This document shows, in pieces, positions 1 through 64,000 of a DNA stretch of 64,000 bases. The notes below the pieces were generated by a model. That model did no database searches, was not told the DNA's origin, and saw only the letters and a program-made list of their open reading frames with translations. The stretch is from contig JAEWOE010000001.1 in the NCBI GenBank assembly GCA_023460995.1, forward strand, positions 10,664-74,663, in the 5' to 3' direction. The position numbers and the translations under genes are program-made. Positions within the stretch are counted from its first letter, which is position 1. Every line of letters begins with the position of its first letter. This stretch comes from Bacillota bacterium (lineage in GTDB: Bacteria; Bacillota_I; Bacilli_A; RF39; UBA660).

Positions 1-1
1 A

Positions 2-1180
2 AAGGAATTTTATTACTCATTTAAATATAGTTTAACTAGTGATAGTTTGAAATCTGTTGAAAGTGGAATGGTTATATATCGAACATTAGAAGCTAGTGTA
101 TCTAGTGACTCTAAGCTAGCTGGTGATAATAATGAAAGTTATTTTTCGATAATAGGTACTAATACAAGCGATATAAAGGAAGTAAATAACGGGACTTTTA
201 GTATTATAGATGGTGATTTATATACGGATAAAGATATTGATAATGGTAACAATGTTATTTTAATTTCTAAAGAACTTGCTCAGGAAAATGGATTAAAAGT
301 TGGAGATAGTATTAATTTACGCCGAAAGGTTGAAACATATACTGAAACAGAAACAAAATCTTTAGGTACAGTTACAAAGGAATATAAGATTGTTGGTATT
401 TTTGAGGCTAAATTAAATAAAATTACTGATAATGATGGAAAAGTAATAGATGAGTCTAATCCACTTGCTAACAGTATCTATATGCCTAATAATACAGTTA
501 AAATAGTACATGATGAAGTTGTTGGTTTGCTTAAGAAGTACAATGCTAATGAATATGATGATTTCAATATAAGTGCCTCATTTTATTTAAATAGTATTGG
601 TGATATAGAAAATTTTAATAATGATAATTTAAAGTTATTACCTACTGGATATAAATTTACTGATAATAGTAATCTTTATAGTAGTACTTTAGCACCTATT
701 TCTAGTATGGGAGGTATATCAAATTTTATTATGTATGCTGCTTTAATAGCGTCAATTATAATAATAGGTCTAATCTCTTTATTATTTTTTAGAGAAAGAA
801 GACATGAGATGGGTATTTACTTAGCTCTTGGTGAGCATAAGATTAATATTGCTATGCAAATACTAATTGAAACTTTAATTATATCTTTACTTGCAGTATT
901 TATTTCGATATTTACTGGTAATATGGTTGCTAAAAATATTTCTAATAATATGTTAGAAGACCAAATAGAAAATAAAGCAAGTAATGATGACTATTATTAT
1001 GATGAGTTTGGATATCAATTAAATTATAGTAAAGATGAGCTATTAGATAAATATAATGTCAAATTAGATGTTACTACTATTATTTTAATTTTTCTAATTA
1101 GTATAGGAAGTATTACTGTTTCAACTTTAATACCTATTTACTATACTTTAAAGATTAATCCTAAGAAAATACTTATGTAA
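2..1180 (+). CDS. ABC transporter permease, FtsX/MacB family (5' end cut by window edge)
   Basis: Reading frame is open back to base 2 with no stop. C-terminal FtsX-like TM bundle (FRERRHEMGIYLALGE...). Clear paralogue of the full-length permease at 20988..22523 (shared VISEELAEENDLKVGD / EIVGIYE blocks). Confidence 0.75.
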   Translation, partial: KEFYYSFKYSLTSDSLKSVESGMVIYRTLEASVSSDSKLAGDNNESYFSIIGTNTSDIKEVNNGTFSIIDGDLYTDKDIDNGNNVILISKELAQENGLKVGDSINLRRKVETYTETETKSLGTVTKEYKIVGIFEAKLNKITDNDGKVIDESNPLANSIYMPNNTVKIVHDEVVGLLKKYNANEYDDFNISASFYLNSIGDIENFNNDNLKLLPTGYKFTDNSNLYSSTLAPISSMGGISNFIMYAALIASIIIIGLISLLFFRERRHEMGIYLALGEHKINIAMQILIETLIISLLAVFISIFTGNMVAKNISNNMLEDQIENKASNDDYYYDEFGYQLNYSKDELLDKYNVKLDVTTIILIFLISIGSITVSTLIPIYYTLKINPKKILM

Positions 1181-1191
1181 GGAGAATTAGT

Positions 1192-1869
1192 ATGGAAAAT
1201 ATATTAAGCGTTAGTAATTTAAGTTACTATTATCAAGATGGTGATACTATAAGACATATTTTGAAAGATATAAATTTAAATTTTGATAAAGGTAAATTTT
1301 ATACCATATTAGGTGAAAGTGGCAGTGGTAAAACTACATTTCTTTCTCTAATATCTGCTTTAGAAGAGCAAAAACAAGGTAAAATTAAATATGATGGAAC
1401 TGATATTAGACAAATTGGTTTAGATAACTTTAGAAGAAATAAGATTGGTATTATATTTCAAAGTTATAATTTAATTCCTTATATGACTGCTTTAGAGAAC
1501 GTTTTAACAGCGATGTATATAACAGACAATAAAATACCAGGTAATTACAAAACAGTAGCTCTAAACCTATTAAAATACGTTGGAATAGATAATGATAAAG
1601 CCACAAGAGTTGTTAATAAACTTTCTGGTGGTGAACAACAAAGAGTTGCAATAGCAAGATCACTTTCTACAGATGTAGATATCATTCTAGCGGATGAACC
1701 AACAGGTAACTTAGATGAACAAATGTCAGATGAAATAGTTAAATTATTTTCTTCGTTAGCTCATGATCATAATAAATGTATTATTATGGTTACCCATTCT
1801 AAAGAAATAGCAGAAAAGTCTGATATGGTTTTAAGACTATATAAAGGTGTATTAAAAGAAAATGAGTAG
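1192..1869 (+). CDS. ABC transporter ATP-binding protein (MacB-type ATPase)
   Basis: Walker A GESGSGKTT, ABC signature LSGGEQQRVAIARSL, Walker B ILADEPTGNLD. 8-nt overlap with the next gene. Paralogue of 20320..20982. Confidence 0.85.
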   Translation: MENILSVSNLSYYYQDGDTIRHILKDINLNFDKGKFYTILGESGSGKTTFLSLISALEEQKQGKIKYDGTDIRQIGLDNFRRNKIGIIFQSYNLIPYMTALENVLTAMYITDNKIPGNYKTVALNLLKYVGIDNDKATRVVNKLSGGEQQRVAIARSLSTDVDIILADEPTGNLDEQMSDEIVKLFSSLAHDHNKCIIMVTHSKEIAEKSDMVLRLYKGVLKENE

Positions 1870-3094
1870 TTTTTTAGACAACTTCACAGAAGAAGAAAAA
1901 CAAGATAGTAATGGGATAAAAACAACTGAATATGAAGTAGATATAGATAAAAAGTATAAAAGTAAAAAGACTAAAAGATTAGTCATTGAAGTACTAGTTA
2001 TAGTATTTATTAGTATTTGTATAATATTTACTATAATTTATATGTCTAAAGTAGAGGTACCAAACTTTAATAATCAGTTAGTATCCATTGCAGATAAATG
2101 GGGTTCTAACAACGATATAGATATAGTAAAAAGCGAAGAATATAGTGATGAATTTTTAGAAGGATATATTATAAGTCAAAGTGTAGAAAATGGTACCAGA
2201 ATATCTAAAAAAAATAATTTAAAACTTGTTGTTAGTAAAGGACCAGATCCTGAGGAAGTAATTAAAGTACCTGACTTCAGTACTATGACAGGAGCTGAAA
2301 TTAAAAATTGGGTTAATGAAAATAAATTAAGTAATACTACTATTACAGAAAAAAACTCTACTCTAATAGAAGCCGGCAAATTAATTAGTTATACATTTGA
2401 AAGTGTTATTGTAGACAAAGAAAATTTTAGAAGAAGCGATGTTTTAAATATCATCATTTCTAAAGGTAACACCACATATGAAAAAGATATAGAAGTAATA
2501 AATTTAGTATCTAAAACAAAAGAAGAAGTTTCTAAGTGGTGTACAGATAATAATTTAATATGTAATTATGCAGAAGTGCTTTCGGAAACTTATGAAAGTG
2601 GTAAAATTGTGTCTCAGTCAGTAAAAGCCATGGAAACTATTTCAAAAGATCAAATACTTAATTTTGAAGTATCTGTAGGAAAAGGGATAATAGTACCTAA
2701 TTATTCAAATGTCACTAGTGAAAACGCAAGCAGTATAAATACAAAGTTTGATATTAAATTAAAATATGTATATAATATGGTTACTAGTTATGGAAAACTG
2801 ATATCGCAAAGTGTTAAAGCAGGTAGTAAAAGATTAGAAACAGATAATAAAATAGAACTAGTTTATTCACTAGGAAGACCATATTTTAGCAATCTAGTAG
2901 GAACAAGCGTTAGTGAAGTAGCAAAAATATTTTATGATTATAATCAAAAAGGAGTTAACTTTACTTATGAAATACTTTATGTTAACAGTGATAAAGAAAA
3001 AGGAAGTATAATTGAAACTTCTAAATCAAATGAATTTGTTACAACAAGCGAAAACATTATAATTAAAGTTAGTAACGGAGTAGTAGGTGATTAA
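1862..3094 (+). CDS. single-pass membrane protein with about 5 tandem PASTA-like domains, no kinase or PBP domain
   Basis: Short charged N-terminus, one TM (LVIEVLVIVFISICIIFTIIY), then a repeated block G(K/Y)(L/I)ISQSV..G..ISK...L.L.VSKG recurring about 5 times (PASTA hallmark 'G.VISQSP.AG..V..GS.V.L.VSKG'). Start overlaps the ATPase stop; ends 2 nt before the sigma gene. Confidence 0.55.
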   Translation: MSSFLDNFTEEEKQDSNGIKTTEYEVDIDKKYKSKKTKRLVIEVLVIVFISICIIFTIIYMSKVEVPNFNNQLVSIADKWGSNNDIDIVKSEEYSDEFLEGYIISQSVENGTRISKKNNLKLVVSKGPDPEEVIKVPDFSTMTGAEIKNWVNENKLSNTTITEKNSTLIEAGKLISYTFESVIVDKENFRRSDVLNIIISKGNTTYEKDIEVINLVSKTKEEVSKWCTDNNLICNYAEVLSETYESGKIVSQSVKAMETISKDQILNFEVSVGKGIIVPNYSNVTSENASSINTKFDIKLKYVYNMVTSYGKLISQSVKAGSKRLETDNKIELVYSLGRPYFSNLVGTSVSEVAKIFYDYNQKGVNFTYEILYVNSDKEKGSIIETSKSNEFVTTSENIIIKVSNGVVGD

Positions 3095-3096
3095 TA

Positions 3097-3882
3097 ATGA
3101 GAATAAAACTAAATACAATTTTTGAGTTGCTTAGAAACTATGATACTTATGGTTTTGAACTACTTTACGAAAATTATTTTAGATTAATGTATGGTGTTGC
3201 TTTTTCTATTAGTAAGAACGATGAAACGAGTAAAGACGCAATTCAAAATACCATGTTTAATTTATACAAACTTGACTGTAATAAGTTTCCTACCAATAAT
3301 GAATTAAGCTGGCTTTACAAAGTAGTAAAAAATGAAACATTACAGCTTCTTAGAAAAGAAAAGGCAAAAATATCTATTGATGATATTGCGGAATTACCTG
3401 ATCTTAACAACGATATTAATTTAGTTGTAGATATGGATTCTTATGAACAGTTAGTTATGCAACTAAATGATCGGCAAAGAAAAATAGTAACTTTAAAAAT
3501 TGTCAGTGGTTTAACTCATAAAGAAATATCAGAAATGTTAGATATTCCTCTAGGTACAGTAATGTGGAGTTATAATACATCAATAAGGAAACTTAGACTT
3601 GTTCTTAGTGGATTAACTTCTGTGTTCTTATTAAGCTTAGGAACCGTCTTATATAGGTTATTTGATGCAAAAACAAAGGTAAGTCCATTAATAAGTGAAT
3701 CATATACTACTCTAGAATATTATCCATCTAGTAAAGTAGGTGGAAGTACAGAAATCGTAAGTAATTTTAATATAGATATAGTTTTATATATAATTATGAT
3801 TGGTATGCTAATTTCATTTATATTATTATTTATCAAATCTGATAAAATTCCTAACAGAACTCTTTACAAAAGAAATAGATAA
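3097..3882 (+). CDS. RNA polymerase sigma-70 family (ECF-like) factor with C-terminal membrane anchor (2 predicted TM helices)
   Basis: Region 2-like block (YENYFRLMYGVAFSISKNDETSKDAIQNTMFNLYK) and canonical region 4 HTH (LNDRQRKIVTLKIVSGLTHKEISEMLDIPLGTVMWSYNTSIRKLR), followed by hydrophobic helices LTSVFLLSLGTVLYRLF and IVLYIIMIGMLISFILLFI. RBS GTAGGTGA 6 nt upstream of the ATG. Confidence 0.6.
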   Translation: MRIKLNTIFELLRNYDTYGFELLYENYFRLMYGVAFSISKNDETSKDAIQNTMFNLYKLDCNKFPTNNELSWLYKVVKNETLQLLRKEKAKISIDDIAELPDLNNDINLVVDMDSYEQLVMQLNDRQRKIVTLKIVSGLTHKEISEMLDIPLGTVMWSYNTSIRKLRLVLSGLTSVFLLSLGTVLYRLFDAKTKVSPLISESYTTLEYYPSSKVGGSTEIVSNFNIDIVLYIIMIGMLISFILLFIKSDKIPNRTLYKRNR

Positions 3883-3978
3883 GCATTATTATTAAAATAC
3901 ATAATATGAACGGTAGTAGGTTAGGGGACTTTACTTAAATTAAAACATATTGTTATTTTTGATTTAAGTAGATATTTT

Positions 3979-3999
3979 AAGACTTTATAAGTCTTTTTT
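3979..3999 (+). terminator. weak rho-independent terminator after the sigma-factor operon
   Basis: Inverted repeat aagact-ttata-agtctt followed by TTTT. Confidence 0.35.
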
Positions 4000-4076
4000 G
4001 TTATCATGATACAAAAAGTATTTACAAAAAAAATTTATAAATATATAATTAATATTATTAATGGGGGAAAAATATA

Positions 4077-4630
4077 ATGAGTTTTAACACAGAAATAGCT
4101 GAAGAAATATCAAAAATGCAAGAAGATGCATTATTTATTATTGATAATGAGATAGTAGAAATTTATTATAAGTTTATTTCTTATATTCCTGAAAAATGGA
4201 ATATATCTAAGATACTTCAAAAAAGTTCAGTAGATTTATCGGTACAAGAAATAGATATTTTAAAACAAATAAAAATTGATAATAATAATAGTGAAGTGTT
4301 TTTAGAATATTTAAAAAATATTTTGATAAAAATTCAATAGAAGATTTAGCTAAACTAAAATTAACGGATGAGGAATATAATCTTTGTATTAACAATATAA
4401 AAAAATATTGTATTTTTCCAACTGAAGAGTTAAATGTTATAGTAAACGATTTAAGTAAAAAAAATTGCAATGATAGATCTATATTAGAAGAATTTATATT
4501 ACATGAGCTAAGATCAATATTATTTGCTAGAAATATAAAAAAATTATCTAATGATATTGATACTAAAACAGAAAAAAACTTTCAGATGCGTTATAAAAGT
4601 TCTATATATGTTCAAAAAAACAGTATTTAA
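4077..4630 (+). pseudogene. hypothetical gene split by a frameshift at an A6 tract (4313-4318); possible pseudogene or phase-off state
   Basis: ORF 4077..4340 stops at TAG; the +2 frame is open from 4295 to about 4630 (…YFDKNSIEDLAKLKLTDEEYNL…VQKNSI). One extra A in AAAAAA at 4313-4318 would fuse both into an approximately 185-aa protein (EYLKKYFDKNS…). Confidence 0.35.
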
Positions 4631-4725
4631 TTACTGAATATAATATATATTATGTTAACTTCTTGAAATAAAAACATTTTGTATATTTAATTAATTATTG
4701 CCAATACTATTATTGGGTGATTAAA

Positions 4726-4941
4726 ATGAGAAAGAATAATAATTCAAAACAGTCTACAACAACAAGTAAGTCTAGCAATAATAGTCAAGTAACTAATAAG
4801 AAATCTAACAACGTTACAAATAAAAATTCAAATAATGTTACAAATAAAAAAAGCGATGTTGGATTCGTTACTGACAATGCTAATTCTTTCAGGTATGATC
4901 CTGAAGAAGAACATTCCTTCGACGTAACTGATTGTAGATAA
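4726..4941 (+). CDS. small low-complexity Asn/Lys/Ser/Thr-rich protein with 3 x 24-nt tandem repeats
   Basis: ATG at 4726 with RBS GGGTGA 5 nt upstream. Imperfect 24-nt repeats 4786..4857 encode (S/N)NNVTNK(K/N)S. Imperfect hairpin plus T-run downstream. Confidence 0.3.
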   Translation: MRKNNNSKQSTTTSKSSNNSQVTNKKSNNVTNKNSNNVTNKKSDVGFVTDNANSFRYDPEEEHSFDVTDCR

Positions 4942-5372
4942 CCCAGAAAGAGACGGCTATTAGCCCCTCTTTTCTTTTTTTCATTTTTAATGACAAAACG
5001 AGATTGAGAACTATGCAACTTTATATATGTCGGTGCACCAGGATGCGCCTTCTTTTTATTATATATATATCGTCTATATATGTAGTATATAACAGTAATT
5101 ATATTATTTTAGTTAATAAGCTTATATTTAGAAAAACTAACGACTTCATGATGTATTATCATTTTAAATATATAAAAAGAAAAAAGGGGACTTCCCCTTT
5201 TTATTTTAATTTATTATATTTTTCATAAAAAATTATTTTTTTACTGATTTAGTTATTCTAATAATTATAAAAAAAAACATATATCATTTCATAATTACTT
5301 TTATAATCAAATATATGTTTATGATAGATATAAAATATTGTAAGGTTGAAATTGTAGTATCTCTCCCCTAGC

Positions 5373-5606
5373 CTATTTTAATTTCTTTTTTTCAAAACCA
5401 TTTTTTCCTAAATCAAAACCGTTTAATTGCATTTTTATAATAATATGATTGATGTCAGTATCTTTTAAACCTAGATTTTTGAAATCTTTTCTTTTTAACA
5501 TGCATATGTCTTTTATCTTGCTTAATTTGTTAGATTTAAGTAACATCTCAATTTCGTTAGAAATATTTAATATTTTAATATCGTCAGTGTTGTACAACGT
5601 ATCCAT
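5373..5606 (-). CDS. small helix-hairpin-helix protein (RNAP alpha-CTD-like fold, tentative)
   Basis: RBS AGGAG 7 nt upstream of the ATG at 5606. Sequence ILNISNEIEMLLKSNKLSKIKDICMLKRKDFKNLGLKDTDINHIIIKMQLNGF resembles HhH / RpoA C-terminal-domain architecture. Lies immediately downstream of the CarD-family gene. Confidence 0.4.
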   Translation of the reverse strand: MDTLYNTDDIKILNISNEIEMLLKSNKLSKIKDICMLKRKDFKNLGLKDTDINHIIIKMQLNGFDLGKNGFEKKKLK

Positions 5607-5632
5607 AATTTTACTCCTGTTATTATCTATAC

Positions 5633-6127
5633 CTATTTTTTTAATTCTTCAACTTTATTATGAACATATTTCTTTGTTTGTTCGTAAGATAAGCCTAGTA
5701 CAATAGAAAACTCATTATATAGAGATTGCTCTGCTAATTTAAGATAATTAGTATCTGTTGCTCCAGCCTTTTTTCCATCAATTATTTTCGTTTCATTTCG
5801 TAAATAAGCTGTCTTAATTATTCTAATTAAGTCTTCATGTTTACCAGTCATAATTAAATCTTTATAAATATAAATAATAGGTTTGTTACCAATACTATTT
5901 ACTTCTTCAATATTAGGTATGTTATTAATTAAACTTTCTACTTCCTGCTTTGTCATAATAGATCTAATAATACCATTTTTATCTTCGACAGGTAGTGAAA
6001 TAGTAAGAGATTCGTCTTCAATTGGACTCAATATATAATAATCCATATCCCCATAGTACTTTTCTTTAATTTCTTTAACTTTACAAATGTTTTTTTTGAA
6101 GACCACATATTCCCCTTGTTTAAACAT
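5633..6127 (-). CDS. CarD/CdnL family transcriptional regulator
   Basis: N-terminus MFKQGEYVVFKKNICKVKEIKEK matches the CarD_CdnL_TRCF N-terminal motif. Start moved to the ATG at 6127, which has RBS GGAGGTG 6 nt upstream (the ORF track begins earlier at a non-ATG). Confidence 0.7.
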   Translation of the reverse strand: MFKQGEYVVFKKNICKVKEIKEKYYGDMDYYILSPIEDESLTISLPVEDKNGIIRSIMTKQEVESLINNIPNIEEVNSIGNKPIIYIYKDLIMTGKHEDLIRIIKTAYLRNETKIIDGKKAGATDTNYLKLAEQSLYNEFSIVLGLSYEQTKKYVHNKVEELKK

Positions 6128-6146
6128 AAAATACACCTCCTCTAAT

Positions 6147-6192
6147 AGAAAAAGAGTAGTTTGCAACTGGACTTACGCCTGCAAAGCTACTC
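6147..6192 (-). terminator. rho-independent terminator downstream of deoB
   Basis: 12-bp stem gagtagctttgca / tgcaaa(g)ctactc with a 14-nt loop, followed on the minus strand by a TTTTTCT run. Confidence 0.5.
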
Positions 6193-6312
6193 GTTGTATT
6201 TATATTATACCATTTTTTATAGTTAAATGTAAGTCAAACCTTCCAATTATCGAATTATAACGTATTGTTATACCTGTTTAACATAATCTAAACTAATAAT
6301 AAAGATGAAATG

Positions 6313-7509
6313 CTACTTTAATTTACTTAGAAAACTAGTTCCTACTGGAGCATTAACTTTAAAATTATCTGCTATAGTTGCTCCTAGATCTGCAAATGTA
6401 GCAAGTTCATCTAATTTCTTAGGTTGTTTTAAACTAGATGAATATACAAAAACTGGTACATCTTCTCTAGTATGATCAGTTCCTTTAAATGTGGGGTCAT
6501 TGCCATGATCTGCAGTTATAATAAGTAAATCATCGTCATTTAAATGCGCTAGAATATGTGGTAGTGCTTCATCAACTTCTCTAAGAGCATCACCATATCC
6601 TTTGACATCTCTTCTATGTCCATATTTGCTATCAAAATCATTTAAATTAGCAAAACATAATCCTGTGAAATCTTCATGTAGTTTTTTCATGAAGCTTCTA
6701 ATGCCTTCAGTATTATCACCAGTATGAGTACTTTCAGTAATTCCACAGTCATTAAAAATATCTGCAATTTTACCTATTGATATTACATCTAAATTATTAC
6801 TTTTTAAATTATCTAATACAGTATTATTAACTGGATCTAAGGCATAATCTTTTCTGTTTCCAGTTCTTACAAAACTACCAGGATTACCTGTAAATGGTCT
6901 AGCTATGATTCTTCCAACTTTCCATTCTTCATTTAATGTAAGCTGTCTTGCCATTTCACATACCTTATATAATTCTTCTAATGGAATAATGCTTTCATGT
7001 GCTGCGATTTGTAATACTGAATCGGCAGAAGTATACACGATAAGAGCACCAGTTGCAATTTGTTCTCTACCTAATCTTTCAATTATTTCGGTCCCTGAAG
7101 CATTGCAATTACCTATAACTTTTCTACCACTCGCTTCTTCTAATGCAGTTATTAACTCTTTAGGAAAACCAGTGTTAGTATAGGTTTTAAAAGGAATTTT
7201 AGTAATAATACCCATCATTTCTAAATGACCTGTTAAAGTATCTTTACCATTACTTACTTCCCTAGCTTTAGTATAATAACTCATTGTTGGAAAATTAGTA
7301 TTATTTACAATATTAAATAACCCAAATTTAGCAAAATTTTTATACTGATGTGTAGTGTTATCAATAACATGTTTTAATGTATGGGCCCCTTTATCACCAA
7401 AATCAGCTGCATCTCTAGCCTCCCCTGCCCCTACTGAATCAAGTACAACTAGAAATATTCTTTTAAACCTATATGTTTCTTTTCTTTTTCCAAAATTAAA
7501 AATTCCCAT
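6313..7509 (-). CDS. deoB: phosphopentomutase
   Basis: RIFLVVLDSVGAGEARDAADFGDKGAHTL… matches the DeoB N-terminus. Start set at the ATG 7509, which has RBS GGAGG 6 nt upstream. Lies 1 nt downstream of the xerD stop, the same gene order as ripX-drm in Bacillus. Confidence 0.85.
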   Translation of the reverse strand: MGIFNFGKRKETYRFKRIFLVVLDSVGAGEARDAADFGDKGAHTLKHVIDNTTHQYKNFAKFGLFNIVNNTNFPTMSYYTKAREVSNGKDTLTGHLEMMGIITKIPFKTYTNTGFPKELITALEEASGRKVIGNCNASGTEIIERLGREQIATGALIVYTSADSVLQIAAHESIIPLEELYKVCEMARQLTLNEEWKVGRIIARPFTGNPGSFVRTGNRKDYALDPVNNTVLDNLKSNNLDVISIGKIADIFNDCGITESTHTGDNTEGIRSFMKKLHEDFTGLCFANLNDFDSKYGHRRDVKGYGDALREVDEALPHILAHLNDDDLLIITADHGNDPTFKGTDHTREDVPVFVYSSSLKQPKKLDELATFADLGATIADNFKVNAPVGTSFLSKLK

Positions 7510-7510
7510 C

Positions 7511-8425
7511 TTATTCCTCCCTACTATGCGGATGTGATTCATCATAGTTTTTTCTTAACTTTTCTGTCGCAACGTGTGTATATATACCTGTCGTTGATAA
7601 ATTAGAGTGTCCAAGCATTTCTTGAATACTTCTTAAATCAGCTCCATTATCAAGTAAATGTGAAGCAAAAGAATGTCTTAATGTATGAGGTGATAATTCT
7701 TTATTAATATCCTTTTCTTTTACTAAAGCTTTTAATATTTTAAAAAAGCCTTGCCTCGTCATCCCTAACCCATGATTATTTAAAAACAATTTATCGCACA
7801 CTCTGTTTTTTAGCATACTGATTCTGTATTCTTCTATATATGTTTTAACCGAATCACGAGCATAATCTCCAATAGGTATAATTCTCTCTTTATTTCCTTT
7901 ACCTATAGTTCTTACTATATCACTATCTAGATTAATATCATTTATATTTAAGTTTATTAATTCACTAACTCTAAGACCTGATCCATACATAAGTTCAAGC
8001 ATTGCCTTATTTCTGGCTGAAAAACTATCAACTATTTTAATATCTAATAGGCTGTCTATTTCATCTAAGGATAGAACATTAGGTAAAGATTTAGTTATCT
8101 TAGGCAGTTCTATTTTATCCATTGGATTGTAATTCATTCTACCAGTTATATTCATGTATTTATAAAAAGTTTTTAAGGATGATATATTTCTAGCAATAGT
8201 TTTATTGTTTATTTTTTTAATATCTAAATATTTTAAGTAATCGAAAACATTGTCATCAGTTATTTTTTCTGGTTTTATTTTTAAATATAATAGAAACTTT
8301 TTAATATCTTCAATATAAGATAATTTAGTGTTATCACTATATTTTCTATCAATTAATAAATAAATAGAAAAATCATCAAGAATAGGTTTTATTTCTTTAT
8401 AAAATTCTTTTTCAACCACTTGCAT
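7511..8425 (-). CDS. xerD: site-specific tyrosine recombinase XerD
   Basis: C-terminal catalytic region RHSFASHLLDNGADLRSIQEMLGHSNLSTTGIYTHV (R..H..R..Y motifs). Size 304 aa. Sits upstream of deoB. Confidence 0.8.
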   Translation of the reverse strand: MQVVEKEFYKEIKPILDDFSIYLLIDRKYSDNTKLSYIEDIKKFLLYLKIKPEKITDDNVFDYLKYLDIKKINNKTIARNISSLKTFYKYMNITGRMNYNPMDKIELPKITKSLPNVLSLDEIDSLLDIKIVDSFSARNKAMLELMYGSGLRVSELINLNINDINLDSDIVRTIGKGNKERIIPIGDYARDSVKTYIEEYRISMLKNRVCDKLFLNNHGLGMTRQGFFKILKALVKEKDINKELSPHTLRHSFASHLLDNGADLRSIQEMLGHSNLSTTGIYTHVATEKLRKNYDESHPHSREE

Positions 8426-8545
8426 ATCATCACCATACTAATTATAACAAATTTTTTATCTTTTGAACTAATTTTGTCAAATAAAAATGTATTTATTTTT
8501 TGTTGTATTAACTTTTATAAGCAACAAAAAAAGCGCAAATGCACT

Positions 8546-8746
8546 TTATACCATAAAATATTCTGTTAAAATATACCCAAGTACTAATAATATTACAATT
8601 GCTGTTCCGATCATAATTAATTTTGAAGAGTCTAATTGATCTTTTCGACTCATAGTTTTACTTACTGTATTTTCTTTTTGTGTTGTTTTTTTCTTCTTAG
8701 GTGTTGCATTCTTTGCAGTAACTTTTTTAGCTGACTTGTTTGCCAT
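8546..8746 (-). CDS. small Lys-rich single-TM protein (hypothetical)
   Basis: 66-aa ORF with a basic N-terminus and one TM (LIMIGTAIVILLVLGYIL). No homology recognised. Confidence 0.3.
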   Translation of the reverse strand: MANKSAKKVTAKNATPKKKKTTQKENTVSKTMSRKDQLDSSKLIMIGTAIVILLVLGYILTEYFMV

Positions 8747-8884
8747 ACAATCACTCCTATTCTAAATTAATTATATCTTTTCAAACATCTATTGTCAATA
8801 TCACATATATCGACAAATTAATTGACTATACCTTCTATTTGTGATATTTTTAAAATGTAATTGTTATATGAGAGGATGATAAGA

Positions 8885-10288
8885 ATGAATAAATATGATG
8901 CTATAATTGTTGGTGCTGGTCCTTCAGGGATATTTTGTGCCTATGAACTAATTAATAAGAATCCTAAAATGAATATTTTAATATTAGAAAAAGGACATGA
9001 AGTATCTAAAAGGATCTGCCCCAAAAGAAAAACAGGTAAGTGTGTCAACTGTAATCCTTGTAATATAACATGTGGTTTTTCAGGAGCTGGAGCTTTTAGT
9101 GACGGCAAACTTACACTAGCTAAACAAGAAACTGGTGGTAATTTATCTGAACTTATTGGACCTGATAAAACGGAAGAATTAATAAAGAAAATAGACGATA
9201 TTTATTTAAGTTTTGGAGCTGATACTAAACTACATGGTGTAGATAATAAAGAAGCTATTGCGACTATCAGAAAAAAAGCTATACAAGCTGATTTAAAACT
9301 TATTGAAAGCCCTATTAGACATTTAGGCACTGAGGCAAGTTATGAAATATATGGTAAATTAGAGAAGTTCTTAATTAAGCATGGTGTAACTATTATGTTT
9401 GATACAATGGTAGTAGATATTATTGAAGACAGTGGCACTATAAAAGGTATAGCTACAAAAAAGGATGAATTTTACTCTGATGTAGTAGTAGTTGGTTCTG
9501 GAAGAGAAGGATCTGCTTGGTTTCAAGAAATATGTAAGAAGCACCATATTGAGTCAGTACCGGGAACTGTAGATATTGGCGTTAGAGTTGAATGCCGCGA
9601 TGAAATAATGAAAGAATTAAATGATGCAATGTATGAATCAAAACTAGTTTACTATACTAAAACATTCAGTGATAAAGTTCGTACTTTTTGTCAAAATCCT
9701 TCTGGTGAAGTAGCACTCGAAAACTATACTCTTTCAAGTGGTAAACACTTAACTACGGTTAATGGCCATGCCTACAAAGGAGACAGTCTAAAAACAGAAA
9801 ATACTAACTTTGCTATCTTAGTATCTAAAAACTTTACTGAGCCATTTAAAGAACCTTTAGAATATGGTGTTGCTATCGCTTCACTTGCCAATATGCTTGC
9901 TGGTGGTGGTGTATTAGTGCAAAGTTATGGTGATTTTAAAAAACACCGCAGAAGTACTCCAGAACGTATTAGATCAGGTAATGTTGTTCCAACTTTGAAA
10001 GATGCTGTTCCAGGTGATTTATCAGCTGTTATCCCATATCGTATTTTTGAAGATATAATTGAAATGCTTGAAGCTATGGATAAAATAGTTCCAGGTATAG
10101 CAAATAACGAAACACTTTTATATGGAGTTGAGGTTAAATTTTACTCTAATAAAGTTATAATTGGCAAAGATTGCCAAACTAATATAAAAGGTTTATATAG
10201 TGTTGGTGATTCATCATCTTGGACTAGAGGGTTATCACTTGCTTCAGCTATGGGATTATATGCAGCTGATAATATTCTTAATATTTAA
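8885..10288 (+). CDS. FAD-dependent oxidoreductase (COG2509-like NAD(FAD)-utilising dehydrogenase)
   Basis: N-terminal Rossmann YDAIIVGAGPSGIFCA. Start at the ATG 8885, which has RBS GAGAGGA upstream (the track start 8861 is a TTG). Confidence 0.7.
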   Translation: MNKYDAIIVGAGPSGIFCAYELINKNPKMNILILEKGHEVSKRICPKRKTGKCVNCNPCNITCGFSGAGAFSDGKLTLAKQETGGNLSELIGPDKTEELIKKIDDIYLSFGADTKLHGVDNKEAIATIRKKAIQADLKLIESPIRHLGTEASYEIYGKLEKFLIKHGVTIMFDTMVVDIIEDSGTIKGIATKKDEFYSDVVVVGSGREGSAWFQEICKKHHIESVPGTVDIGVRVECRDEIMKELNDAMYESKLVYYTKTFSDKVRTFCQNPSGEVALENYTLSSGKHLTTVNGHAYKGDSLKTENTNFAILVSKNFTEPFKEPLEYGVAIASLANMLAGGGVLVQSYGDFKKHRRSTPERIRSGNVVPTLKDAVPGDLSAVIPYRIFEDIIEMLEAMDKIVPGIANNETLLYGVEVKFYSNKVIIGKDCQTNIKGLYSVGDSSSWTRGLSLASAMGLYAADNILNI

Positions 10289-10294
10289 TAAATA

Positions 10295-10323
10295 AAAAAT
10301 CCTTATAAAAAAAGGATTTTTTT
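10295..10323 (+). terminator. rho-independent terminator
   Basis: aaaaatcctt-ataaaaa-aaggattttt stem-loop followed by T-run. Confidence 0.6.
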
Positions 10324-10353
10324 ATGATAAAATAGAACTATGGAGGTGATAGT

Positions 10354-11574
10354 ATGAATGAACCGCTTGCTGTAAAACTAAGACCAACTAAAACTAGTGA
10401 AATAATTGGACAATCTCATTTAGTTGGAGAAAATAAAATAATTAGTAATATGGTTAAAAACGGAAAACTTTTTTCAATGATTTTGTATGGTAAGCCAGGT
10501 ATAGGCAAAACTACTATCGCCCTTGCTATTGTAAATGAACTTGCACTAAGATATCGTATGCTTAATGCCGTTATTAATAATAAAAAAGATTTTGATATCG
10601 TTGTAGAAGAAGCAAAAATGTATAAAGGTATGGTTGTTATAATGGACGAAATACATCGTCTAAATAAAGATAAACAAGACTTACTTCTACCCTACTTGGA
10701 GTCTGGTTTAATTACTTTAATAGGAATTACTTCATCTAACCCTTATCACTCTATTAATCCAGCAATTAGAAGTAGATGTCAAATATATGAGTTAAAACAA
10801 CTTGAATTTGATGACATAGTTATTGGTTTAAAAAAGGCTGTTAAATCTAAAACACTTCCAAATTTAAAGATTGATAAAAAAAGTATTGAGGCCATAGCTA
10901 CTATCGCTTGTGGTGATCTTAGAAGCGCTTACAATTTACTTGAGGTTTGTTATTATAGTACTAGTGATGGTAAAGTTAATATGGATGTTATTAAAGCTAC
11001 TAATAGTAAACCTGTATTCTTTCATGATAAAAATGATGATGGACACTACGATGTATTATCTGCTTTTCAAAAATCGATTAGAGGATCTGATGTTAATGCT
11101 TCTTTACATTATTTAGCAAGACTTATTGAAGCTGAAGATTTGGATAGTATATATAGAAGAATGACTGTTATTGCTTATGAAGATATAGGCCTTGCTAATC
11201 CAACTATGGGTCCTAAAGTAAATGCATGTATTAATGCCTGTGAAAGAGTTGGTTTACCTGAAGCAAGAATAGTATTATCTGCAACTATTATTGAACTTGC
11301 TTTATCTCCTAAATCAAATAGTGCTGAAACAGCTATAGACATAGCTTTAAATGATATTAGAAGTGGTAAATCAGGACATATACCTAATCATATAAAAACT
11401 AGTAGTACTACATACTTATATCCTCATAGTTATCCAAATGGATATGTTAAACAACAATATTTACCTGATGAATTAAAAAATAAAGAATATTATAATCCTA
11501 AAACTACTAGTAAATATGAGCGTGGTCTTAAAGAAGTATATGACAAGATAAAAGAAATAAATAAAAACACATAG
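10354..11574 (+). CDS. rarA: replication-associated recombination protein A (AAA+ ATPase)
   Basis: LRPTKTSEIIGQSHLVGENKII…ILYGKPGIGKTTIALAIVNEL (Walker A), DEIHRLNK sensor motif, MgsA/RarA C-terminal helical region. Confidence 0.85.
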   Translation: MNEPLAVKLRPTKTSEIIGQSHLVGENKIISNMVKNGKLFSMILYGKPGIGKTTIALAIVNELALRYRMLNAVINNKKDFDIVVEEAKMYKGMVVIMDEIHRLNKDKQDLLLPYLESGLITLIGITSSNPYHSINPAIRSRCQIYELKQLEFDDIVIGLKKAVKSKTLPNLKIDKKSIEAIATIACGDLRSAYNLLEVCYYSTSDGKVNMDVIKATNSKPVFFHDKNDDGHYDVLSAFQKSIRGSDVNASLHYLARLIEAEDLDSIYRRMTVIAYEDIGLANPTMGPKVNACINACERVGLPEARIVLSATIIELALSPKSNSAETAIDIALNDIRSGKSGHIPNHIKTSSTTYLYPHSYPNGYVKQQYLPDELKNKEYYNPKTTSKYERGLKEVYDKIKEINKNT

Positions 11575-11592
11575 ATCAATCTATGTGTTTTT
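11563..11592. terminator. bidirectional rho-independent terminator shared by rarA and malQ
   Basis: cacataga-tcaa-tctatgtg stem flanked by an A-run and a T-run. Confidence 0.6.
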
Positions 11593-12987
11593 TATAATAT
11601 GAAGTCTTTCTTTTAAATCACTAAACTCTTCAATCTTCCATCTAAAATTATTTATATTTACCTCACCCGGTGTATTCCAAATAGTAGAATCATCTAAACC
11701 AAGTATATCTTGAATTAAAAAAATTGTATATTTATGATTAAGACCTAATGTGTAATTAATAACTTTCTCATTAATAGAGTTACCCTTTATTTCTCTTAAA
11801 TAATAATTAATATTTCTTTTATTATTTTCATCTAAGTTATTATACCAACCTATTATAGTTTTATTATCATGATTACCTGGATAAACAATTAAATTATAAT
11901 TATCTAAAAATTCATCTTTTTGGTCATGAAGAGTATACTGTAATATTTTCATACCAGTTAAATTATATTTATCACGAAGATCATAAACTTCTTTTCTAAG
12001 ATTTCCCAAATCTTCAACTAAAAATCTATTACTATCATATTTAGTAAATACTTTATTTAATAGATTACTACCGGGTCCAAGTTCAAAGGTACCATATATA
12101 GCATCTTTATCAACTGGTATTTTATAATATGTATCAAGTGCCCTAAAATGATCTATTCTTATAATATCATATATCTTATAAGCAAATTCAAATCTATCCA
12201 TCCAGTATTCATAATTGTTATAAGACATATACTTATAATTATATAAAGGATGCCACCATTTTTGACCATCTTTTCTAAAGTAATCTGGACTAGCACCAGA
12301 ACAATATTCCATTTTATCCTTATTAAGTAAAAAATTATCTCTATATGCCCAAACTTCAGCTGAATTATAAGCTGAATACATAGGCATATCCCCTATTATT
12401 TTAATGTTTTTACTGTTAGCATAATTCTTAATATTAAGCCATTGTTTCATGCATATGTATTGTAGAAAAACATAAAATTCTGTTTCTTGATCAGTTCTCA
12501 TATTATTAAAATAATCTAAACAAATTTTATCCCAGTAGTTCCAATTTAGTTTATATAGATTATAAAATTTACTGTAAACGGCATATAAATAAGCCCATTT
12601 GTTTTCATTTTTAAACACACTATAATCATTTGGTATATTTAACTGAAATTTATTAAATGCTTTTTTATACATTTTATACTTATAATCATGAGCATAATCA
12701 TAATCAACCATACCATCAGTAATATACGCTACTAAATCATCTTCATCTAATAAGCCATCTTTAACAAGGAAATCTAAAGATATAAATAGTGGTTCAATAG
12801 AGTTAGAGGCGTAAGAACTATATGGGCAGTGAAATTTATCTATAGGGTTAAGAGGAAGGATGTTCCATAATGTCATCTTGTTTTCGTTTAATATGTCAAT
12901 AAATTCAAAAGCTTCTTTTCCAAAATCTCCTACACCATACTTAGAAGGTAATGCGAATATAGGCATAAGTAAACCTGTTTCTTTCAT
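11581..12987 (-). CDS. malQ: 4-alpha-glucanotransferase (amylomaltase, GH77)
   Basis: MKETGLLMPIFALPSKYGVGDFG N-terminus and GDMPMY… catalytic region typical of GH77. Confidence 0.85.
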   Translation of the reverse strand: MKETGLLMPIFALPSKYGVGDFGKEAFEFIDILNENKMTLWNILPLNPIDKFHCPYSSYASNSIEPLFISLDFLVKDGLLDEDDLVAYITDGMVDYDYAHDYKYKMYKKAFNKFQLNIPNDYSVFKNENKWAYLYAVYSKFYNLYKLNWNYWDKICLDYFNNMRTDQETEFYVFLQYICMKQWLNIKNYANSKNIKIIGDMPMYSAYNSAEVWAYRDNFLLNKDKMEYCSGASPDYFRKDGQKWWHPLYNYKYMSYNNYEYWMDRFEFAYKIYDIIRIDHFRALDTYYKIPVDKDAIYGTFELGPGSNLLNKVFTKYDSNRFLVEDLGNLRKEVYDLRDKYNLTGMKILQYTLHDQKDEFLDNYNLIVYPGNHDNKTIIGWYNNLDENNKRNINYYLREIKGNSINEKVINYTLGLNHKYTIFLIQDILGLDDSTIWNTPGEVNINNFRWKIEEFSDLKERLHIIKNT

Positions 12988-13128
12988 ATTATCACCATAT
13001 AAATTATAGCATTTAATTCTTTAATGAGATACTTATTTTATAATCTTCTTTATTTAATAATGTAAACATAGTATTTTATTTCTTGAAATGGATATAAATT
13101 TGAGGTATATTAAAATTGAGGTGAGCAT

Positions 13129-13802
13129 ATGGAAACAACTGATGCTGAAGAAATAATAGATGTTATGGATTTAGTTGATGATTTATTATTATCAATTTAC
13201 CTGCGCTTATTAAATTATCTTACTACACTAAAAAGCAAAACCAAACTGGTTTAAATGATGATTCAATTAGTAAAGATATGAAAAATATTGTTATTAAACT
13301 ACTTAAAATAATGCAAAATTCTAGTCAGGTATATTATGAAGCACTAAATGATTTATCTATGCTTGAAGCTGATGATATTCAAAGAGAGTGTGATAATAGA
13401 GCATTATCCATAGAGGATTTTAACGATAAAATTCATGAAATGAAAGACTTCTGTTTTTATCAGTTATTACTTGGTGCAATTTCTGATGGAAAAGAAATAA
13501 CTTATAATTATATGTACAAGTCAAGCGATATATTATCTTTAATACTATCAAATAATAATGAAAGCGCCTTTATAGAAATTACTAATGCTTTTGGAATTGA
13601 TATTCCTGATGAATTAAATATATATATATATCAAGTTCTGCTGCTAATATGGAAGCTATAACAAAAAATCGATCTAAGTTAATTAGTGAGTATCACAAAA
13701 ATTATATTGATAATAATATTAAAAATAAATTAAAATTACAAGGTGAAGTTAAAACTGAAGAAGTAGTAGATTTATTTACTAAAACTAGTTTTGTAAATAT
13801 GT
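13129..13802 (+). pseudogene. hypothetical gene fragmented into three frames (13129-13253, 13278-13661, 13649-13802)
   Basis: Good RBS GAGGTGA before the ATG 13129. Frame switches coincide with an A5/A4 tract (about 13230-13240) and an (AT)7 dinucleotide repeat (13618-13631). The 3' piece MEAITKNRSKLISEYHKNY… is open only in the shifted frame. Confidence 0.25.
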
Positions 13803-13920
13803 AAGTATATAAAATGACACTATAAAATATGAAATAGATTGGGTATACACTTAATTTATTTTATATTTTTTATTATATTATTAGCTTGCTGTGTAGTCTT
13901 AAAAAAACACCATAAGGTGT

Positions 13921-14859
13921 TTAATTTTCTAATATGAATAACTCTAAACCTAAATCTTTATTAATAGATCCTCTTTTTATATCATAATCCAAATCAGCAA
14001 GTTTTTTTATTAAACTAAGTAAAGTTTCACTATCATACTTCTTTAAAGAATCTCTCATGTAATATAAGTAACCTGGCTTAACACCTAAAATAGTAGCAAT
14101 CTCTACATCCTTATATCCTTTATTAAATAGTTCTTTAGTTTGATATAAACTTCTAATTTTATTCGCAAGAGATATTACTATTGAAATAGGTTCTTCATTC
14201 ATTTTAAGCATTTCATGATAAATATTAACAGCTTTTTCTTTATTTTTACTTACAATATTATCAATAAGTAAAAACAAATTAGCTTCAACATTTTCATAAG
14301 TTAGATTGATAATATCTTCATCAGTAATAACTAAATCATCATCTTTATATATTTTAATCTTTATTATTTCTTGATTAAGTAAATCTAAATTATTCCCTAC
14401 TCTATCTACAAGCAATTTAATTTGTTTACTATTTATTTTAAACTTTCCAAACAATGACATTATCACTTCATCTATATTTTCACTACTATTTAACTCTTTA
14501 ACAGTTCCTATTTTTTTAACTAGCTTAACTATTTTTTTTCTCTCATCTAGTTTATTATCAAAAACAGTAAAGATAATAATAGTACTTGGGTTAATATTAC
14601 TTAAATATTTTTCTAGTTTTTCTATATTTTGATCTAATGTAAGTTTTTTTGCCGTAAATATAACTGCATTATTAACAATAATCATTTTTTTATCAGCAAA
14701 CATAGAAAAAGTTTCAGCATCTTCTAAAACATCTTCAATTAAATCGCTGTTTAAATCGAAATGACTTATATTAATTTCTTCCATATTATTTTCATTTTTA
14801 ATCTTATCTATCTCTCGATTAAGAAGAAATTTTTCTAAGCTGTAAAGTAAATAAACCAT
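13921..14859 (-). CDS. holA: DNA polymerase III subunit delta
   Basis: MVYLLYSLEKFLLNREIDKIK… N-terminus, about 310 aa, typical HolA architecture and length. Confidence 0.7.
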   Translation of the reverse strand: MVYLLYSLEKFLLNREIDKIKNENNMEEINISHFDLNSDLIEDVLEDAETFSMFADKKMIIVNNAVIFTAKKLTLDQNIEKLEKYLSNINPSTIIIFTVFDNKLDERKKIVKLVKKIGTVKELNSSENIDEVIMSLFGKFKINSKQIKLLVDRVGNNLDLLNQEIIKIKIYKDDDLVITDEDIINLTYENVEANLFLLIDNIVSKNKEKAVNIYHEMLKMNEEPISIVISLANKIRSLYQTKELFNKGYKDVEIATILGVKPGYLYYMRDSLKKYDSETLLSLIKKLADLDYDIKRGSINKDLGLELFILEN

Positions 14860-14976
14860 TTAAATCCTTCTTTCCATATCTATTTTAATTACTTTTATAT
14901 TATATCATGTATACAAATTATGATAAAGTCAAAATAAAATATTTACAAAAAAAAATAAGTATCTATTTGATACTTA

Positions 14977-15612
14977 TTAAAAATCTTTATTTTGAAATAT
15001 CTTTAGAGATACAATATAAGATATATATAATATAATTAAAGTTAATGCTGGCATTATATAAAAACCATATTTATCAATAAAAGAAATTATAGCAGGTGGA
15101 TTAATTTCATTAATATTAATTACCGATAATAATGCACCACCTAATGCAGTAATAAGAAATACAATAATAAAAAGAAATAGTCTACCTTTTTCATTACCAA
15201 ATTTATATATAAATGGATACATTAGTGAAACAACTAAAGTTATTCCAAATAAACCGCCAATTAGTGTACTCATTATTTCTTCGTAATTAGTATCCCCTTT
15301 TATATTTCCTATGATTATTGAAGCTAATACGGAAATTACCGAACTTATTATAATAAGTAATATTGTAGAAATATACTTACTTCTTACAATTGTCTTTTTA
15401 CCACCTGGAAGTGTTATAGCATAAGCATTCCATTTGTTAAATTCATCATAACTAAAAGTTGATATACACATCATTACTGCAAAAAACGGAATTATGAAAG
15501 AAATAGTCGCCATATCATTAAAAGCCATTACTGTAAATCCAACTAATGCAATAGCTAAAGTCCTAATATTTCCTTTAATTAGATATAAGTCTTTTAATAC
15601 TAATCCCTTCAT
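14977..15612 (-). CDS. ABC-2 family transporter permease
   Basis: Six predicted TM helices. Start overlaps the stop of the upstream ATPase. Part of a YtrA-type GntR-ATPase-permease operon. Confidence 0.6.
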   Translation of the reverse strand: MKGLVLKDLYLIKGNIRTLAIALVGFTVMAFNDMATISFIIPFFAVMMCISTFSYDEFNKWNAYAITLPGGKKTIVRSKYISTILLIIISSVISVLASIIIGNIKGDTNYEEIMSTLIGGLFGITLVVSLMYPFIYKFGNEKGRLFLFIIVFLITALGGALLSVININEINPPAIISFIDKYGFYIMPALTLIILYISYIVSLKIFQNKDF

Positions 15613-16478
15613 TATTTCACCCCTTTTATGTTAAGAACCATAATATCTTCAAGAGTAGCCTTATCTACTATCATATTTTTATATTTTTTAGTAATTTTTC
15701 TTCTATCATTTACTAAAATTTCATAATTATATCGGTTCTTTTTAAATCTAACAATATCTTCTTTGTCTATTTTATCAAAATCTTTTTCTTCTATTTTTAA
15801 AACTCCATAATTATCAAGAATGGAATCTCTAGAATCGTTTAAAATGATTTTACCTTCATCAATAAAAACAATGTAATCAGCTATATGTTCTAAATCGCTT
15901 GTTATATGAGTAGAAAGTAAAATTGAATTTTTCTCATCTTGAATAAAGTTTAAAAATATATCTAGTATTTCTGTTCTTACAACAGGGTCAAGACCACTAG
16001 TAGGTTCATCTAAAATGAGAAGTTTTGGTTTATGAGCAAGAGCTGCTGCTATTTCTAGTTTTTTACGCATACCTTTAGAAAAAGTCTTTATAGCTTGATT
16101 AAATGGAATATTAAATTCCTTTAAATATTTATCGTATAGATTATTATCCCAGTTGGCATAAATACTATTCATAACACTTTTTATATCATTAGCGTTAAGT
16201 AGTTCAGGAAAGAAAGAATTATCAAGTACAACACCGATATCTTCTTTTACTGTACTATCCTTAAAGTCTTTATCAAACAGTTTAATATCACCGCCATCAA
16301 TTTTAATAATACCAAGTAAACTCTTTATTAGAGTTGTTTTACCGGCACCGTTTTCACCAATCAAGCCAACTATAGATCCACTAGGAATATTTAAGTTAAT
16401 ATTTTTTAGTGAAAAACTATCATAATTTTTGCATAATTTTTTAATTTCTATATTATTCTTCATCATTTTCCTCCTCAT
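15612..16478 (-). CDS. ABC transporter ATP-binding protein
   Basis: Walker A GENGAGKTTL, signature/Walker B, LSTHITSDLE H-loop region. Confidence 0.85.
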   Translation of the reverse strand: MRRKMMKNNIEIKKLCKNYDSFSLKNINLNIPSGSIVGLIGENGAGKTTLIKSLLGIIKIDGGDIKLFDKDFKDSTVKEDIGVVLDNSFFPELLNANDIKSVMNSIYANWDNNLYDKYLKEFNIPFNQAIKTFSKGMRKKLEIAAALAHKPKLLILDEPTSGLDPVVRTEILDIFLNFIQDEKNSILLSTHITSDLEHIADYIVFIDEGKIILNDSRDSILDNYGVLKIEEKDFDKIDKEDIVRFKKNRYNYEILVNDRRKITKKYKNMIVDKATLEDIMVLNIKGVK

Positions 16479-16839
16479 ACAGATAATTAATTATTTCAAG
16501 TATTTCCTCTTTAGAAATTTTATAGATATTTGCAATAGATATAGCACTACTAATATTCATTTCTATTTTTTTAAGAATTTCTTCCTTTAATAAACTACTA
16601 CTTTTTCCTTTAACAAAAAACCCTTTACTAGATAAGGCTTCAATATAATCTTCTTTTTCAAGTTCTTCATATGCTTTTTTAGTAGTTATAACGCTTATTC
16701 TTAAATCTCTCGCAAGACTTCTTATTGATGGTAACATCTCACCACCTTGTAAATCTCCATTTATTATAAGCTCTTTTATACGCTCTTTAATTTGCTCATA
16801 AATCGGTTTATTACTACTATTACTTATAATAATTTGCAT
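16453..16839 (-). CDS. GntR family transcriptional regulator (YtrA subfamily, short)
   Basis: wHTH KPIYEQIKERIKELIINGDLQGGEMLPSIRSLARDLRISVITTKKAYEELE. 128 aa with a short C-terminal extension typical of YtrA-like regulators of ABC operons. Confidence 0.8.
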   Translation of the reverse strand: MQIIISNSSNKPIYEQIKERIKELIINGDLQGGEMLPSIRSLARDLRISVITTKKAYEELEKEDYIEALSSKGFFVKGKSSSLLKEEILKKIEMNISSAISIANIYKISKEEILEIINYLYEEENDEE

Positions 16840-16856
16840 TTACTCCACCTCTTAAC

Positions 16857-16896
16857 TGTATATATACAATATATACACTATAAAGATGTTTGTCAA
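16857..16896 (-). promoter_or_regulatory. sigma-A promoter (TTGACA-17-TATATT) with perfect 12-bp palindrome TGTATATATACA overlapping the -10 box
   Basis: Minus strand: TTGACA (16896-16891), 17-nt spacer, TATATT (16873-16868). The palindrome 16857-16868 is a candidate GntR autoregulatory operator. A direct half-repeat ATATATACA follows. Confidence 0.4.
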
Positions 16897-16927
16897 GATA
16901 AAATAAAAAAAATTATTAAATAATTTT

Positions 16928-17671
16928 TTATCCTAACACAACATCAAGTACCATCATAATAGTAAAACCAATCATAACGCCAAGAGTTCCATAATTTTTG
17001 TCCTTACCTGTTTGTGAGGTTGGAATAAGCTCATTTATTACGACATAGATCATACATCCTGCCGCTAAAGCAAGTAAAAATGGTAATATTGGACCTAATA
17101 AATTTATAAGTACAATAGTAACAATTCCAGCGATAGGTTCAACTACTCCTGATAAAAAACCATACGAAAAGGCTTTTCTTTTTGTAAATCCAAGTCCTTT
17201 TAAAGGCATAGAAATAATTGTCCCTTCAGGTATATTTTGTATACCAATACCAATAGCGAGTGAAAAAGCTGAAGCTAGTGTAATCATATCGTTTCCTGTA
17301 AAAAGACCTGCAAAAGCAACTCCTACAGCCATTCCTTCAGGTATATTATGAATAGTTACTGCAAGCATTAACATAGAATTTTGTTTTCCCTCTTCTAACT
17401 TATAATAACCTATTATATAATCAATAAGCATCATTAGTAGAATTCCTGATATAAACCCAAGAGATGCACTTACTATTCCACCAGAGTCAATTGAAGGAAT
17501 AATTAGTGACCATATAGAAGCAGCGACCATTAAACCGCTTGCTAAACCCAGTAATAGTTTATTTATATTGGCTTTAATATCATTTTTAAGTAAAAATACT
17601 AACCCAGCACCTAACGTAGTTCCTGCAAAAGGAATTAAAATACCTAATGTAGTATTTAATAAATTATTCAT
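16928..17671 (-). CDS. zupT: ZIP family metal (zinc) transporter
   Basis: HNIPEGMAVGVAFAG and related ZIP signature helices. Start set at the ATG 17671 (MNNLLNTTLG). The track start 17680 is a GTG. Confidence 0.8.
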   Translation of the reverse strand: MNNLLNTTLGILIPFAGTTLGAGLVFLLKNDIKANINKLLLGLASGLMVAASIWSLIIPSIDSGGIVSASLGFISGILLMMLIDYIIGYYKLEEGKQNSMLMLAVTIHNIPEGMAVGVAFAGLFTGNDMITLASAFSLAIGIGIQNIPEGTIISMPLKGLGFTKRKAFSYGFLSGVVEPIAGIVTIVLINLLGPILPFLLALAAGCMIYVVINELIPTSQTGKDKNYGTLGVMIGFTIMMVLDVVLG

Positions 17672-17674
17672 AAA

Positions 17675-17706
17675 AAGCACCCCATATCTTAATATATGAG
17701 GTGCTT
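17675..17706 (-). promoter_or_regulatory. RBS-sequestering hairpin in the zupT leader
   Basis: mRNA AAGCACC-(18 nt)-GGTGCTT. The 3' arm overlaps the SD GGGGTG, which lies 6 nt before the ATG. Direct repeats TTATCTAT at 17726-17733 and 17740-17747 lie just upstream. Confidence 0.3.
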
Positions 17707-17739
17707 ATATTTTTGCTAGTTTAAATTATCTATAAATAA

Positions 17740-18543
17740 TTATCTATTAACATTTTGTTTTATTATTTGTTTTGGTTTTTCACAGTACTGATTATATATA
17801 TAAGATAGTTTTGATTCTAAAGAAGCATATACAACTTTATAAATAAGATTCCCTTGTTTTTTTAGATCAAAACCTAAGTCAAAAGTAATTAATAATTTTA
17901 TTACATCTTCCCTCTTCATATATTTGCAAAGAGTATTAATAAGTGCAACAATATCATTATTAAAATAGTATTTTTGTAATTTTTCTTTATCAAAAAGTTT
18001 CTCAAATTTCTCTACTAATTTCACTTCTTCATCATAAAATTTGGTTTTTTTGTTAAATATTCTTCTAGCAGTTAAATCTGTATAGCCTTCATTAAAAGCC
18101 TTCGCAAAAACTAAATTGTTAGAATAGTTTAAAAATCCACTTTGCTAAAACTGTTTATCCTTATCGTAATAAGAACTAGCTAAATGAATTAGTTCATGTT
18201 CTAATGAAGAAATTAAAGAGTAAGATAAAATATTATTTTTACTATCATATTTTCCCTTGATACCTAATAACAGTAAAGACAACTGCTTTTCTATTTCAAC
18301 TGTCTTTAAATTATTATATAAATTATATAAATTTTCTTTAGATATACTTTTTTCTAGTAGTTGGACCATATCTTTGATCTCTTTAGGAATAACAATATCT
18401 TTATTAACACTTGTAACATATCCAGTTTTTATATTATTAAAGTTTGCTATAATTTTCTTTTCTTGGCATTTACTTAAAATATAGTTTGTAGCGCCATTTG
18501 CTAACATAAGTGGTGCTAAATAAAGTGGTGATATAGTTTCCAT
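17740..18543 (-). pseudogene. HExxH-motif protein (putative metallopeptidase-like) interrupted by a single in-frame TAG at 18145-18147
   Basis: ORFs 18145..18543 and 17740..18024 are in the same frame. The 120 nt between them contain no other stop (QSGFLNYSNNLVFAKAFNEGYTDLTARRIFNKKTKFYDEEV…). HELIHLASSYYD motif is upstream of the stop. Reconstructed length about 267 aa. Confidence 0.4.
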
Positions 18544-18696
18544 AATAGTTCCTCCATGTAGGTATATTATAACTACATAAAAATTAATGTCAAATTGAAT
18601 ATATTATATCTTTACTGTATGAAAAAAAGATACTTCCTAGTATCTTTCAAGTTATCTTTACATATGTAAAATAAATATTTATATTTTTCTTTATCA

Positions 18697-19359
18697 TTAT
18701 ATCTTAATCTTCTTAACAGGATGTCTAATAACTGTTTTTAAATTTTCAGGTTTTGTTTTACGAGGATCACCTAAATATATTTCATGATGTCTTCTACCAT
18801 TTTCAAAGTCATTAGCGTAACCATTTTTTTCAATATATTCATTCATTTTAGCGATGCTTTCTCTTTCTGCATCATATGAACCTATATGCATTATTTGAAC
18901 GCAAATCCCTTCTTCTAATACTTCATATTTAACATTACTATAATCTAATTCAGGTTTTTTCTTTTTTAATTGTTCTAATGCCCAGTTATAGACTTCCTTA
19001 GTAACAAATTCTGATTGTCTTATCATGGAAGTCCAAATAAATTTACTTTTATCCATTATATTTAGTCCATCAAAATAACCTTCTTCACCATCCCAAAAGC
19101 CTTCTAAAGGAGGTACGACATAATCGAAATAGCCTTCAATATTATTATTACCCATCTTACTCATTTTAATTGTATAAGATAGACCGTAGAGAACGTTCAT
19201 AGCATTCTCATACTCTTTTGAAGTATTTGGATCCCCTTTACCATCTACCATAATAAATATCATTTTAGGAACATTTATTATACTAGGGGTGTTTTTAGGC
19301 ATATATAAATCCTTATATTCTTTTTTATAATCTTTCTTTTCCATATTACTTTTTCCCAT
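18697..19359 (-). CDS. GyrI-like small-molecule-binding domain protein
   Basis: YKDLYMPKNTPSIINVPKMIFIMVDGKGDPNTSKEYENAMNVLYGLSYTIKMSKM…GYFDYVVPPLEGFW matches the conserved GyrI-like/Cass2-type family signature. Confidence 0.6.
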   Translation of the reverse strand: MGKSNMEKKDYKKEYKDLYMPKNTPSIINVPKMIFIMVDGKGDPNTSKEYENAMNVLYGLSYTIKMSKMGNNNIEGYFDYVVPPLEGFWDGEEGYFDGLNIMDKSKFIWTSMIRQSEFVTKEVYNWALEQLKKKKPELDYSNVKYEVLEEGICVQIMHIGSYDAERESIAKMNEYIEKNGYANDFENGRRHHEIYLGDPRKTKPENLKTVIRHPVKKIKI

Positions 19360-20281
19360 CTAAAATTATATTTATAACGGCTTCTTTAGTTTCTGTTAAT
19401 ATTGGACTACTAGAAGCGGCTTTATGACCTTTACCACCAAAAGTCATAGCAAAAGCACCAACATCCACTTCCTTTTTTATACATCTATACGATATTGTTC
19501 CTCTGGTTAGTAAAATCATCATAACTAAATCAATATCAGTTTTACTATCCTGCAATTTTAAAGCTACATCATTACGATACTCATCTTCAACAAATGTTAT
19601 CCCAACTTTATATCCATCAATATCTTTTATAACCATATTACTTATAAAAGTATTAACTTTATCAAGTGTTTTCATTTTAAAATTATTTATCAAATCTAAC
19701 TCAACATCTGAAAAAGAAAACTTATCTTGTTTCTCTAGTTTTCTAACAAGATAGTTTATATAAGAGTGGTTTCCTAAAACATTAAATAATGTGTTAAGTT
19801 CATTTGATTTTTCATCACTATAAATTTCTTTCCATTCCCAAGTATCATATCTTCTTGTAAGTTCGACAAATTCATTAATAGCTTGCGATGAATTTAAATA
19901 GTTATTATCAAGTAGATATTTATAAAATAGACTTGTTCCACAACATTTTCCTATTTCATTATCGACAGTAATATTAACCCAATCATATTTATTGTTATTC
20001 TCTTTAATTTCAGTAATATGGTGATCAAATATATAAACTTTATTCTTCAGTTTTGTATCATTATTAATAATAGAGAGTAATGGTTCTTTAATACATATAT
20101 CAGTTACAAAAATATAATCATAAGAATATATTTCACCATTATCATAGTATTTACTAACTTCTTTATTAATTTCAAAAGTTTCACATAGTACATAATTGAC
20201 ATTTTGAAATGCTAATTTACTTAGAATAGCACTACCCATACCATCAATATCTATTTTGTGAGTGAATAATAGAACTTTCAT
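19346..20281 (-). CDS. DHH family phosphoesterase (NrnA-like, DHH + DHHA1)
   Basis: DHH motif (VYIFDHHITE) and C-terminal DHHA1 GGGH motif (GGKGHKAASS). Confidence 0.7.
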   Translation of the reverse strand: MKVLLFTHKIDIDGMGSAILSKLAFQNVNYVLCETFEINKEVSKYYDNGEIYSYDYIFVTDICIKEPLLSIINNDTKLKNKVYIFDHHITEIKENNNKYDWVNITVDNEIGKCCGTSLFYKYLLDNNYLNSSQAINEFVELTRRYDTWEWKEIYSDEKSNELNTLFNVLGNHSYINYLVRKLEKQDKFSFSDVELDLINNFKMKTLDKVNTFISNMVIKDIDGYKVGITFVEDEYRNDVALKLQDSKTDIDLVMMILLTRGTISYRCIKKEVDVGAFAMTFGGKGHKAASSSPILTETKEAVINIILDGKK

Positions 20282-20319
20282 TTTATCATCTCCTACATAT
20301 ATTATAACAAAAAAAGATA

Positions 20320-20982
20320 CTAGTTAGTATCTTTTAATTTGCCTTTTTCAAGTAAGAATAGCTGGTCGACATGTTTTTTTACATTAGGTGAATGTGATAC
20401 GACAATAACGCATTTCTTTTCATTATGAGCAAGATCTTTTAAGATATTTATTATCTCATCTTCATTATCTTTATCTAGATTACCTGTTGGCTCATCGGCA
20501 AGAATAATTTTCGAATCATATGAAAGTGCTCTAGCAATAGAAACTCTTTGTTGTTCACCACCAGATAATTGTAATACTCTTCGTTTTGCTTTATCTGTAT
20601 CTATACCAACTTTTTCAAGTAGTCTAAGGGCTTTATCTTCTTTGTTATCTTCTTTAATACCACTTATATTCATTGATAGAATTACATTTTCTAAGGCTGT
20701 ATATTGTGGTAATAAGTTATAACTTTGAAATATAATTCCAACTGCACTAGAGCGATATCTTTCACGGCTAATAAAATCAACATCTTGTCCTTCATATAAT
20801 ATAGTACCATTCTTTGTTTTTTCTAAACCAGCAAGTAAGGAAAGAAGAGTTGATTTTCCTGCCCCACTTTTTCCATATATACCATACATAATACCGTTTT
20901 CAAAGTTCATGTTTATATCTTTTAAAACGAATCTTTCTCCATCATATGTAAAATTCAAATCTTTTATTTCTAGTATTGCCAT
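20320..20982 (-). CDS. ABC transporter ATP-binding protein (MacB-type)
   Basis: GKSGAGKSTLLSLLAGLE Walker A, LSGGEQQRVSIARAL, ILADEPTGNLD. Paralogue of 1192..1869. Confidence 0.85.
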   Translation of the reverse strand: MAILEIKDLNFTYDGERFVLKDINMNFENGIMYGIYGKSGAGKSTLLSLLAGLEKTKNGTILYEGQDVDFISRERYRSSAVGIIFQSYNLLPQYTALENVILSMNISGIKEDNKEDKALRLLEKVGIDTDKAKRRVLQLSGGEQQRVSIARALSYDSKIILADEPTGNLDKDNEDEIINILKDLAHNEKKCVIVVSHSPNVKKHVDQLFLLEKGKLKDTN

Positions 20983-20987
20983 TTCTT

Positions 20988-22523
20988 CTACCCCCTATTT
21001 TGCAGTATCTTATTTGGTTCATATTTATTTACAAACATAACAGCTGTTATACCACTTATTATTGTAAGAAGTAAACTTACTCCAAATAACTGTGCTATTG
21101 TGATTAAATCTGTGTGAACTTCAAGTGATGATACATAATCATCAGCGCTTATAGTTGTAGGAGCGCTAGCCTCTGGTCTTGAAGAATTTTCGCTTGAATT
21201 TGAAGAATTAGGTCCACCATTAAATCCAGGTCTTGAGAATCCTTCTCCCCCAAAGTTTTCATTTATATTACTTTGACTTGTAGTATAACTTTCTATTTCA
21301 CTTGAAAGCATATAATTACTTACTGGTTGTGATAAAACAGTTCCTGCTGTTGTACCAACTACTAGAGCAATTAAAGCCACCATAAATATTTCAGAAACAA
21401 GCTGCAAAGTTACTTTGCTTTTAGTCATACCAATTGCTCTTAAAACACCAATCTCATACTTTCTTTCTCTAATATTAAATAGGTTAATGATTGTAAGAAC
21501 AATACCTCCTACTACTAATATAACAATTAAGAATGTAAATGAAAAACTAGCAATGCTTTTAATTGGTTCTAAAGTGGCAGTTATTTCATCTTCATTAGTT
21601 CTAATATTATAGTAATCACTAACACCTAAATCTCTAACAGCATCAGTAAATTTATCTAAATCTTCATAAGCTATATAAAAATTAGATGTAATACTATTAG
21701 ACATTGAATATGAAGTTGTTTCAGTACCATCATCTTTTACTATTTGATTTAATACAGATATATTAGTATAAATTTGATTACTACTACTTCCTTGCATTCT
21801 GCCTGGCATAGAACTAGTAGTATCATTAACTATTTCATATATTCCTACTATTTCATAGTTATAAGTAATTGCTTCATCATTAGTATTTATAAAATTTACT
21901 GTATCTCCAACTTTTAAATCATTTTCTTCAGCAAGTTCTTCGCTAATAACGATTACATTTTCAGTATTACTTTTGTCTATCATTGAACCATCAATAATTT
22001 TCTTATTTCCATCAACAAAATCTTCGTCATAAGATATATCAGAATAAGCAATTATAGTATAGTCTCCTGATGAAAAAGACATTCTTCCTCCACCGTCATT
22101 AGGTACTTGTCTATTAGTAGAATTAGTACTATTTGTACTTGAATCCTCACTCTCACTTGGTTTAGTAAATAAATCATCATAACTAATAGGCTCAATATCA
22201 TCACTGTTTAGACTACTTTGAACTGTGTAATAATAACCAGTTACCATATCTAGATTTCCTATTTCATTAATAGTATCAACAGTAAGTAACTCAAAAGTTT
22301 CTTTTTCTTCATCTGTTGCATTTCTATATGACATAGTATCTAGATTTAGGGATGCTTCTAGTGGATTAGTTTCTCTGTAAGTGTCTACTAAAGCATTACC
22401 AGACTTATTAATAGTAATAGTTATACATGCACCAAGAGTAATAGCCATAATAATTAATCCTATTAATACATTTCTTCCTTTTGCTCTAGTAATATTTAAA
22501 TAAGAATTTTTAAATATATACAT
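20988..22523 (-). CDS. ABC transporter permease, FtsX/MacB family with large extracytoplasmic domain
   Basis: N-terminal TM, about 300-aa Ser/Thr-rich external domain, C-terminal FtsX helices (FNIRERKYEIGVLRAIGMTKSK). Confidence 0.8.
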   Translation of the reverse strand: MYIFKNSYLNITRAKGRNVLIGLIIMAITLGACITITINKSGNALVDTYRETNPLEASLNLDTMSYRNATDEEKETFELLTVDTINEIGNLDMVTGYYYTVQSSLNSDDIEPISYDDLFTKPSESEDSSTNSTNSTNRQVPNDGGGRMSFSSGDYTIIAYSDISYDEDFVDGNKKIIDGSMIDKSNTENVIVISEELAEENDLKVGDTVNFINTNDEAITYNYEIVGIYEIVNDTTSSMPGRMQGSSSNQIYTNISVLNQIVKDDGTETTSYSMSNSITSNFYIAYEDLDKFTDAVRDLGVSDYYNIRTNEDEITATLEPIKSIASFSFTFLIVILVVGGIVLTIINLFNIRERKYEIGVLRAIGMTKSKVTLQLVSEIFMVALIALVVGTTAGTVLSQPVSNYMLSSEIESYTTSQSNINENFGGEGFSRPGFNGGPNSSNSSENSSRPEASAPTTISADDYVSSLEVHTDLITIAQLFGVSLLLTIISGITAVMFVNKYEPNKILQNRG

Positions 22524-22612
22524 ATTGTATCTCCTTTCATATTAATAATATAAATATTGTGTGAAAATAAAATGGAGGATAAATGTTATTTTAGTGAAGA
22601 AAAAAAGGATGA

Positions 22613-22861
22613 CTAAATCATCCTTTTTAATAAGTATATCCATATACATAAAAATATAGGCTCTAATAGTGCAAATTTAAGTTTTTTTGTCTTATGTCTA
22701 AATATATACATCCCTATAATAAAACCTAAACAACCACCTATAAATGATAAAAATAGCAGGATATTCTCTGGTACTCTATATTTGTGTTTAATAGCCATAA
22801 GTTTATCATAACCACATATAATAAAAGCTATAAAATTAATAGTTATTATATAATATATCAT
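22613..22861 (-). CDS. DUF1294-like small membrane protein
   Basis: FIICGYDKLMAIKHKYRVPENILLFLSFIGGCLGFIIGMYIFRHKTKKLKF matches the DUF1294 signature as I recall it. Confidence 0.45.
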   Translation of the reverse strand: MIYYIITINFIAFIICGYDKLMAIKHKYRVPENILLFLSFIGGCLGFIIGMYIFRHKTKKLKFALLEPIFLCIWIYLLKRMI

Positions 22862-24327
22862 TTGTTACTTTTATTAACTTCAAACCAGAAAGTAGTACCT
22901 TTATTAATTATAGAATCTACACCATATTTTAATTTATGGTTAATTAGTATATTTTCTACTATAGATAGACCTATACCAGTACCAATTTTATCTCGCTTAT
23001 GAGTTTTATCAACCTTGTAATACTTCTTCCAAATAAGTTTAATTTCTTCTTTTTTAATTCCTTTACCAGTATCTATTATTTCAATTCTAGCACTACTATT
23101 ATCATCATCAATAATGTTTATAGTAACTTTTTTATCACTACCAGTATAATTTACCGCATTATTAAGTAAATTATATACAACTTGCTCAATACGAAGTTGA
23201 TCAGCACTTATTAATAATTCTTTATTATAATTAAATATAAAAGTATACTGACTATTTTGTTCAAGAATGCGATATCTTCTAAGAACATTCTTGATTAAAT
23301 CTGTGATATCGAAAGTAGTAATATTTAAACTCTTTGTTTTAGACTGAAGTACAGACAAATCTAAAATATCATTAACAAGAACATTTAAACGATCAGTTTC
23401 TTCAATAATTACGTTTAAGTTTTCTTCTCGCTTTTTTTTGTCCTTATATGTTAAATCACGAACCATTTCCGCATAAGCTTTTATCATTGTAAGAGGTGTT
23501 TTTAAATCATGACTAACATTAGCCATAAGTTCTCTTCTAAGTTCTTCTGTTTTACTAAGTTCTTTTGTCGTTATGTTTAAAGTATTAACTAAGTTATTTA
23601 ATTCATCTATATCTTCATCTATATAAAATCTTGTGTCATAATCGCCTTTACTCATTTTAGTCGCACTTCTATTAATTTTTTCTATAGGTTTACTTATTCT
23701 TTTAGAAATAAAGAAAGCTACTATAAATGAAAGAAGTAAAACTACAAAAGTAACTATAACAAGTTGATGCTGAAGTATCCCTATTGCTGAATCAAGTGGT
23801 TCTAAAGAAGTACTCACAAAGGCATATGTATTAGTATTTAGTTTAATTGCTCTTATTAATACTTCATTATCATACCTTGGATTAATAAGTTTATATGTTT
23901 CTTCATCAAGTAAACTATTTATAAATGCTTGCTTATAATCTTTTACAGTTTGATCAGGAAGACAACCTCTATTAAAAGAAGTTGAATCATATACAATCGC
24001 ATTATTAGTAATTATTTGGATGCATATACCATTATCTCTCGCTACTGCATCAATAGTATTATACAAAGTGTTATTTTCATAGGTTGATTTTATTGTAGTA
24101 ATTGTACTTCCTATCTCTTTTACTTTAGCTCTTTCATAAAAACTATTTAGGAATAATATTTGGAATATCCAAAGAAAAAGTAAAATCAAAATAGAAAAGA
24201 TTATTAAATATGACCATATTTTAAATTTTAAACTATTTGTTTTTACTTTTTTTATTCTATTAAAGATATCTATAATACTATCTTTAATATTATTTATTTT
24301 TAACTTCAAATTTGTATCCCATACCAC
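22858..24327 (-). CDS. two-component sensor histidine kinase (TM-HAMP-HisKA-HATPase)
   Basis: H-box HDLKTPLTMIKAYAEMV, N/G boxes (IIDTGKGI, GTGIGLSIV), two TM helices flanking an extracellular loop. Track start is a GTG overlapping the response-regulator gene by 38 nt; the true start is uncertain. Confidence 0.8.
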   Translation of the reverse strand: MVWDTNLKLKINNIKDSIIDIFNRIKKVKTNSLKFKIWSYLIIFSILILLFLWIFQILFLNSFYERAKVKEIGSTITTIKSTYENNTLYNTIDAVARDNGICIQIITNNAIVYDSTSFNRGCLPDQTVKDYKQAFINSLLDEETYKLINPRYDNEVLIRAIKLNTNTYAFVSTSLEPLDSAIGILQHQLVIVTFVVLLLSFIVAFFISKRISKPIEKINRSATKMSKGDYDTRFYIDEDIDELNNLVNTLNITTKELSKTEELRRELMANVSHDLKTPLTMIKAYAEMVRDLTYKDKKKREENLNVIIEETDRLNVLVNDILDLSVLQSKTKSLNITTFDITDLIKNVLRRYRILEQNSQYTFIFNYNKELLISADQLRIEQVVYNLLNNAVNYTGSDKKVTINIIDDDNSSARIEIIDTGKGIKKEEIKLIWKKYYKVDKTHKRDKIGTGIGLSIVENILINHKLKYGVDSIINKGTTFWFEVNKSNK

Positions 24328-24952
24328 GAACAGTAGTTATTAAGTCTCTATATTTTCCTAAATTATTTCTTAATTTTTTAATATGTGTGTCAACAGTACG
24401 ATCATCACCAAAGAAACTATACCCCCATAATTTACTTAAAATGGTTTCACGCGATACCGCAATATTTTTATTTTGAACTAAATAGCATAATATTTCGTAT
24501 TCTTTCGGTGTTAATTTTAATTCTTCATCATCAACACTAACAGTATGTCCAGCATAATTAATAACAAGTGTTTCAAATTTAAACTCATCTGATACGGCAT
24601 TTCTTTTACTTACCGCTTTTATTCTAGCCATTAATTCTTTTGGACTAAATGGTTTAGTCATATAATCATCTATTCCAAGTTCAAATCCAACTAACTTATC
24701 ATATTCTTCTTTTCTAGCTGATAAAATGATTACTGGAATACTTTTAATCTTTTTAATTTCTTTACAAGCTGAAAATCCATCTAAATTAGGCATCATAACA
24801 TCTAATACCACTAAATCTATATTATTATTTCTAACCATTTCTATAGCTTCTAAGCCATCACTAGCCTCAAAAATATGATATCCTTCGCTTGCTGAATATT
24901 CTTTTATAACATTTCTTATTAATGTTTCATCATCAACTATTAATATGTTCAT
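24290..24952 (-). CDS. OmpR-family response regulator
   Basis: MNILIVDDETLIRNVIKEY…DVMMPNLDG receiver, C-terminal winged-helix (TVRGMGYKF). Confidence 0.85.
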   Translation of the reverse strand: MNILIVDDETLIRNVIKEYSASEGYHIFEASDGLEAIEMVRNNNIDLVVLDVMMPNLDGFSACKEIKKIKSIPVIILSARKEEYDKLVGFELGIDDYMTKPFSPKELMARIKAVSKRNAVSDEFKFETLVINYAGHTVSVDDEELKLTPKEYEILCYLVQNKNIAVSRETILSKLWGYSFFGDDRTVDTHIKKLRNNLGKYRDLITTVRGMGYKFEVKNK

Positions 24953-25016
24953 CTATATCACCTACTAATTCCTTTTTCCGGTATATTATTACATATATTT
25001 GTGTCTTTGCTGTGAA

Positions 25017-27074
25017 TTATTTATTATAATATGAAGTAATCGTTTCACTAACACTTTTCATAAAATCTTCTTTATATTTATCAATAAAATCTAAATCAGT
25101 TTGACTAGTTATATATCCTAATTCTAAAATATAACTTTCTAGACCTCGATTAGAATTTACATATGGATTAGCATCTTCATCATCTCTACCATCAACATAT
25201 GCTCCTGCCATATATCCACCAGTTTCTCTTATAATAAAATAATAATTTGTACTTAAACTTACATCAAATGGTTCAAAGTCTTTCTCATCAGCTTCTTTAG
25301 CAAGATTGTTTAAATCTGTTCCATTAAATGTTCTAGTATAAATACCTGATTCAACTTTCTTAAATGGATTATATGAATAAGTAAACTCACTTACTTTATC
25401 AAGTCCTGAAACTAAACTTCTTGCAAATTCATAATCTATATTATTAGAAGTATATAATTCAAAACCATTTTGAACTACATCACTAGCGTTTAAATGAATA
25501 GAGATTAACATTTTAGCATTACTTTCATAAGCTTTTGTTACTCGTCCGTCTTTACCATATTTATCTATCCACTCATCTTTTGCCCTTGTTAAGGCTACTT
25601 TAAAACCAGCATCTTCTAAATCTTCTTTTAATAAATTAGATAGTGCTAATGTATAATCAGTTTCACACTTTTTATTATAACAAGCGCCTGCATCTGAACC
25701 ACCATGACCTGGGTCGATAATAACATCATAAACTTCATCAGTCGATTTACTAATATTAACGGCCATACTATGATATTTTGATTCATCTTTAATAATAAAC
25801 TTTTTACTTACATTATCATCAGATATACCATAATATGTTGTATCATCATAATCGGTAGTGTTATCTAAAGCATAATATAAACTTTCTTTATCAGCAACAA
25901 CCTTAATAAGTAAAATATAATTATCTATTATCATATTGTCTAATAAAAAGCCTGTATTTAAAGAGTCAGTTATATAAAAATTTACCTTGTTGTTATCAAC
26001 AGTGTATTTCAAATCATATTCTACATTATTGTCTCTACCTATCATAACAAGATTAACATCACTAACGTTATCAGCATCTACATCTAAATTGCCTTTTAAA
26101 TTCATATGGTTTCCATAAATATATAATTCATTAATTGTTGCTTTGTTATCTTCTGTTGGAATTAACACTTCATTATGTTTAGGAAAAACCCTTAATAACA
26201 GATATCCTCCTAATGCAAGTATTGCTATTAGTAAGACAATTTTAATAATACTTAGTAGTGCTTTGAAAAAAGCAAATTTTTTAGTATCTCTTTTTTTTAT
26301 ATCATGAAATTTAAACATGTCTGGGTCTTTATCTTTTTTCTTTTCTTTAATTATTGTTTTGTTATAAGAATTATTATATAGATTAGCAATATCATTTCTT
26401 ATTTCTTCTTTTTTAGGTTCTTCTATTTTAGAAGATAAATCCTTTTCAAGTTTTAACAATTCTCTTTTTTCTTTTGCAAATTTCGAATATTTACAACCAC
26501 AGTAATCTTGACGATATAAGTCATATTCCTTTGCAAGTTCAACACTTCTTTTATAACCATTTTTCTTCTTGAAATCAGCATATAGATATTTAGTGCCAAA
26601 TTCTTTTTCTAATTCTTCACCAATTTCATTTAATTTATTACTATTTTTATAAGGGCTAACCGATAAAGTAGTTGTAAAATAATCAAAATCGTGTTCTTTT
26701 GCATATTTAGCAGCAGCTTCCATACGAAGTCTATAACAAATAAAACATCTATTACTTCCTTCAGCATCATTTTCGTGTCCTTTTATTATACTTTCAAATT
26801 CTGTATTATCATAATGTTCTATAACACAATTAACTGGATTTTTTGTTTTAAAAGTGCTAAGAAACTTTTTCATTTCATTAGCTCTTCTATCAAATTCTTC
26901 ATATGGTTCTATGTTAGGATTGTAGTAATATATTGTAATTTCAAAGTAATTAGCTAGGTATTCTATACAGTAACTAGAACATGGTGCGCAGCAAGCATGT
27001 AGTAGTAACTTAGGAGTATCTTCTTTCTCAGATACTTTTTCTAGCATTTCATCTAGTCTTTTTTGATAATTCAT
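25017..27074 (-). CDS. fusion protein: epoxyqueuosine reductase QueH domain (N-terminal) - TM segment - N-acetylmuramoyl-L-alanine amidase (Amidase_3) domain (C-terminal)
   Basis: N-terminal LLLHACCAPCSSYCIEYL…SVSPYKNSNKLNEIG…YRQDYCGCKYS (DUF208/QueH Cys motifs). Linker with TM FAFFKALLSIIKIVLLIAILALGGYLLL. C-terminal DVIIDPGHGGSDAGA…LSIHLNAS typical of the MurNAc-LAA amidase_3 family. Single uninterrupted 685-aa ORF. Confidence 0.55.
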   Translation of the reverse strand: MNYQKRLDEMLEKVSEKEDTPKLLLHACCAPCSSYCIEYLANYFEITIYYYNPNIEPYEEFDRRANEMKKFLSTFKTKNPVNCVIEHYDNTEFESIIKGHENDAEGSNRCFICYRLRMEAAAKYAKEHDFDYFTTTLSVSPYKNSNKLNEIGEELEKEFGTKYLYADFKKKNGYKRSVELAKEYDLYRQDYCGCKYSKFAKEKRELLKLEKDLSSKIEEPKKEEIRNDIANLYNNSYNKTIIKEKKKDKDPDMFKFHDIKKRDTKKFAFFKALLSIIKIVLLIAILALGGYLLLRVFPKHNEVLIPTEDNKATINELYIYGNHMNLKGNLDVDADNVSDVNLVMIGRDNNVEYDLKYTVDNNKVNFYITDSLNTGFLLDNMIIDNYILLIKVVADKESLYYALDNTTDYDDTTYYGISDDNVSKKFIIKDESKYHSMAVNISKSTDEVYDVIIDPGHGGSDAGACYNKKCETDYTLALSNLLKEDLEDAGFKVALTRAKDEWIDKYGKDGRVTKAYESNAKMLISIHLNASDVVQNGFELYTSNNIDYEFARSLVSGLDKVSEFTYSYNPFKKVESGIYTRTFNGTDLNNLAKEADEKDFEPFDVSLSTNYYFIIRETGGYMAGAYVDGRDDEDANPYVNSNRGLESYILELGYITSQTDLDFIDKYKEDFMKSVSETITSYYNK

Positions 27075-27101
27075 GTTAATCCCCTTTCAAAAAAGAAAAA
27101 A

Positions 27102-28025
27102 TTACTTGTTTATAAATAATTTTTTTATATTCTTTCTAGGCATAAGAATACTAAAATCTTTAACTATCTCTATTTTATAAGTAGTAGTTTCATCATCTAA
27201 TCTTTCTCCATCAATGCACCAAGCATTTTCAGGCACCTCATTAAATTTAATTTCAAGTTCATTAAGTCTGTAAAATTCAAAACCTTTGGCTTCAGTTATA
27301 TTAGATGTAGCTATCATGTATAAAGATTTAACTATATCAGCTTTCTTTGTCAAGTTGCAAAGAATTACTTCAAACTGATCATCATCAAGTTTAACATCTT
27401 TATAAAAGTTATTTATACCCGCTATTCTATTAGCATTAGAAATAAGCATAAAAGAATATTGCCCACTATAAACCTTATCACCTATTTTATAAGTTAAGTC
27501 ATATAATTCGGTTGGGTTAACAAAACTTTTTAAACCCTCTATAATATACGCAAAATGACCATACCTACTTTTTAAATTACGTGGAGTTTCATAAGGAACA
27601 TTCATAAACTTACCAAAACCGGCTACATAAACAAATGGTCTCTTGTTGATAGTACAAATATCAATTTTTTTTACAGTTCCTTCTAAAACTAACTTAAAGT
27701 TTTCTAAAACGTCACTACCATACCCAAACATAGCTCCAATATCATTAGTAGTACCAAGTGGGATATGGGCAAGAAGTAATGGTTCTTTTCTTTTTAAATT
27801 ACCAGTAACTACTTCATTAAATGTACCATCTCCACCAACAGAAACAACTAAATCTACATTACTATCAAGGTATCTTATTATTTCAGTAGCGTGCTTAGAA
27901 CGCGCTGTAAAATATATAACCGTTTCATAATCATGTTTTTTTAATAATTCTTGATAATCTAATATATAATCTTCGGATAAATCCTTACCACTATTAGGAT
28001 TAATAATTAATACACACTTTTTCAA
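27102..28025 (-). CDS. dagK: diacylglycerol kinase family lipid kinase (DagK/YegS-like)
   Basis: MKKCVLIINPNSGKD…VVSVGGDGTFNEVVTG (DAGK_cat motif). Confidence 0.75.
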   Translation of the reverse strand: MKKCVLIINPNSGKDLSEDYILDYQELLKKHDYETVIYFTARSKHATEIIRYLDSNVDLVVSVGGDGTFNEVVTGNLKRKEPLLLAHIPLGTTNDIGAMFGYGSDVLENFKLVLEGTVKKIDICTINKRPFVYVAGFGKFMNVPYETPRNLKSRYGHFAYIIEGLKSFVNPTELYDLTYKIGDKVYSGQYSFMLISNANRIAGINNFYKDVKLDDDQFEVILCNLTKKADIVKSLYMIATSNITEAKGFEFYRLNELEIKFNEVPENAWCIDGERLDDETTTYKIEIVKDFSILMPRKNIKKLFINK

Positions 28026-28106
28026 GATTCCACCCTCTTTAATTTCTAAAAGTATTATATCATATATTTGAAAAAAAGTGGTGATTTTGTCATGAAAAAA
28101 AGCAGA

Positions 28107-29171
28107 CTAAGCTGCTTTTATAACTTTTGTAAGTTCATGATTATTTTCTTGAATAAAATCTGTATTTTCACTAACAACCTTGTTTTGAATACCAATTAAT
28201 CTTTCAATTTCTAGTTTCTTTTTATTAATGCAATCAATAATCTTTTGTTCTGTTCTAATACCATTTAAATCATAATTTTCACATATTGATTTACTTTTTT
28301 TATTAACAATTGCGCCACCATCATAGTCAATTCCAGCTAAATCAAGTTTTCTATCAAGCCATTCAAAAGTTTCGTTTCTTATACCAAATCTTTTTAAAAT
28401 TTCATATTCTTCAGATAACTTTAAATCCATTGGAAACATACCAATTTGCTCACAATATAATATTTCTTGAAGTCTGTATACAATTTCACCAATATCAGAA
28501 AGTACATTTTTACTTTCTCTATGACTAATCTTAATATTATCTTTATTAATATTTCTAGCACAACGATTTAAATAATTATTATAATCATCTTCAGAGAAGA
28601 AAGCTATTCCTGGGTCATTCCAATTTTTCTTTTTCTCTTTTAAATCAATAGTTTTATCATAAATAAAACTATTTGGTATTTTAAAAATATGGTTAGATAG
28701 TTTAGTTAACATAGTACCATCTATAATACATTTATTACTATCTTCAGGTAAAAATGTTTCTTTCAAAATTCTATATAATACTGATGGATAAACAACTTCT
28801 AATTTTAATTTGCCTTTTTTTATTCCATCAATAGGCATAAACATCATTTTCTCTTCATCTGATAAGAACTCCCATTCTTTTGCAGTTCCACCTAATGATT
28901 TAAAGTATTCTTCACTTTCTTTTTCTTTTTTAGTTTCATGTAGGCCATTTTCTATTACAGTACATATATCACTCATAGAATCATACTTGCCATAACTAAG
29001 AGGTCTTAATCCTAAAAAAGTTGTTTCTATAATATCATTTTCTGTTTTTGTATATCTTTCATTTAATTGGTCTAAAAATTTACATAGTTTTTGGTCATCA
29101 AAAGAAATATTATATAATACGATATTATTATCTTTTTTAATACTTAATAACTTATTAACTATCATTTTCAA
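28107..29171 (-). CDS. hypothetical protein (354 aa, soluble, no recognisable domain)
   Basis: Long ORF with strong RBS GGGAGG 8 nt before the ATG. Coding-like composition. No motif recognised. Confidence 0.5.
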   Translation of the reverse strand: MKMIVNKLLSIKKDNNIVLYNISFDDQKLCKFLDQLNERYTKTENDIIETTFLGLRPLSYGKYDSMSDICTVIENGLHETKKEKESEEYFKSLGGTAKEWEFLSDEEKMMFMPIDGIKKGKLKLEVVYPSVLYRILKETFLPEDSNKCIIDGTMLTKLSNHIFKIPNSFIYDKTIDLKEKKKNWNDPGIAFFSEDDYNNYLNRCARNINKDNIKISHRESKNVLSDIGEIVYRLQEILYCEQIGMFPMDLKLSEEYEILKRFGIRNETFEWLDRKLDLAGIDYDGGAIVNKKSKSICENYDLNGIRTEQKIIDCINKKKLEIERLIGIQNKVVSENTDFIQENNHELTKVIKAA

Positions 29172-29309
29172 AACCTCCCTACAAATTTAGATTACATTAT
29201 TATAGCATAACTTAGTAATTTTGCAAGTTCATATAGGGATTTATACTATATTACCTTATATTTATTACTTATAGCCCCTATAATAAATAGAACGGGAGGA
29301 ATATCATAT

Positions 29310-30053
29310 TTATATCCTTTTTATAAATTGTGTAGGTTTTTCATAATCTTGATAAACCTTTATATGATCAACTAATTCTAAACTAGAATCTTTATACGGG
29401 TTATTTAAAAAAGGGAAGTCTTTATTATAATAATTATCTAAGGTAAGTGCCACTTGTTTAATTATTTCTAATTTTTTTATACTCTTAGATGTCGTTATGT
29501 CATTAGCATATTCATCTAAGATACTTGTACCATTACTTATATCTATTTTTAAACCACCAGTATTACACTCATTTTTTGTATCTCTAAGAACATAAATATC
29601 TTGGGCAAAATCTGTTTCTATCTCAAATCTTGATAAATCGTACTTATTCCAAAAACTAATTGAAAATTCTTTTTTAAGTGAGTTAACTAATACTGCATAC
29701 AAATACTCATTATAATAGTTAGCAGATATTTGGAAACCAAAGATATATGTAAAAAGGTCTTCCTTTGTTTTTGGACCTGGTTGCGAGAAATATTCAATAA
29801 ATTTTTTATTAACATATTCCATATCTTTTAATTCTTCTAGAACTAACTCATGAATTTTGGCATATTTCTTAATTGCATGACTATTTGTATTATCAAACAT
29901 CTTTACATGTTCATAACATTGATCCATTAAACTAAGAGTTATTTTATGCATTAACTTACTAACTTTTGTTATATCAACATCAGCATATTTTAATAGAAGT
30001 AATTTGTTTTTATGGTCTTTAATACATTTTAATGTAATATATTCACTGTGCAT
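29310..30053 (-). CDS. hypothetical protein (247 aa, soluble)
   Basis: Intact ORF. No recognisable motifs. Confidence 0.45.
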   Translation of the reverse strand: MHSEYITLKCIKDHKNKLLLLKYADVDITKVSKLMHKITLSLMDQCYEHVKMFDNTNSHAIKKYAKIHELVLEELKDMEYVNKKFIEYFSQPGPKTKEDLFTYIFGFQISANYYNEYLYAVLVNSLKKEFSISFWNKYDLSRFEIETDFAQDIYVLRDTKNECNTGGLKIDISNGTSILDEYANDITTSKSIKKLEIIKQVALTLDNYYNKDFPFLNNPYKDSSLELVDHIKVYQDYEKPTQFIKRI

Positions 30054-30238
30054 CTTATCACGCCCTTCTATATAATATATAATAGATTATCAAATAAAGA
30101 GAACTATTTTTTTATTATACTAATCTTCTTATCAATTTTTAATTAAAATTAATGTTTATTAACTCTATAATTATTAAAAACGTACCTTCTTGTTGTTTTT
30201 AATATAGTTTTTGTATATAATTATTTTGAGGTGATAAT

Positions 30239-31858
30239 ATGACAGATTTAGAAATCACACATATTACAAAATTACAAAATATAAAGGATGTAGCTTTAAA
30301 ACTAAACCTAAATGATGAAGATTTAGAATACTACGGAAAATATAAAGCCAAGATAAGTAAAAAAGCCAGTGAAAAAAAGGGAAAACTTATTCTAGTTACT
30401 AGTATTAACCCTACTCCATATGGTGAAGGAAAAACAACAATTAGTATTGGGATTCATGATGCTTTATGTAAATTAGGTTTTAATAGTTTAGCTGTCCTAC
30501 GTGAACCGTCTTTAGGACCTGTTTTTGGTATTAAAGGAGGCGCAACTGGTGGTGGTTATGCTCAAGCAGTTCCTTCTGAAGATATCAATTTACATTTTAC
30601 AGGTGACTTTCATGCGATAACTAGTAGTAATAATTTACTATGTGCCATGATTGACAATCATATTTTTCAAGGTAATGATTTAAATATTGACCCAGATAGT
30701 ATTTTATTTAATAGATGTATTGATATGAACGATAGAGCTTTAAGAAATGTTAAATTAGATAATAGAAGTGAAAGTTTTAATATAACAGCAGCTAGTGAAA
30801 TAATGGCTATCTTTTGTTTAGCAACTTCTCTAGCAGATTTAAAATCAAGACTTGGTAATATTTTAATTGGTTACACATATGATAAAAAGCCTGTATTTGC
30901 TAAAGAATTAGGTTGTGTGGATGCCATGGCAATACTGCTTAAAGATGCTTTAAAGCCTAATTTAGTTCAAACACTTGAAAACAATCCAGTTATTATTCAT
31001 GGTGGACCTTTCGCTAATATAGCACATGGTTGCAATAGTGTTATCGCAACTAAATTAGGTTTGTCTCTAGCAGATTATGTTGTTACTGAGGCAGGTTTTG
31101 GAGCTGACTTAGGTGCCGAAAAGTTTTTTGACATAAAATGTAGAAATGGTTTTGTACCAAACTGTGTAGTCATTAATTTTACAATTAAAGCCATTAAATA
31201 TAACGGATACTGTCCTAAGGAAGAAATAACTAATCCTAATTTAGATTACATCAAGAAAGGTATTATTAATTTAAAAACTCATGTAGAAAATGTTAAGAAA
31301 TATACTAGTAACATAGTTGTATGCTTAAATAAATTTAATACAGATACTGAGGAAGAAATTGCATACGTTAAAGAGTATGTTGAAAGTATGAATATGGCTT
31401 TTGATATATGTGATTCATTCGCTCATGGTGGTGAAGGTTCTTGCAATCTTGCTAAAAAAATAGTTGATGTTTGTAATAAAAATGAAGATTTTAATTTCTT
31501 ATATGATCTAAATGAAAGAATAGAAGATAAAATAACTAAGATTTGTACTGAAATATATAGAGCAAATAATGTGATTTTTACTGATAATGCTAAACAAATA
31601 ATTAAAGATATAAATAATCTTGGTTACGGTAATTATCCAATATGTATTGCTAAAACGCAGTACTCACTTAGTAATGATGCGAGTATGTTAGGATTCCCTA
31701 CCCCATATACAGTAACAGTAGATAAACTAAAATGTCAGTCAGGAGCTGGTTTTATAGTTGTATATTTGGGAAATATTATGACAATGCCTGGTTTGTCTAA
31801 ACAGCCAGCTGCTATTAATATGTATATTGATGAAACCGAGATAAAAGGAATATTTTAG
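30239..31858 (+). CDS. fhs: formate--tetrahydrofolate ligase
   Basis: PTPYGEGKTTISIGIHDALCKLG ATP-binding motif and full-length FTHFS conservation (539 aa). Confidence 0.9.
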   Translation: MTDLEITHITKLQNIKDVALKLNLNDEDLEYYGKYKAKISKKASEKKGKLILVTSINPTPYGEGKTTISIGIHDALCKLGFNSLAVLREPSLGPVFGIKGGATGGGYAQAVPSEDINLHFTGDFHAITSSNNLLCAMIDNHIFQGNDLNIDPDSILFNRCIDMNDRALRNVKLDNRSESFNITAASEIMAIFCLATSLADLKSRLGNILIGYTYDKKPVFAKELGCVDAMAILLKDALKPNLVQTLENNPVIIHGGPFANIAHGCNSVIATKLGLSLADYVVTEAGFGADLGAEKFFDIKCRNGFVPNCVVINFTIKAIKYNGYCPKEEITNPNLDYIKKGIINLKTHVENVKKYTSNIVVCLNKFNTDTEEEIAYVKEYVESMNMAFDICDSFAHGGEGSCNLAKKIVDVCNKNEDFNFLYDLNERIEDKITKICTEIYRANNVIFTDNAKQIIKDINNLGYGNYPICIAKTQYSLSNDASMLGFPTPYTVTVDKLKCQSGAGFIVVYLGNIMTMPGLSKQPAAINMYIDETEIKGIF

Positions 31859-31943
31859 TATTCCTTTTTTGTATATATGTGTAAAGTAGTTTTGCATTTA
31901 TATGTACACATTTGTTATAATGAATAATAGAGGTGGCATATAT

Positions 31944-33455
31944 ATGGATGACATTTTATTTACAGAAGAAAGTGGCAAAGAATTTCAAGAAAGCCTTTAT
32001 AAAGCACTTAATAGTGATATAAAAGAAATAAATAATAAGTTAAATGCTGAATTACTTGAAACTTATATAGATAATATATTAAAAAAAGAATTAAAAGATA
32101 AACCCGATGAAATAATTCTTTTTCATCCAATGATAGTAAAATTATCTAAAAAGAGTGACTTATATGATAAATATGCATTTGCTTTAACAGGCTTATCATA
32201 TAAAGAATATATAAACACAGTAAAAAAAATAATAGGAAATAAAAAAAATCTAGCTATTATTAAAAGTTACGCTACAAGTAATATTGATATTTTAGATTAC
32301 AAGAACCCTATTGAATTAGAAATATCCTCTATATATGCTAATTTGATACTTAAAGACTATTTAAAAACACTTGATATACAAAGATGGTTTATCACCTACA
32401 TAATTAGGAAAGAAGCAACAAATCATGGTTTAAAGCCTAATATCAAAGGTGTTACAATTATAAATAGAAATAAAACAAAATTATATAAAAATTCTCCATA
32501 TAAAAAATACTTAGATCTAGAAATAATTGATAATTATTCTAATTTCATATATATTAACCTTGGGTTATTTAATATTATTAAGAAGGAAAAAGGTAATAAA
32601 ACTGCCTTAATATACTTACTAAATACATGTTTTAAAGCCTTACAAAGACACATTAGGAAAAGTAATGAACATTCTATTACATATGATGATGAAATGTATC
32701 GCTTTATTAAAGAAGGAATTATATTCAAAGAAGATAATAACTTCTATAACCAAAACAAACTATATTTTAGTAGTGAGATTAATTTAAACGAAGAAACTGA
32801 TAATATGACTAAAGCTTTAATGGATAACCCTTTATTTAGTAAATTTGATTTTTTAAAGGAATTTGATGAAGAAGAAAACTATTCTTCCTATAAAAACACT
32901 GAAGATTATTTCGAAGTAGATAATCATATTGATAATATTTTAGTTAATAAACCTAGAATCTTAAATGATTATCCCCTGCTTCAAATGGAATATAGTGAAG
33001 TTGGAAGAAGAAAAAGTATTAAAGAATTAATCGATATTAAAATAAGCCAAATGGAATTCTTTAATATTCAAATAAGTAATTTTAAAGAAATCTTATTAGA
33101 AACTGATAATGATATTATAAAGGATAATATTACTATAAAATTAAATGAAATAGAAAAAGGATTACCTGGTGTTATTAGATGTCATAATAATATGATTTAT
33201 AAATCTTTAAGAATACTAAGTATTCCAGATTTTAATAAATTACTTTATAAAATAGAACAAAATTACATAGATGAACTTAAAGAAGTAATTATCCAAGAAA
33301 AAAATGATATAATAAAAAAATTAGAAAATAATAGAAGAAAAATATTTAAGCCTACTACATTTTTAAAAAATGATGAATTCTTAACTAAAGAATATTCAAG
33401 AGTAGCTAGATATGAATCAAAAATTAATGATTTTGAAAAAGAAAAAACCAGATAA
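31944..33455 (+). CDS. hypothetical protein (about 503 aa)
   Basis: Start chosen at the ATG 31944 with RBS AGAGGTGG (the track ORF starts at 31902). No recognisable domain. Convergent with the 3-gene operon on the minus strand. Confidence 0.5.
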   Translation: MDDILFTEESGKEFQESLYKALNSDIKEINNKLNAELLETYIDNILKKELKDKPDEIILFHPMIVKLSKKSDLYDKYAFALTGLSYKEYINTVKKIIGNKKNLAIIKSYATSNIDILDYKNPIELEISSIYANLILKDYLKTLDIQRWFITYIIRKEATNHGLKPNIKGVTIINRNKTKLYKNSPYKKYLDLEIIDNYSNFIYINLGLFNIIKKEKGNKTALIYLLNTCFKALQRHIRKSNEHSITYDDEMYRFIKEGIIFKEDNNFYNQNKLYFSSEINLNEETDNMTKALMDNPLFSKFDFLKEFDEEENYSSYKNTEDYFEVDNHIDNILVNKPRILNDYPLLQMEYSEVGRRKSIKELIDIKISQMEFFNIQISNFKEILLETDNDIIKDNITIKLNEIEKGLPGVIRCHNNMIYKSLRILSIPDFNKLLYKIEQNYIDELKEVIIQEKNDIIKKLENNRRKIFKPTTFLKNDEFLTKEYSRVARYESKINDFEKEKTR

Positions 33456-33469
33456 TATCTGGTTTTTTT
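33442..33469. terminator. bidirectional terminator between convergent genes
   Basis: aaaaaaccagat-aat-atctggttttttt. Overlaps both stop codons. Confidence 0.55.
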
Positions 33470-34229
33470 AATCAAATAAACTAATTTGTCCCTCTATAGA
33501 AATATTTTTTTTCTTAACTTTTGTTTTTGATTTTTCTTTTGGTTTTGTTCTTACAGATTCAACTTTTTGCACAACTTTTTCTTGTGTAGGTACAGGAATT
33601 TCAATTCTTTTTCTTTTACGTTTATCATGGGCAAAGAACATCCCTAAGTCATGAACTCCCTTATACTTTATCATAGCAGAACCATCTTTATTACTTTTAT
33701 AAGTAGAAGTAGATGCATCATAATAATATGTTTCTCTTATTACAAAGTTTTTTAGACATGAATGAAGATGATTTATATCTTCCTGTTCCATTTCTGATCC
33801 TTTTGCTACACAATTAATGTAATTTCTAATAGCGTTTATATTAGTTCCTTGAATATAACTATTACGATAGTGATTACATAGTTTTTCCAAAATTTGAATA
33901 TTAGATAAACATGATTCTAAATAATAAGCAAGATATATCTCATCAAGAAACATTTTATCATCACAATACGCAAGACCATATCCTAAATTTTTTTCTACTC
34001 CACGACTCTTATATCTTATAGATAGTTTTTGATTATAATCATCAACACTCATTAGACCATTTTTAACTAATTCTTCTTTTAAATCATCCTCATTTTTAAA
34101 AGAGGTAGTAAATAAGTCAATATCTTTAAGTAAATGATTATCTAAATTAGAAAAAATCGGAATTTTATTCCATAATATCTCTTCAAACTTTTTCTTTCCT
34201 TTGTTTAAAGATAAAATATAGTTAGCCAT
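33468..34229 (-). CDS. hypothetical protein, Lys-rich tail ending in QISLFD (beta-clamp-binding-like pentapeptide)
   Basis: RBS CAGGGGGAGAA, identical to that of gene 34807..36018. C-terminus …KKKNISIEGQISLFD resembles the QL[SD]LF sliding-clamp interaction motif. Confidence 0.5.
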   Translation of the reverse strand: MANYILSLNKGKKKFEEILWNKIPIFSNLDNHLLKDIDLFTTSFKNEDDLKEELVKNGLMSVDDYNQKLSIRYKSRGVEKNLGYGLAYCDDKMFLDEIYLAYYLESCLSNIQILEKLCNHYRNSYIQGTNINAIRNYINCVAKGSEMEQEDINHLHSCLKNFVIRETYYYDASTSTYKSNKDGSAMIKYKGVHDLGMFFAHDKRKRKRIEIPVPTQEKVVQKVESVRTKPKEKSKTKVKKKNISIEGQISLFD

Positions 34230-34250
34230 ATAACTTCTCCCCCTGATTCA

Positions 34251-34793
34251 TTACTTTTTAAATATCTTTTCTCTTATAAATCTCTTAATTCCTTTGTTGT
34301 TAGAGTCTTCTATTTCTCTTACTGGCTCAATTTCAGAAAAATCTGCATCTACTATTTCACCTGGAATATCCATATGATTAGTCCCTAATTTAATTTTTAT
34401 AATTTCATCTAAATAATTAATTACATATTCTAGTTTTTCACACTCATCCTTAACTAAAGAATAGTTCTTTGCTCTTTTTTCTCTACTAAGATTATTATGT
34501 TTTGTTGAGATAGTATCAATAGTTTCAATAAGAACTTTAAGTTTTTCATCAAGTTCTTCGACTGTTAAATTTTTATAATCATCATAATTAATAATATAAT
34601 CAAGTTTACTAAAATAATCTATTGCAGCTTTATCTTCAAAGGAAACAAAATCCATTCTATTACTATCATCGACAATAACTATACCTTTAAAAAATTGATT
34701 AATTATAACTGAAGGAATAGAATTACTATGGTTAAATGCGAACATTATATCATTCTTTTGGACATAAATTTTATTATTTCTAAATACTTTCAT
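34251..34793 (-). CDS. hypothetical protein (180 aa)
   Basis: Intact ORF tightly spaced between the flanking genes (13-nt and 21-nt gaps). Acidic. No known domain. Confidence 0.5.
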   Translation of the reverse strand: MKVFRNNKIYVQKNDIMFAFNHSNSIPSVIINQFFKGIVIVDDSNRMDFVSFEDKAAIDYFSKLDYIINYDDYKNLTVEELDEKLKVLIETIDTISTKHNNLSREKRAKNYSLVKDECEKLEYVINYLDEIIKIKLGTNHMDIPGEIVDADFSEIEPVREIEDSNNKGIKRFIREKIFKK

Positions 34794-34806
34794 ATTAAGT
34801 TTACCC

Positions 34807-36018
34807 CTATCTATTTTCCAATTTTTTAATTTTCTTCTTTTCTTTTTCTGTAGAAGCTAACAATACTTTTTTTTCATAGCTAAAAATCGAATTAGTTAAT
34901 TTTTGAAATAACTCTCTTTCTTCTGGTGAATATACTTCAGCGCAATTATAATGAACAGTTTTCAACAATTTATATACCGATCTAATACTTAATTTTTCTT
35001 TCTGACTACTTCTAGAACCATATCCAATAAAGCAATATAAATCACTATTTCCTCCAGCTTTAATATATTCTAAAATAAAACTTCGTAAACCAGGATCAGA
35101 TAAATCTACACCGTACATCATAGGAATATCAATATTTCTTTCAAATTCCTTAGCAAACATAAAAGCTCTTCTAGGACCAATTCTGTTACCGCCTCTTTCA
35201 ATAATGCGATACATCACACAGTCTAATAAACCATTATTCAAAGCCTTTTTATCATCATATCTTCTTATTGCTTCCTCTAACTCATTATTATTTGGCAAAT
35301 CCATTCCTTGCTCTTTCATAAATTTGACTACTTCAGTAATATGCATTCCTTCAAACGGATCATCATTATATGTTCCCCAGCCAGGAATAGGTTGCATATA
35401 TTCTGATTCTTCTACTGTTCCATCATTAGATAAATGAATATGAGACGCCATAGAATTATATCGGTTATCTGGATTAACATAAACTAACTCTGGATATTTT
35501 GGTTCACTTAAGTAATATGATTCATCATAAGGTAATGATTTTATAAAACTCTCTTTAGAATAAAAATTATTCCACTGTAATATACTTACTACCTCCATAA
35601 GATCTTCAGCTTTATCTATTTCTAATATTTCGGCTATTTCTTTAATAGCATTATTTTGTTTTAGCATAATATCATCAATTTCTTGATTGCTTTGACCGCA
35701 GCAAGGAAATAAACGATTAACTTCATACTCTGGATATCTCAGTTCAAACCACACGGCCATTTTTTCAATAAAATCTCGTATTCTTTTAGGTTCGTTATAC
35801 TCACCAATTTTTGTATACTGTCCTTTAACATATTTGTCGGTATACCAACTTATAAATTCATCAATCTTAGTTTCTAAATCGATGGTTTCATTTTTTCCAG
35901 TATCTTCTGAAATTGTAATATTTTCTTCTAAGTTCTTTTTAACATTAGAAGCTTGCTTTACAGAAGTACTTTGTAACATTCCTTTTTTAAACTTTAATAG
36001 TTCAGCTTTTAAATTCAT
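34807..36018 (-). CDS. hypothetical protein (403 aa)
   Basis: Intact ORF with strong GC-rich RBS ATCAGGGGGAGAA. First gene of a 3-gene operon that starts just downstream of tRNA-Glu. Confidence 0.5.
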   Translation of the reverse strand: MNLKAELLKFKKGMLQSTSVKQASNVKKNLEENITISEDTGKNETIDLETKIDEFISWYTDKYVKGQYTKIGEYNEPKRIRDFIEKMAVWFELRYPEYEVNRLFPCCGQSNQEIDDIMLKQNNAIKEIAEILEIDKAEDLMEVVSILQWNNFYSKESFIKSLPYDESYYLSEPKYPELVYVNPDNRYNSMASHIHLSNDGTVEESEYMQPIPGWGTYNDDPFEGMHITEVVKFMKEQGMDLPNNNELEEAIRRYDDKKALNNGLLDCVMYRIIERGGNRIGPRRAFMFAKEFERNIDIPMMYGVDLSDPGLRSFILEYIKAGGNSDLYCFIGYGSRSSQKEKLSIRSVYKLLKTVHYNCAEVYSPEERELFQKLTNSIFSYEKKVLLASTEKEKKKIKKLENR

Positions 36019-36090
36019 AATAAATATTCTCCCCCTGATATGTTTATGATTACTACACTTTCATTTTATCATATTTTGTGAATTTTTAAC

Positions 36091-36117
36091 AAAAAAAACA
36101 TCCTAATAATAGGATGT
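36091..36117 (-). terminator. rho-independent terminator following tRNA-Glu
   Basis: acatcct-aataat-aggatgt followed on the minus strand by T8. Confidence 0.55.
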
Positions 36118-36129
36118 TTTATTATTATA

Positions 36130-36206
36130 TGGTAACTCGTATGGGTTTCGAACCCATGGATACCGCCTTGAGAGGGCGGCGTGTTGAACCCCTTCACCAA
36201 CGAGTC
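36130..36206 (-). tRNA. tRNA-Glu (anticodon CUC by manual fold)
   Basis: Minus-strand cloverleaf: acceptor GACTCGT/ACGAGTT, 3-bp D stem (typical of tRNA-Glu), anticodon stem CCGCC/GGCGG with loop CUCUCAA, T-arm ATGGG-TTCGAAA-CCCAT, encoded CCA. Confidence 0.6.
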
Positions 36207-36299
36207 AAATAAACTATAATATAGTATACACTAAAACAGGCTCATTGGGCAAGATATTTTTTATTAATTTATTAAATCTAGTTAAACTATTTTGCTGAA

Positions 36300-36851
36300 C
36301 TACTTTTTATGAAGAAGATATCTTATTTTAGTTAGTTCAAAGTAATTAGACTGTTCTTTTTTACCAAATCTTATATCATTTATATGCAAATTATCTTCTT
36401 TAAAGCCAACTTTTATGAATGTTTTAATAGCGGCCTTTCTATCTAAAGGAATCTTATCTGCAACTTTATTAAGTTTTAATTTATTAAAAGCAATGTCCAT
36501 TAATAATCTTAAAGCTACTTCACTATATCCTTTACCTCTATAATCACTTTCTAATAAAATATGGACTAAGTGACAATCAAAATCATTATCATAATGTAAG
36601 GCTACTTCACCTATTGGAGTTTCATCTAACATAATATATGCATAATATTTTTTAGGTTCATTATTAACCCAAGCGTTAAACCATACTTGCCATTTTTCAT
36701 CAGTAAACTTAATAATACCTGTATCATAATTATATCCATCAAGATTTTGCTTATAACCGGCATTATAAGCCATTGTTTTAGAGTCAGCTAGTATTTGCTT
36801 ACGATAATCAAGTTCACTTAAACTAGGTACTTTTAAAGAAATTTTATTCAT
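36300..36851 (-). CDS. GNAT family N-acetyltransferase
   Basis: Acetyl-CoA-binding motif region HILLESDYRGKGYSEVALRLLMDIAF. Confidence 0.7.
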   Translation of the reverse strand: MNKISLKVPSLSELDYRKQILADSKTMAYNAGYKQNLDGYNYDTGIIKFTDEKWQVWFNAWVNNEPKKYYAYIMLDETPIGEVALHYDNDFDCHLVHILLESDYRGKGYSEVALRLLMDIAFNKLKLNKVADKIPLDRKAAIKTFIKVGFKEDNLHINDIRFGKKEQSNYFELTKIRYLLHKK

Positions 36852-36854
36852 ATA

Positions 36855-37460
36855 TTATTTCTCCTCACTATATGATTTTACTACCATCTTAACGCTATGA
36901 TATTTAAATTCTTCTGATATAGCTAAAATTTCATGTGGATGTCTATCTCTAATACTCTTTCTTTGCCCCACATTTACATCATAATACATAATATCTGCCC
37001 TATCTGTATATTCAATGCCATCTAGATGATCAATCTCATGACAAATAATAATTGCCTCAAAACCTTCAACAGTTTTAACATGTTTATTACCATGTATATC
37101 TTGATATTTTAACTTAATACAAAAAGGCCTCTTCACTCTTCCAATAGCATTACTAACACTCATGCAGGCTTCATAATATATTTGAGTACCTTCCATTTTA
37201 ACAATAACTGGATTAAAATAAGACGTTATTGCATACTTCTTTATTCCCTCATCCATCCCATAAACTTTACTATCAGTCATTACCAAAATAAATCGTTCAT
37301 TTATACCAAATTGTGGGGCAGCAGCTGCATAGGCATTCTTTTCCAAGCAAACTTCTTTAATACTATCTATAATACTTTTATAATCCTTTGTAAAATCAAT
37401 TATTTCCTTAGATACTTCCTTAAGTCGTTTATCATCTGGTTTTATTAGTTCTAATTTCAT
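36855..37460 (-). CDS. def: peptide deformylase
   Basis: Three PDF motifs: (G)AAAPQFGI, EACMSV, HEIDHLDG. Confidence 0.9.
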   Translation of the reverse strand: MKLELIKPDDKRLKEVSKEIIDFTKDYKSIIDSIKEVCLEKNAYAAAAPQFGINERFILVMTDSKVYGMDEGIKKYAITSYFNPVIVKMEGTQIYYEACMSVSNAIGRVKRPFCIKLKYQDIHGNKHVKTVEGFEAIIICHEIDHLDGIEYTDRADIMYYDVNVGQRKSIRDRHPHEILAISEEFKYHSVKMVVKSYSEEK

Positions 37461-37517
37461 ATTACCTCCATTTTTGTCTATTATTTATTATAACAAAAAA
37501 ACCAAACTATTACTAGT

Positions 37518-38558
37518 TTAGTTTATTCCAAATAGTTTATCTACTAAGTTTCCTAAATGAGGTATAACAAACTCAACCTTACTTACTAATTGATTAATTT
37601 CTGTATCAGGATAATCGTATCCAGAGTTATTATCACCCATAGTTGTAAAAGTTAAAACTTCCGCATTATTTTTTTTAACAATTCGATGAGTTAATATATG
37701 TCCCTTATAATTAAACTGTACTATATCATCAACCTTTAAATTTTGAATATCAATTTTGTTAACATCTCTAACAATAAGTAAATCTCCTTCACTTATTACA
37801 TCTTCCATAGAATCATTATTCATTATACTAAGTTTATATTTAGTTATATTAGAACTTAATAAACTAAATATAATCCATACATATATAAATAAATATAATA
37901 TAAGGTGTCCAAAATCTTTAGCACTACCATATTTCTCTATTATTTCTTTTTCGCTAGTAAGTCCAATCATTATGCAAAGTGGAAGTAGTAGTAACAAAAT
38001 TCCATTAGTATAAGAAGGAATATTAGGATAAATTGGTAATAGAAAAAATACTATCTCAGATAGAAATATATAGATAAAAACTGCCTTGAAATTATATTTT
38101 GGCGCTATATAAGTAATTACTAAATCATTAGCAAGTACAAATAATCCAAAATTAGTAAATACATCTATTAAACTCAAATTATTTATAAAACTTAAACTAC
38201 CTAGTAAAAGCATATCTATTATAGCCATAATAAAAGAAATAGTTTTATTATTATTTATATTTTTACTAGCTTCACAGTATCTAAAATGAAATAATGTGGC
38301 AGCTAATTTTAATATTACATAAAAACCAAAATAATAAACCAAATTTAGTTTAGTAAAACCTATATATCCTCCTTTACCATCATAAAATAATAATAAAAGA
38401 TAATATAAAGAAAAGAAAATTAAACTGTATTTTACAAATATTTTATATACGATTTTATTGCTTTCAATGTATCTCTCATTAAAGTCAATTTTTTTATATT
38501 CCAAACCAAAAATTTTCATATACACCCTCGCTACCTTACTATGATTAGTATACAACAA
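37518..38558 (-). CDS. polytopic membrane protein with C-terminal signal peptidase I (SipW/S26B-type) domain
   Basis: About 250-aa N-terminal region with about 7 hydrophobic helices, then NNDSMEDVISEGDLLIVRD…GHILTHRIVKK (catalytic Ser in SME and the His box of archaeal/SipW-type S26 peptidases). Confidence 0.5.
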   Translation of the reverse strand: MLYTNHSKVARVYMKIFGLEYKKIDFNERYIESNKIVYKIFVKYSLIFFSLYYLLLLFYDGKGGYIGFTKLNLVYYFGFYVILKLAATLFHFRYCEASKNINNNKTISFIMAIIDMLLLGSLSFINNLSLIDVFTNFGLFVLANDLVITYIAPKYNFKAVFIYIFLSEIVFFLLPIYPNIPSYTNGILLLLLPLCIMIGLTSEKEIIEKYGSAKDFGHLILYLFIYVWIIFSLLSSNITKYKLSIMNNDSMEDVISEGDLLIVRDVNKIDIQNLKVDDIVQFNYKGHILTHRIVKKNNAEVLTFTTMGDNNSGYDYPDTEINQLVSKVEFVIPHLGNLVDKLFGIN

Positions 38559-38770
38559 AAAAAGAAAGTAAACAATATACTATTTTTATGTACGATTCAT
38601 AGTACCAAAACTGTAAAAGTTAGCTTTATTGACGATCTCTTTTGCAAATATAAATAACAGTTACTTTGAGTAATATATCCAAATCAAAAATTATAAATTT
38701 AGACTATATTATTTTGTAACTTAATTTTAATAAAAAATTTAATTACTAGTTTTCACTATTTTGCGACTTT

Positions 38771-40267
38771 TCATTTTTTGATCCCTATTAATTCATTTTT
38801 TAAATTATTACAACTTAAAAACTGATGGCCAAATTGTATTAAGTTCGGCAAATATATCACACTTATTGAATTGTTGTAACTTAAGAAATTATCACCCACT
38901 TGTATTAGTGATGGTAAGTATAACGATGTTAGTGATTTATTCCCAGATAAGAATTCGTTTCCTGCTTCTTTTAGAGAAGGCAAGTTTATTTCTGTTAATT
39001 GATTATTTGAAGATAAGAAACCACTTCCTACTTGCTTTAACAATGGTAATTCTAATGTTATTAATGATTCGTTTTGAGTAAAGAAATAGTCTCCTACTTC
39101 CACTAGTGATGGCAAGTTTACTGATGTTAGTGATTCGTTTTGAAACAAAAAATAATTTCCTGCTTCCTTTAACATAGGCAGGTTTAAATCTGTCATTAAA
39201 ACGTTATTATATAAGAAAAAATCATCTGTTCGATTTAATTTATCATTCTTGTACCCTATAATATTATTATTTTTATCAATGATAACTTCTATAACATTAA
39301 TTTCTTCGCCCTTCTTCGTTTCAATATATATTACTTTATTGTTATTCTCTTTTTTTATAACGTTTATTTTAGAAATGTTTTTAAAATCATCTATAAAGCA
39401 GTCTTTTAAAGTTGAATCGTAAAGTAGTATTTTTTTATTGGTAATATCTAATATAAAATAATCAATAATAAGATATTTTGAACTATCAAGATAATCTTTC
39501 TTAACTACAAAGTTATCTATAATTATATTACCAGGGCAATAATAAATATTGTTTATTTCATAATTATATTTATGAAACTTTCCGTCATTAGCCCTAACAT
39601 ACCCTTTAATTTCAAAGAAATGTCGGTTAGGAATAAAATTAAACTTATAGTGTCTTCTGAAACTACTAGATAAACCTGACTTTATATTATCTAAATTGTT
39701 ATTAAAAGTACTGTCACAATTATCTACTCTGTGGTTATACCTATTTTTAATTGACAGCGTATTAACATTGCCACGCGTAAATTGAATACTTATTACAGAA
39801 GTACCATATTCATCTTGTCTTTGTGGCTTACTAAAGCTTTCTCTGTTTAATTCAAAAGCATTCTTTTTTACTGCAAAAAAAACATGGCATCGATCTAATC
39901 TATTTCCTTTAAATGTACATAATTCTTCTTCTGGTTTATAGTACTTTTTAAAGGTTTGTATTTCCTCTTCATTATGACACTCATAAAGAATATATCCAGC
40001 TTCTTCTAATAATTCCTGTGGCGTTTTTTCTTCAATACTTTCTATTGGGTCTTCTTCAGTTGCAATAGTATAAATATATTCCTTAAACTCAGGTATTAAT
40101 CCAAATTTACATATATCATAATATAAATCTCTTGATTGATAAAAATTTGTACTCAAAGCCCAGTATAATAACTGTGGTTCTTCAAGCAATGTCGGAAATA
40201 ATTGTTGGCATAAATGCATCATTTTTTCTCCGTAAAATTTTTTTATCATCTTTAAGTCATCAAACAT
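38771..40267 (-). CDS. leucine-rich-repeat protein (N-terminal unknown domain + about 6 C-terminal 22-aa LRRs, BspA/LRR_5-like); no signal peptide
   Basis: Repeats LPxLxxxGxxFLxxNxSLTxLx (e.g. LPSLVEVGDYFFTQNESLITLE). Full-length copy carrying a T8 tract in the codons for CHVFFAVKK. Confidence 0.6.
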   Translation of the reverse strand: MFDDLKMIKKFYGEKMMHLCQQLFPTLLEEPQLLYWALSTNFYQSRDLYYDICKFGLIPEFKEYIYTIATEEDPIESIEEKTPQELLEEAGYILYECHNEEEIQTFKKYYKPEEELCTFKGNRLDRCHVFFAVKKNAFELNRESFSKPQRQDEYGTSVISIQFTRGNVNTLSIKNRYNHRVDNCDSTFNNNLDNIKSGLSSSFRRHYKFNFIPNRHFFEIKGYVRANDGKFHKYNYEINNIYYCPGNIIIDNFVVKKDYLDSSKYLIIDYFILDITNKKILLYDSTLKDCFIDDFKNISKINVIKKENNNKVIYIETKKGEEINVIEVIIDKNNNIIGYKNDKLNRTDDFFLYNNVLMTDLNLPMLKEAGNYFLFQNESLTSVNLPSLVEVGDYFFTQNESLITLELPLLKQVGSGFLSSNNQLTEINLPSLKEAGNEFLSGNKSLTSLYLPSLIQVGDNFLSYNNSISVIYLPNLIQFGHQFLSCNNLKNELIGIKK

Positions 40268-40468
40268 AACTACACCTCTAATAAAATAATATCATACATC
40301 ATTAATATTACAAATTATTTATGTTTACTTTTACAATTGTATACATAAAAACATATATGATGTATATTACTCAAACTATTTTCTATCATTTATAAAATGT
40401 TAATATTCTTGAATACAAATCAAAAATTAGATTATAAAACAATAATAATGGTCCAATAAAAAGAAATT

Positions 40469-40741
40469 TTATCCATAGTACCTTTGAAAATATATTTCCT
40501 TATCGTCCGAAATAATCTTTATAATATCATCTTCATCTACGTTTATATTATTAGGGTTTAATGGACCAAAACTATAAAAATTCTTTTCATCAAGAATCTT
40601 TTGAGAAATATATATATAATCTTTTTCTTTTAGTATTATATTTAAAGAATAAAATTCCATATTTAGGTTGTATTTTTTATTGTCTTCTGTTCTTACTAAG
40701 TAATCATAATTATTAATTTCTAATATTTGCACTTTTTTCAT
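40469..40741 (-). CDS. hypothetical small protein (90 aa)
   Basis: ATGA start/stop overlap with the upstream LRR gene. No counterpart downstream of LRR copy 1. Confidence 0.3.
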   Translation of the reverse strand: MKKVQILEINNYDYLVRTEDNKKYNLNMEFYSLNIILKEKDYIYISQKILDEKNFYSFGPLNPNNINVDEDDIIKIISDDKEIYFQRYYG

Positions 40742-42431
40742 AAATTTCTCCTTAAAAATTCATTCATTGAATTAGTATTATTTAAAAAGTGGTCACCTGA
40801 TTCAACTAATGATGGTAAATTCACTTTTGTTAGTGAGTTATTCAAAGTTAAAAAATAACTTCCTATTTTAATTAGTGATGGCAAATCTAATTCTGTTAAT
40901 GTTTTATTATAATATAAGAAATAACTTTCTACTTGCTTTAGCACGGGTAAACTTACTTTTGTTAGTGAATTATTCATAGATAGAAAGCGATCTCCTGCTT
41001 GACTTAACATAGGTAAATTTAGTTCTATTAATAATTCATTATCATATAAAAAGCGTTCTCCTACTTTATTTAAAATAGGTAAATTTAATTCTATTAATGA
41101 TTCATTATCGTATAAGAAGCGATCACCTACTTGAATTAGTGATGGCAAACTTAATTTTGTTAATTTTATATTACTTTGCAAGAAGGAGTCTCTCACTTGG
41201 CTTAACATTGGGAGATCTAATTTTGATAATGATTGATTACTATATAAAAAGCAATCTCCTACTTGAATTAGTGATGGCAAATTTAACTTTGTTAATGATT
41301 TATTATCATACAAAAATCGATCTCCGACTTTATACAAGGCTGGTAAACTTAATTCAGTTAATGCATTATTATTCGCCAAAAATGAATCATTCGTTTGTTT
41401 TATTTTATCATTTTTATACCCTATAATTTTATTATCTATATTAACACATATTTCTATAACATTACTATCTTGACCACTTTTTGTCTCAATATATATCACT
41501 TTGTTATTATCTTCTTTTTTTATAACACTTATCTTACTAATATCTTTAATAGCATCTATAAAGCTATCATGTAAGGATGAATCGTAAAGTAGTATTTTTT
41601 TATTTGGAATATCTAATATGAAATAGTCAATAACTATATATTCTCCACCATTAAGATAATCATTTTTAACTTCAAAGTTATCTATAATTATATTGCCAGG
41701 GCAATAATAAATATTGTTTATTTCATAATTATATTTATAATACTTGCCATCATTAGCCCGAACATAGCCGTCAAGTTCAAAACTATACCTACTATTTTTC
41801 AAATTAAATCTATAATAACGAGCAAAACTATCTGATAAACCAAATATTATATTATCTAGATTATTATTAAATGTACTGTCAGGATTGCTTACTGTATGGT
41901 TATACCTATTTTTGATTGACACAGTATTAACCATTCCTCTTGTAAACTGTATACTTATTACAGAAGTGCCATATTCATCTTGTCTTTTAGGACTAGTAAA
42001 GTTTTCTCTTTTTATTTCACTAGCATTCTTTTTTACTGCAAAAAAACATGGCATCGATCTAATCTGTCTCCTCTAAATGTACATAATTGCTCCTCTGGTT
42101 TATAATAACTTTTAAAAGTTTGTATTTCTTCCTCGTTATGGCATTCGTAAAGTATATATCCAGCTTCATCTAACAATTCAAACGGTGTTCTATTTTCAAT
42201 TTTTTTCGCAACTTCTTCTTCACCTACAAGAGTATATATATATTCCTTAAATTCTAATACTAATTCTGATTTACATATATCATCATACAAACTTCTAGAA
42301 TGATAAAAATAGGAATCCAAAAATGAATATAGCACTCCTGGATATTCAAGTATTGTTGGAAATAATTCTTTGCATAAATGCATCATTTTTTCTCCATAAA
42401 ATTTTTTTATCATTTTTAAATCATCAATCAT
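40738..42431 (-). pseudogene. leucine-rich-repeat protein paralogue split by a -1 frameshift in a poly-T (coding-strand T7; T8 in copy 1) tract at 42040-42046
   Basis: ORFs 42033..42431 (N-terminal domain, …DRLDRCHVFLQ*) and 40738..42054 (MPCFFAVKKN…) align collinearly with the single 498-aa paralogue. The only disruption is an A7 vs A8 run on the plus strand. Confidence 0.55.
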
Positions 42432-42560
42432 AATAACACCCTAATTTAATAATATCACAATTTATTATTTAAGTTAAATTATTACTTATATTTTTACAAT
42501 AGTATACATAAAAATTTATACAAACAAAAACCGCTGAAAATCAACGGTTAGTTATCTATT

Positions 42561-42637
42561 TGGTAGCGACGGAGAGATTCGAACTCACGACCTACCGGGT
42601 ATGAACCGGTTGCTCTAGCCAACTGAGCTACATCGCC
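42561..42637 (-). tRNA. tRNA-Met (CAU anticodon, elongator-type; Ile2-lysidine not excluded)
   Basis: GGCGATG-TA-GCTC-AGTTGGCTA-GAGC-A-ACCGG-TTCATAC-CCGGT-AGGTC-GTGAG-TTCGAAT-CTCTC-CGTCGCT-A-CCA. Strongly resembles Bacillus elongator tRNA-Met. Confidence 0.65.
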
Positions 42638-42755
42638 ATGTCAAACGACAAATAAATTATATCAAATCTAGCAATCGTTGACAATACTTTTTTGGTTTTT
42701 TCTTTAAAATATACCATAAGGTCTACAAAATAAAAAGCACTGATGTGCTTATTTA

Positions 42756-43322
42756 TTAATAATTCTCGCTTAATATTTCAAAATATGATTGAGGATGAGC
42801 ACATACTGGACAAACATTAGGTGCTTTTTTACCAAAATGAACATGTCCGCAATTACGACAGATCCACATTGTTTCTTCTTCTTTTTCAAATACAGTGTTA
42901 CCATCTAAATTAGCAATCATTTTTCTGTATCTTTCTTCATGGCGTTTTTCAATTTCTCCAACACCTTTAAATAAGTTAGCTATTCTAGTGAATCCTTCTG
43001 CTGCAGCTACTTCTGCAAACTCTGCATACATATCTGTCCACTCATAGTTTTCACCAGCTGCAGCATCCTTTAAATTAGTCATTGTGTCAGGCACTTCTCC
43101 ATCATGTAGTGCCTTAAACCATAATTTTGCATGTTCTTTTTCATTTTGTGCTGTTTCTTCAAAAACTGCTGCAATTTGCTCAAAACCTTCCTTTTTAGCT
43201 TTTGAAGCATAATAAGTATATTTATTTCTTGCTTGACTTTCTCCAGCAAAAGCTGCTAATAAATTAGCTTCTGTTTTACTTCCTTTTAATTCCATATTAT
43301 CTAAATTCCTTTCTCTATACAA
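42756..43322 (-). CDS. rbr: rubrerythrin (ferritin-like diiron domain + C-terminal rubredoxin-like CxxC…CxxC)
   Basis: EKHAKLWFK…[14 protein letters not shown]…[29 protein letters not shown]. Confidence 0.9.
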
Positions 43323-43684
43323 TTAGGACATATTCCTTCAAAAACCAAATCTTTTGACATTATCTTATATTTAGTTTCTAATTCTATTTTATCATAAAAT
43401 TCATCTGCAGCACTTATAAAAATATCACTAACTGAGTTACAAGTAATGCATCTTATATGATGATGTGGTTTAATAGTTTTATCAAATCTATCTTGATTAT
43501 TTGATACTCCTATTCTTTTAATATAACCATTATCAGCTAAAGCATTTAAATTACGATAAATTGTGCCTAAACTAATATTAGGTATGATATCTCTTACCCT
43601 ATTATAAATAGTTTCAGCAGTAGGATGATCATATGAATCCATAACTACTTTAAGTACAATATCTCTTTGATATGATTTCTTCAA
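43301..43684 (-). CDS. perR: Fur family transcriptional regulator, PerR-like
   Basis: DNA-binding helix [23 protein letters not shown] metal site, CxxC zinc ribbon. TTG start with RBS GGAGG 7 nt upstream. Overlaps the rubrerythrin gene by 22 nt. Confidence 0.7.
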
Positions 43685-43702
43685 AATATATACCTCCTAA
43701 TC

Positions 43703-43775
43703 TAGTAATTATTACTACATTTCAAGTATATCATTTTATTTAATTGAAGTCAATAAAAAGTAGTAATTATTACTA
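43703..43775 (-). promoter_or_regulatory. perR-rbr promoter (TTGACT-17-TATACT) flanked by two identical 15-bp Per-box-like sites TAGTAATTATTACTA
   Basis: Boxes at 43703-43717 (over +1 and the leader) and 43761-43775 (just upstream of -35). Each is a near-palindrome of the TTAnAATnATTnTAA PerR/Fur-box type. Confidence 0.45.
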
Positions 43776-43777
43776 CT

Positions 43778-44734
43778 TTAATCTGTTTTCTTATTTATTA
43801 TAAATCTTGGCCTAGCTTTAGTTTCGCTATAAGTTTTTCCAACATATTCACCTATTATTCCAATTGAAATCATTTGAAGTCCACCTAGAAACCAAATTGA
43901 AATAGATAAGAACGTCCATCCAGCAACAGTATTGCCAGTTAGTTTTTGAATTAGCGAATATATCATAATAACTAGACTGGTAAATAAAATTATAATTCCT
44001 AAAATACATATAAATCTAAGAGGTCTTACTGTGAACGAAGTAATACCATCTAATGCAAAATTCATCATTTTACTAAGAGAATATTTACTCTTTCCAGCAA
44101 GTCTTTCATTTCTTTCATAATAAACAAAATCATGTTTAAAACCAATTAGAGGAAAAATCCCTCGTAAAAAAAGATTGACTTCCTTATAGTTTTCAAACTC
44201 ATTTATAACTTTTTTACTTGTAAGCCTATAATCAGCATGATCATAAATAATGTTTATTCCCATAAACTTCATTATTTTATAAAATAACCTCGCTGTACTT
44301 TTTTTAAGCCAAGAGTCTTTATCTCTTTTACTTCTAATACCGTATACAATATCATTACCTTGCTTGTATTTTTCTATCATCGCATCTATAGCGTTTATAT
44401 CATCCTGCAAATCTGCATCCATGCTGATTACTATATCGGATTTTATCTTGGCGCTCAGTAATCCCGCTACCAAAGCATTTTGATGACCTGAATTTCTTGA
44501 TAAACTAATTCCTTGAAATAATTTATCTTCTTTATTTATTTTTTCTATTATACTCCATGTTGAATCAATCGAACCATCATCAACGTATAAAACATGACTA
44601 TCTTTGTCTATAATACGACTTTTAATTAACTTACTAATTTTGTTTTTTAGGATTTTGGTAGTTTCTAATAAAACTTTCTCTTCGTTATAACAAGGTATAA
44701 CTAAATATAAGATTATTTTGTTTTCTTTTTTCAC
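43778..44734 (-). CDS. GtrB/CsbB-like family 2 glycosyltransferase (polyprenyl-phosphate sugar synthase) with 2 C-terminal TM helices
   Basis: LVIPCYNEEKVL…VLYVDDGSIDST…SLSRNSGHQNALVAGL and C-terminal membrane helices, typical of bactoprenol glucosyltransferase GtrB / ArnC-like. Confidence 0.75.
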   Translation of the reverse strand: MKKENKIILYLVIPCYNEEKVLLETTKILKNKISKLIKSRIIDKDSHVLYVDDGSIDSTWSIIEKINKEDKLFQGISLSRNSGHQNALVAGLLSAKIKSDIVISMDADLQDDINAIDAMIEKYKQGNDIVYGIRSKRDKDSWLKKSTARLFYKIMKFMGINIIYDHADYRLTSKKVINEFENYKEVNLFLRGIFPLIGFKHDFVYYERNERLAGKSKYSLSKMMNFALDGITSFTVRPLRFICILGIIILFTSLVIMIYSLIQKLTGNTVAGWTFLSISIWFLGGLQMISIGIIGEYVGKTYSETKARPRFIINKKTD

Positions 44735-45282
44735 TTTTTAACACTATAAAATATAGATACTACTTCTGCAAAACCATGTAAGATAGAAGTGTTATTTTTG
44801 ATTGCTATTCCTTTTCCTAATGCTTTACCACCAATAGTTAAAGATGCTACAATCCCTGTAATAACTAAAGTTGTTGGTAAACTTGGAAAATTAAATTTTT
44901 CAGCTACAGATGCTGCGACTATAACTCCAGCAGATCCTGAAATAATGCCGCATATATCACCTACTACATCATTACAAAAAGAAGATACTTTATCAGCATT
45001 TTTAATAAATTTAACAGCTATATCAGCACCTGCTACCTTCTGAGCACTCATAGAATTAAAAGGCCCGATGCTAGCACTTGTTACAGAAACTCCTATCATA
45101 TCGAATAATACACCTAGTAATACAAAAAGTATTAGTACTAATATCCCTATTATCATATTTACATTTGAAAGAATTGTCTCTGAAGCAAATGAAAATGTAA
45201 TAGATATAACAAAAGCAAGTAATGTAATCTTAATTATCCAAGCTGCATTTGAATTTTTCTTTCTCTCTTTTTTCTTTTTCAT
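44731..45282 (-). CDS. 4-TM small membrane protein (possible flippase/accessory partner of the GtrB-like GTs)
   Basis: Basic N-terminus and four hydrophobic helices including a Gly-rich GDICGIISGSAGVIVAA segment. Overlaps the neighbouring gene by 4 nt. No family recognised. Confidence 0.35.
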   Translation of the reverse strand: MKKKKERKKNSNAAWIIKITLLAFVISITFSFASETILSNVNMIIGILVLILFVLLGVLFDMIGVSVTSASIGPFNSMSAQKVAGADIAVKFIKNADKVSSFCNDVVGDICGIISGSAGVIVAASVAEKFNFPSLPTTLVITGIVASLTIGGKALGKGIAIKNNTSILHGFAEVVSIFYSVKK

Positions 45283-45290
45283 ACTACCCT

Positions 45291-46229
45291 CTATTTATTT
45301 TTTTTATTATCAATAATATTCTTTGCTATGTATATTGGTCTTTTTTTAGTTTCAACATATGTTCTTGCAATATATTCACCTAATATACCTAGTGAAAATA
45401 ACTGAAGCCCGCCAAGAAATAATATTAATACTACTATTGTAGCATAACCTGACACTGAAATACCATAGAAAATTTTCTCAAATATTACACTAATTAAGTA
45501 TAAAATAGATAAGATTGAAGAAGTCATACCAATAAATGTTGCCATTCTAAGAGGTGCAGTACTAAACGATACAATACCTTCTATTGCATATTTAAATAAT
45601 TTTGTAAAAGACCAAGTACTGTTTCCATTAGCTCTTTTGCTAACTGTATAAGGCATATAATATGTGTTATATCCCACCCATGAAAATATTCCTTTAGAAA
45701 ATCTAAAATATTCTTTCATTGATAAAATAGAATCAACCATACCTCTTCTAAAAGTTCTAAAGTCACTAGCACCTTGTACAAATCTAGTATCAGACATTTT
45801 ATTCATTATTTTATAAAAACAATCTTTAAAGAAAGTTAATACTTTACCTTCTTTTCTTTTTTCTTGATAAGCTGCTACTGAATCATAATCTTCATTATTA
45901 TCAAGAAATTCAATCATGCTTAAAACTAGTTTAGGATCTTGTTGCATATCGGCATCAATAATTGATACATAATCGCCTATAGACTTCTCAAGTCCAGCGT
46001 ACATAGCCGCTTCTTTACCAAAATTACGTGAAAAATTAATAACCTTGATATTTTCTTTAGAATTCTCACTAAGCTCTTTCAATACTTTAAAAGTATTATC
46101 CTTAGATCCATCATTAATAAAAATCATTTCGTAATCTTTAATTTTTTTAAAATTAGTATGTATACAGTCATATATTAACTCTATATTTTTTTCCTCGTTA
46201 TAACAAGGCACTATAATTGATAATTTCAT
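45291..46229 (-). CDS. second GtrB/CsbB-like family 2 glycosyltransferase
   Basis: LSIIVPCYNEEKNI…MIFINDGSKDNT…NFSRNFGKEAAMYAGL plus 2 C-terminal TM helices. Confidence 0.75.
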   Translation of the reverse strand: MKLSIIVPCYNEEKNIELIYDCIHTNFKKIKDYEMIFINDGSKDNTFKVLKELSENSKENIKVINFSRNFGKEAAMYAGLEKSIGDYVSIIDADMQQDPKLVLSMIEFLDNNEDYDSVAAYQEKRKEGKVLTFFKDCFYKIMNKMSDTRFVQGASDFRTFRRGMVDSILSMKEYFRFSKGIFSWVGYNTYYMPYTVSKRANGNSTWSFTKLFKYAIEGIVSFSTAPLRMATFIGMTSSILSILYLISVIFEKIFYGISVSGYATIVVLILFLGGLQLFSLGILGEYIARTYVETKKRPIYIAKNIIDNKKNK

Positions 46230-46324
46230 CTCTTCACTTCCTTTAAGTCTTGCAATATTATACCACTTATTATATCAAAATAAATTAATAAATTGTAATT
46301 TTTGTGTTTATGAATATCATGCAC

Positions 46325-46352
46325 AAAAAAAGGACAAAACTGTCCTGATTTT
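46325..46352 (-). terminator. rho-independent terminator (minus-strand T7 run)
   Basis: aggaca-aaac-tgtcct hairpin flanked by A7 (plus) / T7 (minus). Confidence 0.45.
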
Positions 46353-47013
46353 TCTGTTGAAATCGATGGCCATAAAACAGTAAACTTTGCGTCTTAGGTC
46401 AAGTTGTATTTCACCAGTTTCTCCATACACGTTACCATGTATGTGGTTCCCCTTTAAAGAAACCGATACGGCGTCGCCTATCCGTACGACTTGATTACCA
46501 CTTAGTACGCACTGCAATCCTGTTATATGAGACACTCTAGGAGATTTCCCCACCAACTGATTCATTATTAATTCTTTTTTGCAAATACAGTTTCAGATTG
46601 CGATTTTCAAATTAGTCTAGCTAAAACTAATTCAAAATGGATCAATCATTCCAAGTAATTCACTCAAGACAAGCTACACTACTCGTAACTTTCGCCACAT
46701 AGTAGGTTTAATCCTAATTCGTAGTAAGTCAGCTCAATATGCAATATATGTATATGCTTACCACAAGTATAGGTCTCCACGAATACAGGGTCATGAGCGC
46801 ATGCCATTGCGGATGCCCAATATTCTATCCTTCAGCATCCACCCCAAACTGGGCGTAAGAAGCAAACACCAAAGGCTTCACAGATATGCTCTTTAATGGT
46901 TTTTTAATCCCATCTTCATAATAAATCTCATTGACTAGAATAATGTGCCAATCAAAATTTACAAGATTAATTCTATCATATTATATGCATGATGTCAAAT
47001 TGCAATGACTACA
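46353..47013. other. GC-rich (about 45% vs about 27% background) non-coding island, 660 bp; candidate structured ncRNA or foreign DNA remnant
   Basis: No ORF longer than 82 codons in any frame. Composition sharply different from the flanks. Lies between the polysaccharide deacetylase gene stop and the 46325 terminator. Confidence 0.3.
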
Positions 47014-48369
47014 TTAATTAGTAATATAACTAGCAAACTCATCTAAAGTAGTATTGTACTGAACTGTATATCTAGGAACAGTATACATATTTACTCCTGG
47101 ATATGCTTTATACATTCCACCAGCAAATGCCATAGTGAATCCAGCTTGCTTAATTAAAGAAATTGCGTAATCATTATATTCATAGAATGGCCAAGCAAAA
47201 TATGTAGTATTATTTAATTGTTCACGACTCTTTTTTAAGTCAGCTAGAACTTTATCTTTATCCGAACATTTAAGTGGACTTCCCTGTCCACCTGAACAAA
47301 CACCAGTATTATGTAAATTATAAGTGTGTGAAGCAAATTGGACATAGTTTGATGATCTTGAATAAGCAAGTATGTCAGCGTTATTTTGTAGATTTCCTAT
47401 AAAGAATAAAGTGACATTAACTTTATACTCATTTGCTAGTGTATACATTCTATCAAACCACCAACCATCATCAACCGTTACTGTTACACTTTTTACTGGA
47501 AGCCTAATTTTACCATTCAAAAATAATTCAAGTTCTTTAAGAGTAGTTGTATAGTATTCATTTTCATTTAAATAATTAAATTGACTCTTAATTTGACTTA
47601 CATCATGGCAAATAATCGTGCTTAAACATTTTTCTCCTGCAGAAGAATCATAAGTATAATGATATGCAATAACAGCTATCTTGCTTGCAGATTTAACATT
47701 TGTATTGTTAGAAGCTTCGACACTAACAGAATCACCTTTTTCTAAATATAATAGTTTATTATCATACTCGACATAATAGCGATTATTATCCTTAATCAAT
47801 ATTGGTAACGATAGTCCTTCATTAATTGTGTATTTTCTTCCACGATCATCATATAAAAATGTCGGACTTGATGACACAACATTTTCATTAAATGGAATAT
47901 ACTTTTTATATCTTTGATCTGTTGATAAAGAGTCAATTACTTTGACATCAGTATACTTAATAAAATAAGCAATGTTTTGAAGTTCAAAATATACATCTTT
48001 ATAGTCTTTAATATCTTTACTTTTCAAGTTAAGTTCTACACCATTTGATATAGTTCCGGCTTCTACATACTCTCCATTAACAAGCTTATATATCTTTGCA
48101 TCATTAGTAGTTACAACAAATGAATTGTAACTATTTTTAATATCTTTTAATATTCTTTGTTGAGTTTGTTTTTCTTTTTCCTCTTGTTGCAATTTAATAT
48201 TATTCTCTTTTTGCTTTTTATTTTTATCTATATTATATATAACACTATAGATGGACACTAATATTATAATTGCAGTAAGCACAAAAAGAAGATGTCTTAA
48301 TGCTTTTTTTCTTCTTTTTTCCCTTTCAATATAATAATTTATAGTTTTTAGTTTATCTTTCTTATTCAA
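47014..48369 (-). CDS. membrane-anchored polysaccharide deacetylase (NodB/CE4 family)
   Basis: N-terminal TM, charged coiled region, C-terminal TVDDGWWFD… and HTYNLH motifs of CE4 deacetylases. Confidence 0.7.
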   Translation of the reverse strand: MNKKDKLKTINYYIEREKRRKKALRHLLFVLTAIIILVSIYSVIYNIDKNKKQKENNIKLQQEEKEKQTQQRILKDIKNSYNSFVVTTNDAKIYKLVNGEYVEAGTISNGVELNLKSKDIKDYKDVYFELQNIAYFIKYTDVKVIDSLSTDQRYKKYIPFNENVVSSSPTFLYDDRGRKYTINEGLSLPILIKDNNRYYVEYDNKLLYLEKGDSVSVEASNNTNVKSASKIAVIAYHYTYDSSAGEKCLSTIICHDVSQIKSQFNYLNENEYYTTTLKELELFLNGKIRLPVKSVTVTVDDGWWFDRMYTLANEYKVNVTLFFIGNLQNNADILAYSRSSNYVQFASHTYNLHNTGVCSGGQGSPLKCSDKDKVLADLKKSREQLNNTTYFAWPFYEYNDYAISLIKQAGFTMAFAGGMYKAYPGVNMYTVPRYTVQYNTTLDEFASYITN

Positions 48370-48442
48370 CTAAATCTCCTCCTATATATTAGTAAAGATT
48401 TATTGTATTAAAATACGCTATTAATTGATAAAGCAAAAACTA

Positions 48443-49258
48443 CTACACTTTATCTATTTTATTATTTTTTTCTGAATTTGAATAGAAATTATTAATAGCT
48501 TTGGCAATAAAAGTCGGCCAAAATTTTTTAAACATAATCAAGTCTTCTTTTGTCCTAATGTTATTATTAATAATTTCAGTTGTCGTAGAATCACTATGAA
48601 TTCTATGTCCCATTAAAGGTATATTTATATATATAAACTTTCCATTTAGTTTTGATAGTCTTTCCCAAGCATACCAATCAACATTACATTTAAATTCACT
48701 CGCAAAAATAGGAAACTTAATTCTATCAACATTAAATGTGACAGCTGGGCAGCAAATTGAATTACCTAGAGATATTACAAGCCTCTTGTTTAATTTTAAG
48801 CCACTAGTTTTGTTTGATTTTAAAGGACTTAGCAATGTTTTCTTTATATTTAAATTACGATTACTATATTCTTTCAAATCATTCTTTATTTCATAACTGC
48901 CAGTAAATAAAATTAATGCGTCATTATTTTTTTCATATTTCTTTACGACTTGATAACTATATTCGTAATCATATATATCATCCTGATGAGCAATAGTAAC
49001 AAGTGGTGTTTTACCACATTTTATTGCAAAATCAAAGTCATTACCTATTCCATTTTGCCCTTTGTTTTCCATTATTTCTAACGAATACTTGCTTGCTAAC
49101 TTCATAATAAATTTATTTGGAGTAGAAGTTGCCATTATAACATTCGACTTGTATTTTTGATTTAAAACTGATTTTATGCATTCTTCTAGATATTCAGATT
49201 CCTTGTATGCCAGAATCACAAATGTATGTATTATATCTTTTTGAACTTTATCTTTCAT
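48443..49258 (-). CDS. glycosyltransferase (GT2-like)
   Basis: HTFVILAYKESEYLEECIKSVLNQKY N-terminus resembles the GT2 nucleotide-binding fold. Confidence 0.5.
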   Translation of the reverse strand: MKDKVQKDIIHTFVILAYKESEYLEECIKSVLNQKYKSNVIMATSTPNKFIMKLASKYSLEIMENKGQNGIGNDFDFAIKCGKTPLVTIAHQDDIYDYEYSYQVVKKYEKNNDALILFTGSYEIKNDLKEYSNRNLNIKKTLLSPLKSNKTSGLKLNKRLVISLGNSICCPAVTFNVDRIKFPIFASEFKCNVDWYAWERLSKLNGKFIYINIPLMGHRIHSDSTTTEIINNNIRTKEDLIMFKKFWPTFIAKAINNFYSNSEKNNKIDKV

Positions 49259-50261
49259 TTTGTTTTACTTTCTTATTATTAATATAGTAATATAAAATTT
49301 GAATATATCTATGAATGTATATGTATATATTAATTGGTAATACATCATATAACTTTTTTTGAATTTTAAAAATTGTGCTTCTTTTAGGTACTATTTTTTT
49401 ATAATCATGCCACGGAGATTTATACAAATATTTATCAAACAAATCGTTTTGAGGATGACAATTTTCTAATTCCCATGGTCTTCCAGTCATTGCTCCCATA
49501 CAATGATTAATTTTAGGTTGCTTCATTCTCAATTTAATTAAATCTAATGGATGAAAAAAAGTTTTATTTAATTTATACATATTAATGCTATTTTTAGCTC
49601 CATATATATAAAAACCACTATTAAAATTATAAGTCAAGTCTAAATATGCAATATTTTTTCTAAAAAGTACATTGATTATATCTTGATCAACAATAAAATA
49701 GCTATTTCTTTTATTCTTCAAATGGTCAACTATTTTTTCTTTGCATTTGTAATCACGCCATTTTTTTTGATCAATAAGTAAAACACCACAATTATAATAT
49801 GGTTCATTTAACGGTATATCTACCATCTTCTTATAATCATTGACTATACAATCATATGTAGCAGCCATTATGTTTCCGTTAAAATTAAAATCACATAGTT
49901 CTGCTAAAGAACCATTAATTATGGTGTCACCATCAAGTTGCAAAATAATGTCGTTATTTGTTTTTATTTCATCAAAAACAAAAAGTTTAAAATATGTTGT
50001 ATATGTTCCTTTATATGGAACTAACTTTAAATCTTTTATTTTTTTAATTATAACATCTGTATCTAGAAAAAATATATCTCGTTTATAACTTTTACACATT
50101 TTTTTCATTTTCATAATATTTTCTTCTTTTATGCCATCATTTAATACAAATATATTTAAAATGTCTATATCTTTATTATTTTCAAGCAATGAAAATATAG
50201 AAACACCAGTTATTGGCGCATACGAATCATTACTTTGATAAAGAACATTTATTTTTTTCAT
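49248..50261 (-). CDS. family 8 glycosyltransferase (LPS/teichoic-type alpha-glycosyltransferase)
   Basis: GT8 motifs: …YFKLFVFDEI…, ILQLDGDTII (DxD), YYNCGVLLID. Confidence 0.7.
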   Translation of the reverse strand: MKKINVLYQSNDSYAPITGVSIFSLLENNKDIDILNIFVLNDGIKEENIMKMKKMCKSYKRDIFFLDTDVIIKKIKDLKLVPYKGTYTTYFKLFVFDEIKTNNDIILQLDGDTIINGSLAELCDFNFNGNIMAATYDCIVNDYKKMVDIPLNEPYYNCGVLLIDQKKWRDYKCKEKIVDHLKNKRNSYFIVDQDIINVLFRKNIAYLDLTYNFNSGFYIYGAKNSINMYKLNKTFFHPLDLIKLRMKQPKINHCMGAMTGRPWELENCHPQNDLFDKYLYKSPWHDYKKIVPKRSTIFKIQKKLYDVLPINIYIYIHRYIQILYYYINNKKVKQNER

Positions 50262-50272
50262 TTTTATACCTC

Positions 50273-51190
50273 CTATAATTTTCCAATCAAAAGTAAAAAC
50301 CTTATTGCAATTTCATCGAAATTAGAATCACTATATTTTTTATAATATAAAGCTTTTTTAAAATTGCTAATTAAATTTCTTGTTGCAAATAGTTGGAAAG
50401 TTTCTTTTGTTTTACTATCCATATCATTACTATATTTTTTATAAAATAACTCTACTGTTTTTTTTATGGGGCTATAATCATCATCAATGATAAATTTCTT
50501 GATTCTTAGAATCTGTCGACTTATAAACCTCTTTTCATATTTTGAAACATTTTTTTCATGTCGTCTATATTTTGCAGAACTTCTCGTATCATAAATTACT
50601 TTTCCAAATGATAAAGCAATCAGATAACACCAATAATCGTGTCCCCATATATTCAAATCTCTCAAGTCCAGATTATCAATATATTTTTTTAAATTGTAGT
50701 TGATAACAGTGTTAAAACCCAATGGGCATTGATTTGCGATAAGTGCTCTTTCTAAATGTGATGGATCATTAATATTTTTAGAGAATTCTAAAGAATTCAA
50801 ATTTTTATCACAAATAAGATAATTAGTAAAGTATAGAATTGGAATATTTTTATTTTGCAAGCTCATTTTTTCTACGGCATAGCTGATTTTATTCACATCC
50901 CAATAATCGTCCTGGTCACAAAAAGCATAATAATCTGCTATATTTGCATTTTTTAAAAGCCACAAAAAACTTTTAAAAAAACCTATGTTCTTTCCATATT
51001 CAACATGCATATTATCATTACAAGTTTGAAATTTTTTTAGTATTTTTATTGTCTCATCAGTTGAACCATCATCACGGACAAGAAGTTCAAAATTTGAATA
51101 ATCTTGGGCGAAAATACTGTTTAACTGCTCTTCAATATATTTTTCACCATTGTAACTTGATAATAAAATTATTACTTTTTTACTTTTCAC
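50273..51190 (-). CDS. family 2 glycosyltransferase (RgpB/WbbL-like rhamnosyltransferase candidate)
   Basis: VIILLSSYNGEKYIEEQLNSIFAQDY…LLVRDDGSTDET, about 305 aa. Confidence 0.65.
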   Translation of the reverse strand: MKSKKVIILLSSYNGEKYIEEQLNSIFAQDYSNFELLVRDDGSTDETIKILKKFQTCNDNMHVEYGKNIGFFKSFLWLLKNANIADYYAFCDQDDYWDVNKISYAVEKMSLQNKNIPILYFTNYLICDKNLNSLEFSKNINDPSHLERALIANQCPLGFNTVINYNLKKYIDNLDLRDLNIWGHDYWCYLIALSFGKVIYDTRSSAKYRRHEKNVSKYEKRFISRQILRIKKFIIDDDYSPIKKTVELFYKKYSNDMDSKTKETFQLFATRNLISNFKKALYYKKYSDSNFDEIAIRFLLLIGKL

Positions 51191-52409
51191 TTTTTGCCAT
51201 CTCCCTTAAAGTCAATAAATACATAAAATAGAATAAAATAAATTGAAATAGCATTAAAAAGCAGAAGCCTATAAATATTCCATTCATTCCATATTTAACT
51301 GATAATAATTGTATTATAATTGTGCCTACTAACAACACCAATAAATATAACACTAATTGAATTGCCATTTTTCTAGCAATAACTAATACATTAGAAAATA
51401 CTGCCGAAAATGAATTAAATGTGCCAGCTAAAATTAAAATAACAAAAGTCATCTTATACTTTTCGAAAGGAATTGCATAAAGTAAACTTAAGACCTTGTC
51501 ACCAATCGTAATAGCAAGTAATGAAGAAAATATACATGATATTGATAAAATAATTATAACTATTCTGATCTCTTTTTTTAATTTCTTTTTATTTTGCTGA
51601 TGATATAAATTTGTAATTGTTATTATTTTTGGTTGTAATATAAATTGACACAATAAGGATATTACTGTCGGGATCATCATCAATATTCCCAAATAACCTA
51701 ACTCTGTCAAAGAAATATTGGAAGTTAGAAATCTTGGAAGATTAAGTATAAATAAAGTCACAAAATTATACAGAAAGATATACTTTGATGTATTATAAAT
51801 ATTAAAATTAAAATCAAATCTAATCTTATTGAATTTTTTAATAATAGTTAAATCAAAAAACAGAAAAACCATAAACGTTGAAAATAAAGCAAGACATGTT
51901 GAGATAATTAAATTTCCAGTTACAACATCGGCAATTACAAAAACAGCTAAGTATGATATCGATTTTATTGTCAAAGATAAACCAACATAATCTAATCTAT
52001 CTTCTTTTTGAAATTGAGCATAAAATACATCACTAAATGTTTCAATAATACGTAATAGCATCAAATTGACCCCAACTATAAAAAATGCACTGTCATAATT
52101 GTTAATAAGAATATATATACACATTATAATCAAAGAAATTACTGAAGTCAAAATTTTTGATGAAAGATATTGATTAAATGAATACTGTTCTTTCACATCA
52201 GTAACTTGATATATTCTTGTTCCATAGTTTGAAACAATCTGTAGAATAAGACTGAATGAAAATAATTGAGAAAATAAACCCGAGCTGTCAACACCATTTT
52301 TTCTTGTAACTATCATCAATAAAAATAATGATAAAAAGGAATTAATAATTGTTCCAATAGCATTCCATATAAACTTTTTTTTACTATTGTTCATCAAATC
52401 AACTCCCAA
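51180..52409 (-). CDS. Wzx-like polysaccharide/oligosaccharide flippase (MOP superfamily)
   Basis: About 12 predicted TM helices. N-terminus KKFIWNAIGTIINSFLSLFLLMIVTR typical of Wzx/GacK-like flippases. Confidence 0.6.
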   Translation of the reverse strand: MGVDLMNNSKKKFIWNAIGTIINSFLSLFLLMIVTRKNGVDSSGLFSQLFSFSLILQIVSNYGTRIYQVTDVKEQYSFNQYLSSKILTSVISLIIMCIYILINNYDSAFFIVGVNLMLLRIIETFSDVFYAQFQKEDRLDYVGLSLTIKSISYLAVFVIADVVTGNLIISTCLALFSTFMVFLFFDLTIIKKFNKIRFDFNFNIYNTSKYIFLYNFVTLFILNLPRFLTSNISLTELGYLGILMMIPTVISLLCQFILQPKIITITNLYHQQNKKKLKKEIRIVIIILSISCIFSSLLAITIGDKVLSLLYAIPFEKYKMTFVILILAGTFNSFSAVFSNVLVIARKMAIQLVLYLLVLLVGTIIIQLLSVKYGMNGIFIGFCFLMLFQFILFYFMYLLTLREMAKSEK

Positions 52410-52500
52410 CTTTTAAAATCAATAATAAACTTTATCATATAAAGGTATTCAGTTTCATTATACCATATAATAATAAAAAAGAGCATTAAAAACGCTCTTT

Positions 52501-54306
52501 TTAAAAATTATTTGTACTAAAGAATTTATCCTTTTTAATAGAGTCTTCCCATTTTTTCATAACATATTCTTGTTCCTTTTTAAATCTTTCTACCTTCTCA
52601 GAAGTAACTTCATATCCTCTTGATTTTGATTCATGGTGATACATAGTCACATAAGATAATTGAACATTATAGTAACCCTTATCTAGCAATTTCAAATTTA
52701 GATCAACATCATTTAAAGCAACTTTTAGCTTTTCATCAAGTCCGCCTACTTCATTAAACTTTTTCCTTGAAACAAGTAAACAAGCAGCAGTTACGGCAGT
52801 ATAATTATAAGGCATGATAAGTCTACCCATCAAACCATTATCATTTTTTTCAGCAGTCACATAAATATGGCCCGCTAATCCTCCATATCCAAGAACTACA
52901 CCAGCATGTTGTACTTTATTGTCTGGATATAATAATTTAATTCCAACAGCGCCAACATGTTTTTGAGAGGCATAACCTACCATTTTATCTAGAAAATCTC
53001 CTTCAATAACTTCAGTATCATTATTTAAAAGTAAAATATAGTCTCCTTTACTTTCTTTTACTCCAATATTATTAATATGTGAATAATTAAATTCACCAGG
53101 AGCTTTTACAACTTTGAAATTACTATGTGCTTTTTTATATTCTTTAAATAAGTCTAATGTACTTTGTTCGTCACTACCATTATCAACAACAATAATTTCG
53201 AAATTTTTATAAGTACATTTGTTATATAAAGAATCGACACATACTTTTAAAACTTTACCATAATTTCTAGTAGGAATAATTATAGAAACAAGGGGATTGT
53301 CATGCTTATAATCAATTAAATAAGTACTAACATTAGGATTATGATAAACTTTACCTTCTATTTTTCTACGCTTAAGTGCATCTTCAAGTGCTTTTATAGA
53401 GGCATCCTTTGTATATTCCTTATTACCTAAATATCCAGCAGTAGATGTAGCAGACATACGCCAGTGATATAATATTTTTTCAATATGATAAATATTATTT
53501 GTTAATTCTGTTACTCTTAAAAATAAGTCATAATCTTGTGAACCATCATATTCACTTCTAAAGCCACCTACTTTATCTACTAAAGATTTTCTTATGGTAG
53601 TTAAATGGCATATATAGTTGACTGCCATAAAAGTATCTGGAGAATAATCAGGTTTAAAATGTGGTTCTAATCTTTTACCACTATAATCTAATTTATCTTC
53701 ATCTGAATAAATGAAATCTAATTTTTTATTTTTATTTAAAGCTTCTACTACAAAATACATTGCATCCTTAGATATGGTATCATCATTATCAACAAGCATA
53801 ATGAATTCACCTGTAGCAATTTCTATAGCAGAATTAGATGCTTTAGAAATCATTCCATTTTTCTTGCGATAAATCACTTTTATTCTTGAATCTTTTGTCT
53901 CATATTCCCTTAATGTTTCTTTTGTCTCTTCACTAGGTGAGTTATCATCTGCTATGCATATTTCAAAATTCGTATATGTTTGATTTAAGACAGAGTCTAA
54001 ACATTCACTTAGTAATTTCTTGCTAACATTATATACAGGTATAATAACAGATATTTTAGGATTATACTTGAACTTCTTGTGTTCAAAGTCAAACTCATTT
54101 TCTTCTACCCATTTTAAATAAGCTTTTTGATTAACAAATAAATTGGCTGTATTACCGTTATTTCTTTTTAAAACTCTAAAGAATGATTTTATATAATTCT
54201 TCATTGCTCTAGGAGGTATTAAAAAATGATGTCTATGCCATGCAAAGTAAATTGACTTTTTTACTAACCTAAATACTTTCTCAAATTTTGAAAAAACTTT
54301 TTTCAT
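52501..54306 (-). CDS. two-domain family 2 glycosyltransferase (RgpF/GacG-like)
   Basis: Two GT2 folds: VIIPVYNVSKKLLSECLDSVLNQTY…ADDNS and SIIIPTRNYGKVLKVCVDSLYNK…VVDNGSDE. Confidence 0.7.
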   Translation of the reverse strand: MKKVFSKFEKVFRLVKKSIYFAWHRHHFLIPPRAMKNYIKSFFRVLKRNNGNTANLFVNQKAYLKWVEENEFDFEHKKFKYNPKISVIIPVYNVSKKLLSECLDSVLNQTYTNFEICIADDNSPSEETKETLREYETKDSRIKVIYRKKNGMISKASNSAIEIATGEFIMLVDNDDTISKDAMYFVVEALNKNKKLDFIYSDEDKLDYSGKRLEPHFKPDYSPDTFMAVNYICHLTTIRKSLVDKVGGFRSEYDGSQDYDLFLRVTELTNNIYHIEKILYHWRMSATSTAGYLGNKEYTKDASIKALEDALKRRKIEGKVYHNPNVSTYLIDYKHDNPLVSIIIPTRNYGKVLKVCVDSLYNKCTYKNFEIIVVDNGSDEQSTLDLFKEYKKAHSNFKVVKAPGEFNYSHINNIGVKESKGDYILLLNNDTEVIEGDFLDKMVGYASQKHVGAVGIKLLYPDNKVQHAGVVLGYGGLAGHIYVTAEKNDNGLMGRLIMPYNYTAVTAACLLVSRKKFNEVGGLDEKLKVALNDVDLNLKLLDKGYYNVQLSYVTMYHHESKSRGYEVTSEKVERFKKEQEYVMKKWEDSIKKDKFFSTNNF

Positions 54307-54314
54307 TATTACAC

Positions 54315-56378
54315 CTAACTTTCAATTTTATAAATATACATACCATCTTCTTCATATAATAATTCAAATTTTATTAAATCGTTTTGATATGAACTTATAT
54401 CTTCTTGTGACACTATATAATTAGCATCTAATAACATTATATCATCAATATTTAAATTTACATTAAATTTATCATTTTCTGTTAGCTCAAAACTACTATT
54501 ATTATTTGTCAGAGTAATAGTTATGTGAGCATATCTATTATAGATATACTCGTAATTACCCTTTTGATCTAATTTGTGCCATAGTTCCAAATTTGGATAA
54601 TAGTTAACTGAATTAATAGTTTTAGCTCCATTAGCTACTAAGTAGTTTGGTACAGCAAAATGTGAATTAACAACTAGCCAACTTTTGCTAGAATCCTCTT
54701 TTACTATCTTTTGAATTTCTTTGGCAAAAGGTTTCTCAGTTAATACATCTAAGCCTTTATTAATTGGATTTACAGTACCTCCTATATATAATGATAGAAT
54801 TATAAGAATTACTGCCAAACATTTATTAGTTTTTTTATTATTAATCATTATTAATACCATTAATGGTATTAATATAATAAGTGTTGTAATAATCATCCAC
54901 ATATTTAGATAATTACTTAATATCTGATAACCAATATAAATAGTAAGTATCATAATAAATACTGATAAAATAATAGAAAAATTTATTTTTTTAAGTTTTA
55001 GTGCTTCCTTATCTTCATGCATACTTAATATTCTTATTAATAAAAGAACGCAAATAAAACCAACAACTATATTAGCTCTCTCAGGAATAGAGAATGATAT
55101 TAATGAAATTTTAGCTATTATATCTGGCAATTCTATATAATTCCATAGTGATAATAATATGGCACAAATACTAAATATTATTAAATATAAATCTTTATTC
55201 TTTTTTACAATTATGTAGTATAAAGACATTATTATTGGAACCGGATAAAAAGATAAAAAATTACTCATTTCAGATGGATTATGATAACTAATAATTGGAA
55301 AGAATATACTTGCGAAATAATCAAACAATAAGTTATATCCATATCCACCAGTAGAAAACCTTTTGCCAGGATATACAGTACTAGTAACAGTATTATATAT
55401 ATCCAATGAATTGCTAAATACAATCATGGCTATTGTAATAATAATTAAAAAAGATAGTATTAAATAAAGTAAATCGCTCCATTTTATTTTTGTCTTATTT
55501 TCAATTAATATCCATATAACAAAACAAAGAAATACATATCCATATGTTACTTGCCAAGCTGGATACAAAACAAATACATAGTTTAATCCAACTATTGCTA
55601 ACAATACTGATAAAATTAGTTTATAAACTATTTTATTGCAATTAATAAATTTATGTATAATCAAAATAGCAAGTGGCCCATAGGCTAATATAGCCAGATT
55701 ATTGCAATACCACCACATATTTGCAGCTGAAAAAGTAACTAACACCGTTCCAAGAAGAGAATAAACTTTTTTATTTTTTGTAATAATCATAAAAAGTTCA
55801 AACCATGCAAAGAAAATTACAAATAATTTTCCAAACCACATAAGAGCAAATGCATTTTCAAACGGTAATAGTAAAAATGGCAGATTAAATATGTTACAAA
55901 TAATAGAAATATCGAATGCAGGTAAAGACGGGTATAAAGTAACATTAGAACTAATCCCCATTATAGTATTATTTGTAGTAGAAAATCCATTATAGACTTG
56001 TGATAAAGCGTTTGGTGTATTTACGATCCATTCATCGCTTCTAATTCCCCTAGCCATTCCTAATACTACATCATAATTATCTGTATTTGGTTGTACAATT
56101 CTGTTCCAAAAAGCAACCGATGACCCGTTATATCCTAGAATAGTAATATATGATAAAAGAATAATACCAATAAGATAACGATTTTTGTATATAAATTCAT
56201 AAATCTTTCTTATATCAATAACAAAATGCAATGCTACAAATATGATACTAAAAGAACAAATAAATAGTAAATCATAAGAAAAACTAACAAAGCTTGTGTA
56301 TTTTATAACTAAAAAAAGAATAAAGTACATGATAATTATAGCAATTAAACTCATAATTATTTTAATTTTATTCTTCAT
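54315..56378 (-). CDS. large polytopic membrane protein (about 15 TM + C-terminal extracytoplasmic domain); candidate GT-C-fold glycosyltransferase/polymer-modifying enzyme
   Basis: 687 aa, highly hydrophobic. C-terminal soluble about 150 aa. Genomic context next to polyprenol-P-sugar pathway genes. Confidence 0.4.
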   Translation of the reverse strand: MKNKIKIIMSLIAIIIMYFILFLVIKYTSFVSFSYDLLFICSFSIIFVALHFVIDIRKIYEFIYKNRYLIGIILLSYITILGYNGSSVAFWNRIVQPNTDNYDVVLGMARGIRSDEWIVNTPNALSQVYNGFSTTNNTIMGISSNVTLYPSLPAFDISIICNIFNLPFLLLPFENAFALMWFGKLFVIFFAWFELFMIITKNKKVYSLLGTVLVTFSAANMWWYCNNLAILAYGPLAILIIHKFINCNKIVYKLILSVLLAIVGLNYVFVLYPAWQVTYGYVFLCFVIWILIENKTKIKWSDLLYLILSFLIIITIAMIVFSNSLDIYNTVTSTVYPGKRFSTGGYGYNLLFDYFASIFFPIISYHNPSEMSNFLSFYPVPIIMSLYYIIVKKNKDLYLIIFSICAILLSLWNYIELPDIIAKISLISFSIPERANIVVGFICVLLLIRILSMHEDKEALKLKKINFSIILSVFIMILTIYIGYQILSNYLNMWMIITTLIILIPLMVLIMINNKKTNKCLAVILIILSLYIGGTVNPINKGLDVLTEKPFAKEIQKIVKEDSSKSWLVVNSHFAVPNYLVANGAKTINSVNYYPNLELWHKLDQKGNYEYIYNRYAHITITLTNNNSSFELTENDKFNVNLNIDDIMLLDANYIVSQEDISSYQNDLIKFELLYEEDGMYIYKIES

Positions 56379-56390
56379 AAATCCTCCTAA

Positions 56391-57530
56391 TTATTTAAAC
56401 ACTTTTTCGTATTTATTAACTATATACTCCCAAGTATATTCATCCTTTATTCTTTTCTTAGCCAATTTACCTTTTTCTTTTCTTATCGATTTTAAATATT
56501 CCTCTTTATTTATTATTTTTGTTAAAGAGTTTTCATTATAAAAATATAAACAGCTGTTTAATCCTACTTGGTGATTGAAATTAACATCATATAATATATT
56601 AAGTTCGGTTAAACTAAGTGCTTCAAGTAAAGATGGGTTTGTACCGCCCACTGAATGTCCATGAATATATGCAAAAGCATTTTTTCTTATTGCGCTAAGT
56701 TTAACTTCATCATATATACCTGGTAATATGCATATTCTTGGGTCAGAATCCGAATTAGTTATAGATTTTAATTCTTCATAGTATTTGTTACCTTGAATAT
56801 TAGAAATAATTATAAGTTTTTTATTTGTTTTTGAATTCATAAACTCTTTTATAATTAATTCAAAATTATTTTCTGGGACACATCTACCAACTACTAAATA
56901 ATAATCATTCTTTTTTAATGAATATTCATTTAAAATAATTTTCTCATCTACATTATTCAAATCAACTACCTTAGTGCCATAAGCTATAAAAGTTTTAGGA
57001 ACTTTATTATCAGGATATTGTTCTTCTAAATAGGTTTTAATTCCTTTAGAATCACATATTATTCCGTCACAATGTTTAGTCATTGTCCTTTCAGAATATT
57101 TAAAGCAAAATTTAATGAATTTATTCCATTTTGATCTTTTCCATTCAAGACCATCTGGATTAACATACACTTTAATTTTATGTTTCTTTAAATATGGTTC
57201 AGAAAAACCTAAAACTGGTCCCAATCTCAAACCTAATATATAAATTATTGGATTTTCTATATTATTAACTCTTATATAATTTTTTACATACCTAAAAGCT
57301 GCTAATGCGTTAAGAAACATAGTTGCATTGCCTATCTTTTTTGTATATATAGGCAAGCAATTAATTTCATTTTTTTTATAGTTTTTATCTTCTTTATTAA
57401 AAGTTAATTCACTAACATATATATTTGCTTTTGATTTGTCATAAAAGTCACATAAGTTTTTAACAAAAGTCTCCCAACCACCATAATTTTTATTATAACC
57501 CTGGCTTCCAATTATAAAAATATTTTTCAT
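56391..57530 (-). CDS. DUF1972 + GT1/GT4 glycosyltransferase (RgpA/GacB-like first rhamnosyltransferase candidate)
   Basis: N-terminus MKNIFIIGSQGYNKNYGGWETFVKNL matches the DUF1972 signature as recalled. C-terminal GT1 domain (…ICILPGIYDE…HGHSVGGTNPSLLEA). Confidence 0.6.
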   Translation of the reverse strand: MKNIFIIGSQGYNKNYGGWETFVKNLCDFYDKSKANIYVSELTFNKEDKNYKKNEINCLPIYTKKIGNATMFLNALAAFRYVKNYIRVNNIENPIIYILGLRLGPVLGFSEPYLKKHKIKVYVNPDGLEWKRSKWNKFIKFCFKYSERTMTKHCDGIICDSKGIKTYLEEQYPDNKVPKTFIAYGTKVVDLNNVDEKIILNEYSLKKNDYYLVVGRCVPENNFELIIKEFMNSKTNKKLIIISNIQGNKYYEELKSITNSDSDPRICILPGIYDEVKLSAIRKNAFAYIHGHSVGGTNPSLLEALSLTELNILYDVNFNHQVGLNSCLYFYNENSLTKIINKEEYLKSIRKEKGKLAKKRIKDEYTWEYIVNKYEKVFK

Positions 57531-57534
57531 GCTG

Positions 57535-57879
57535 TCATCTCCTGCCTTGCTTTTCTTTAATTTTTTCTTTAATTATCGCAAGTTCTTGAGCAAGCTCTAT
57601 AATTTTTTCTTGTTGCTCAGAAATTATTTTGCTATTTCTAAAACAAATAAATAATAAAAAAATTATACAAAATACAAATAGTAATGATGGCGGATAGTCT
57701 ATTCCAAGAAATCCTGCAATATTATCTATTGCATAAGGCCAAATAGCTAATATAATCATTATTATTGAAGCTATTACCCACCAAAAACTTTCTTTAATTG
57801 AAAATTTCTTTTTCCTTATGACATGGAAGACATAAAAGCAAGAAAAAATAGCCAATATTACAAAATATATATTGTTCAC
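57535..57879 (-). CDS. DUF2304-like small membrane protein (GacJ-like GT2 accessory)
   Basis: 114 aa, 3-4 TM, coiled C-terminus. Overlaps the GT2 gene by 4 nt. Confidence 0.5.
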   Translation of the reverse strand: MNNIYFVILAIFSCFYVFHVIRKKKFSIKESFWWVIASIIMIILAIWPYAIDNIAGFLGIDYPPSLLFVFCIIFLLFICFRNSKIISEQQEKIIELAQELAIIKEKIKEKQGRR

Positions 57880-58610
57880 TTTTTAAGTCCCCCTCTCTTA
57901 CTACCAGTATTTTGGATAACAATGAAAGCAATTATGTAAAACATATTTATCATATACTTTATAGGTTTAATAATGCCCCCATGCATACTTTCTCCTGCTT
58001 CTCTTAAGCGCATTTTCACAGGAATTTCCTTAATTTTATAATTTGATAACAGCATTTCAATTACAAGATTTGCATCCGGAAACTCGGGATATTGTCCCAT
58101 TTTTGCATATCTTTCTATTACTTTTTTATTTAAGCATTGAAATCCAGAAAGTGGATCAGCAATTGTTTGATGGCAAAAGAATTTAATTAGATGTTCAAAT
58201 ATTTTGGTCCCTAATCTTCGAAAAAAAGGGCAAGGATAACCTGTATTAACCAAATATCGAGAACCAATAACAATATCTACATCTTCTTTTATCATAGCCC
58301 TATACAATTTTTCTGCTTCCTTTGCAATATGCTGACCATCAGCATCAAATTGTATAACATAGTCATAATTGTTTTGATATGCATATTTAATACCTGTTTG
58401 TACGGCCCAAGCATACCTCAAATTAAATATTCCTGTTATACACTTAACTCCTTCAGATTCTACAATTTCTTTAGTATTATCCTTTGAACAATCATTAATG
58501 ACTAAAATATCTGCGAATGGTGCATCCTTTTTTATTTCTTGTAAAACTTTTCTTATATTCTCAGATTCATTGTACGCAGGAATTATAAATAATACCTTTT
58601 CTTTTTTCAT
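57876..58610 (-). CDS. soluble family 2 glycosyltransferase (GacI-like polyprenol-phosphate sugar synthase)
   Basis: LFIIPAYNESENIRKVL…ILVINDCSKDNT…VIQFDADGQH, about 244 aa without TM. Confidence 0.7.
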   Translation of the reverse strand: MKKEKVLFIIPAYNESENIRKVLQEIKKDAPFADILVINDCSKDNTKEIVESEGVKCITGIFNLRYAWAVQTGIKYAYQNNYDYVIQFDADGQHIAKEAEKLYRAMIKEDVDIVIGSRYLVNTGYPCPFFRRLGTKIFEHLIKFFCHQTIADPLSGFQCLNKKVIERYAKMGQYPEFPDANLVIEMLLSNYKIKEIPVKMRLREAGESMHGGIIKPIKYMINMFYIIAFIVIQNTGSKRGGLKK

Positions 58611-60448
58611 GCTTCACCTTTTTTCTTTATCAAAAATCCCGCCTCATTTTCAAATAGTAAATCGTAATTATTTTTATCTATGTCATATTGATCTCCATTG
58701 AAATATAGTAGGCAGAAACTATTTGTATCTTTTTCCCAAATTAAATAATCAAATTTATTTTCATAAAATTGTGACAATTCGTACTGAGTATGATTATATA
58801 TAGGAACAATATCTGTCAATGAATAAAACCATAATTTTTTCATATAATCACCAGTCATTGGTATTTCAAAGTTTGAGATGCATTCCCCACTATTTTTTTT
58901 GGTTTCTTGTATCAGTTCAATTTGCGCTTTATTTAAAATAGGCTTCTCTTCTATTACTCTATTAAAGTTCCAAACATATATATTAGTAATACTATTGCTG
59001 ACAATAGTAGGTGAAAAATTTATGTTTATTGATTGTATTCTACTTTCAATTTTAAAGCCAGCAACTCCAATAACGAAGACTAACGATAAGAACCATGACC
59101 AAATATAAGTACTCTCTTCTTTTTTTGAATATCCTATAACTTTCGCTATAGAAAACCATGCCATAAGCCATAATACATAATACAATTTATAATAATAGTA
59201 AGACGAAGCTTTTCCCTTCATCCCCAAAATAAATATGAATACTGTAAATAGAACCAAAACTATCGTCATGATAAAATCAATACTTATTTTTTTATTCTTA
59301 ATTGTATTTATAAAATAATAAATTAATATTGGAAATAAAAGAATAAAATTGGAAAATAAATCCCTATATATATACCCTTCCATGGCTAAAGCTGAACTAC
59401 TGCTGACTTTACTACTGTCAAAAAATCCAGGTAATATAAAATAAATAAATCCAATTATAAATGGTATAACTAATGATACAATACAATAAATTATTGTATT
59501 CCAAAAACTATTTTTCTTATTTATCCAACAGTATAAAAAATATATTCCTATACTTAGATAAACAGCTGGCACGAATAAATAATAAGTAAAAAACAAGGAA
59601 TAATTAAGTAAAAAAAGAAGAAACATCATTATTTTATTTTGATTCATATTATCCTTATAATCGTTTAATAATACAAAAGATAGTAATATCAAATTAATTA
59701 TAAAAACACCAAAACCTAAATAGCTGAATCCAAAAATCATATTGTTAAGAGGATATCCAACCGTATAAAGTATTGTAATAAAAAATATCAAAGTATCCTT
59801 TTTTTTACCAATTTTAAGTTGAATAGCAGTTACATAAAATGTTAGAGAGTATAAAATTAAACATAATACATCAAAAATCATGTGAATCTTATATGCTGGA
59901 ATGAAATTAAAGACTCGCATTAACAAACCTTCATTTATATAGGTCCCACTCATAGAATGAGAGAAAGTTTTATACATCTCCGTTACTGAGTTTTGATCAT
60001 TTAGTAAAAAGTTAGATTTAGAAAATGTTTCAGCAATCTTATAATGAAGATTTGGATCAGTCGTCTCATAAACAACGTCAGAAAAGCCATTGAATCTAAC
60101 AATCCCTATCACTAGGCAGACTATTGATATTGCTATAAAAAAAACAATTTCATGCTTATTATAATAGTATTTTTGAATATTTTTTGCTATCTTCTCACTT
60201 TTTTTATAATTTAACCTATATATAGAAAAACTTAATAATAAATTAACTGCTGACAATGAGTAAAAATTGCTAGGTATATGAACAGTCGACAGCAAAAATA
60301 CAAGAAAAATATTAAAACATAAATAAAGATCTATCGTATAAATAAACCAAGTAACACCGTTTATTTTTTTACCTGTTTTATTTAAAAAGTATAAATTTGT
60401 CAATAATGCAAATATTGACAGAAGATATATTAGATTCATAATCAACAC
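58607..60448 (-). CDS. polytopic membrane protein (about 13 TM); GacL-like GT-C candidate
   Basis: 613 aa, highly hydrophobic. Translationally coupled to the GT2/DUF2304 pair. Confidence 0.4.
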   Translation of the reverse strand: MLIMNLIYLLSIFALLTNLYFLNKTGKKINGVTWFIYTIDLYLCFNIFLVFLLSTVHIPSNFYSLSAVNLLLSFSIYRLNYKKSEKIAKNIQKYYYNKHEIVFFIAISIVCLVIGIVRFNGFSDVVYETTDPNLHYKIAETFSKSNFLLNDQNSVTEMYKTFSHSMSGTYINEGLLMRVFNFIPAYKIHMIFDVLCLILYSLTFYVTAIQLKIGKKKDTLIFFITILYTVGYPLNNMIFGFSYLGFGVFIINLILLSFVLLNDYKDNMNQNKIMMFLLFLLNYSLFFTYYLFVPAVYLSIGIYFLYCWINKKNSFWNTIIYCIVSLVIPFIIGFIYFILPGFFDSSKVSSSSALAMEGYIYRDLFSNFILLFPILIYYFINTIKNKKISIDFIMTIVLVLFTVFIFILGMKGKASSYYYYKLYYVLWLMAWFSIAKVIGYSKKEESTYIWSWFLSLVFVIGVAGFKIESRIQSININFSPTIVSNSITNIYVWNFNRVIEEKPILNKAQIELIQETKKNSGECISNFEIPMTGDYMKKLWFYSLTDIVPIYNHTQYELSQFYENKFDYLIWEKDTNSFCLLYFNGDQYDIDKNNYDLLFENEAGFLIKKKGEA

Positions 60449-62251
60449 CTATTTTCTTTTAATAACTTTCTTTACTCTATTTAAAAAATTATTTATTCTA
60501 CCCTGATTTAAAATTTCTAGTAATTGTTGTTCTCTTTCCCAATCAACTATTTCATTATATTTATAAACATCTGCTGCTGTTATCTCTATCTTTGTTTTAG
60601 AATATTTGTTTCTTATTTCAGTTAAAGGTTCAAGTAAAAATTGATTGCGCTCTTTTTGCTCTTTTTTTTCAAAAGGAACTCTATAAACAGAGGTTGTTTT
60701 TTTTATAAATTTAAATGGATATTGTAGAGCACATCTAATCCAAAAATCCCAATCTTCAAGAGCATCCATTTTTTCATTAATATTGCCTACATTTTCATAA
60801 ACTTCCCTGTCAAACATAACAGACTGTATAGGTAAAAAGTTTCCAGTAAATATTCTTAAATAGCTAAATTCAAATGAATATCTGATTTTCTTATCTTTCA
60901 CTTCATAAATATATGGTTTCTTTGAATTGACATTAATGCTTGTTTCAAGAGCTGTAGAATAAACAACTTTTTCTTTGCAATGTTGAAGTTCACTAACCAA
61001 TACCTCAACATGATCATTATAAAATACGTCATCATCATCTAAAAAGTTAAAGTATTTTCCATTTGCCATAGATAAACCTATATTACCCACTACACATCTT
61101 CCAACTTTTTCAATAGTTGCTTTATATACGATATCCATGTCGCTAAACTCTTTTTCAATCATATTTTTAGAGACTTCTTTTCCATCCTCAACGACTATAG
61201 TTTCTATGTTAGGATATGTTTGTCTTCTAATGCTAATCAAAGTTTCTCTTAAAGTATCTGGTCTTCCACAAGTCCTAACAATAACACTTACTTTAGGATG
61301 AGAGACACACCCTTTTTTTACATAAAAAGCACCATCTTTTATTTTTTCATAATCATAAATCAAAAAAGTTGGTTCAAATTTATCAGAAACAAAGATGTAT
61401 TTAAATCTACTTAATATAGTAAAAAAACTCACAATATCTATCTTGAATTTAGCTTTTTTCAACTTCTTTTTAATTTTATCAACGCCCATTTTACTCACAT
61501 TTTCATTACGATGTAAAGTTAAATAACTTTTCAAAAACATTTTATGTCCAATAATAATTTGTTTAAGACTTCCATATTTATTTCTTAAATATAAATTATT
61601 TACAATTCCATATACATATTGATTGACCTTAAATGTGCTTTCATTCTCGTAAGAATAATGATTAATAGGAACATTTGGTAAATATTTAATCTTATATCCA
61701 AGCTTTCTAACGTGCCAACTTAATTCCACATCTTCACAATACATAAAAATATGTTTATCAAACCCTTTTACTTTTTTAAAAAGTTCTCTTTTTATAATAA
61801 AACATGCACCAGAGCTCCAAGAAACTTCACCAGTCATAGGATCATAATATTTAGGATGCTCATAGGGCTGTTGTTTTAACTCCCAAATACCGATTTTAGC
61901 ATCACTTGTTTCTGTGATTTCTTTCTCAATTTTAGAAAGAGTATCAGAGTGTATTTCAGTATCTATATTTAAGAAAAATATATATTTAGATTTACCAAAT
62001 TCACTAGCTTTATTATTTGCAATGCCAAAGCCATAATTTTTTTTTCCTTTAATAATTTGAAAATTATTAAATTCATTATCATATTTTTCTTTCTTTTTCT
62101 CTAAAATTTCTATTGTATTATCTGTTGAAGCATTATCAAAAAAATACAGATTAATTTTCTTTAAATCATAATTGCTAGATGCAATACTTTTAATATTATT
62201 ATCAATCCATTTTGAAGAATTATAAGTAACTAATACAATATCTATATTCAT
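60449..62251 (-). CDS. two-domain family 2 glycosyltransferase
   Basis: DIVLVTYNSSKWIDNNIKSI…YFFDNASTDNT and VSVIVRTCGRPDTLRETLISIRRQTY…VVEDGKE. Confidence 0.7.
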   Translation of the reverse strand: MNIDIVLVTYNSSKWIDNNIKSIASSNYDLKKINLYFFDNASTDNTIEILEKKKEKYDNEFNNFQIIKGKKNYGFGIANNKASEFGKSKYIFFLNIDTEIHSDTLSKIEKEITETSDAKIGIWELKQQPYEHPKYYDPMTGEVSWSSGACFIIKRELFKKVKGFDKHIFMYCEDVELSWHVRKLGYKIKYLPNVPINHYSYENESTFKVNQYVYGIVNNLYLRNKYGSLKQIIIGHKMFLKSYLTLHRNENVSKMGVDKIKKKLKKAKFKIDIVSFFTILSRFKYIFVSDKFEPTFLIYDYEKIKDGAFYVKKGCVSHPKVSVIVRTCGRPDTLRETLISIRRQTYPNIETIVVEDGKEVSKNMIEKEFSDMDIVYKATIEKVGRCVVGNIGLSMANGKYFNFLDDDDVFYNDHVEVLVSELQHCKEKVVYSTALETSINVNSKKPYIYEVKDKKIRYSFEFSYLRIFTGNFLPIQSVMFDREVYENVGNINEKMDALEDWDFWIRCALQYPFKFIKKTTSVYRVPFEKKEQKERNQFLLEPLTEIRNKYSKTKIEITAADVYKYNEIVDWEREQQLLEILNQGRINNFLNRVKKVIKRK

Positions 62252-62253
62252 AA

Positions 62254-63036
62254 TTATACCTCCTCTGCAAAGCCTTTTTGTAATTTATTAAAGATAACAT
62301 AACCAATTATCAACACTATTATACTTATTACCCCTACTACACCCAAACTTAGCATGCTTGGAGAAGTTTTAAAATAAAATACATCTCTATATGCATTAAT
62401 AATGCGCGCCATCGGATTTAAATATATTACCCATTTTATGTTAGTTGGAAAAATTGAAGTTGAATATAAAATGGGTGTTGCATAGAATAACATATTTACA
62501 AAAAACTGAATAATATTTTCTATATCTCTAAAATATAAATCTATCGCGCTTAAAATAAATACAATTCCTAAAAGTAAAATATATTGAATTAACATTATGA
62601 CTGGTAAATATATTAAGTTAAAACTAAAACCTATACCGCTAAACGCAACAAATCCTATTACAATAAGACAAGAAATGGCAAAATTAACAAGGGCACTAGT
62701 AACAGATGAAATAGGCAGTATTATTCTAGGAAAATATACCTTTTTTATTAAATTAGCATTTGTTAAAATTGAGACCATTCCTGAATTAATTGAAGCAGTA
62801 AAGAAAGTCCATGGAATGATGCCAGTTATTAGATAAATTAAATAATTGTCCATTTGCATGCGCATAATATATGGAAATATAATTGCATATATTAATACTT
62901 GCAAAAGTGGATTCAAAAAACTCCACAAAACTCCTAAAAACGATCCTTTATATTTACCTCTTATCTCTTTTTTTATATTTGATTTAAGAAGTTCTCTATA
63001 TTGAAATAATTCTTTAAATACTTTCATACTTTTCAC
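62254..63036 (-). CDS. ABC-2 type polysaccharide export permease (Wzm/TagG/RgpC-like)
   Basis: Six TM helices, 260 aa. Coupled to the downstream ATPase. Confidence 0.75.
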   Translation of the reverse strand: MKSMKVFKELFQYRELLKSNIKKEIRGKYKGSFLGVLWSFLNPLLQVLIYAIIFPYIMRMQMDNYLIYLITGIIPWTFFTASINSGMVSILTNANLIKKVYFPRIILPISSVTSALVNFAISCLIVIGFVAFSGIGFSFNLIYLPVIMLIQYILLLGIVFILSAIDLYFRDIENIIQFFVNMLFYATPILYSTSIFPTNIKWVIYLNPMARIINAYRDVFYFKTSPSMLSLGVVGVISIIVLIIGYVIFNKLQKGFAEEV

Positions 63037-63807
63037 CTACCCACAAATCTTCTTATACTCTGTAATGACATCTTTAGGATCTCCATCCATCTTAACTTCA
63101 CCTTTATATAGCCATACTGCTCTTGTACATAATTCTTTAACACTATTTAAATCATGAGTTACAATAACTATAGTTTTATCACTATTTTTTAATTCTTTAA
63201 GTTTATTAATGCATTTTTCTTGAAAATGTTGATCTCCTACTGCTAAAATTTCGTCAATAAGAAGTATATCTGCATCAACATTAATGGCTACAGAAAAAGC
63301 AAGACGCATATACATACCAGAAGAATATGTTCTAACTGGATTATCAATAAAACCCTCTAATTCAGAAAATTCAATAATCTTATCTAATCTATCATCTATT
63401 TGTTTTCTTGTAAGTCCGAAAATAGATGCATTAAAATAAATATTTTCCCTGCCAGAAAAATCAGGATGGAAACCAGCACCTAATTCTAATAAAGATGTTA
63501 GTTTTCCATTAGTAATAATTTTACCCTTATTTGGATAAATTATTTTTGTCATTAATTTAAGTAATGTAGACTTGCCACTACCATTAGTACCAATTAAAGC
63601 GACCGTTTCACCTTTTGAAATAGTTAAATCAATATTTTTTAACACTTCAAGAATGTCATTTTTGCTCCTTTTCCAAAAAAGTAGTTTCTCCTTTAAAGTA
63701 TTGGCTTTATCATAATACAATTTAAATTGTTTAGAAACATTTTTTACAATAATACTATTATTATTTTTCAAATTAAAAACCTCCATATTTTCAAATAATT
63801 TCTTCAT
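63037..63807 (-). CDS. polysaccharide-export ABC transporter ATP-binding protein (Wzt/TagH/RgpD-like, no C-terminal carbohydrate-binding domain)
   Basis: LIGTNGSGKSTLLKLM, YSSGMYMRLAFSVAI, ILLIDEILAVGD. Confidence 0.85.
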   Translation of the reverse strand: MKKLFENMEVFNLKNNNSIIVKNVSKQFKLYYDKANTLKEKLLFWKRSKNDILEVLKNIDLTISKGETVALIGTNGSGKSTLLKLMTKIIYPNKGKIITNGKLTSLLELGAGFHPDFSGRENIYFNASIFGLTRKQIDDRLDKIIEFSELEGFIDNPVRTYSSGMYMRLAFSVAINVDADILLIDEILAVGDQHFQEKCINKLKELKNSDKTIVIVTHDLNSVKELCTRAVWLYKGEVKMDGDPKDVITEYKKICG

Positions 63808-63857
63808 TAATTATACCATAATACTTCACTATAAGACAATAAATACGGTATTTTTGC

Positions 63858-63890
63858 AAAAAAAAGGAGCAATTTTATTGCTCTTTTTAT
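63858..63890 (-). terminator. rho-independent terminator after rmlB
   Basis: gagcaat-ttt-attgctc hairpin followed on the minus strand by T8. Confidence 0.5.
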
Positions 63891-63891
63891 A

Positions 63892-64000
63892 CTATTTTTG
63901 TTTAATTTTTACTTTTTGATATTCTCCACTTTTAATGTTATCAATCCATTCTTGATTGTTTACATACCAATCAATTGTTTCTTTAATACCATCTTCAAAT
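63892..64000 (-). CDS. rmlB: dTDP-glucose 4,6-dehydratase, C-terminal fragment (gene continues beyond the window)
   Basis: Minus-strand translation …FEDGIKETIDWYVNNQEWIDNIKSGEYQKVKIKQK* matches the conserved RmlB C-terminus (…TI.WYL.N..WW…SGEYQ.Y). Confidence 0.55.
   Translation of the reverse strand, partial: FEDGIKETIDWYVNNQEWIDNIKSGEYQKVKIKQK

What the first reader, a model, noticed from the sequence alone, without database searches (positions are those of the whole stretch)
31944..36206. tRNA-Glu-adjacent cluster of four uncharacterised genes (3-gene operon + convergent 503-aa gene)
A tight minus-strand operon (403, 180, 253 aa; intergenic gaps 13 and 21 nt) starts right after the tRNA-Glu terminator and converges on a 503-aa unknown gene sharing a bidirectional terminator. 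None has a recognisable domain. Two of the genes carry the same unusually GC-rich RBS context ATCAGGGGGAGAA. Proximity to a tRNA (a classic island insertion site) plus complete lack of annotation make this the best candidate in the window for a novel accessory or defence-type system.
Basis: partly seen in the sequence, partly recalled or inferred. Interest (0 to 1): 0.65.

Follow-up and report, generated by a model that had tools for sequence, protein, structure and literature searches.

The report
Mobile-element relic beside tRNA-Glu, not a system
The four unknown genes next to tRNA-Glu are real and functional but are not one system: two are an immobilised leftover of a tRNA-targeting mobilizable element, and two are resident lineage-specific genes, one of which probably binds the DNA sliding clamp.

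Summary
In detail: all four ORFs, the 13- and 21-nt gaps, tRNA-Glu(CTC), both terminators and the duplicated ATCAGGGGGAGAA are present, and no domain library matches any protein. The locus is a mosaic. p403 and p180, with their own promoter, are a ~1.85-kb insertion between the tRNA-Glu terminator and p253. One outgroup relative has the empty site, and another keeps only a p180 C-terminal stump. p403 belongs to a large unnamed family (437 clusters at 50% identity). In intact elements it is the last gene of a 5.9-kb integrative mobilizable element: 91-aa ORF, large serine recombinase, MobV relaxase, then the p403 homologue. That element inserts at the GCACCA 3' end of tRNA genes. The window has no recombinase, relaxase or att ends, so its copy is a relic, yet it is under purifying selection (dN/dS 0.2). 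p253 and p503 are resident genes. p253 ends in a conserved QLSLF-type clamp-binding motif, and p503 always follows the formate-tetrahydrofolate ligase gene. No defence signature was found. The biochemical functions remain unknown. The p403 and p253 models match no solved fold.

The parts
36130..36206 (-). tRNA-Glu (anticodon CTC). It anchors the locus and is conserved at this position in L006, L008 and L093.
   Evidence: ARAGORN.
36095..36120 (-). Intrinsic terminator hairpin of the tRNA-Glu gene. It is also present in relatives that lack p403/p180, so the insertion lies downstream of it.
36063..36092 (-). Promoter-like site for p403 (TTGTTA-18-TAAAAT with an upstream TG). The TATGATAAAAT block is shared with the region upstream of the p403 homologue inside the intact element in L034.
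34807..36018 (-). p403 (403 aa). It is a member of a large unnamed family that forms the last gene of tRNA-targeting serine-recombinase/MobV integrative mobilizable elements. The fold is unrecognised and the protein is acidic (pI 5.3).
34251..34793 (-). p180 (180 aa). It belongs to a small family found in tRNA-flanking island DNA, often as tandem paralogues, and it is not an obligate partner of p403. It forms the distal part of the insertion.
36020..36039 (-). Copy 1 of the 20-nt RBS-region repeat (contains ATCAGGGGGAGAA), upstream of p403.
   Evidence: family D3.
34228..34247 (-). Copy 2 of the 20-nt RBS-region repeat, upstream of p253. The two copies bracket the p403-p180 insertion, 1792 bp apart.
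33468..34229 (-). p253 (253 aa). A resident lineage-specific gene with a confident globular domain (residues 1-210), a disordered Lys/Glu-rich linker and a C-terminal GQISLFD (codons at 33471-33491) matching the beta-clamp-binding consensus.
   Evidence: motif definition from PMC12309361.
33442..33468 (.). Bidirectional terminator hairpin shared by the convergent p253 and p503 genes.
   Evidence: pair I15.
31944..33455 (+). p503 (503 aa). A backbone gene that always lies downstream of the formate-tetrahydrofolate ligase gene on the same strand, and the most constrained of the four (dN/dS 0.044). By eye it has its own TTGCAT-18-TATAAT promoter at 31892-31921.
   Evidence: sequence.

Best explanation
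The locus is a mosaic of three unrelated histories. (1) p403 and p180, with p403's own promoter (about 34251-36092), are an immobilised remnant derived from a family of integrative mobilizable elements (IMEs). The intact form is a 5.9-kb element with a 91-aa ORF, a large serine recombinase, a 61-aa ORF, a MobV relaxase and a p403-family gene. It inserts at the GCACCA 3' end of tRNA genes. In the ancestor of this organism and two sequenced relatives the segment came to lie between the tRNA-Glu terminator and the resident gene p253. The recombinase, relaxase and att ends are gone, so it can no longer move. (2) p253 is a resident lineage-specific protein. Its disordered tail ends in a canonical clamp-binding motif, so it is predicted to be tethered to the DnaN sliding clamp on DNA. 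Since the insertion it is apparently co-transcribed from the p403 promoter. (3) p503 is a backbone gene fixed downstream of the FTHFS gene. Shown here: the anatomy, the presence/absence polymorphism, the element boundaries in relatives, the tRNA association and the purifying selection. Inferred: because p403 stays intact and constrained for long periods without any mobility genes, it acts independently of integration and transfer. It most likely works as an element-borne accessory ('cargo') function that benefits the host or resists loss, and not as recombination, transfer or replication machinery. Its biochemical activity is unknown.
For: Insertion polarity. L093 is an outgroup (p503 59% identical) and has tRNA-Glu(CTC) followed 94 bp later by the p253 homologue. 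L008 has tRNA-Glu, then a 49-aa stump matching p180 residues 124-152 (tblastn E 7e-6), then p253. L006 is fully syntenic with the window.

Element membership. L034 and L036 share 5,923 bp at 99.9% identity with different flanks. The shared segment starts in the tRNA 3' end and stops about 120 bp after the p403 homologue. Pfam identifies Resolvase + Recombinase + Zn_ribbon_recom and Mob_Pre in the upstream genes.

tRNA association. The nearest upstream tRNA/tmRNA is on the same strand in 36 of 36 loci. A tRNA lies within 5 kb upstream in 27 of 46 loci, against 7 of 51 downstream (Fisher p = 4.7e-6). The loci form a graded decay series.

Relic status. No recombinase, relaxase, c5 or Abi_2 relative is found in the window, and no element ends are found.

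Selection. dN/dS is 0.205 for p403 and 0.189 for p180, with dS similar to the neighbouring genes. In eight species with tRNA-Arg followed by p403 and no mobility genes, the orthologues are 79-99% identical with median dN/dS 0.25, against 0.16 for GlmS.

Resident status of p253 and p503. The convergent p253/p503/FTHFS arrangement is found in L008, L092 and L093, and FTHFS-p503 adjacency in L010 and L011.

Clamp motif. PGQ[LIM]S[LF]F[DE] is conserved at the C-terminus after an unconserved linker with pLDDT below 50. The consensus QL[S/D]LF and the PolC C-terminal QLSLF are described in PMC12309361.
Against: The window copy does not abut the tRNA CCA end as intact elements do. It lies about 45 nt further on, after the tRNA terminator. 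The tRNA-Glu 3' end is TTACCA, not GCACCA. So arrival by the same recombinase is inferred and not shown, and no att scar is visible. p180 lies outside the element boundary in L035, so whether p403 and p180 arrived together is unknown. The 'cargo' reading of p403 rests only on its persistence and context. There is no defence-model hit, no fold match and no recognisable catalytic signature. Clamp binding by p253 is a motif-level prediction only.
Confidence: 0.72

Rival explanations
1. One reading: the four genes form one novel accessory or anti-phage defence system carried on a tRNA-inserted island.
For: The genes are tightly packed next to a tRNA and none has an annotation. In some relatives p403 homologues sit beside an Abi_2 gene.
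Against: The four genes have separate distributions. p403 occurs in over 90 loci without the other three. p253 and p503 persist without p403/p180 in L092 and L093, and with only a p180 stump in L008. L010 and L011 keep p503 but have no detectable p253. p180 relatives in 22 metagenome loci never have p403 within 6 kb. PADLOC gives no hit. p503 is as constrained as FTHFS.
Confidence: 0.05
2. p403 is the replication or maintenance protein (initiator-like) of the excised circular element, and the window copy is simply a not-yet-degraded relic with no present function.
For: It is the only gene in the minimal 5.9-kb element that is not assigned to recombination or mobilization. IMEs often carry replication initiators for maintenance of the excised form (PMC5704250).
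Against: The gene is intact and under purifying selection without any mobility genes, both here (dN/dS 0.2) and across eight species at the tRNA-Arg locus. The protein is acidic, pI 5.3. It shows no similarity to any Rep family in Pfam or PDB. The HUH-like motif is not conserved.
Confidence: 0.13
3. After the insertion, p403, p180 and p253 became a functional three-gene operon, for example with p403/p180 activity delivered to DNA through the clamp-binding p253.
For: There is one promoter, no internal terminator, and gaps of 13 and 21 nt. In this lineage p403 and p253 have near-identical RBS regions. All three genes are under purifying selection.
Against: L008 deleted p403 and most of p180 but kept an intact p253. 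p253 functions alone in L092, L093 and L009. The RBS identity is not shared by L006.
Confidence: 0.07
4. p403 is a host gene family that merely tends to lie downstream of tRNA genes. The recombinase/relaxase elements insert between the tRNA and p403, so p403 is not part of any mobile element.
For: In many loci p403 directly follows a tRNA with no mobility genes, for example 23 nt after tRNA-Arg in nine loci.
Against: The 99.9%-identical segment shared by L034 and L036 includes p403 and ends about 120 bp after it, next to different tRNAs and different flanks. The family is multi-copy in some MAGs and lies next to at least six different tRNA types plus tmRNA. The window site is empty in L093.
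Confidence: 0.03

Closest known systems
Tn4451/Tn4453-type integrative mobilizable elements (large serine recombinase TnpX/TndX plus Mob/Pre relaxase TnpZ)
   Same: The intact relatives of the p403 segment (L034, L035, L036) are about 6-kb elements. [quoted passage not shown]
   Different: The target is the 3' GCACCA end of tRNA genes, which is regenerated on insertion. PMC5704250 states that serine-recombinase IMEs usually insert within genes and that Tn4451 recombines at a 2-bp core. The accompanying gene is the unknown p403 family and not catP. The window copy has neither enzyme nor ends.
Decayed IME/ICE remnants and tandem accretion at tRNA genes (CIME-type relics)
   Same: The integration and transfer genes are lost, the segment lies next to a tRNA gene, arrays are tandem or nested in relatives (L017; a c5-like remnant after the L034 element), and the loci form a graded decay series (concept in PMC5704250).
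   Different: A CIME by definition keeps attL and attR. No att sites are detectable in the window, so this is a further-decayed relic. What survives is a selectively maintained gene.
tRNA-gene genomic islands with tyrosine integrases
   Same: Insertion is at the 3' end of tRNA/tmRNA genes in a fixed orientation, with a short repeat restoring the tRNA end.
   Different: The recombinase is a large serine recombinase and not a tyrosine integrase. The same element (99.9% identical) uses different tRNA genes that share only GCACCA.
Proteins with a C-terminal beta-clamp-binding motif (Firmicute PolC QLSLF; many transposases)
   Same: p253 ends in GQISLFD (family consensus GQLSLFD) after a disordered linker. 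This is the canonical QL[S/D]LF motif at an unstructured C-terminus (PMC12309361; PMC4549789).
   Different: The globular domain matches no polymerase, repair protein, transposase or any solved fold. The family is tiny (17 clusters) and single-copy in a conserved position.

Membership tests
Integrative mobilizable element (IME) | Encodes its own site-specific recombinase (integrase) | tested here: not met
   tblastn of the element's serine recombinase against the whole window gives no hit. Pfam on the neighbouring ORFs shows none. The feature is met in the related loci L034, L035, L036 and L017.
Integrative mobilizable element (IME) | Encodes a relaxase and/or carries an oriT | tested here: not met
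   No MobV relative is found in the window. Mob_Pre is present directly upstream of p403 homologues in at least 10 related loci. oriT was not searched for.
Integrative mobilizable element (IME) | Flanked by att sites or short direct repeats at the target | tested here: not met
   The element end sequences are absent from the window. The only bracketing repeat is the RBS-region repeat, whose conserved core in relatives is just the Shine-Dalgarno sequence. In L034, L035 and L036 a GCACCA repeat flanks the element.
Integrative mobilizable element (IME) | Presence/absence polymorphism at the same site among relatives | tested here: met
   The site is empty in L093, carries a deletion stump in L008, and is occupied in the window and L006.
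Known anti-phage defence systems (PADLOC-DB v2) | At least one protein matching a defence-system model | tested here: not met
   Zero families at E up to 1 for all four proteins and two neighbours.
Beta-clamp-binding proteins (for p253) | QL[S/D]LF / QxxLF motif in an exposed, unstructured segment and conserved across homologues | tested here: met
   G247 and Q248 are conserved in at least 90% of members, and most members end in Q[LIM]S[LF]F at the extreme C-terminus. The preceding 35 residues are unconserved and have pLDDT below 50.
Beta-clamp-binding proteins (for p253) | Physical binding to DnaN through that motif | not testable with these tools
   This needs peptide-DnaN binding assays or a complex prediction. 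No tool here does that.
HUH endonucleases (Rep/relaxase/transposase) (for p403) | Conserved His-hydrophobic-His metal site plus a catalytic Tyr | tested here: not met
   H193 and H195 are present in only 45-47 of 100 diverse members. There is no Pfam or PDB similarity.
Single operon (p403-p180-p253) | Same strand, short gaps, one promoter, no internal terminator | tested here: met
   The gaps are 13 and 21 nt. Terminator-like sites lie only at 36095-36120 and 33442-33468. This is co-transcription by sequence signals only, with no expression data.
Tn4451/Tn4453 family | TnpX-type large serine recombinase plus TnpZ Mob/Pre relaxase, with the family's accessory genes (tnpV, tnpY, tnpW, catP) | tested here: inconclusive
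   The two enzyme classes are present in related loci, but no Tn4451 sequence was compared directly. p403 has no tblastn match in 72,556 plasmid records. Nothing of this kind is in the window itself.

The most novel reading that the evidence does not exclude
The p403 family (437 clusters at 50% identity, no recognisable fold or domain) could be a new kind of element-borne effector carried by a previously undescribed family of serine-recombinase/MobV elements that insert at the CCA end of many different tRNA genes. It might act in exclusion, defence or anti-defence. Hosts would keep it after the element decays because it is useful. Independently, p253 could be a new sliding-clamp client with a novel fold in these reduced-genome gut Bacilli.
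Probability: 0.25. Interest if true: 0.65.

Novelty: new variant of a known kind. Interest (0 to 1): 0.4.

Why it matters
For genome annotation, a tight tRNA-adjacent 'operon' of orphan genes turns out to be a composite of a mobile-element relic and resident genes. It should not be scored as a candidate multi-gene defence system. For mobile-element biology, the relatives reveal a compact serine-recombinase/MobV element that uses the shared GCACCA 3' end of different tRNA genes. It carries one large, widespread and wholly uncharacterised protein family that outlives the element. For replication biology of uncultured gut Bacilli, p253 is a testable new candidate partner of the sliding clamp. All functional statements remain predictions.

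Tried and rejected
(1) Domain and family searches. Pfam, PHROGs, PADLOC and NCBIfam gave nothing significant on single proteins. Pfam on every member of the three family alignments gave only isolated sub-threshold hits: EF-hand_14, DNA_pol3_delta (1 of 20 p503 members, E 0.004) and YMR265C_C. I treated these as noise.

(3) HUH/Rep idea for p403 ('AHLHLT' plus Y270). Rejected, because the two histidines are conserved in under half of the family.

(4) ATCAGGGGGAGAA as an att or target-site duplication. Rejected. In L006, L008 and L093 only the AGGGGGA Shine-Dalgarno core is shared.

(5) p180 as an obligate partner of p403. Rejected.

(6) Phage or plasmid origin. There were no hits on IMG/VR contigs for p403, p180 or p253, and none in annotated plasmids or phages.

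(7) Fused domains in long p403-family members. None were found.

(8) A 12-nt exact repeat, TCAAATAAACTA, lies at 33472 and 36205. My own estimate is that several such pairs are expected by chance in 3 kb of 26% GC sequence, so I judged it a chance match.


Full report
**1. Observation**

The window is about 26% GC. The finding's features are all present.
- The minus-strand ORFs are 403 aa (34807-36018), 180 aa (34251-34793) and 253 aa (33468-34229).
- A convergent 503-aa ORF lies at 31944-33455 on the plus strand.
- tRNA-Glu(CTC) lies at 36130-36206 on the minus strand.
- The intergenic gaps are 13 and 21 nt.
- Terminator-like hairpins occur only after the tRNA (36095-36120) and between p253 and p503 (33442-33468). 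An extended -10 promoter lies at 36063-36092.
- ATCAGGGGGAGAA occurs exactly twice in the 64 kb, against 0.04 expected.
- Pfam, PHROGs, PADLOC and NCBIfam give nothing significant, and public sources give the proteins no name.

So the description is correct. I call the proteins p403, p180, p253 and p503.

**2. The four genes have different distributions**

- p403 has 604 database relatives at 45-50% identity, 437 clusters at 50% identity, and 102 loci in species-representative genomes of uncultured gut Bacilli, including Candidatus Onthousia. Some MAGs carry two or three copies.
- p253 has only 17 relatives.
- p503 has 22 relatives.
- p180 has a few relatives in genomes and 22 in metagenome contigs.

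In the closest relative (L006; p403 79% identical) the whole block from peptide deformylase to QueH is syntenic.

**3. p253 and p503 are resident genes**

p503 lies directly downstream of the formate-tetrahydrofolate ligase gene on the same strand in every context recovered, down to 39% identity. In one context (L092) a 179-aa gene intervenes. The contexts are the window, L006, L008, L010, L011, L092 and L093. The convergent p253/p503 pair is kept in L008, L092 and L093. Against L006, p503 is as constrained as FTHFS (dN/dS 0.044 against 0.054), and p253 has dN/dS 0.109.

**4. p403 and p180 are an insertion**

- L093 is an outgroup by p503 identity (59%). It has tRNA-Glu(CTC), its terminator, a promoter and then the p253 homologue only 94 bp after the tRNA.
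- L008 has tRNA-Glu, then a 49-aa ORF matching p180 residues 124-152 (62% identity, E 7e-6) and the last ~150 bp of p180, then p253.

The simplest history is that p403-p180 was gained between the tRNA terminator and the p253 ribosome-binding site in the ancestor of the window, L006 and L008, and was then partly deleted in L008. The GNAT gene at 36300-36851 is a further insertion specific to the window lineage.

**5. What p403 travels with**

I clustered the ORFs around 80 p403 loci and scanned them with Pfam. In at least ten loci the order is: tRNA, a 91-aa ORF, a large serine recombinase (Resolvase + Recombinase + Zn_ribbon_recom), a MobV relaxase (Mob_Pre), the p403 homologue, and sometimes an Abi_2 gene.

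L034 and L036 come from different MAGs. They share 5,923 bp at 99.9% identity with unrelated flanks.
- On the left, the shared segment begins at the tRNA's own ...GGCACCA end. This is tRNA-Thr in L034 and tRNA-Leu in L035 and L036.
- On the right, it ends in ...CTCGCACCA about 120 bp after the p403 homologue.

So the intact element is a 5.9-kb integrative mobilizable element flanked by a 6-7-bp GCACCA repeat, and p403 is its last gene.

Across loci:
- The nearest upstream tRNA or tmRNA is on the same strand in 36 of 36 cases.
- 27 of 46 loci have one within 5 kb upstream, against 7 of 51 downstream (Fisher p = 4.7e-6).
- The loci form a decay series: full element; tmRNA-c5-truncated recombinase-p403 (L019); tRNA-c5-p403 (L004); and tRNA-p403 directly, including nine loci with only 23 nt and an RBS between tRNA-Arg and the start codon.

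The promoter block TATGATAAAAT upstream of p403 is shared between the L034 element and the window.

**6. The window copy is a relic that is still used**

No recombinase, relaxase, c5 or Abi_2 relative exists anywhere in the window, and no element ends are found. Yet p403 and p180 are under purifying selection (dN/dS 0.205 and 0.189), with dS like their neighbours.

In eight species that keep tRNA-Arg-p403 without mobility genes, the orthologues are 79-99% identical, against 82-99% for GlmS, with median dN/dS 0.25. This persistence argues that p403 works independently of integration and transfer. That step is inference.

**7. The repeated RBS context**

The 13-mer is part of a 20-nt repeat (17/20 identical) that brackets the insertion, 1,792 bp apart. 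In L006 the two sites share only AGGGGGA. The p253 site is T(T)AGGGGGA in L006, L008 and the empty site of L093. So the conserved part is a Shine-Dalgarno sequence. The wider identity is specific to this lineage and is not an att site.

**8. p180**

Its relatives lie near p403 homologues in only two other loci, L035 and L028. Both are on the opposite strand, and in L035 the gene is just outside the element's right end. None of the 22 metagenome loci has p403 within 6 kb. Many have tandem p180 paralogues, lie 0.4-3.5 kb from the 3' side of tRNA genes, or sit near MobV or c5 remnants. p180 is therefore another island-associated gene family and not a fixed partner of p403.

**9. p253**

The model is confident for residues 1-210 (pLDDT above 90) and disordered for 211-246. 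The family alignment shows an unconserved Lys/Glu-rich linker followed by a conserved C-terminal PGQ[LIM]S[LF]F[DE]. This matches the clamp-binding consensus QL[S/D]LF, which is also the C-terminus of Firmicute PolC (PMC12309361). Such motifs typically sit at unstructured C-termini (PMC4549789). I predict that p253 is tethered to DnaN. The globular domain has no fold or sequence relative.

**10. Function of p403**

The model (pLDDT 77, pTM 0.70) matches nothing in PDB or BFVD. Profile searches of PDB sequences are empty. Long family members carry no known fused domain.

Across 100 diverse members the invariant residues are K86, W90, Y91, E92, Y95, Y270, R275, G281, R284, F288, A289, F292, Y302, Y318, G322, G323, C329 and Y333. 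The His-x-His I suspected to be an HUH motif is not conserved. The protein is acidic (pI 5.3). No relatives occur on viral contigs, plasmids or phages.

I therefore commit only to this: p403 is an element-borne accessory protein that is selected independently of mobility. A replication or maintenance role is the main rival.

**11. Comparison with known systems**

The intact elements resemble Tn4451-type IMEs, with a large serine recombinase, a Mob/Pre relaxase, a size of about 6 kb and very short repeats. They differ in that they target the 3' end of tRNA genes, which the IME review assigns to tyrosine integrases, while serine-recombinase IMEs usually insert within genes (PMC5704250). The window segment itself fails three of four IME criteria and is best called a decayed relic. 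No defence-system membership is supported.

**12. Verdict**

The locus is not a four-gene system. Interest is moderate. It rests on a large uncharacterised element-associated family, an unusual tRNA-end-targeting serine-recombinase element in relatives, and a candidate new clamp client, all without an established function.

Noticed in passing
L034:1302-7224 and L036:1302-7224 (also L035:1460-7187): A complete 5.9-kb element (91-aa ORF, large serine recombinase, 61-aa ORF, MobV relaxase, p403-family gene) is 99.9% identical in two different MAGs. It is inserted exactly at the GCACCA 3' end of tRNA-Thr in one and tRNA-Leu in the other. tRNA-end targeting by a serine recombinase appears unusual compared with the IME review PMC5704250.
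   Followed up: partly
L059, L062, L063, L066, L067, L069, L074, L078, L085 (around 5902-6001 in most): In nine species-level genomes the p403 homologue starts 23 nt after the CCA end of tRNA-Arg(CCG), with only an AGGAG RBS between them and no promoter or terminator. This suggests co-transcription with the tRNA.
   Followed up: partly
window:38771-42431 (-): Three adjacent paralogous genes (498, 438 and 132 aa; 49-71% identical) have C-terminal leucine-rich-repeat-like units (LPxLxxxGxxFL) and no Pfam match. They lie just upstream of tRNA-Met at 42561-42637.
   Followed up: no
window:36300-36851 (-): A GNAT acetyltransferase gene lies between peptide deformylase and tRNA-Glu. It is absent at that position in L006 and L008, so it is a separate lineage-specific insertion.
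   Followed up: partly
window:34228-34247 and 36020-36039: The RBS regions of p253 and p403 are 17/20 identical in this genome only. In relatives the p253 site is T(T)AGGGGGA. This could be a short gene-conversion tract or convergence, and it is unexplained.
   Followed up: partly
window:28107-30053 (-): Two more domain-less genes (354 and 247 aa) lie on the other side of the FTHFS gene. The 354-aa gene is conserved in the backbone down to about 32-42% identity (L010, L011, L092, L093).
   Followed up: no
L004:8001-9125 and L004:12600-13832: Two p403-family paralogues (374 and 410 aa, about 34% identical) lie 3.5 kb apart in one tRNA-flanking island. Other MAGs carry 2-3 copies on different contigs.
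   Followed up: no
L099-L104, L110, L113, L115 (around 5280-6510): p180-family genes often occur as adjacent tandem paralogue pairs in human-gut metagenome contigs.
   Followed up: no
Alignment A2 (p503 family): One of 20 p503-family members gives a weak Pfam hit to DNA_pol3_delta (E 0.004). This is probably noise, but p503 is convergent with the clamp-motif protein p253.
   Followed up: no

Follow-up and report, generated by a model that had tools for sequence, protein, structure and literature searches.

A gene for OLE RNA, a non-coding RNA of ~600 nt, almost certainly occupies positions 46350-46967 on the minus strand of the window (the whole 64-kb stretch of DNA that was analysed), with a sigma-70 promoter of its own and an intrinsic terminator at its end (Table 1). 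OLE stands for Ornate Large Extremophilic RNA, which is found in anaerobic or extremophilic Bacillota. The Rfam 15 scan matched family RF01071 (377.6 bits; gathering score 50; E 2.2e-107) over positions 1-616 of the 616-position model without truncation, and this was the single strong non-tRNA match in the 64-kb window. A permissive scan of positions 46100-47300 (E<=1) returned no other RNA family beyond a sub-threshold isrD. The latter match (21.3 vs 37 bits) sits on the terminator hairpin and was dismissed as a generic hairpin. A previous sequence-only reading had flagged a non-coding island at 46353-47013 and offered a structured ncRNA, on no named strand, as one of its explanations, which proved correct. 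Its by-eye search for RNase P, tmRNA, SRP, T-box and group II signatures was right in that no such family matched, but OLE was not among the families checked. The Rfam scan, which it had named beforehand as a refuting test, identifies a known element, and novelty is lost: the RNA is real, not new, and belongs to an already known family.

Table 1. Features at and around the OLE RNA gene (window coordinates).
Feature	Position	Strand	Description
OLE RNA gene (ole), full-length type	46350-46967	-	Rfam RF01071 match, 618 nt
ole promoter	46998-46970	-	-35 TTGACA at 46998-46993, 17-nt spacer, TG-extended -10 TGATAGAAT at 46978-46970
Intrinsic terminator AGGACAGUUUUGUCCU + U7	46346-46325	-	Stem 46346-46331, T-run to 46325; directly after the OLE 3' end
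A-rich hairpin loop UUAAAAAA	46907-46900	-	Assigned here to P4 (A-A dimer bridge B1)
Loop ACGCCCAGU	46856-46848	-	Assigned to P5.1; GCC/GGC complementarity with the P6.1 loop
Loop CAAUGGCAUG	46809-46800	-	Assigned to P6.1; GCC/GGC complementarity with the P5.1 loop
P9.3 terminal loop with palindrome AGCU	46623-46618	-	Candidate symmetric intermolecular kissing loop, bridge B3
P13 hairpin tip G[GCGA]C	46478-46473	-	GNRA tetraloop, putative primary OapB-binding site
Polysaccharide deacetylase	47014-48369	-	PF01522, 1.4e-14; immediately upstream of ole
First GT2 glycosyltransferase, PgfS/ArnC-like polyprenyl-phosphate sugar synthase type	45291-46229	-	Between ole and oapA
oapA (OLE-associated protein A), 183 aa	44731-45282	-	Motif, fold and linkage
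Second PgfS/ArnC-like GT2	43778-44734	-	Overlaps the oapA stop by 4 nt (Pfam, NCBIfam)
perR	43301-43684	-	Conserved downstream neighbour of oapA in the lineage
Rubrerythrin (rbr)	42756-43322	-	Conserved downstream neighbour of oapA in the lineage

Related loci, designated L001 onwards, were fetched with the 183-aa OapA protein as the query. The nearest come from gut MAGs assigned to Bacillota, Bacilli, Mycoplasmatota or Candidatus Aphodoplasma. Full-length OLE with scores of 350-483 bits lies upstream of the OapA homologue in 13 loci (L002, L003, L005, L006, L007, L010, L011, L012, L013, L017, L018, L019 and L020), and the copy in L009 is truncated at its 5' end by the end of the contig. In 14 loci, whose OapA identities span 44-95%, OLE occupies the same place with respect to oapA, and every locus with enough upstream sequence pairs OLE with a downstream OapA homologue except L004, in which GT4-GT2-PMT_2 (GT-C type) genes lie upstream of oapA (L004:45-3443) and no OLE was found in 3.4 kb of upstream sequence. 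OLE hosts are Bacillota that are typically anaerobes or extremophiles; here, the related loci are from Bacillota, and PerR and rubrerythrin, both characteristic of anaerobes, are encoded in the window.

The base composition of the element had been the first sign of it. The 618-nt OLE segment has a GC content of 38.0%, compared with 26.3% on average for the window (sd 3.0% for 618-nt windows; z = 3.9), and 0.09% of sliding 618-nt windows are as GC-rich, with a window-wide maximum of 38.7% for the one starting at 46321. The GC jump reported by the sequence-only reading is accordingly real, no other stretch of this size in the window being as rich in GC, but its value of ~45% was overstated, as 46353-47013 has 37.4% and the highest 200-nt value within the island is 42.5%. 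Such an excess, 12 points above the background, might be read as the trace of a degraded foreign insertion (IS, prophage or rRNA fragment), as that reading had also proposed. However, the excess ends exactly at the boundaries of the structured RNA; OLE is the only Rfam family above threshold, with no rRNA, intron or other mobile-element RNA; the stretch contains no credible ORF; and the element recurs in related genomes at the same position, mentioned above, with its own conserved promoter and terminator. We thus consider a foreign insertion vanishingly improbable and ascribe the GC content of the OLE segment to conserved G/C-containing helices and loops, of which it is a by-product in a genome of ~26% GC; a foreign origin is not indicated. 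As had been stated, the longest ORF inside the stretch has 82 codons (46317-46565, minus strand), and the flanks are indeed the deacetylase stop and a minus-strand terminator. This ORF was rejected as a protein gene, as it lies wholly within conserved RNA helices and straddles the terminator.

Ten OLE copies were aligned, namely those of the window, L013, L002, L003, L007, L005, L010, L006, L012 and L011, with the relatives' copies being 68-98% identical to that of the window. A structure check on homologous regions, as formerly suggested, speaks for a structured RNA: the RNAalifold consensus of the ten copies comprises 174 pairs, 72 of which are retained through changes on both sides, and has a covariation term of -18.9 kcal/mol. 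Helix P1 was recovered at alignment columns 18-22/631-635, linking the 5' and 3' ends, and P3 at columns 27-34/450-457, enclosing the central domain. The hairpins at columns 203-269 and 275-311 and the long stem at 318-415, which we assigned to P7-P9, are all present. The window copy, which has P7 and P8 and aligns over the whole model, therefore belongs to the full-length type. It has a ~17-nt insertion in the loop of the hairpin assigned to P7 (~46730-46750), which is shared by the nearer relatives, and one 4-bp hairpin that the Rfam consensus has at model positions 424-435 is missing from it (region 46533-46541 of the window). Among the ten aligned copies, only that of L012 has this hairpin; the other nine share its loss, those with canonical ole-oapA adjacency among them.

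The loops that would mediate dimerisation are retained in the window copy at the level of sequence. The UAAAA of the A-rich loop is invariant in the ten sequences; its assignment to P4 was deduced from published text descriptions, in which an A-rich loop forms the A-A bridge B1 of the dimer (PMC12265935, PMC12286853). Equally invariant (10/10) are the loops assigned to P5.1 and P6.1, whose complementary GCC/GGC motifs are kissing-loop partners in the OLE dimer (PMC12265935). The P9.3 palindrome is AGCU in the window, L013, L002, L003, L007 and L005, GGCC in L010, L006 and L012, and GUAC in L011. These changes are the same covariation as described in PMC12286853, where palindrome-to-palindrome replacement was used to argue for a symmetric intermolecular kissing loop.

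[quoted passage not shown] The P13 loop is GAAA, GAGA, GUGA or GCAA in the relatives and conforms to GNRA in all ten sequences, with a bulged G below it in the RNAalifold structure. The P14.1 tetraloop is likewise GNRA throughout, while its sequence varies among the aligned copies. An alternative k-turn flanking P5 serves OapC (YbxF) in OLE RNAs, and the nucleotides that flank P5 and might contribute to such a k-turn, UGAAG of J4a/5 and GCUG after P5, are present and invariant as sequence. In nine small ORFs of the 64-kb window, a Pfam search yielded no convincing OapB or OapC, with neither an L7Ae-type domain (OapC/YbxF) nor a KOW domain (OapB).

The hexamers of the ole promoter match the consensus at 11 of 12 positions, in addition to the TG extension (-10 TAGAAT), which makes it the best site in 45200-48500, and its -10 element ends 3 nt upstream of the Rfam match. 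The motif is kept in seven of the nine aligned relatives (L013, L002, L003, L007, L005, L010 and L012), with TTTACA instead of TTGACA as the -35 in L012, and the promoter regions of L006 and L011 do not align. The terminator scan found two sites versus 0.4 expected, and the ole terminator hairpin and T-run are kept in L013, L002, L003, L007 and L005, with compensatory changes in the stem. Because its own promoter and its own terminator are both conserved, ole looks like a self-contained gene in the window's lineage, and, given the terminator and the intervening gene, the usual inference of co-transcription with oapA does not apply. In L005 and L007, the terminator after OLE is retained though oapA begins within 52-84 nt (L005:1441-1525, L007:3668-3720); in these two loci, oapA might depend for its expression on read-through or on a very short promoter.

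The element is located upstream of GT2-oapA-GT2 on the same strand, and it has been speculated that OLE RNAs act as ribozymes (PMC11332333), which might suggest a cis-regulatory leader (riboswitch or T-box) of the downstream glycosyltransferase operon or a self-splicing intron or ribozyme remnant, the last of which had been put forward by the sequence-only reading. Against this, no intron, ribozyme, riboswitch or T-box family was matched at E<=1 in 46100-47300, and the RNA ends in a constitutive-looking terminator, after which the first GT2 gene has its own extended -10, TGGTATAAT, at 46265-46257. Moreover, position, promoter and terminator are conserved in relatives, and in ten more distant ones OLE directly precedes oapA, with gaps of 16-104 nt and without the GT2 gene. 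We hence regard a leader or intron as improbable as a foreign insertion, and the stand-alone OLE gene was retained.

In the window, oapA begins 1067 nt downstream of ole on the same strand, with one GT2 gene in between. The distance is ~1.07-1.1 kb in the window, L013-L015, L002 and L003, and a GT2 gene is present between ole and oapA at the window's position only in L013-L016, L001, L002 and L003. A recent tandem duplication of the GT2 gene as the event that split ole from oapA was discarded, as the two GT2 proteins flanking oapA are only 32% identical to each other. In L006 (L006:2835-6001), four genes separate ole and oapA, which encode an unknown 477-aa protein, a GT2 and two EamA-like proteins (113 and 114 aa).

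This separation by a gene and a terminator, together with the deletion of the small consensus hairpin, could be taken to indicate a decaying or orphaned OLE gene that was uncoupled from oapA by the GT2 insertion and is no longer functional. We consider this very unlikely, since the whole model is covered, with every conserved block and loop determinant intact; the promoter and terminator are conserved; and the hairpin deletion, as mentioned, is also found in copies with canonical adjacency. In addition, the split arrangement persists across relatives at 83-95% OapA identity, among which OLE is 94-98% identical, above the flanking spacer. The present alignment thus points toward purifying selection on OLE, and the copy in the window is probably functional.

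The gene backbone of the lineage consists of cell-wall polysaccharide/teichoic-acid genes, ole, oapA, perR and rbr; in L017 and L019, glyA and folD come next. The order oapA-perR-rbr is found in L005, L008, L017 and L019, with one gene interposed in L002, and ole-oapA lies at the downstream end of a wall polysaccharide/teichoic-acid cluster in the window, L013, L017 and L019. The distant relative L020 has the classic oapA-nusB-xseA-xseB context. Since genes for building the cell wall already figure among those recorded as accompanying ole (PMC12265935), the splitting of ole and oapA by the GT2 gene was regarded as a local rearrangement that is only modestly interesting. What is mildly unusual is solely that ole-oapA is interleaved with envelope-glycosylation genes.

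The 183-aa protein had no family match above threshold in Pfam or NCBIfam, and its identification as OapA, a predicted four-helix membrane protein, is supported by its motif and its modelled fold. OapA proteins are small, cross the membrane with four helices and carry a cluster of basic residues on the cytoplasmic side. The protein of the window has a basic N-terminus (MKKKKERKK) and a DxxxD motif (DVVGD, residues 105-109), of which D105, G108 and D109 are invariant in 32 homologues. DxxxD is a criterion for OapA and is absent from CNNM domains (PMC11332333). The AF2 model (pLDDT 79.9) shows long helices at 11-39, 43-69, 96-130 and 134-162, and ranks 1-5 of the Foldseek search of the PDB with this model were CorB (7M1T, 7M1U) and CorC (7CFF), with a probability of 0.99-1.00 and a TM score of ~0.5. 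The structure 7M1U, among these best five, has also been reported as the top structural match of H. halodurans OapA. The fold thus matches the transmembrane domains of the MpfA/CorB/CorC CNNM transporters, and the CNNM family PF01595 gave a sub-threshold score of 18.9 bits (gathering score 28.4, E 1.3e-3). In contrast to the CNNM Mg2+ transporters, however, the protein has no CBS or CorC_HlyC domains and does have DxxxD, which makes it an OapA rather than an MpfA-type transporter. According to Block et al. 2011, as cited in PMC12265935, OapA binds OLE RNA as a dimer and localises the RNA to the membrane.

The first GT2 protein matches Pfam PF00535 (1.8e-29) and reaches 304.9 bits for NCBIfam PgfS, whose cut-off is 500, and 149 bits for an ArnC-like family. 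On the other side of ole, the deacetylase closes a ~17-kb glycosyltransferase cluster, with the GT-rich cluster at 48443-62251, and a homologous deacetylase domain is found upstream of ole in L019. The polysaccharide cluster also includes, at 54315-57879, a 687-aa DUF7657+DUF7654 protein, a DUF1972 protein and a DUF2304 membrane protein, and large ORFs without a family match are located at 51180-52409 and 58607-60448.

Downstream of oapA, the rubrerythrin ORF shares 22 nt with that of perR because it was extended to a TTG start. The true rubrerythrin start is probably further downstream, judging from a relative's call of 179 aa versus 188 aa here. Two tRNA genes on the minus strand (42564-42637 and 36133-36206; 65.9 and 57.9 bits) follow, and the same two tRNAs are found downstream of perR-rbr in L013, L001 and L002, which confirms synteny. 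Also downstream of the ole region, 40738-42054 encodes a 438-aa protein with BspA-type leucine-rich repeats, which are typical of host-associated bacteria. Elsewhere, an AT-rich stretch of ~1.75 kb (3883-5632) has no ORF of at least 100 codons on either strand and no Rfam match, and a repeat scan of it gave only weak AT-rich repeats.

The mechanism that may be proposed for this RNA is carried over from the OLE RNAs of H. halodurans and Clostridium as regards fold, dimerisation, membrane and stress steps, with dimerisation, OapA-dependent membrane association and stress adaptation described in PMC12265935 and PMC12286853. By analogy, the RNA would have two domains, with the long-range helices P1 and P3 closing them, and would dimerise via the A-rich loop, the complementary kissing-loop pair and the palindromic P9.3 loop. 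The four-helix OapA, encoded 1.07 kb downstream, would anchor it to the cell membrane, where P3 might span the bilayer, and the resulting ribonucleoprotein would help cells to cope with stresses. The stresses concerned in H. halodurans comprise cold, short-chain alcohols, excess Mg2+ and poor carbon sources.

A PgfS/ArnC-like GT2 gene occurs between or directly beside ole/oapA in the window's clade, L006 and L004. It is conceivable, but a long shot, that, in this gut Bacillota lineage, ole-oapA has a functional connection with envelope glycosylation that depends on polyprenyl phosphate. Were this more than locus shuffling, the OLE ribonucleoprotein might sense or regulate the use of the undecaprenyl-phosphate lipid carrier or envelope glycosylation, in keeping with the isoprenoid and cell-wall genes with which ole is known to be associated.

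The main value of the present analysis lies in annotation, as it explains a 0.6-kb island and an unannotated 183-aa ORF two genes away. OLE is an important unsolved RNA, proposed to be an integral-membrane RNA of unknown biochemistry, and what is known about it is unchanged by the window copy. Natural variants of the arrangement, with an independent promoter and terminator, oapA set apart and glycosylation genes interleaved, add a small piece of comparative evidence.

OLE RNA (Puerta-Fernandez et al. 2006) is known from work on Halalkalibacterium halodurans, Clostridium acetobutylicum and C. botulinum. OLE variants 1 and 2 come from two gut clades with reduced genomes, TANB77 and RF39 (Fernando & Breaker 2024, PMC11332333). 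They have shortened or missing P7, P8 and P9, with P7 and P8 absent in variant 2 and shortened in variant 1, which often also lacks the OapB site (PMC11332333). The window copy resembles these variants in its hosts, which are uncultured low-GC gut Bacillota known from metagenome assemblies, but differs from them in that it spans the whole model and keeps the hairpins assigned to P7-P9 and the P13 GNRA loop. As a large, highly structured ncRNA of unknown biochemical function, it is further comparable to GOLLD, ROOL, HEARO and raiA. Some of these RNAs form homo-oligomers. Unlike OLE, they have no oapA linkage, and none of them was matched in the Rfam scan.

With the characterised OLE RNAs, the window copy shares the length of ~600 nt, the whole-model match, the conserved blocks and the domain closure by P1 and P3, as well as the dimerisation loops, the GNRA OapB site, the same-strand linkage to oapA and an anaerobic Bacillota host. 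The classic ole cluster contains isoprenoid, DNA-repair and translation genes, whereas the context in the window is envelope polysaccharide/glycosylation and perR-rbr. Finally, the ole gene of H. halodurans is transcribed within a single long polycistronic RNA and has oapA as its immediate neighbour (PMC12265935), whereas the window ole has, as judged from its sequence signals, a promoter and a terminator of its own, and a GT2 gene before oapA.
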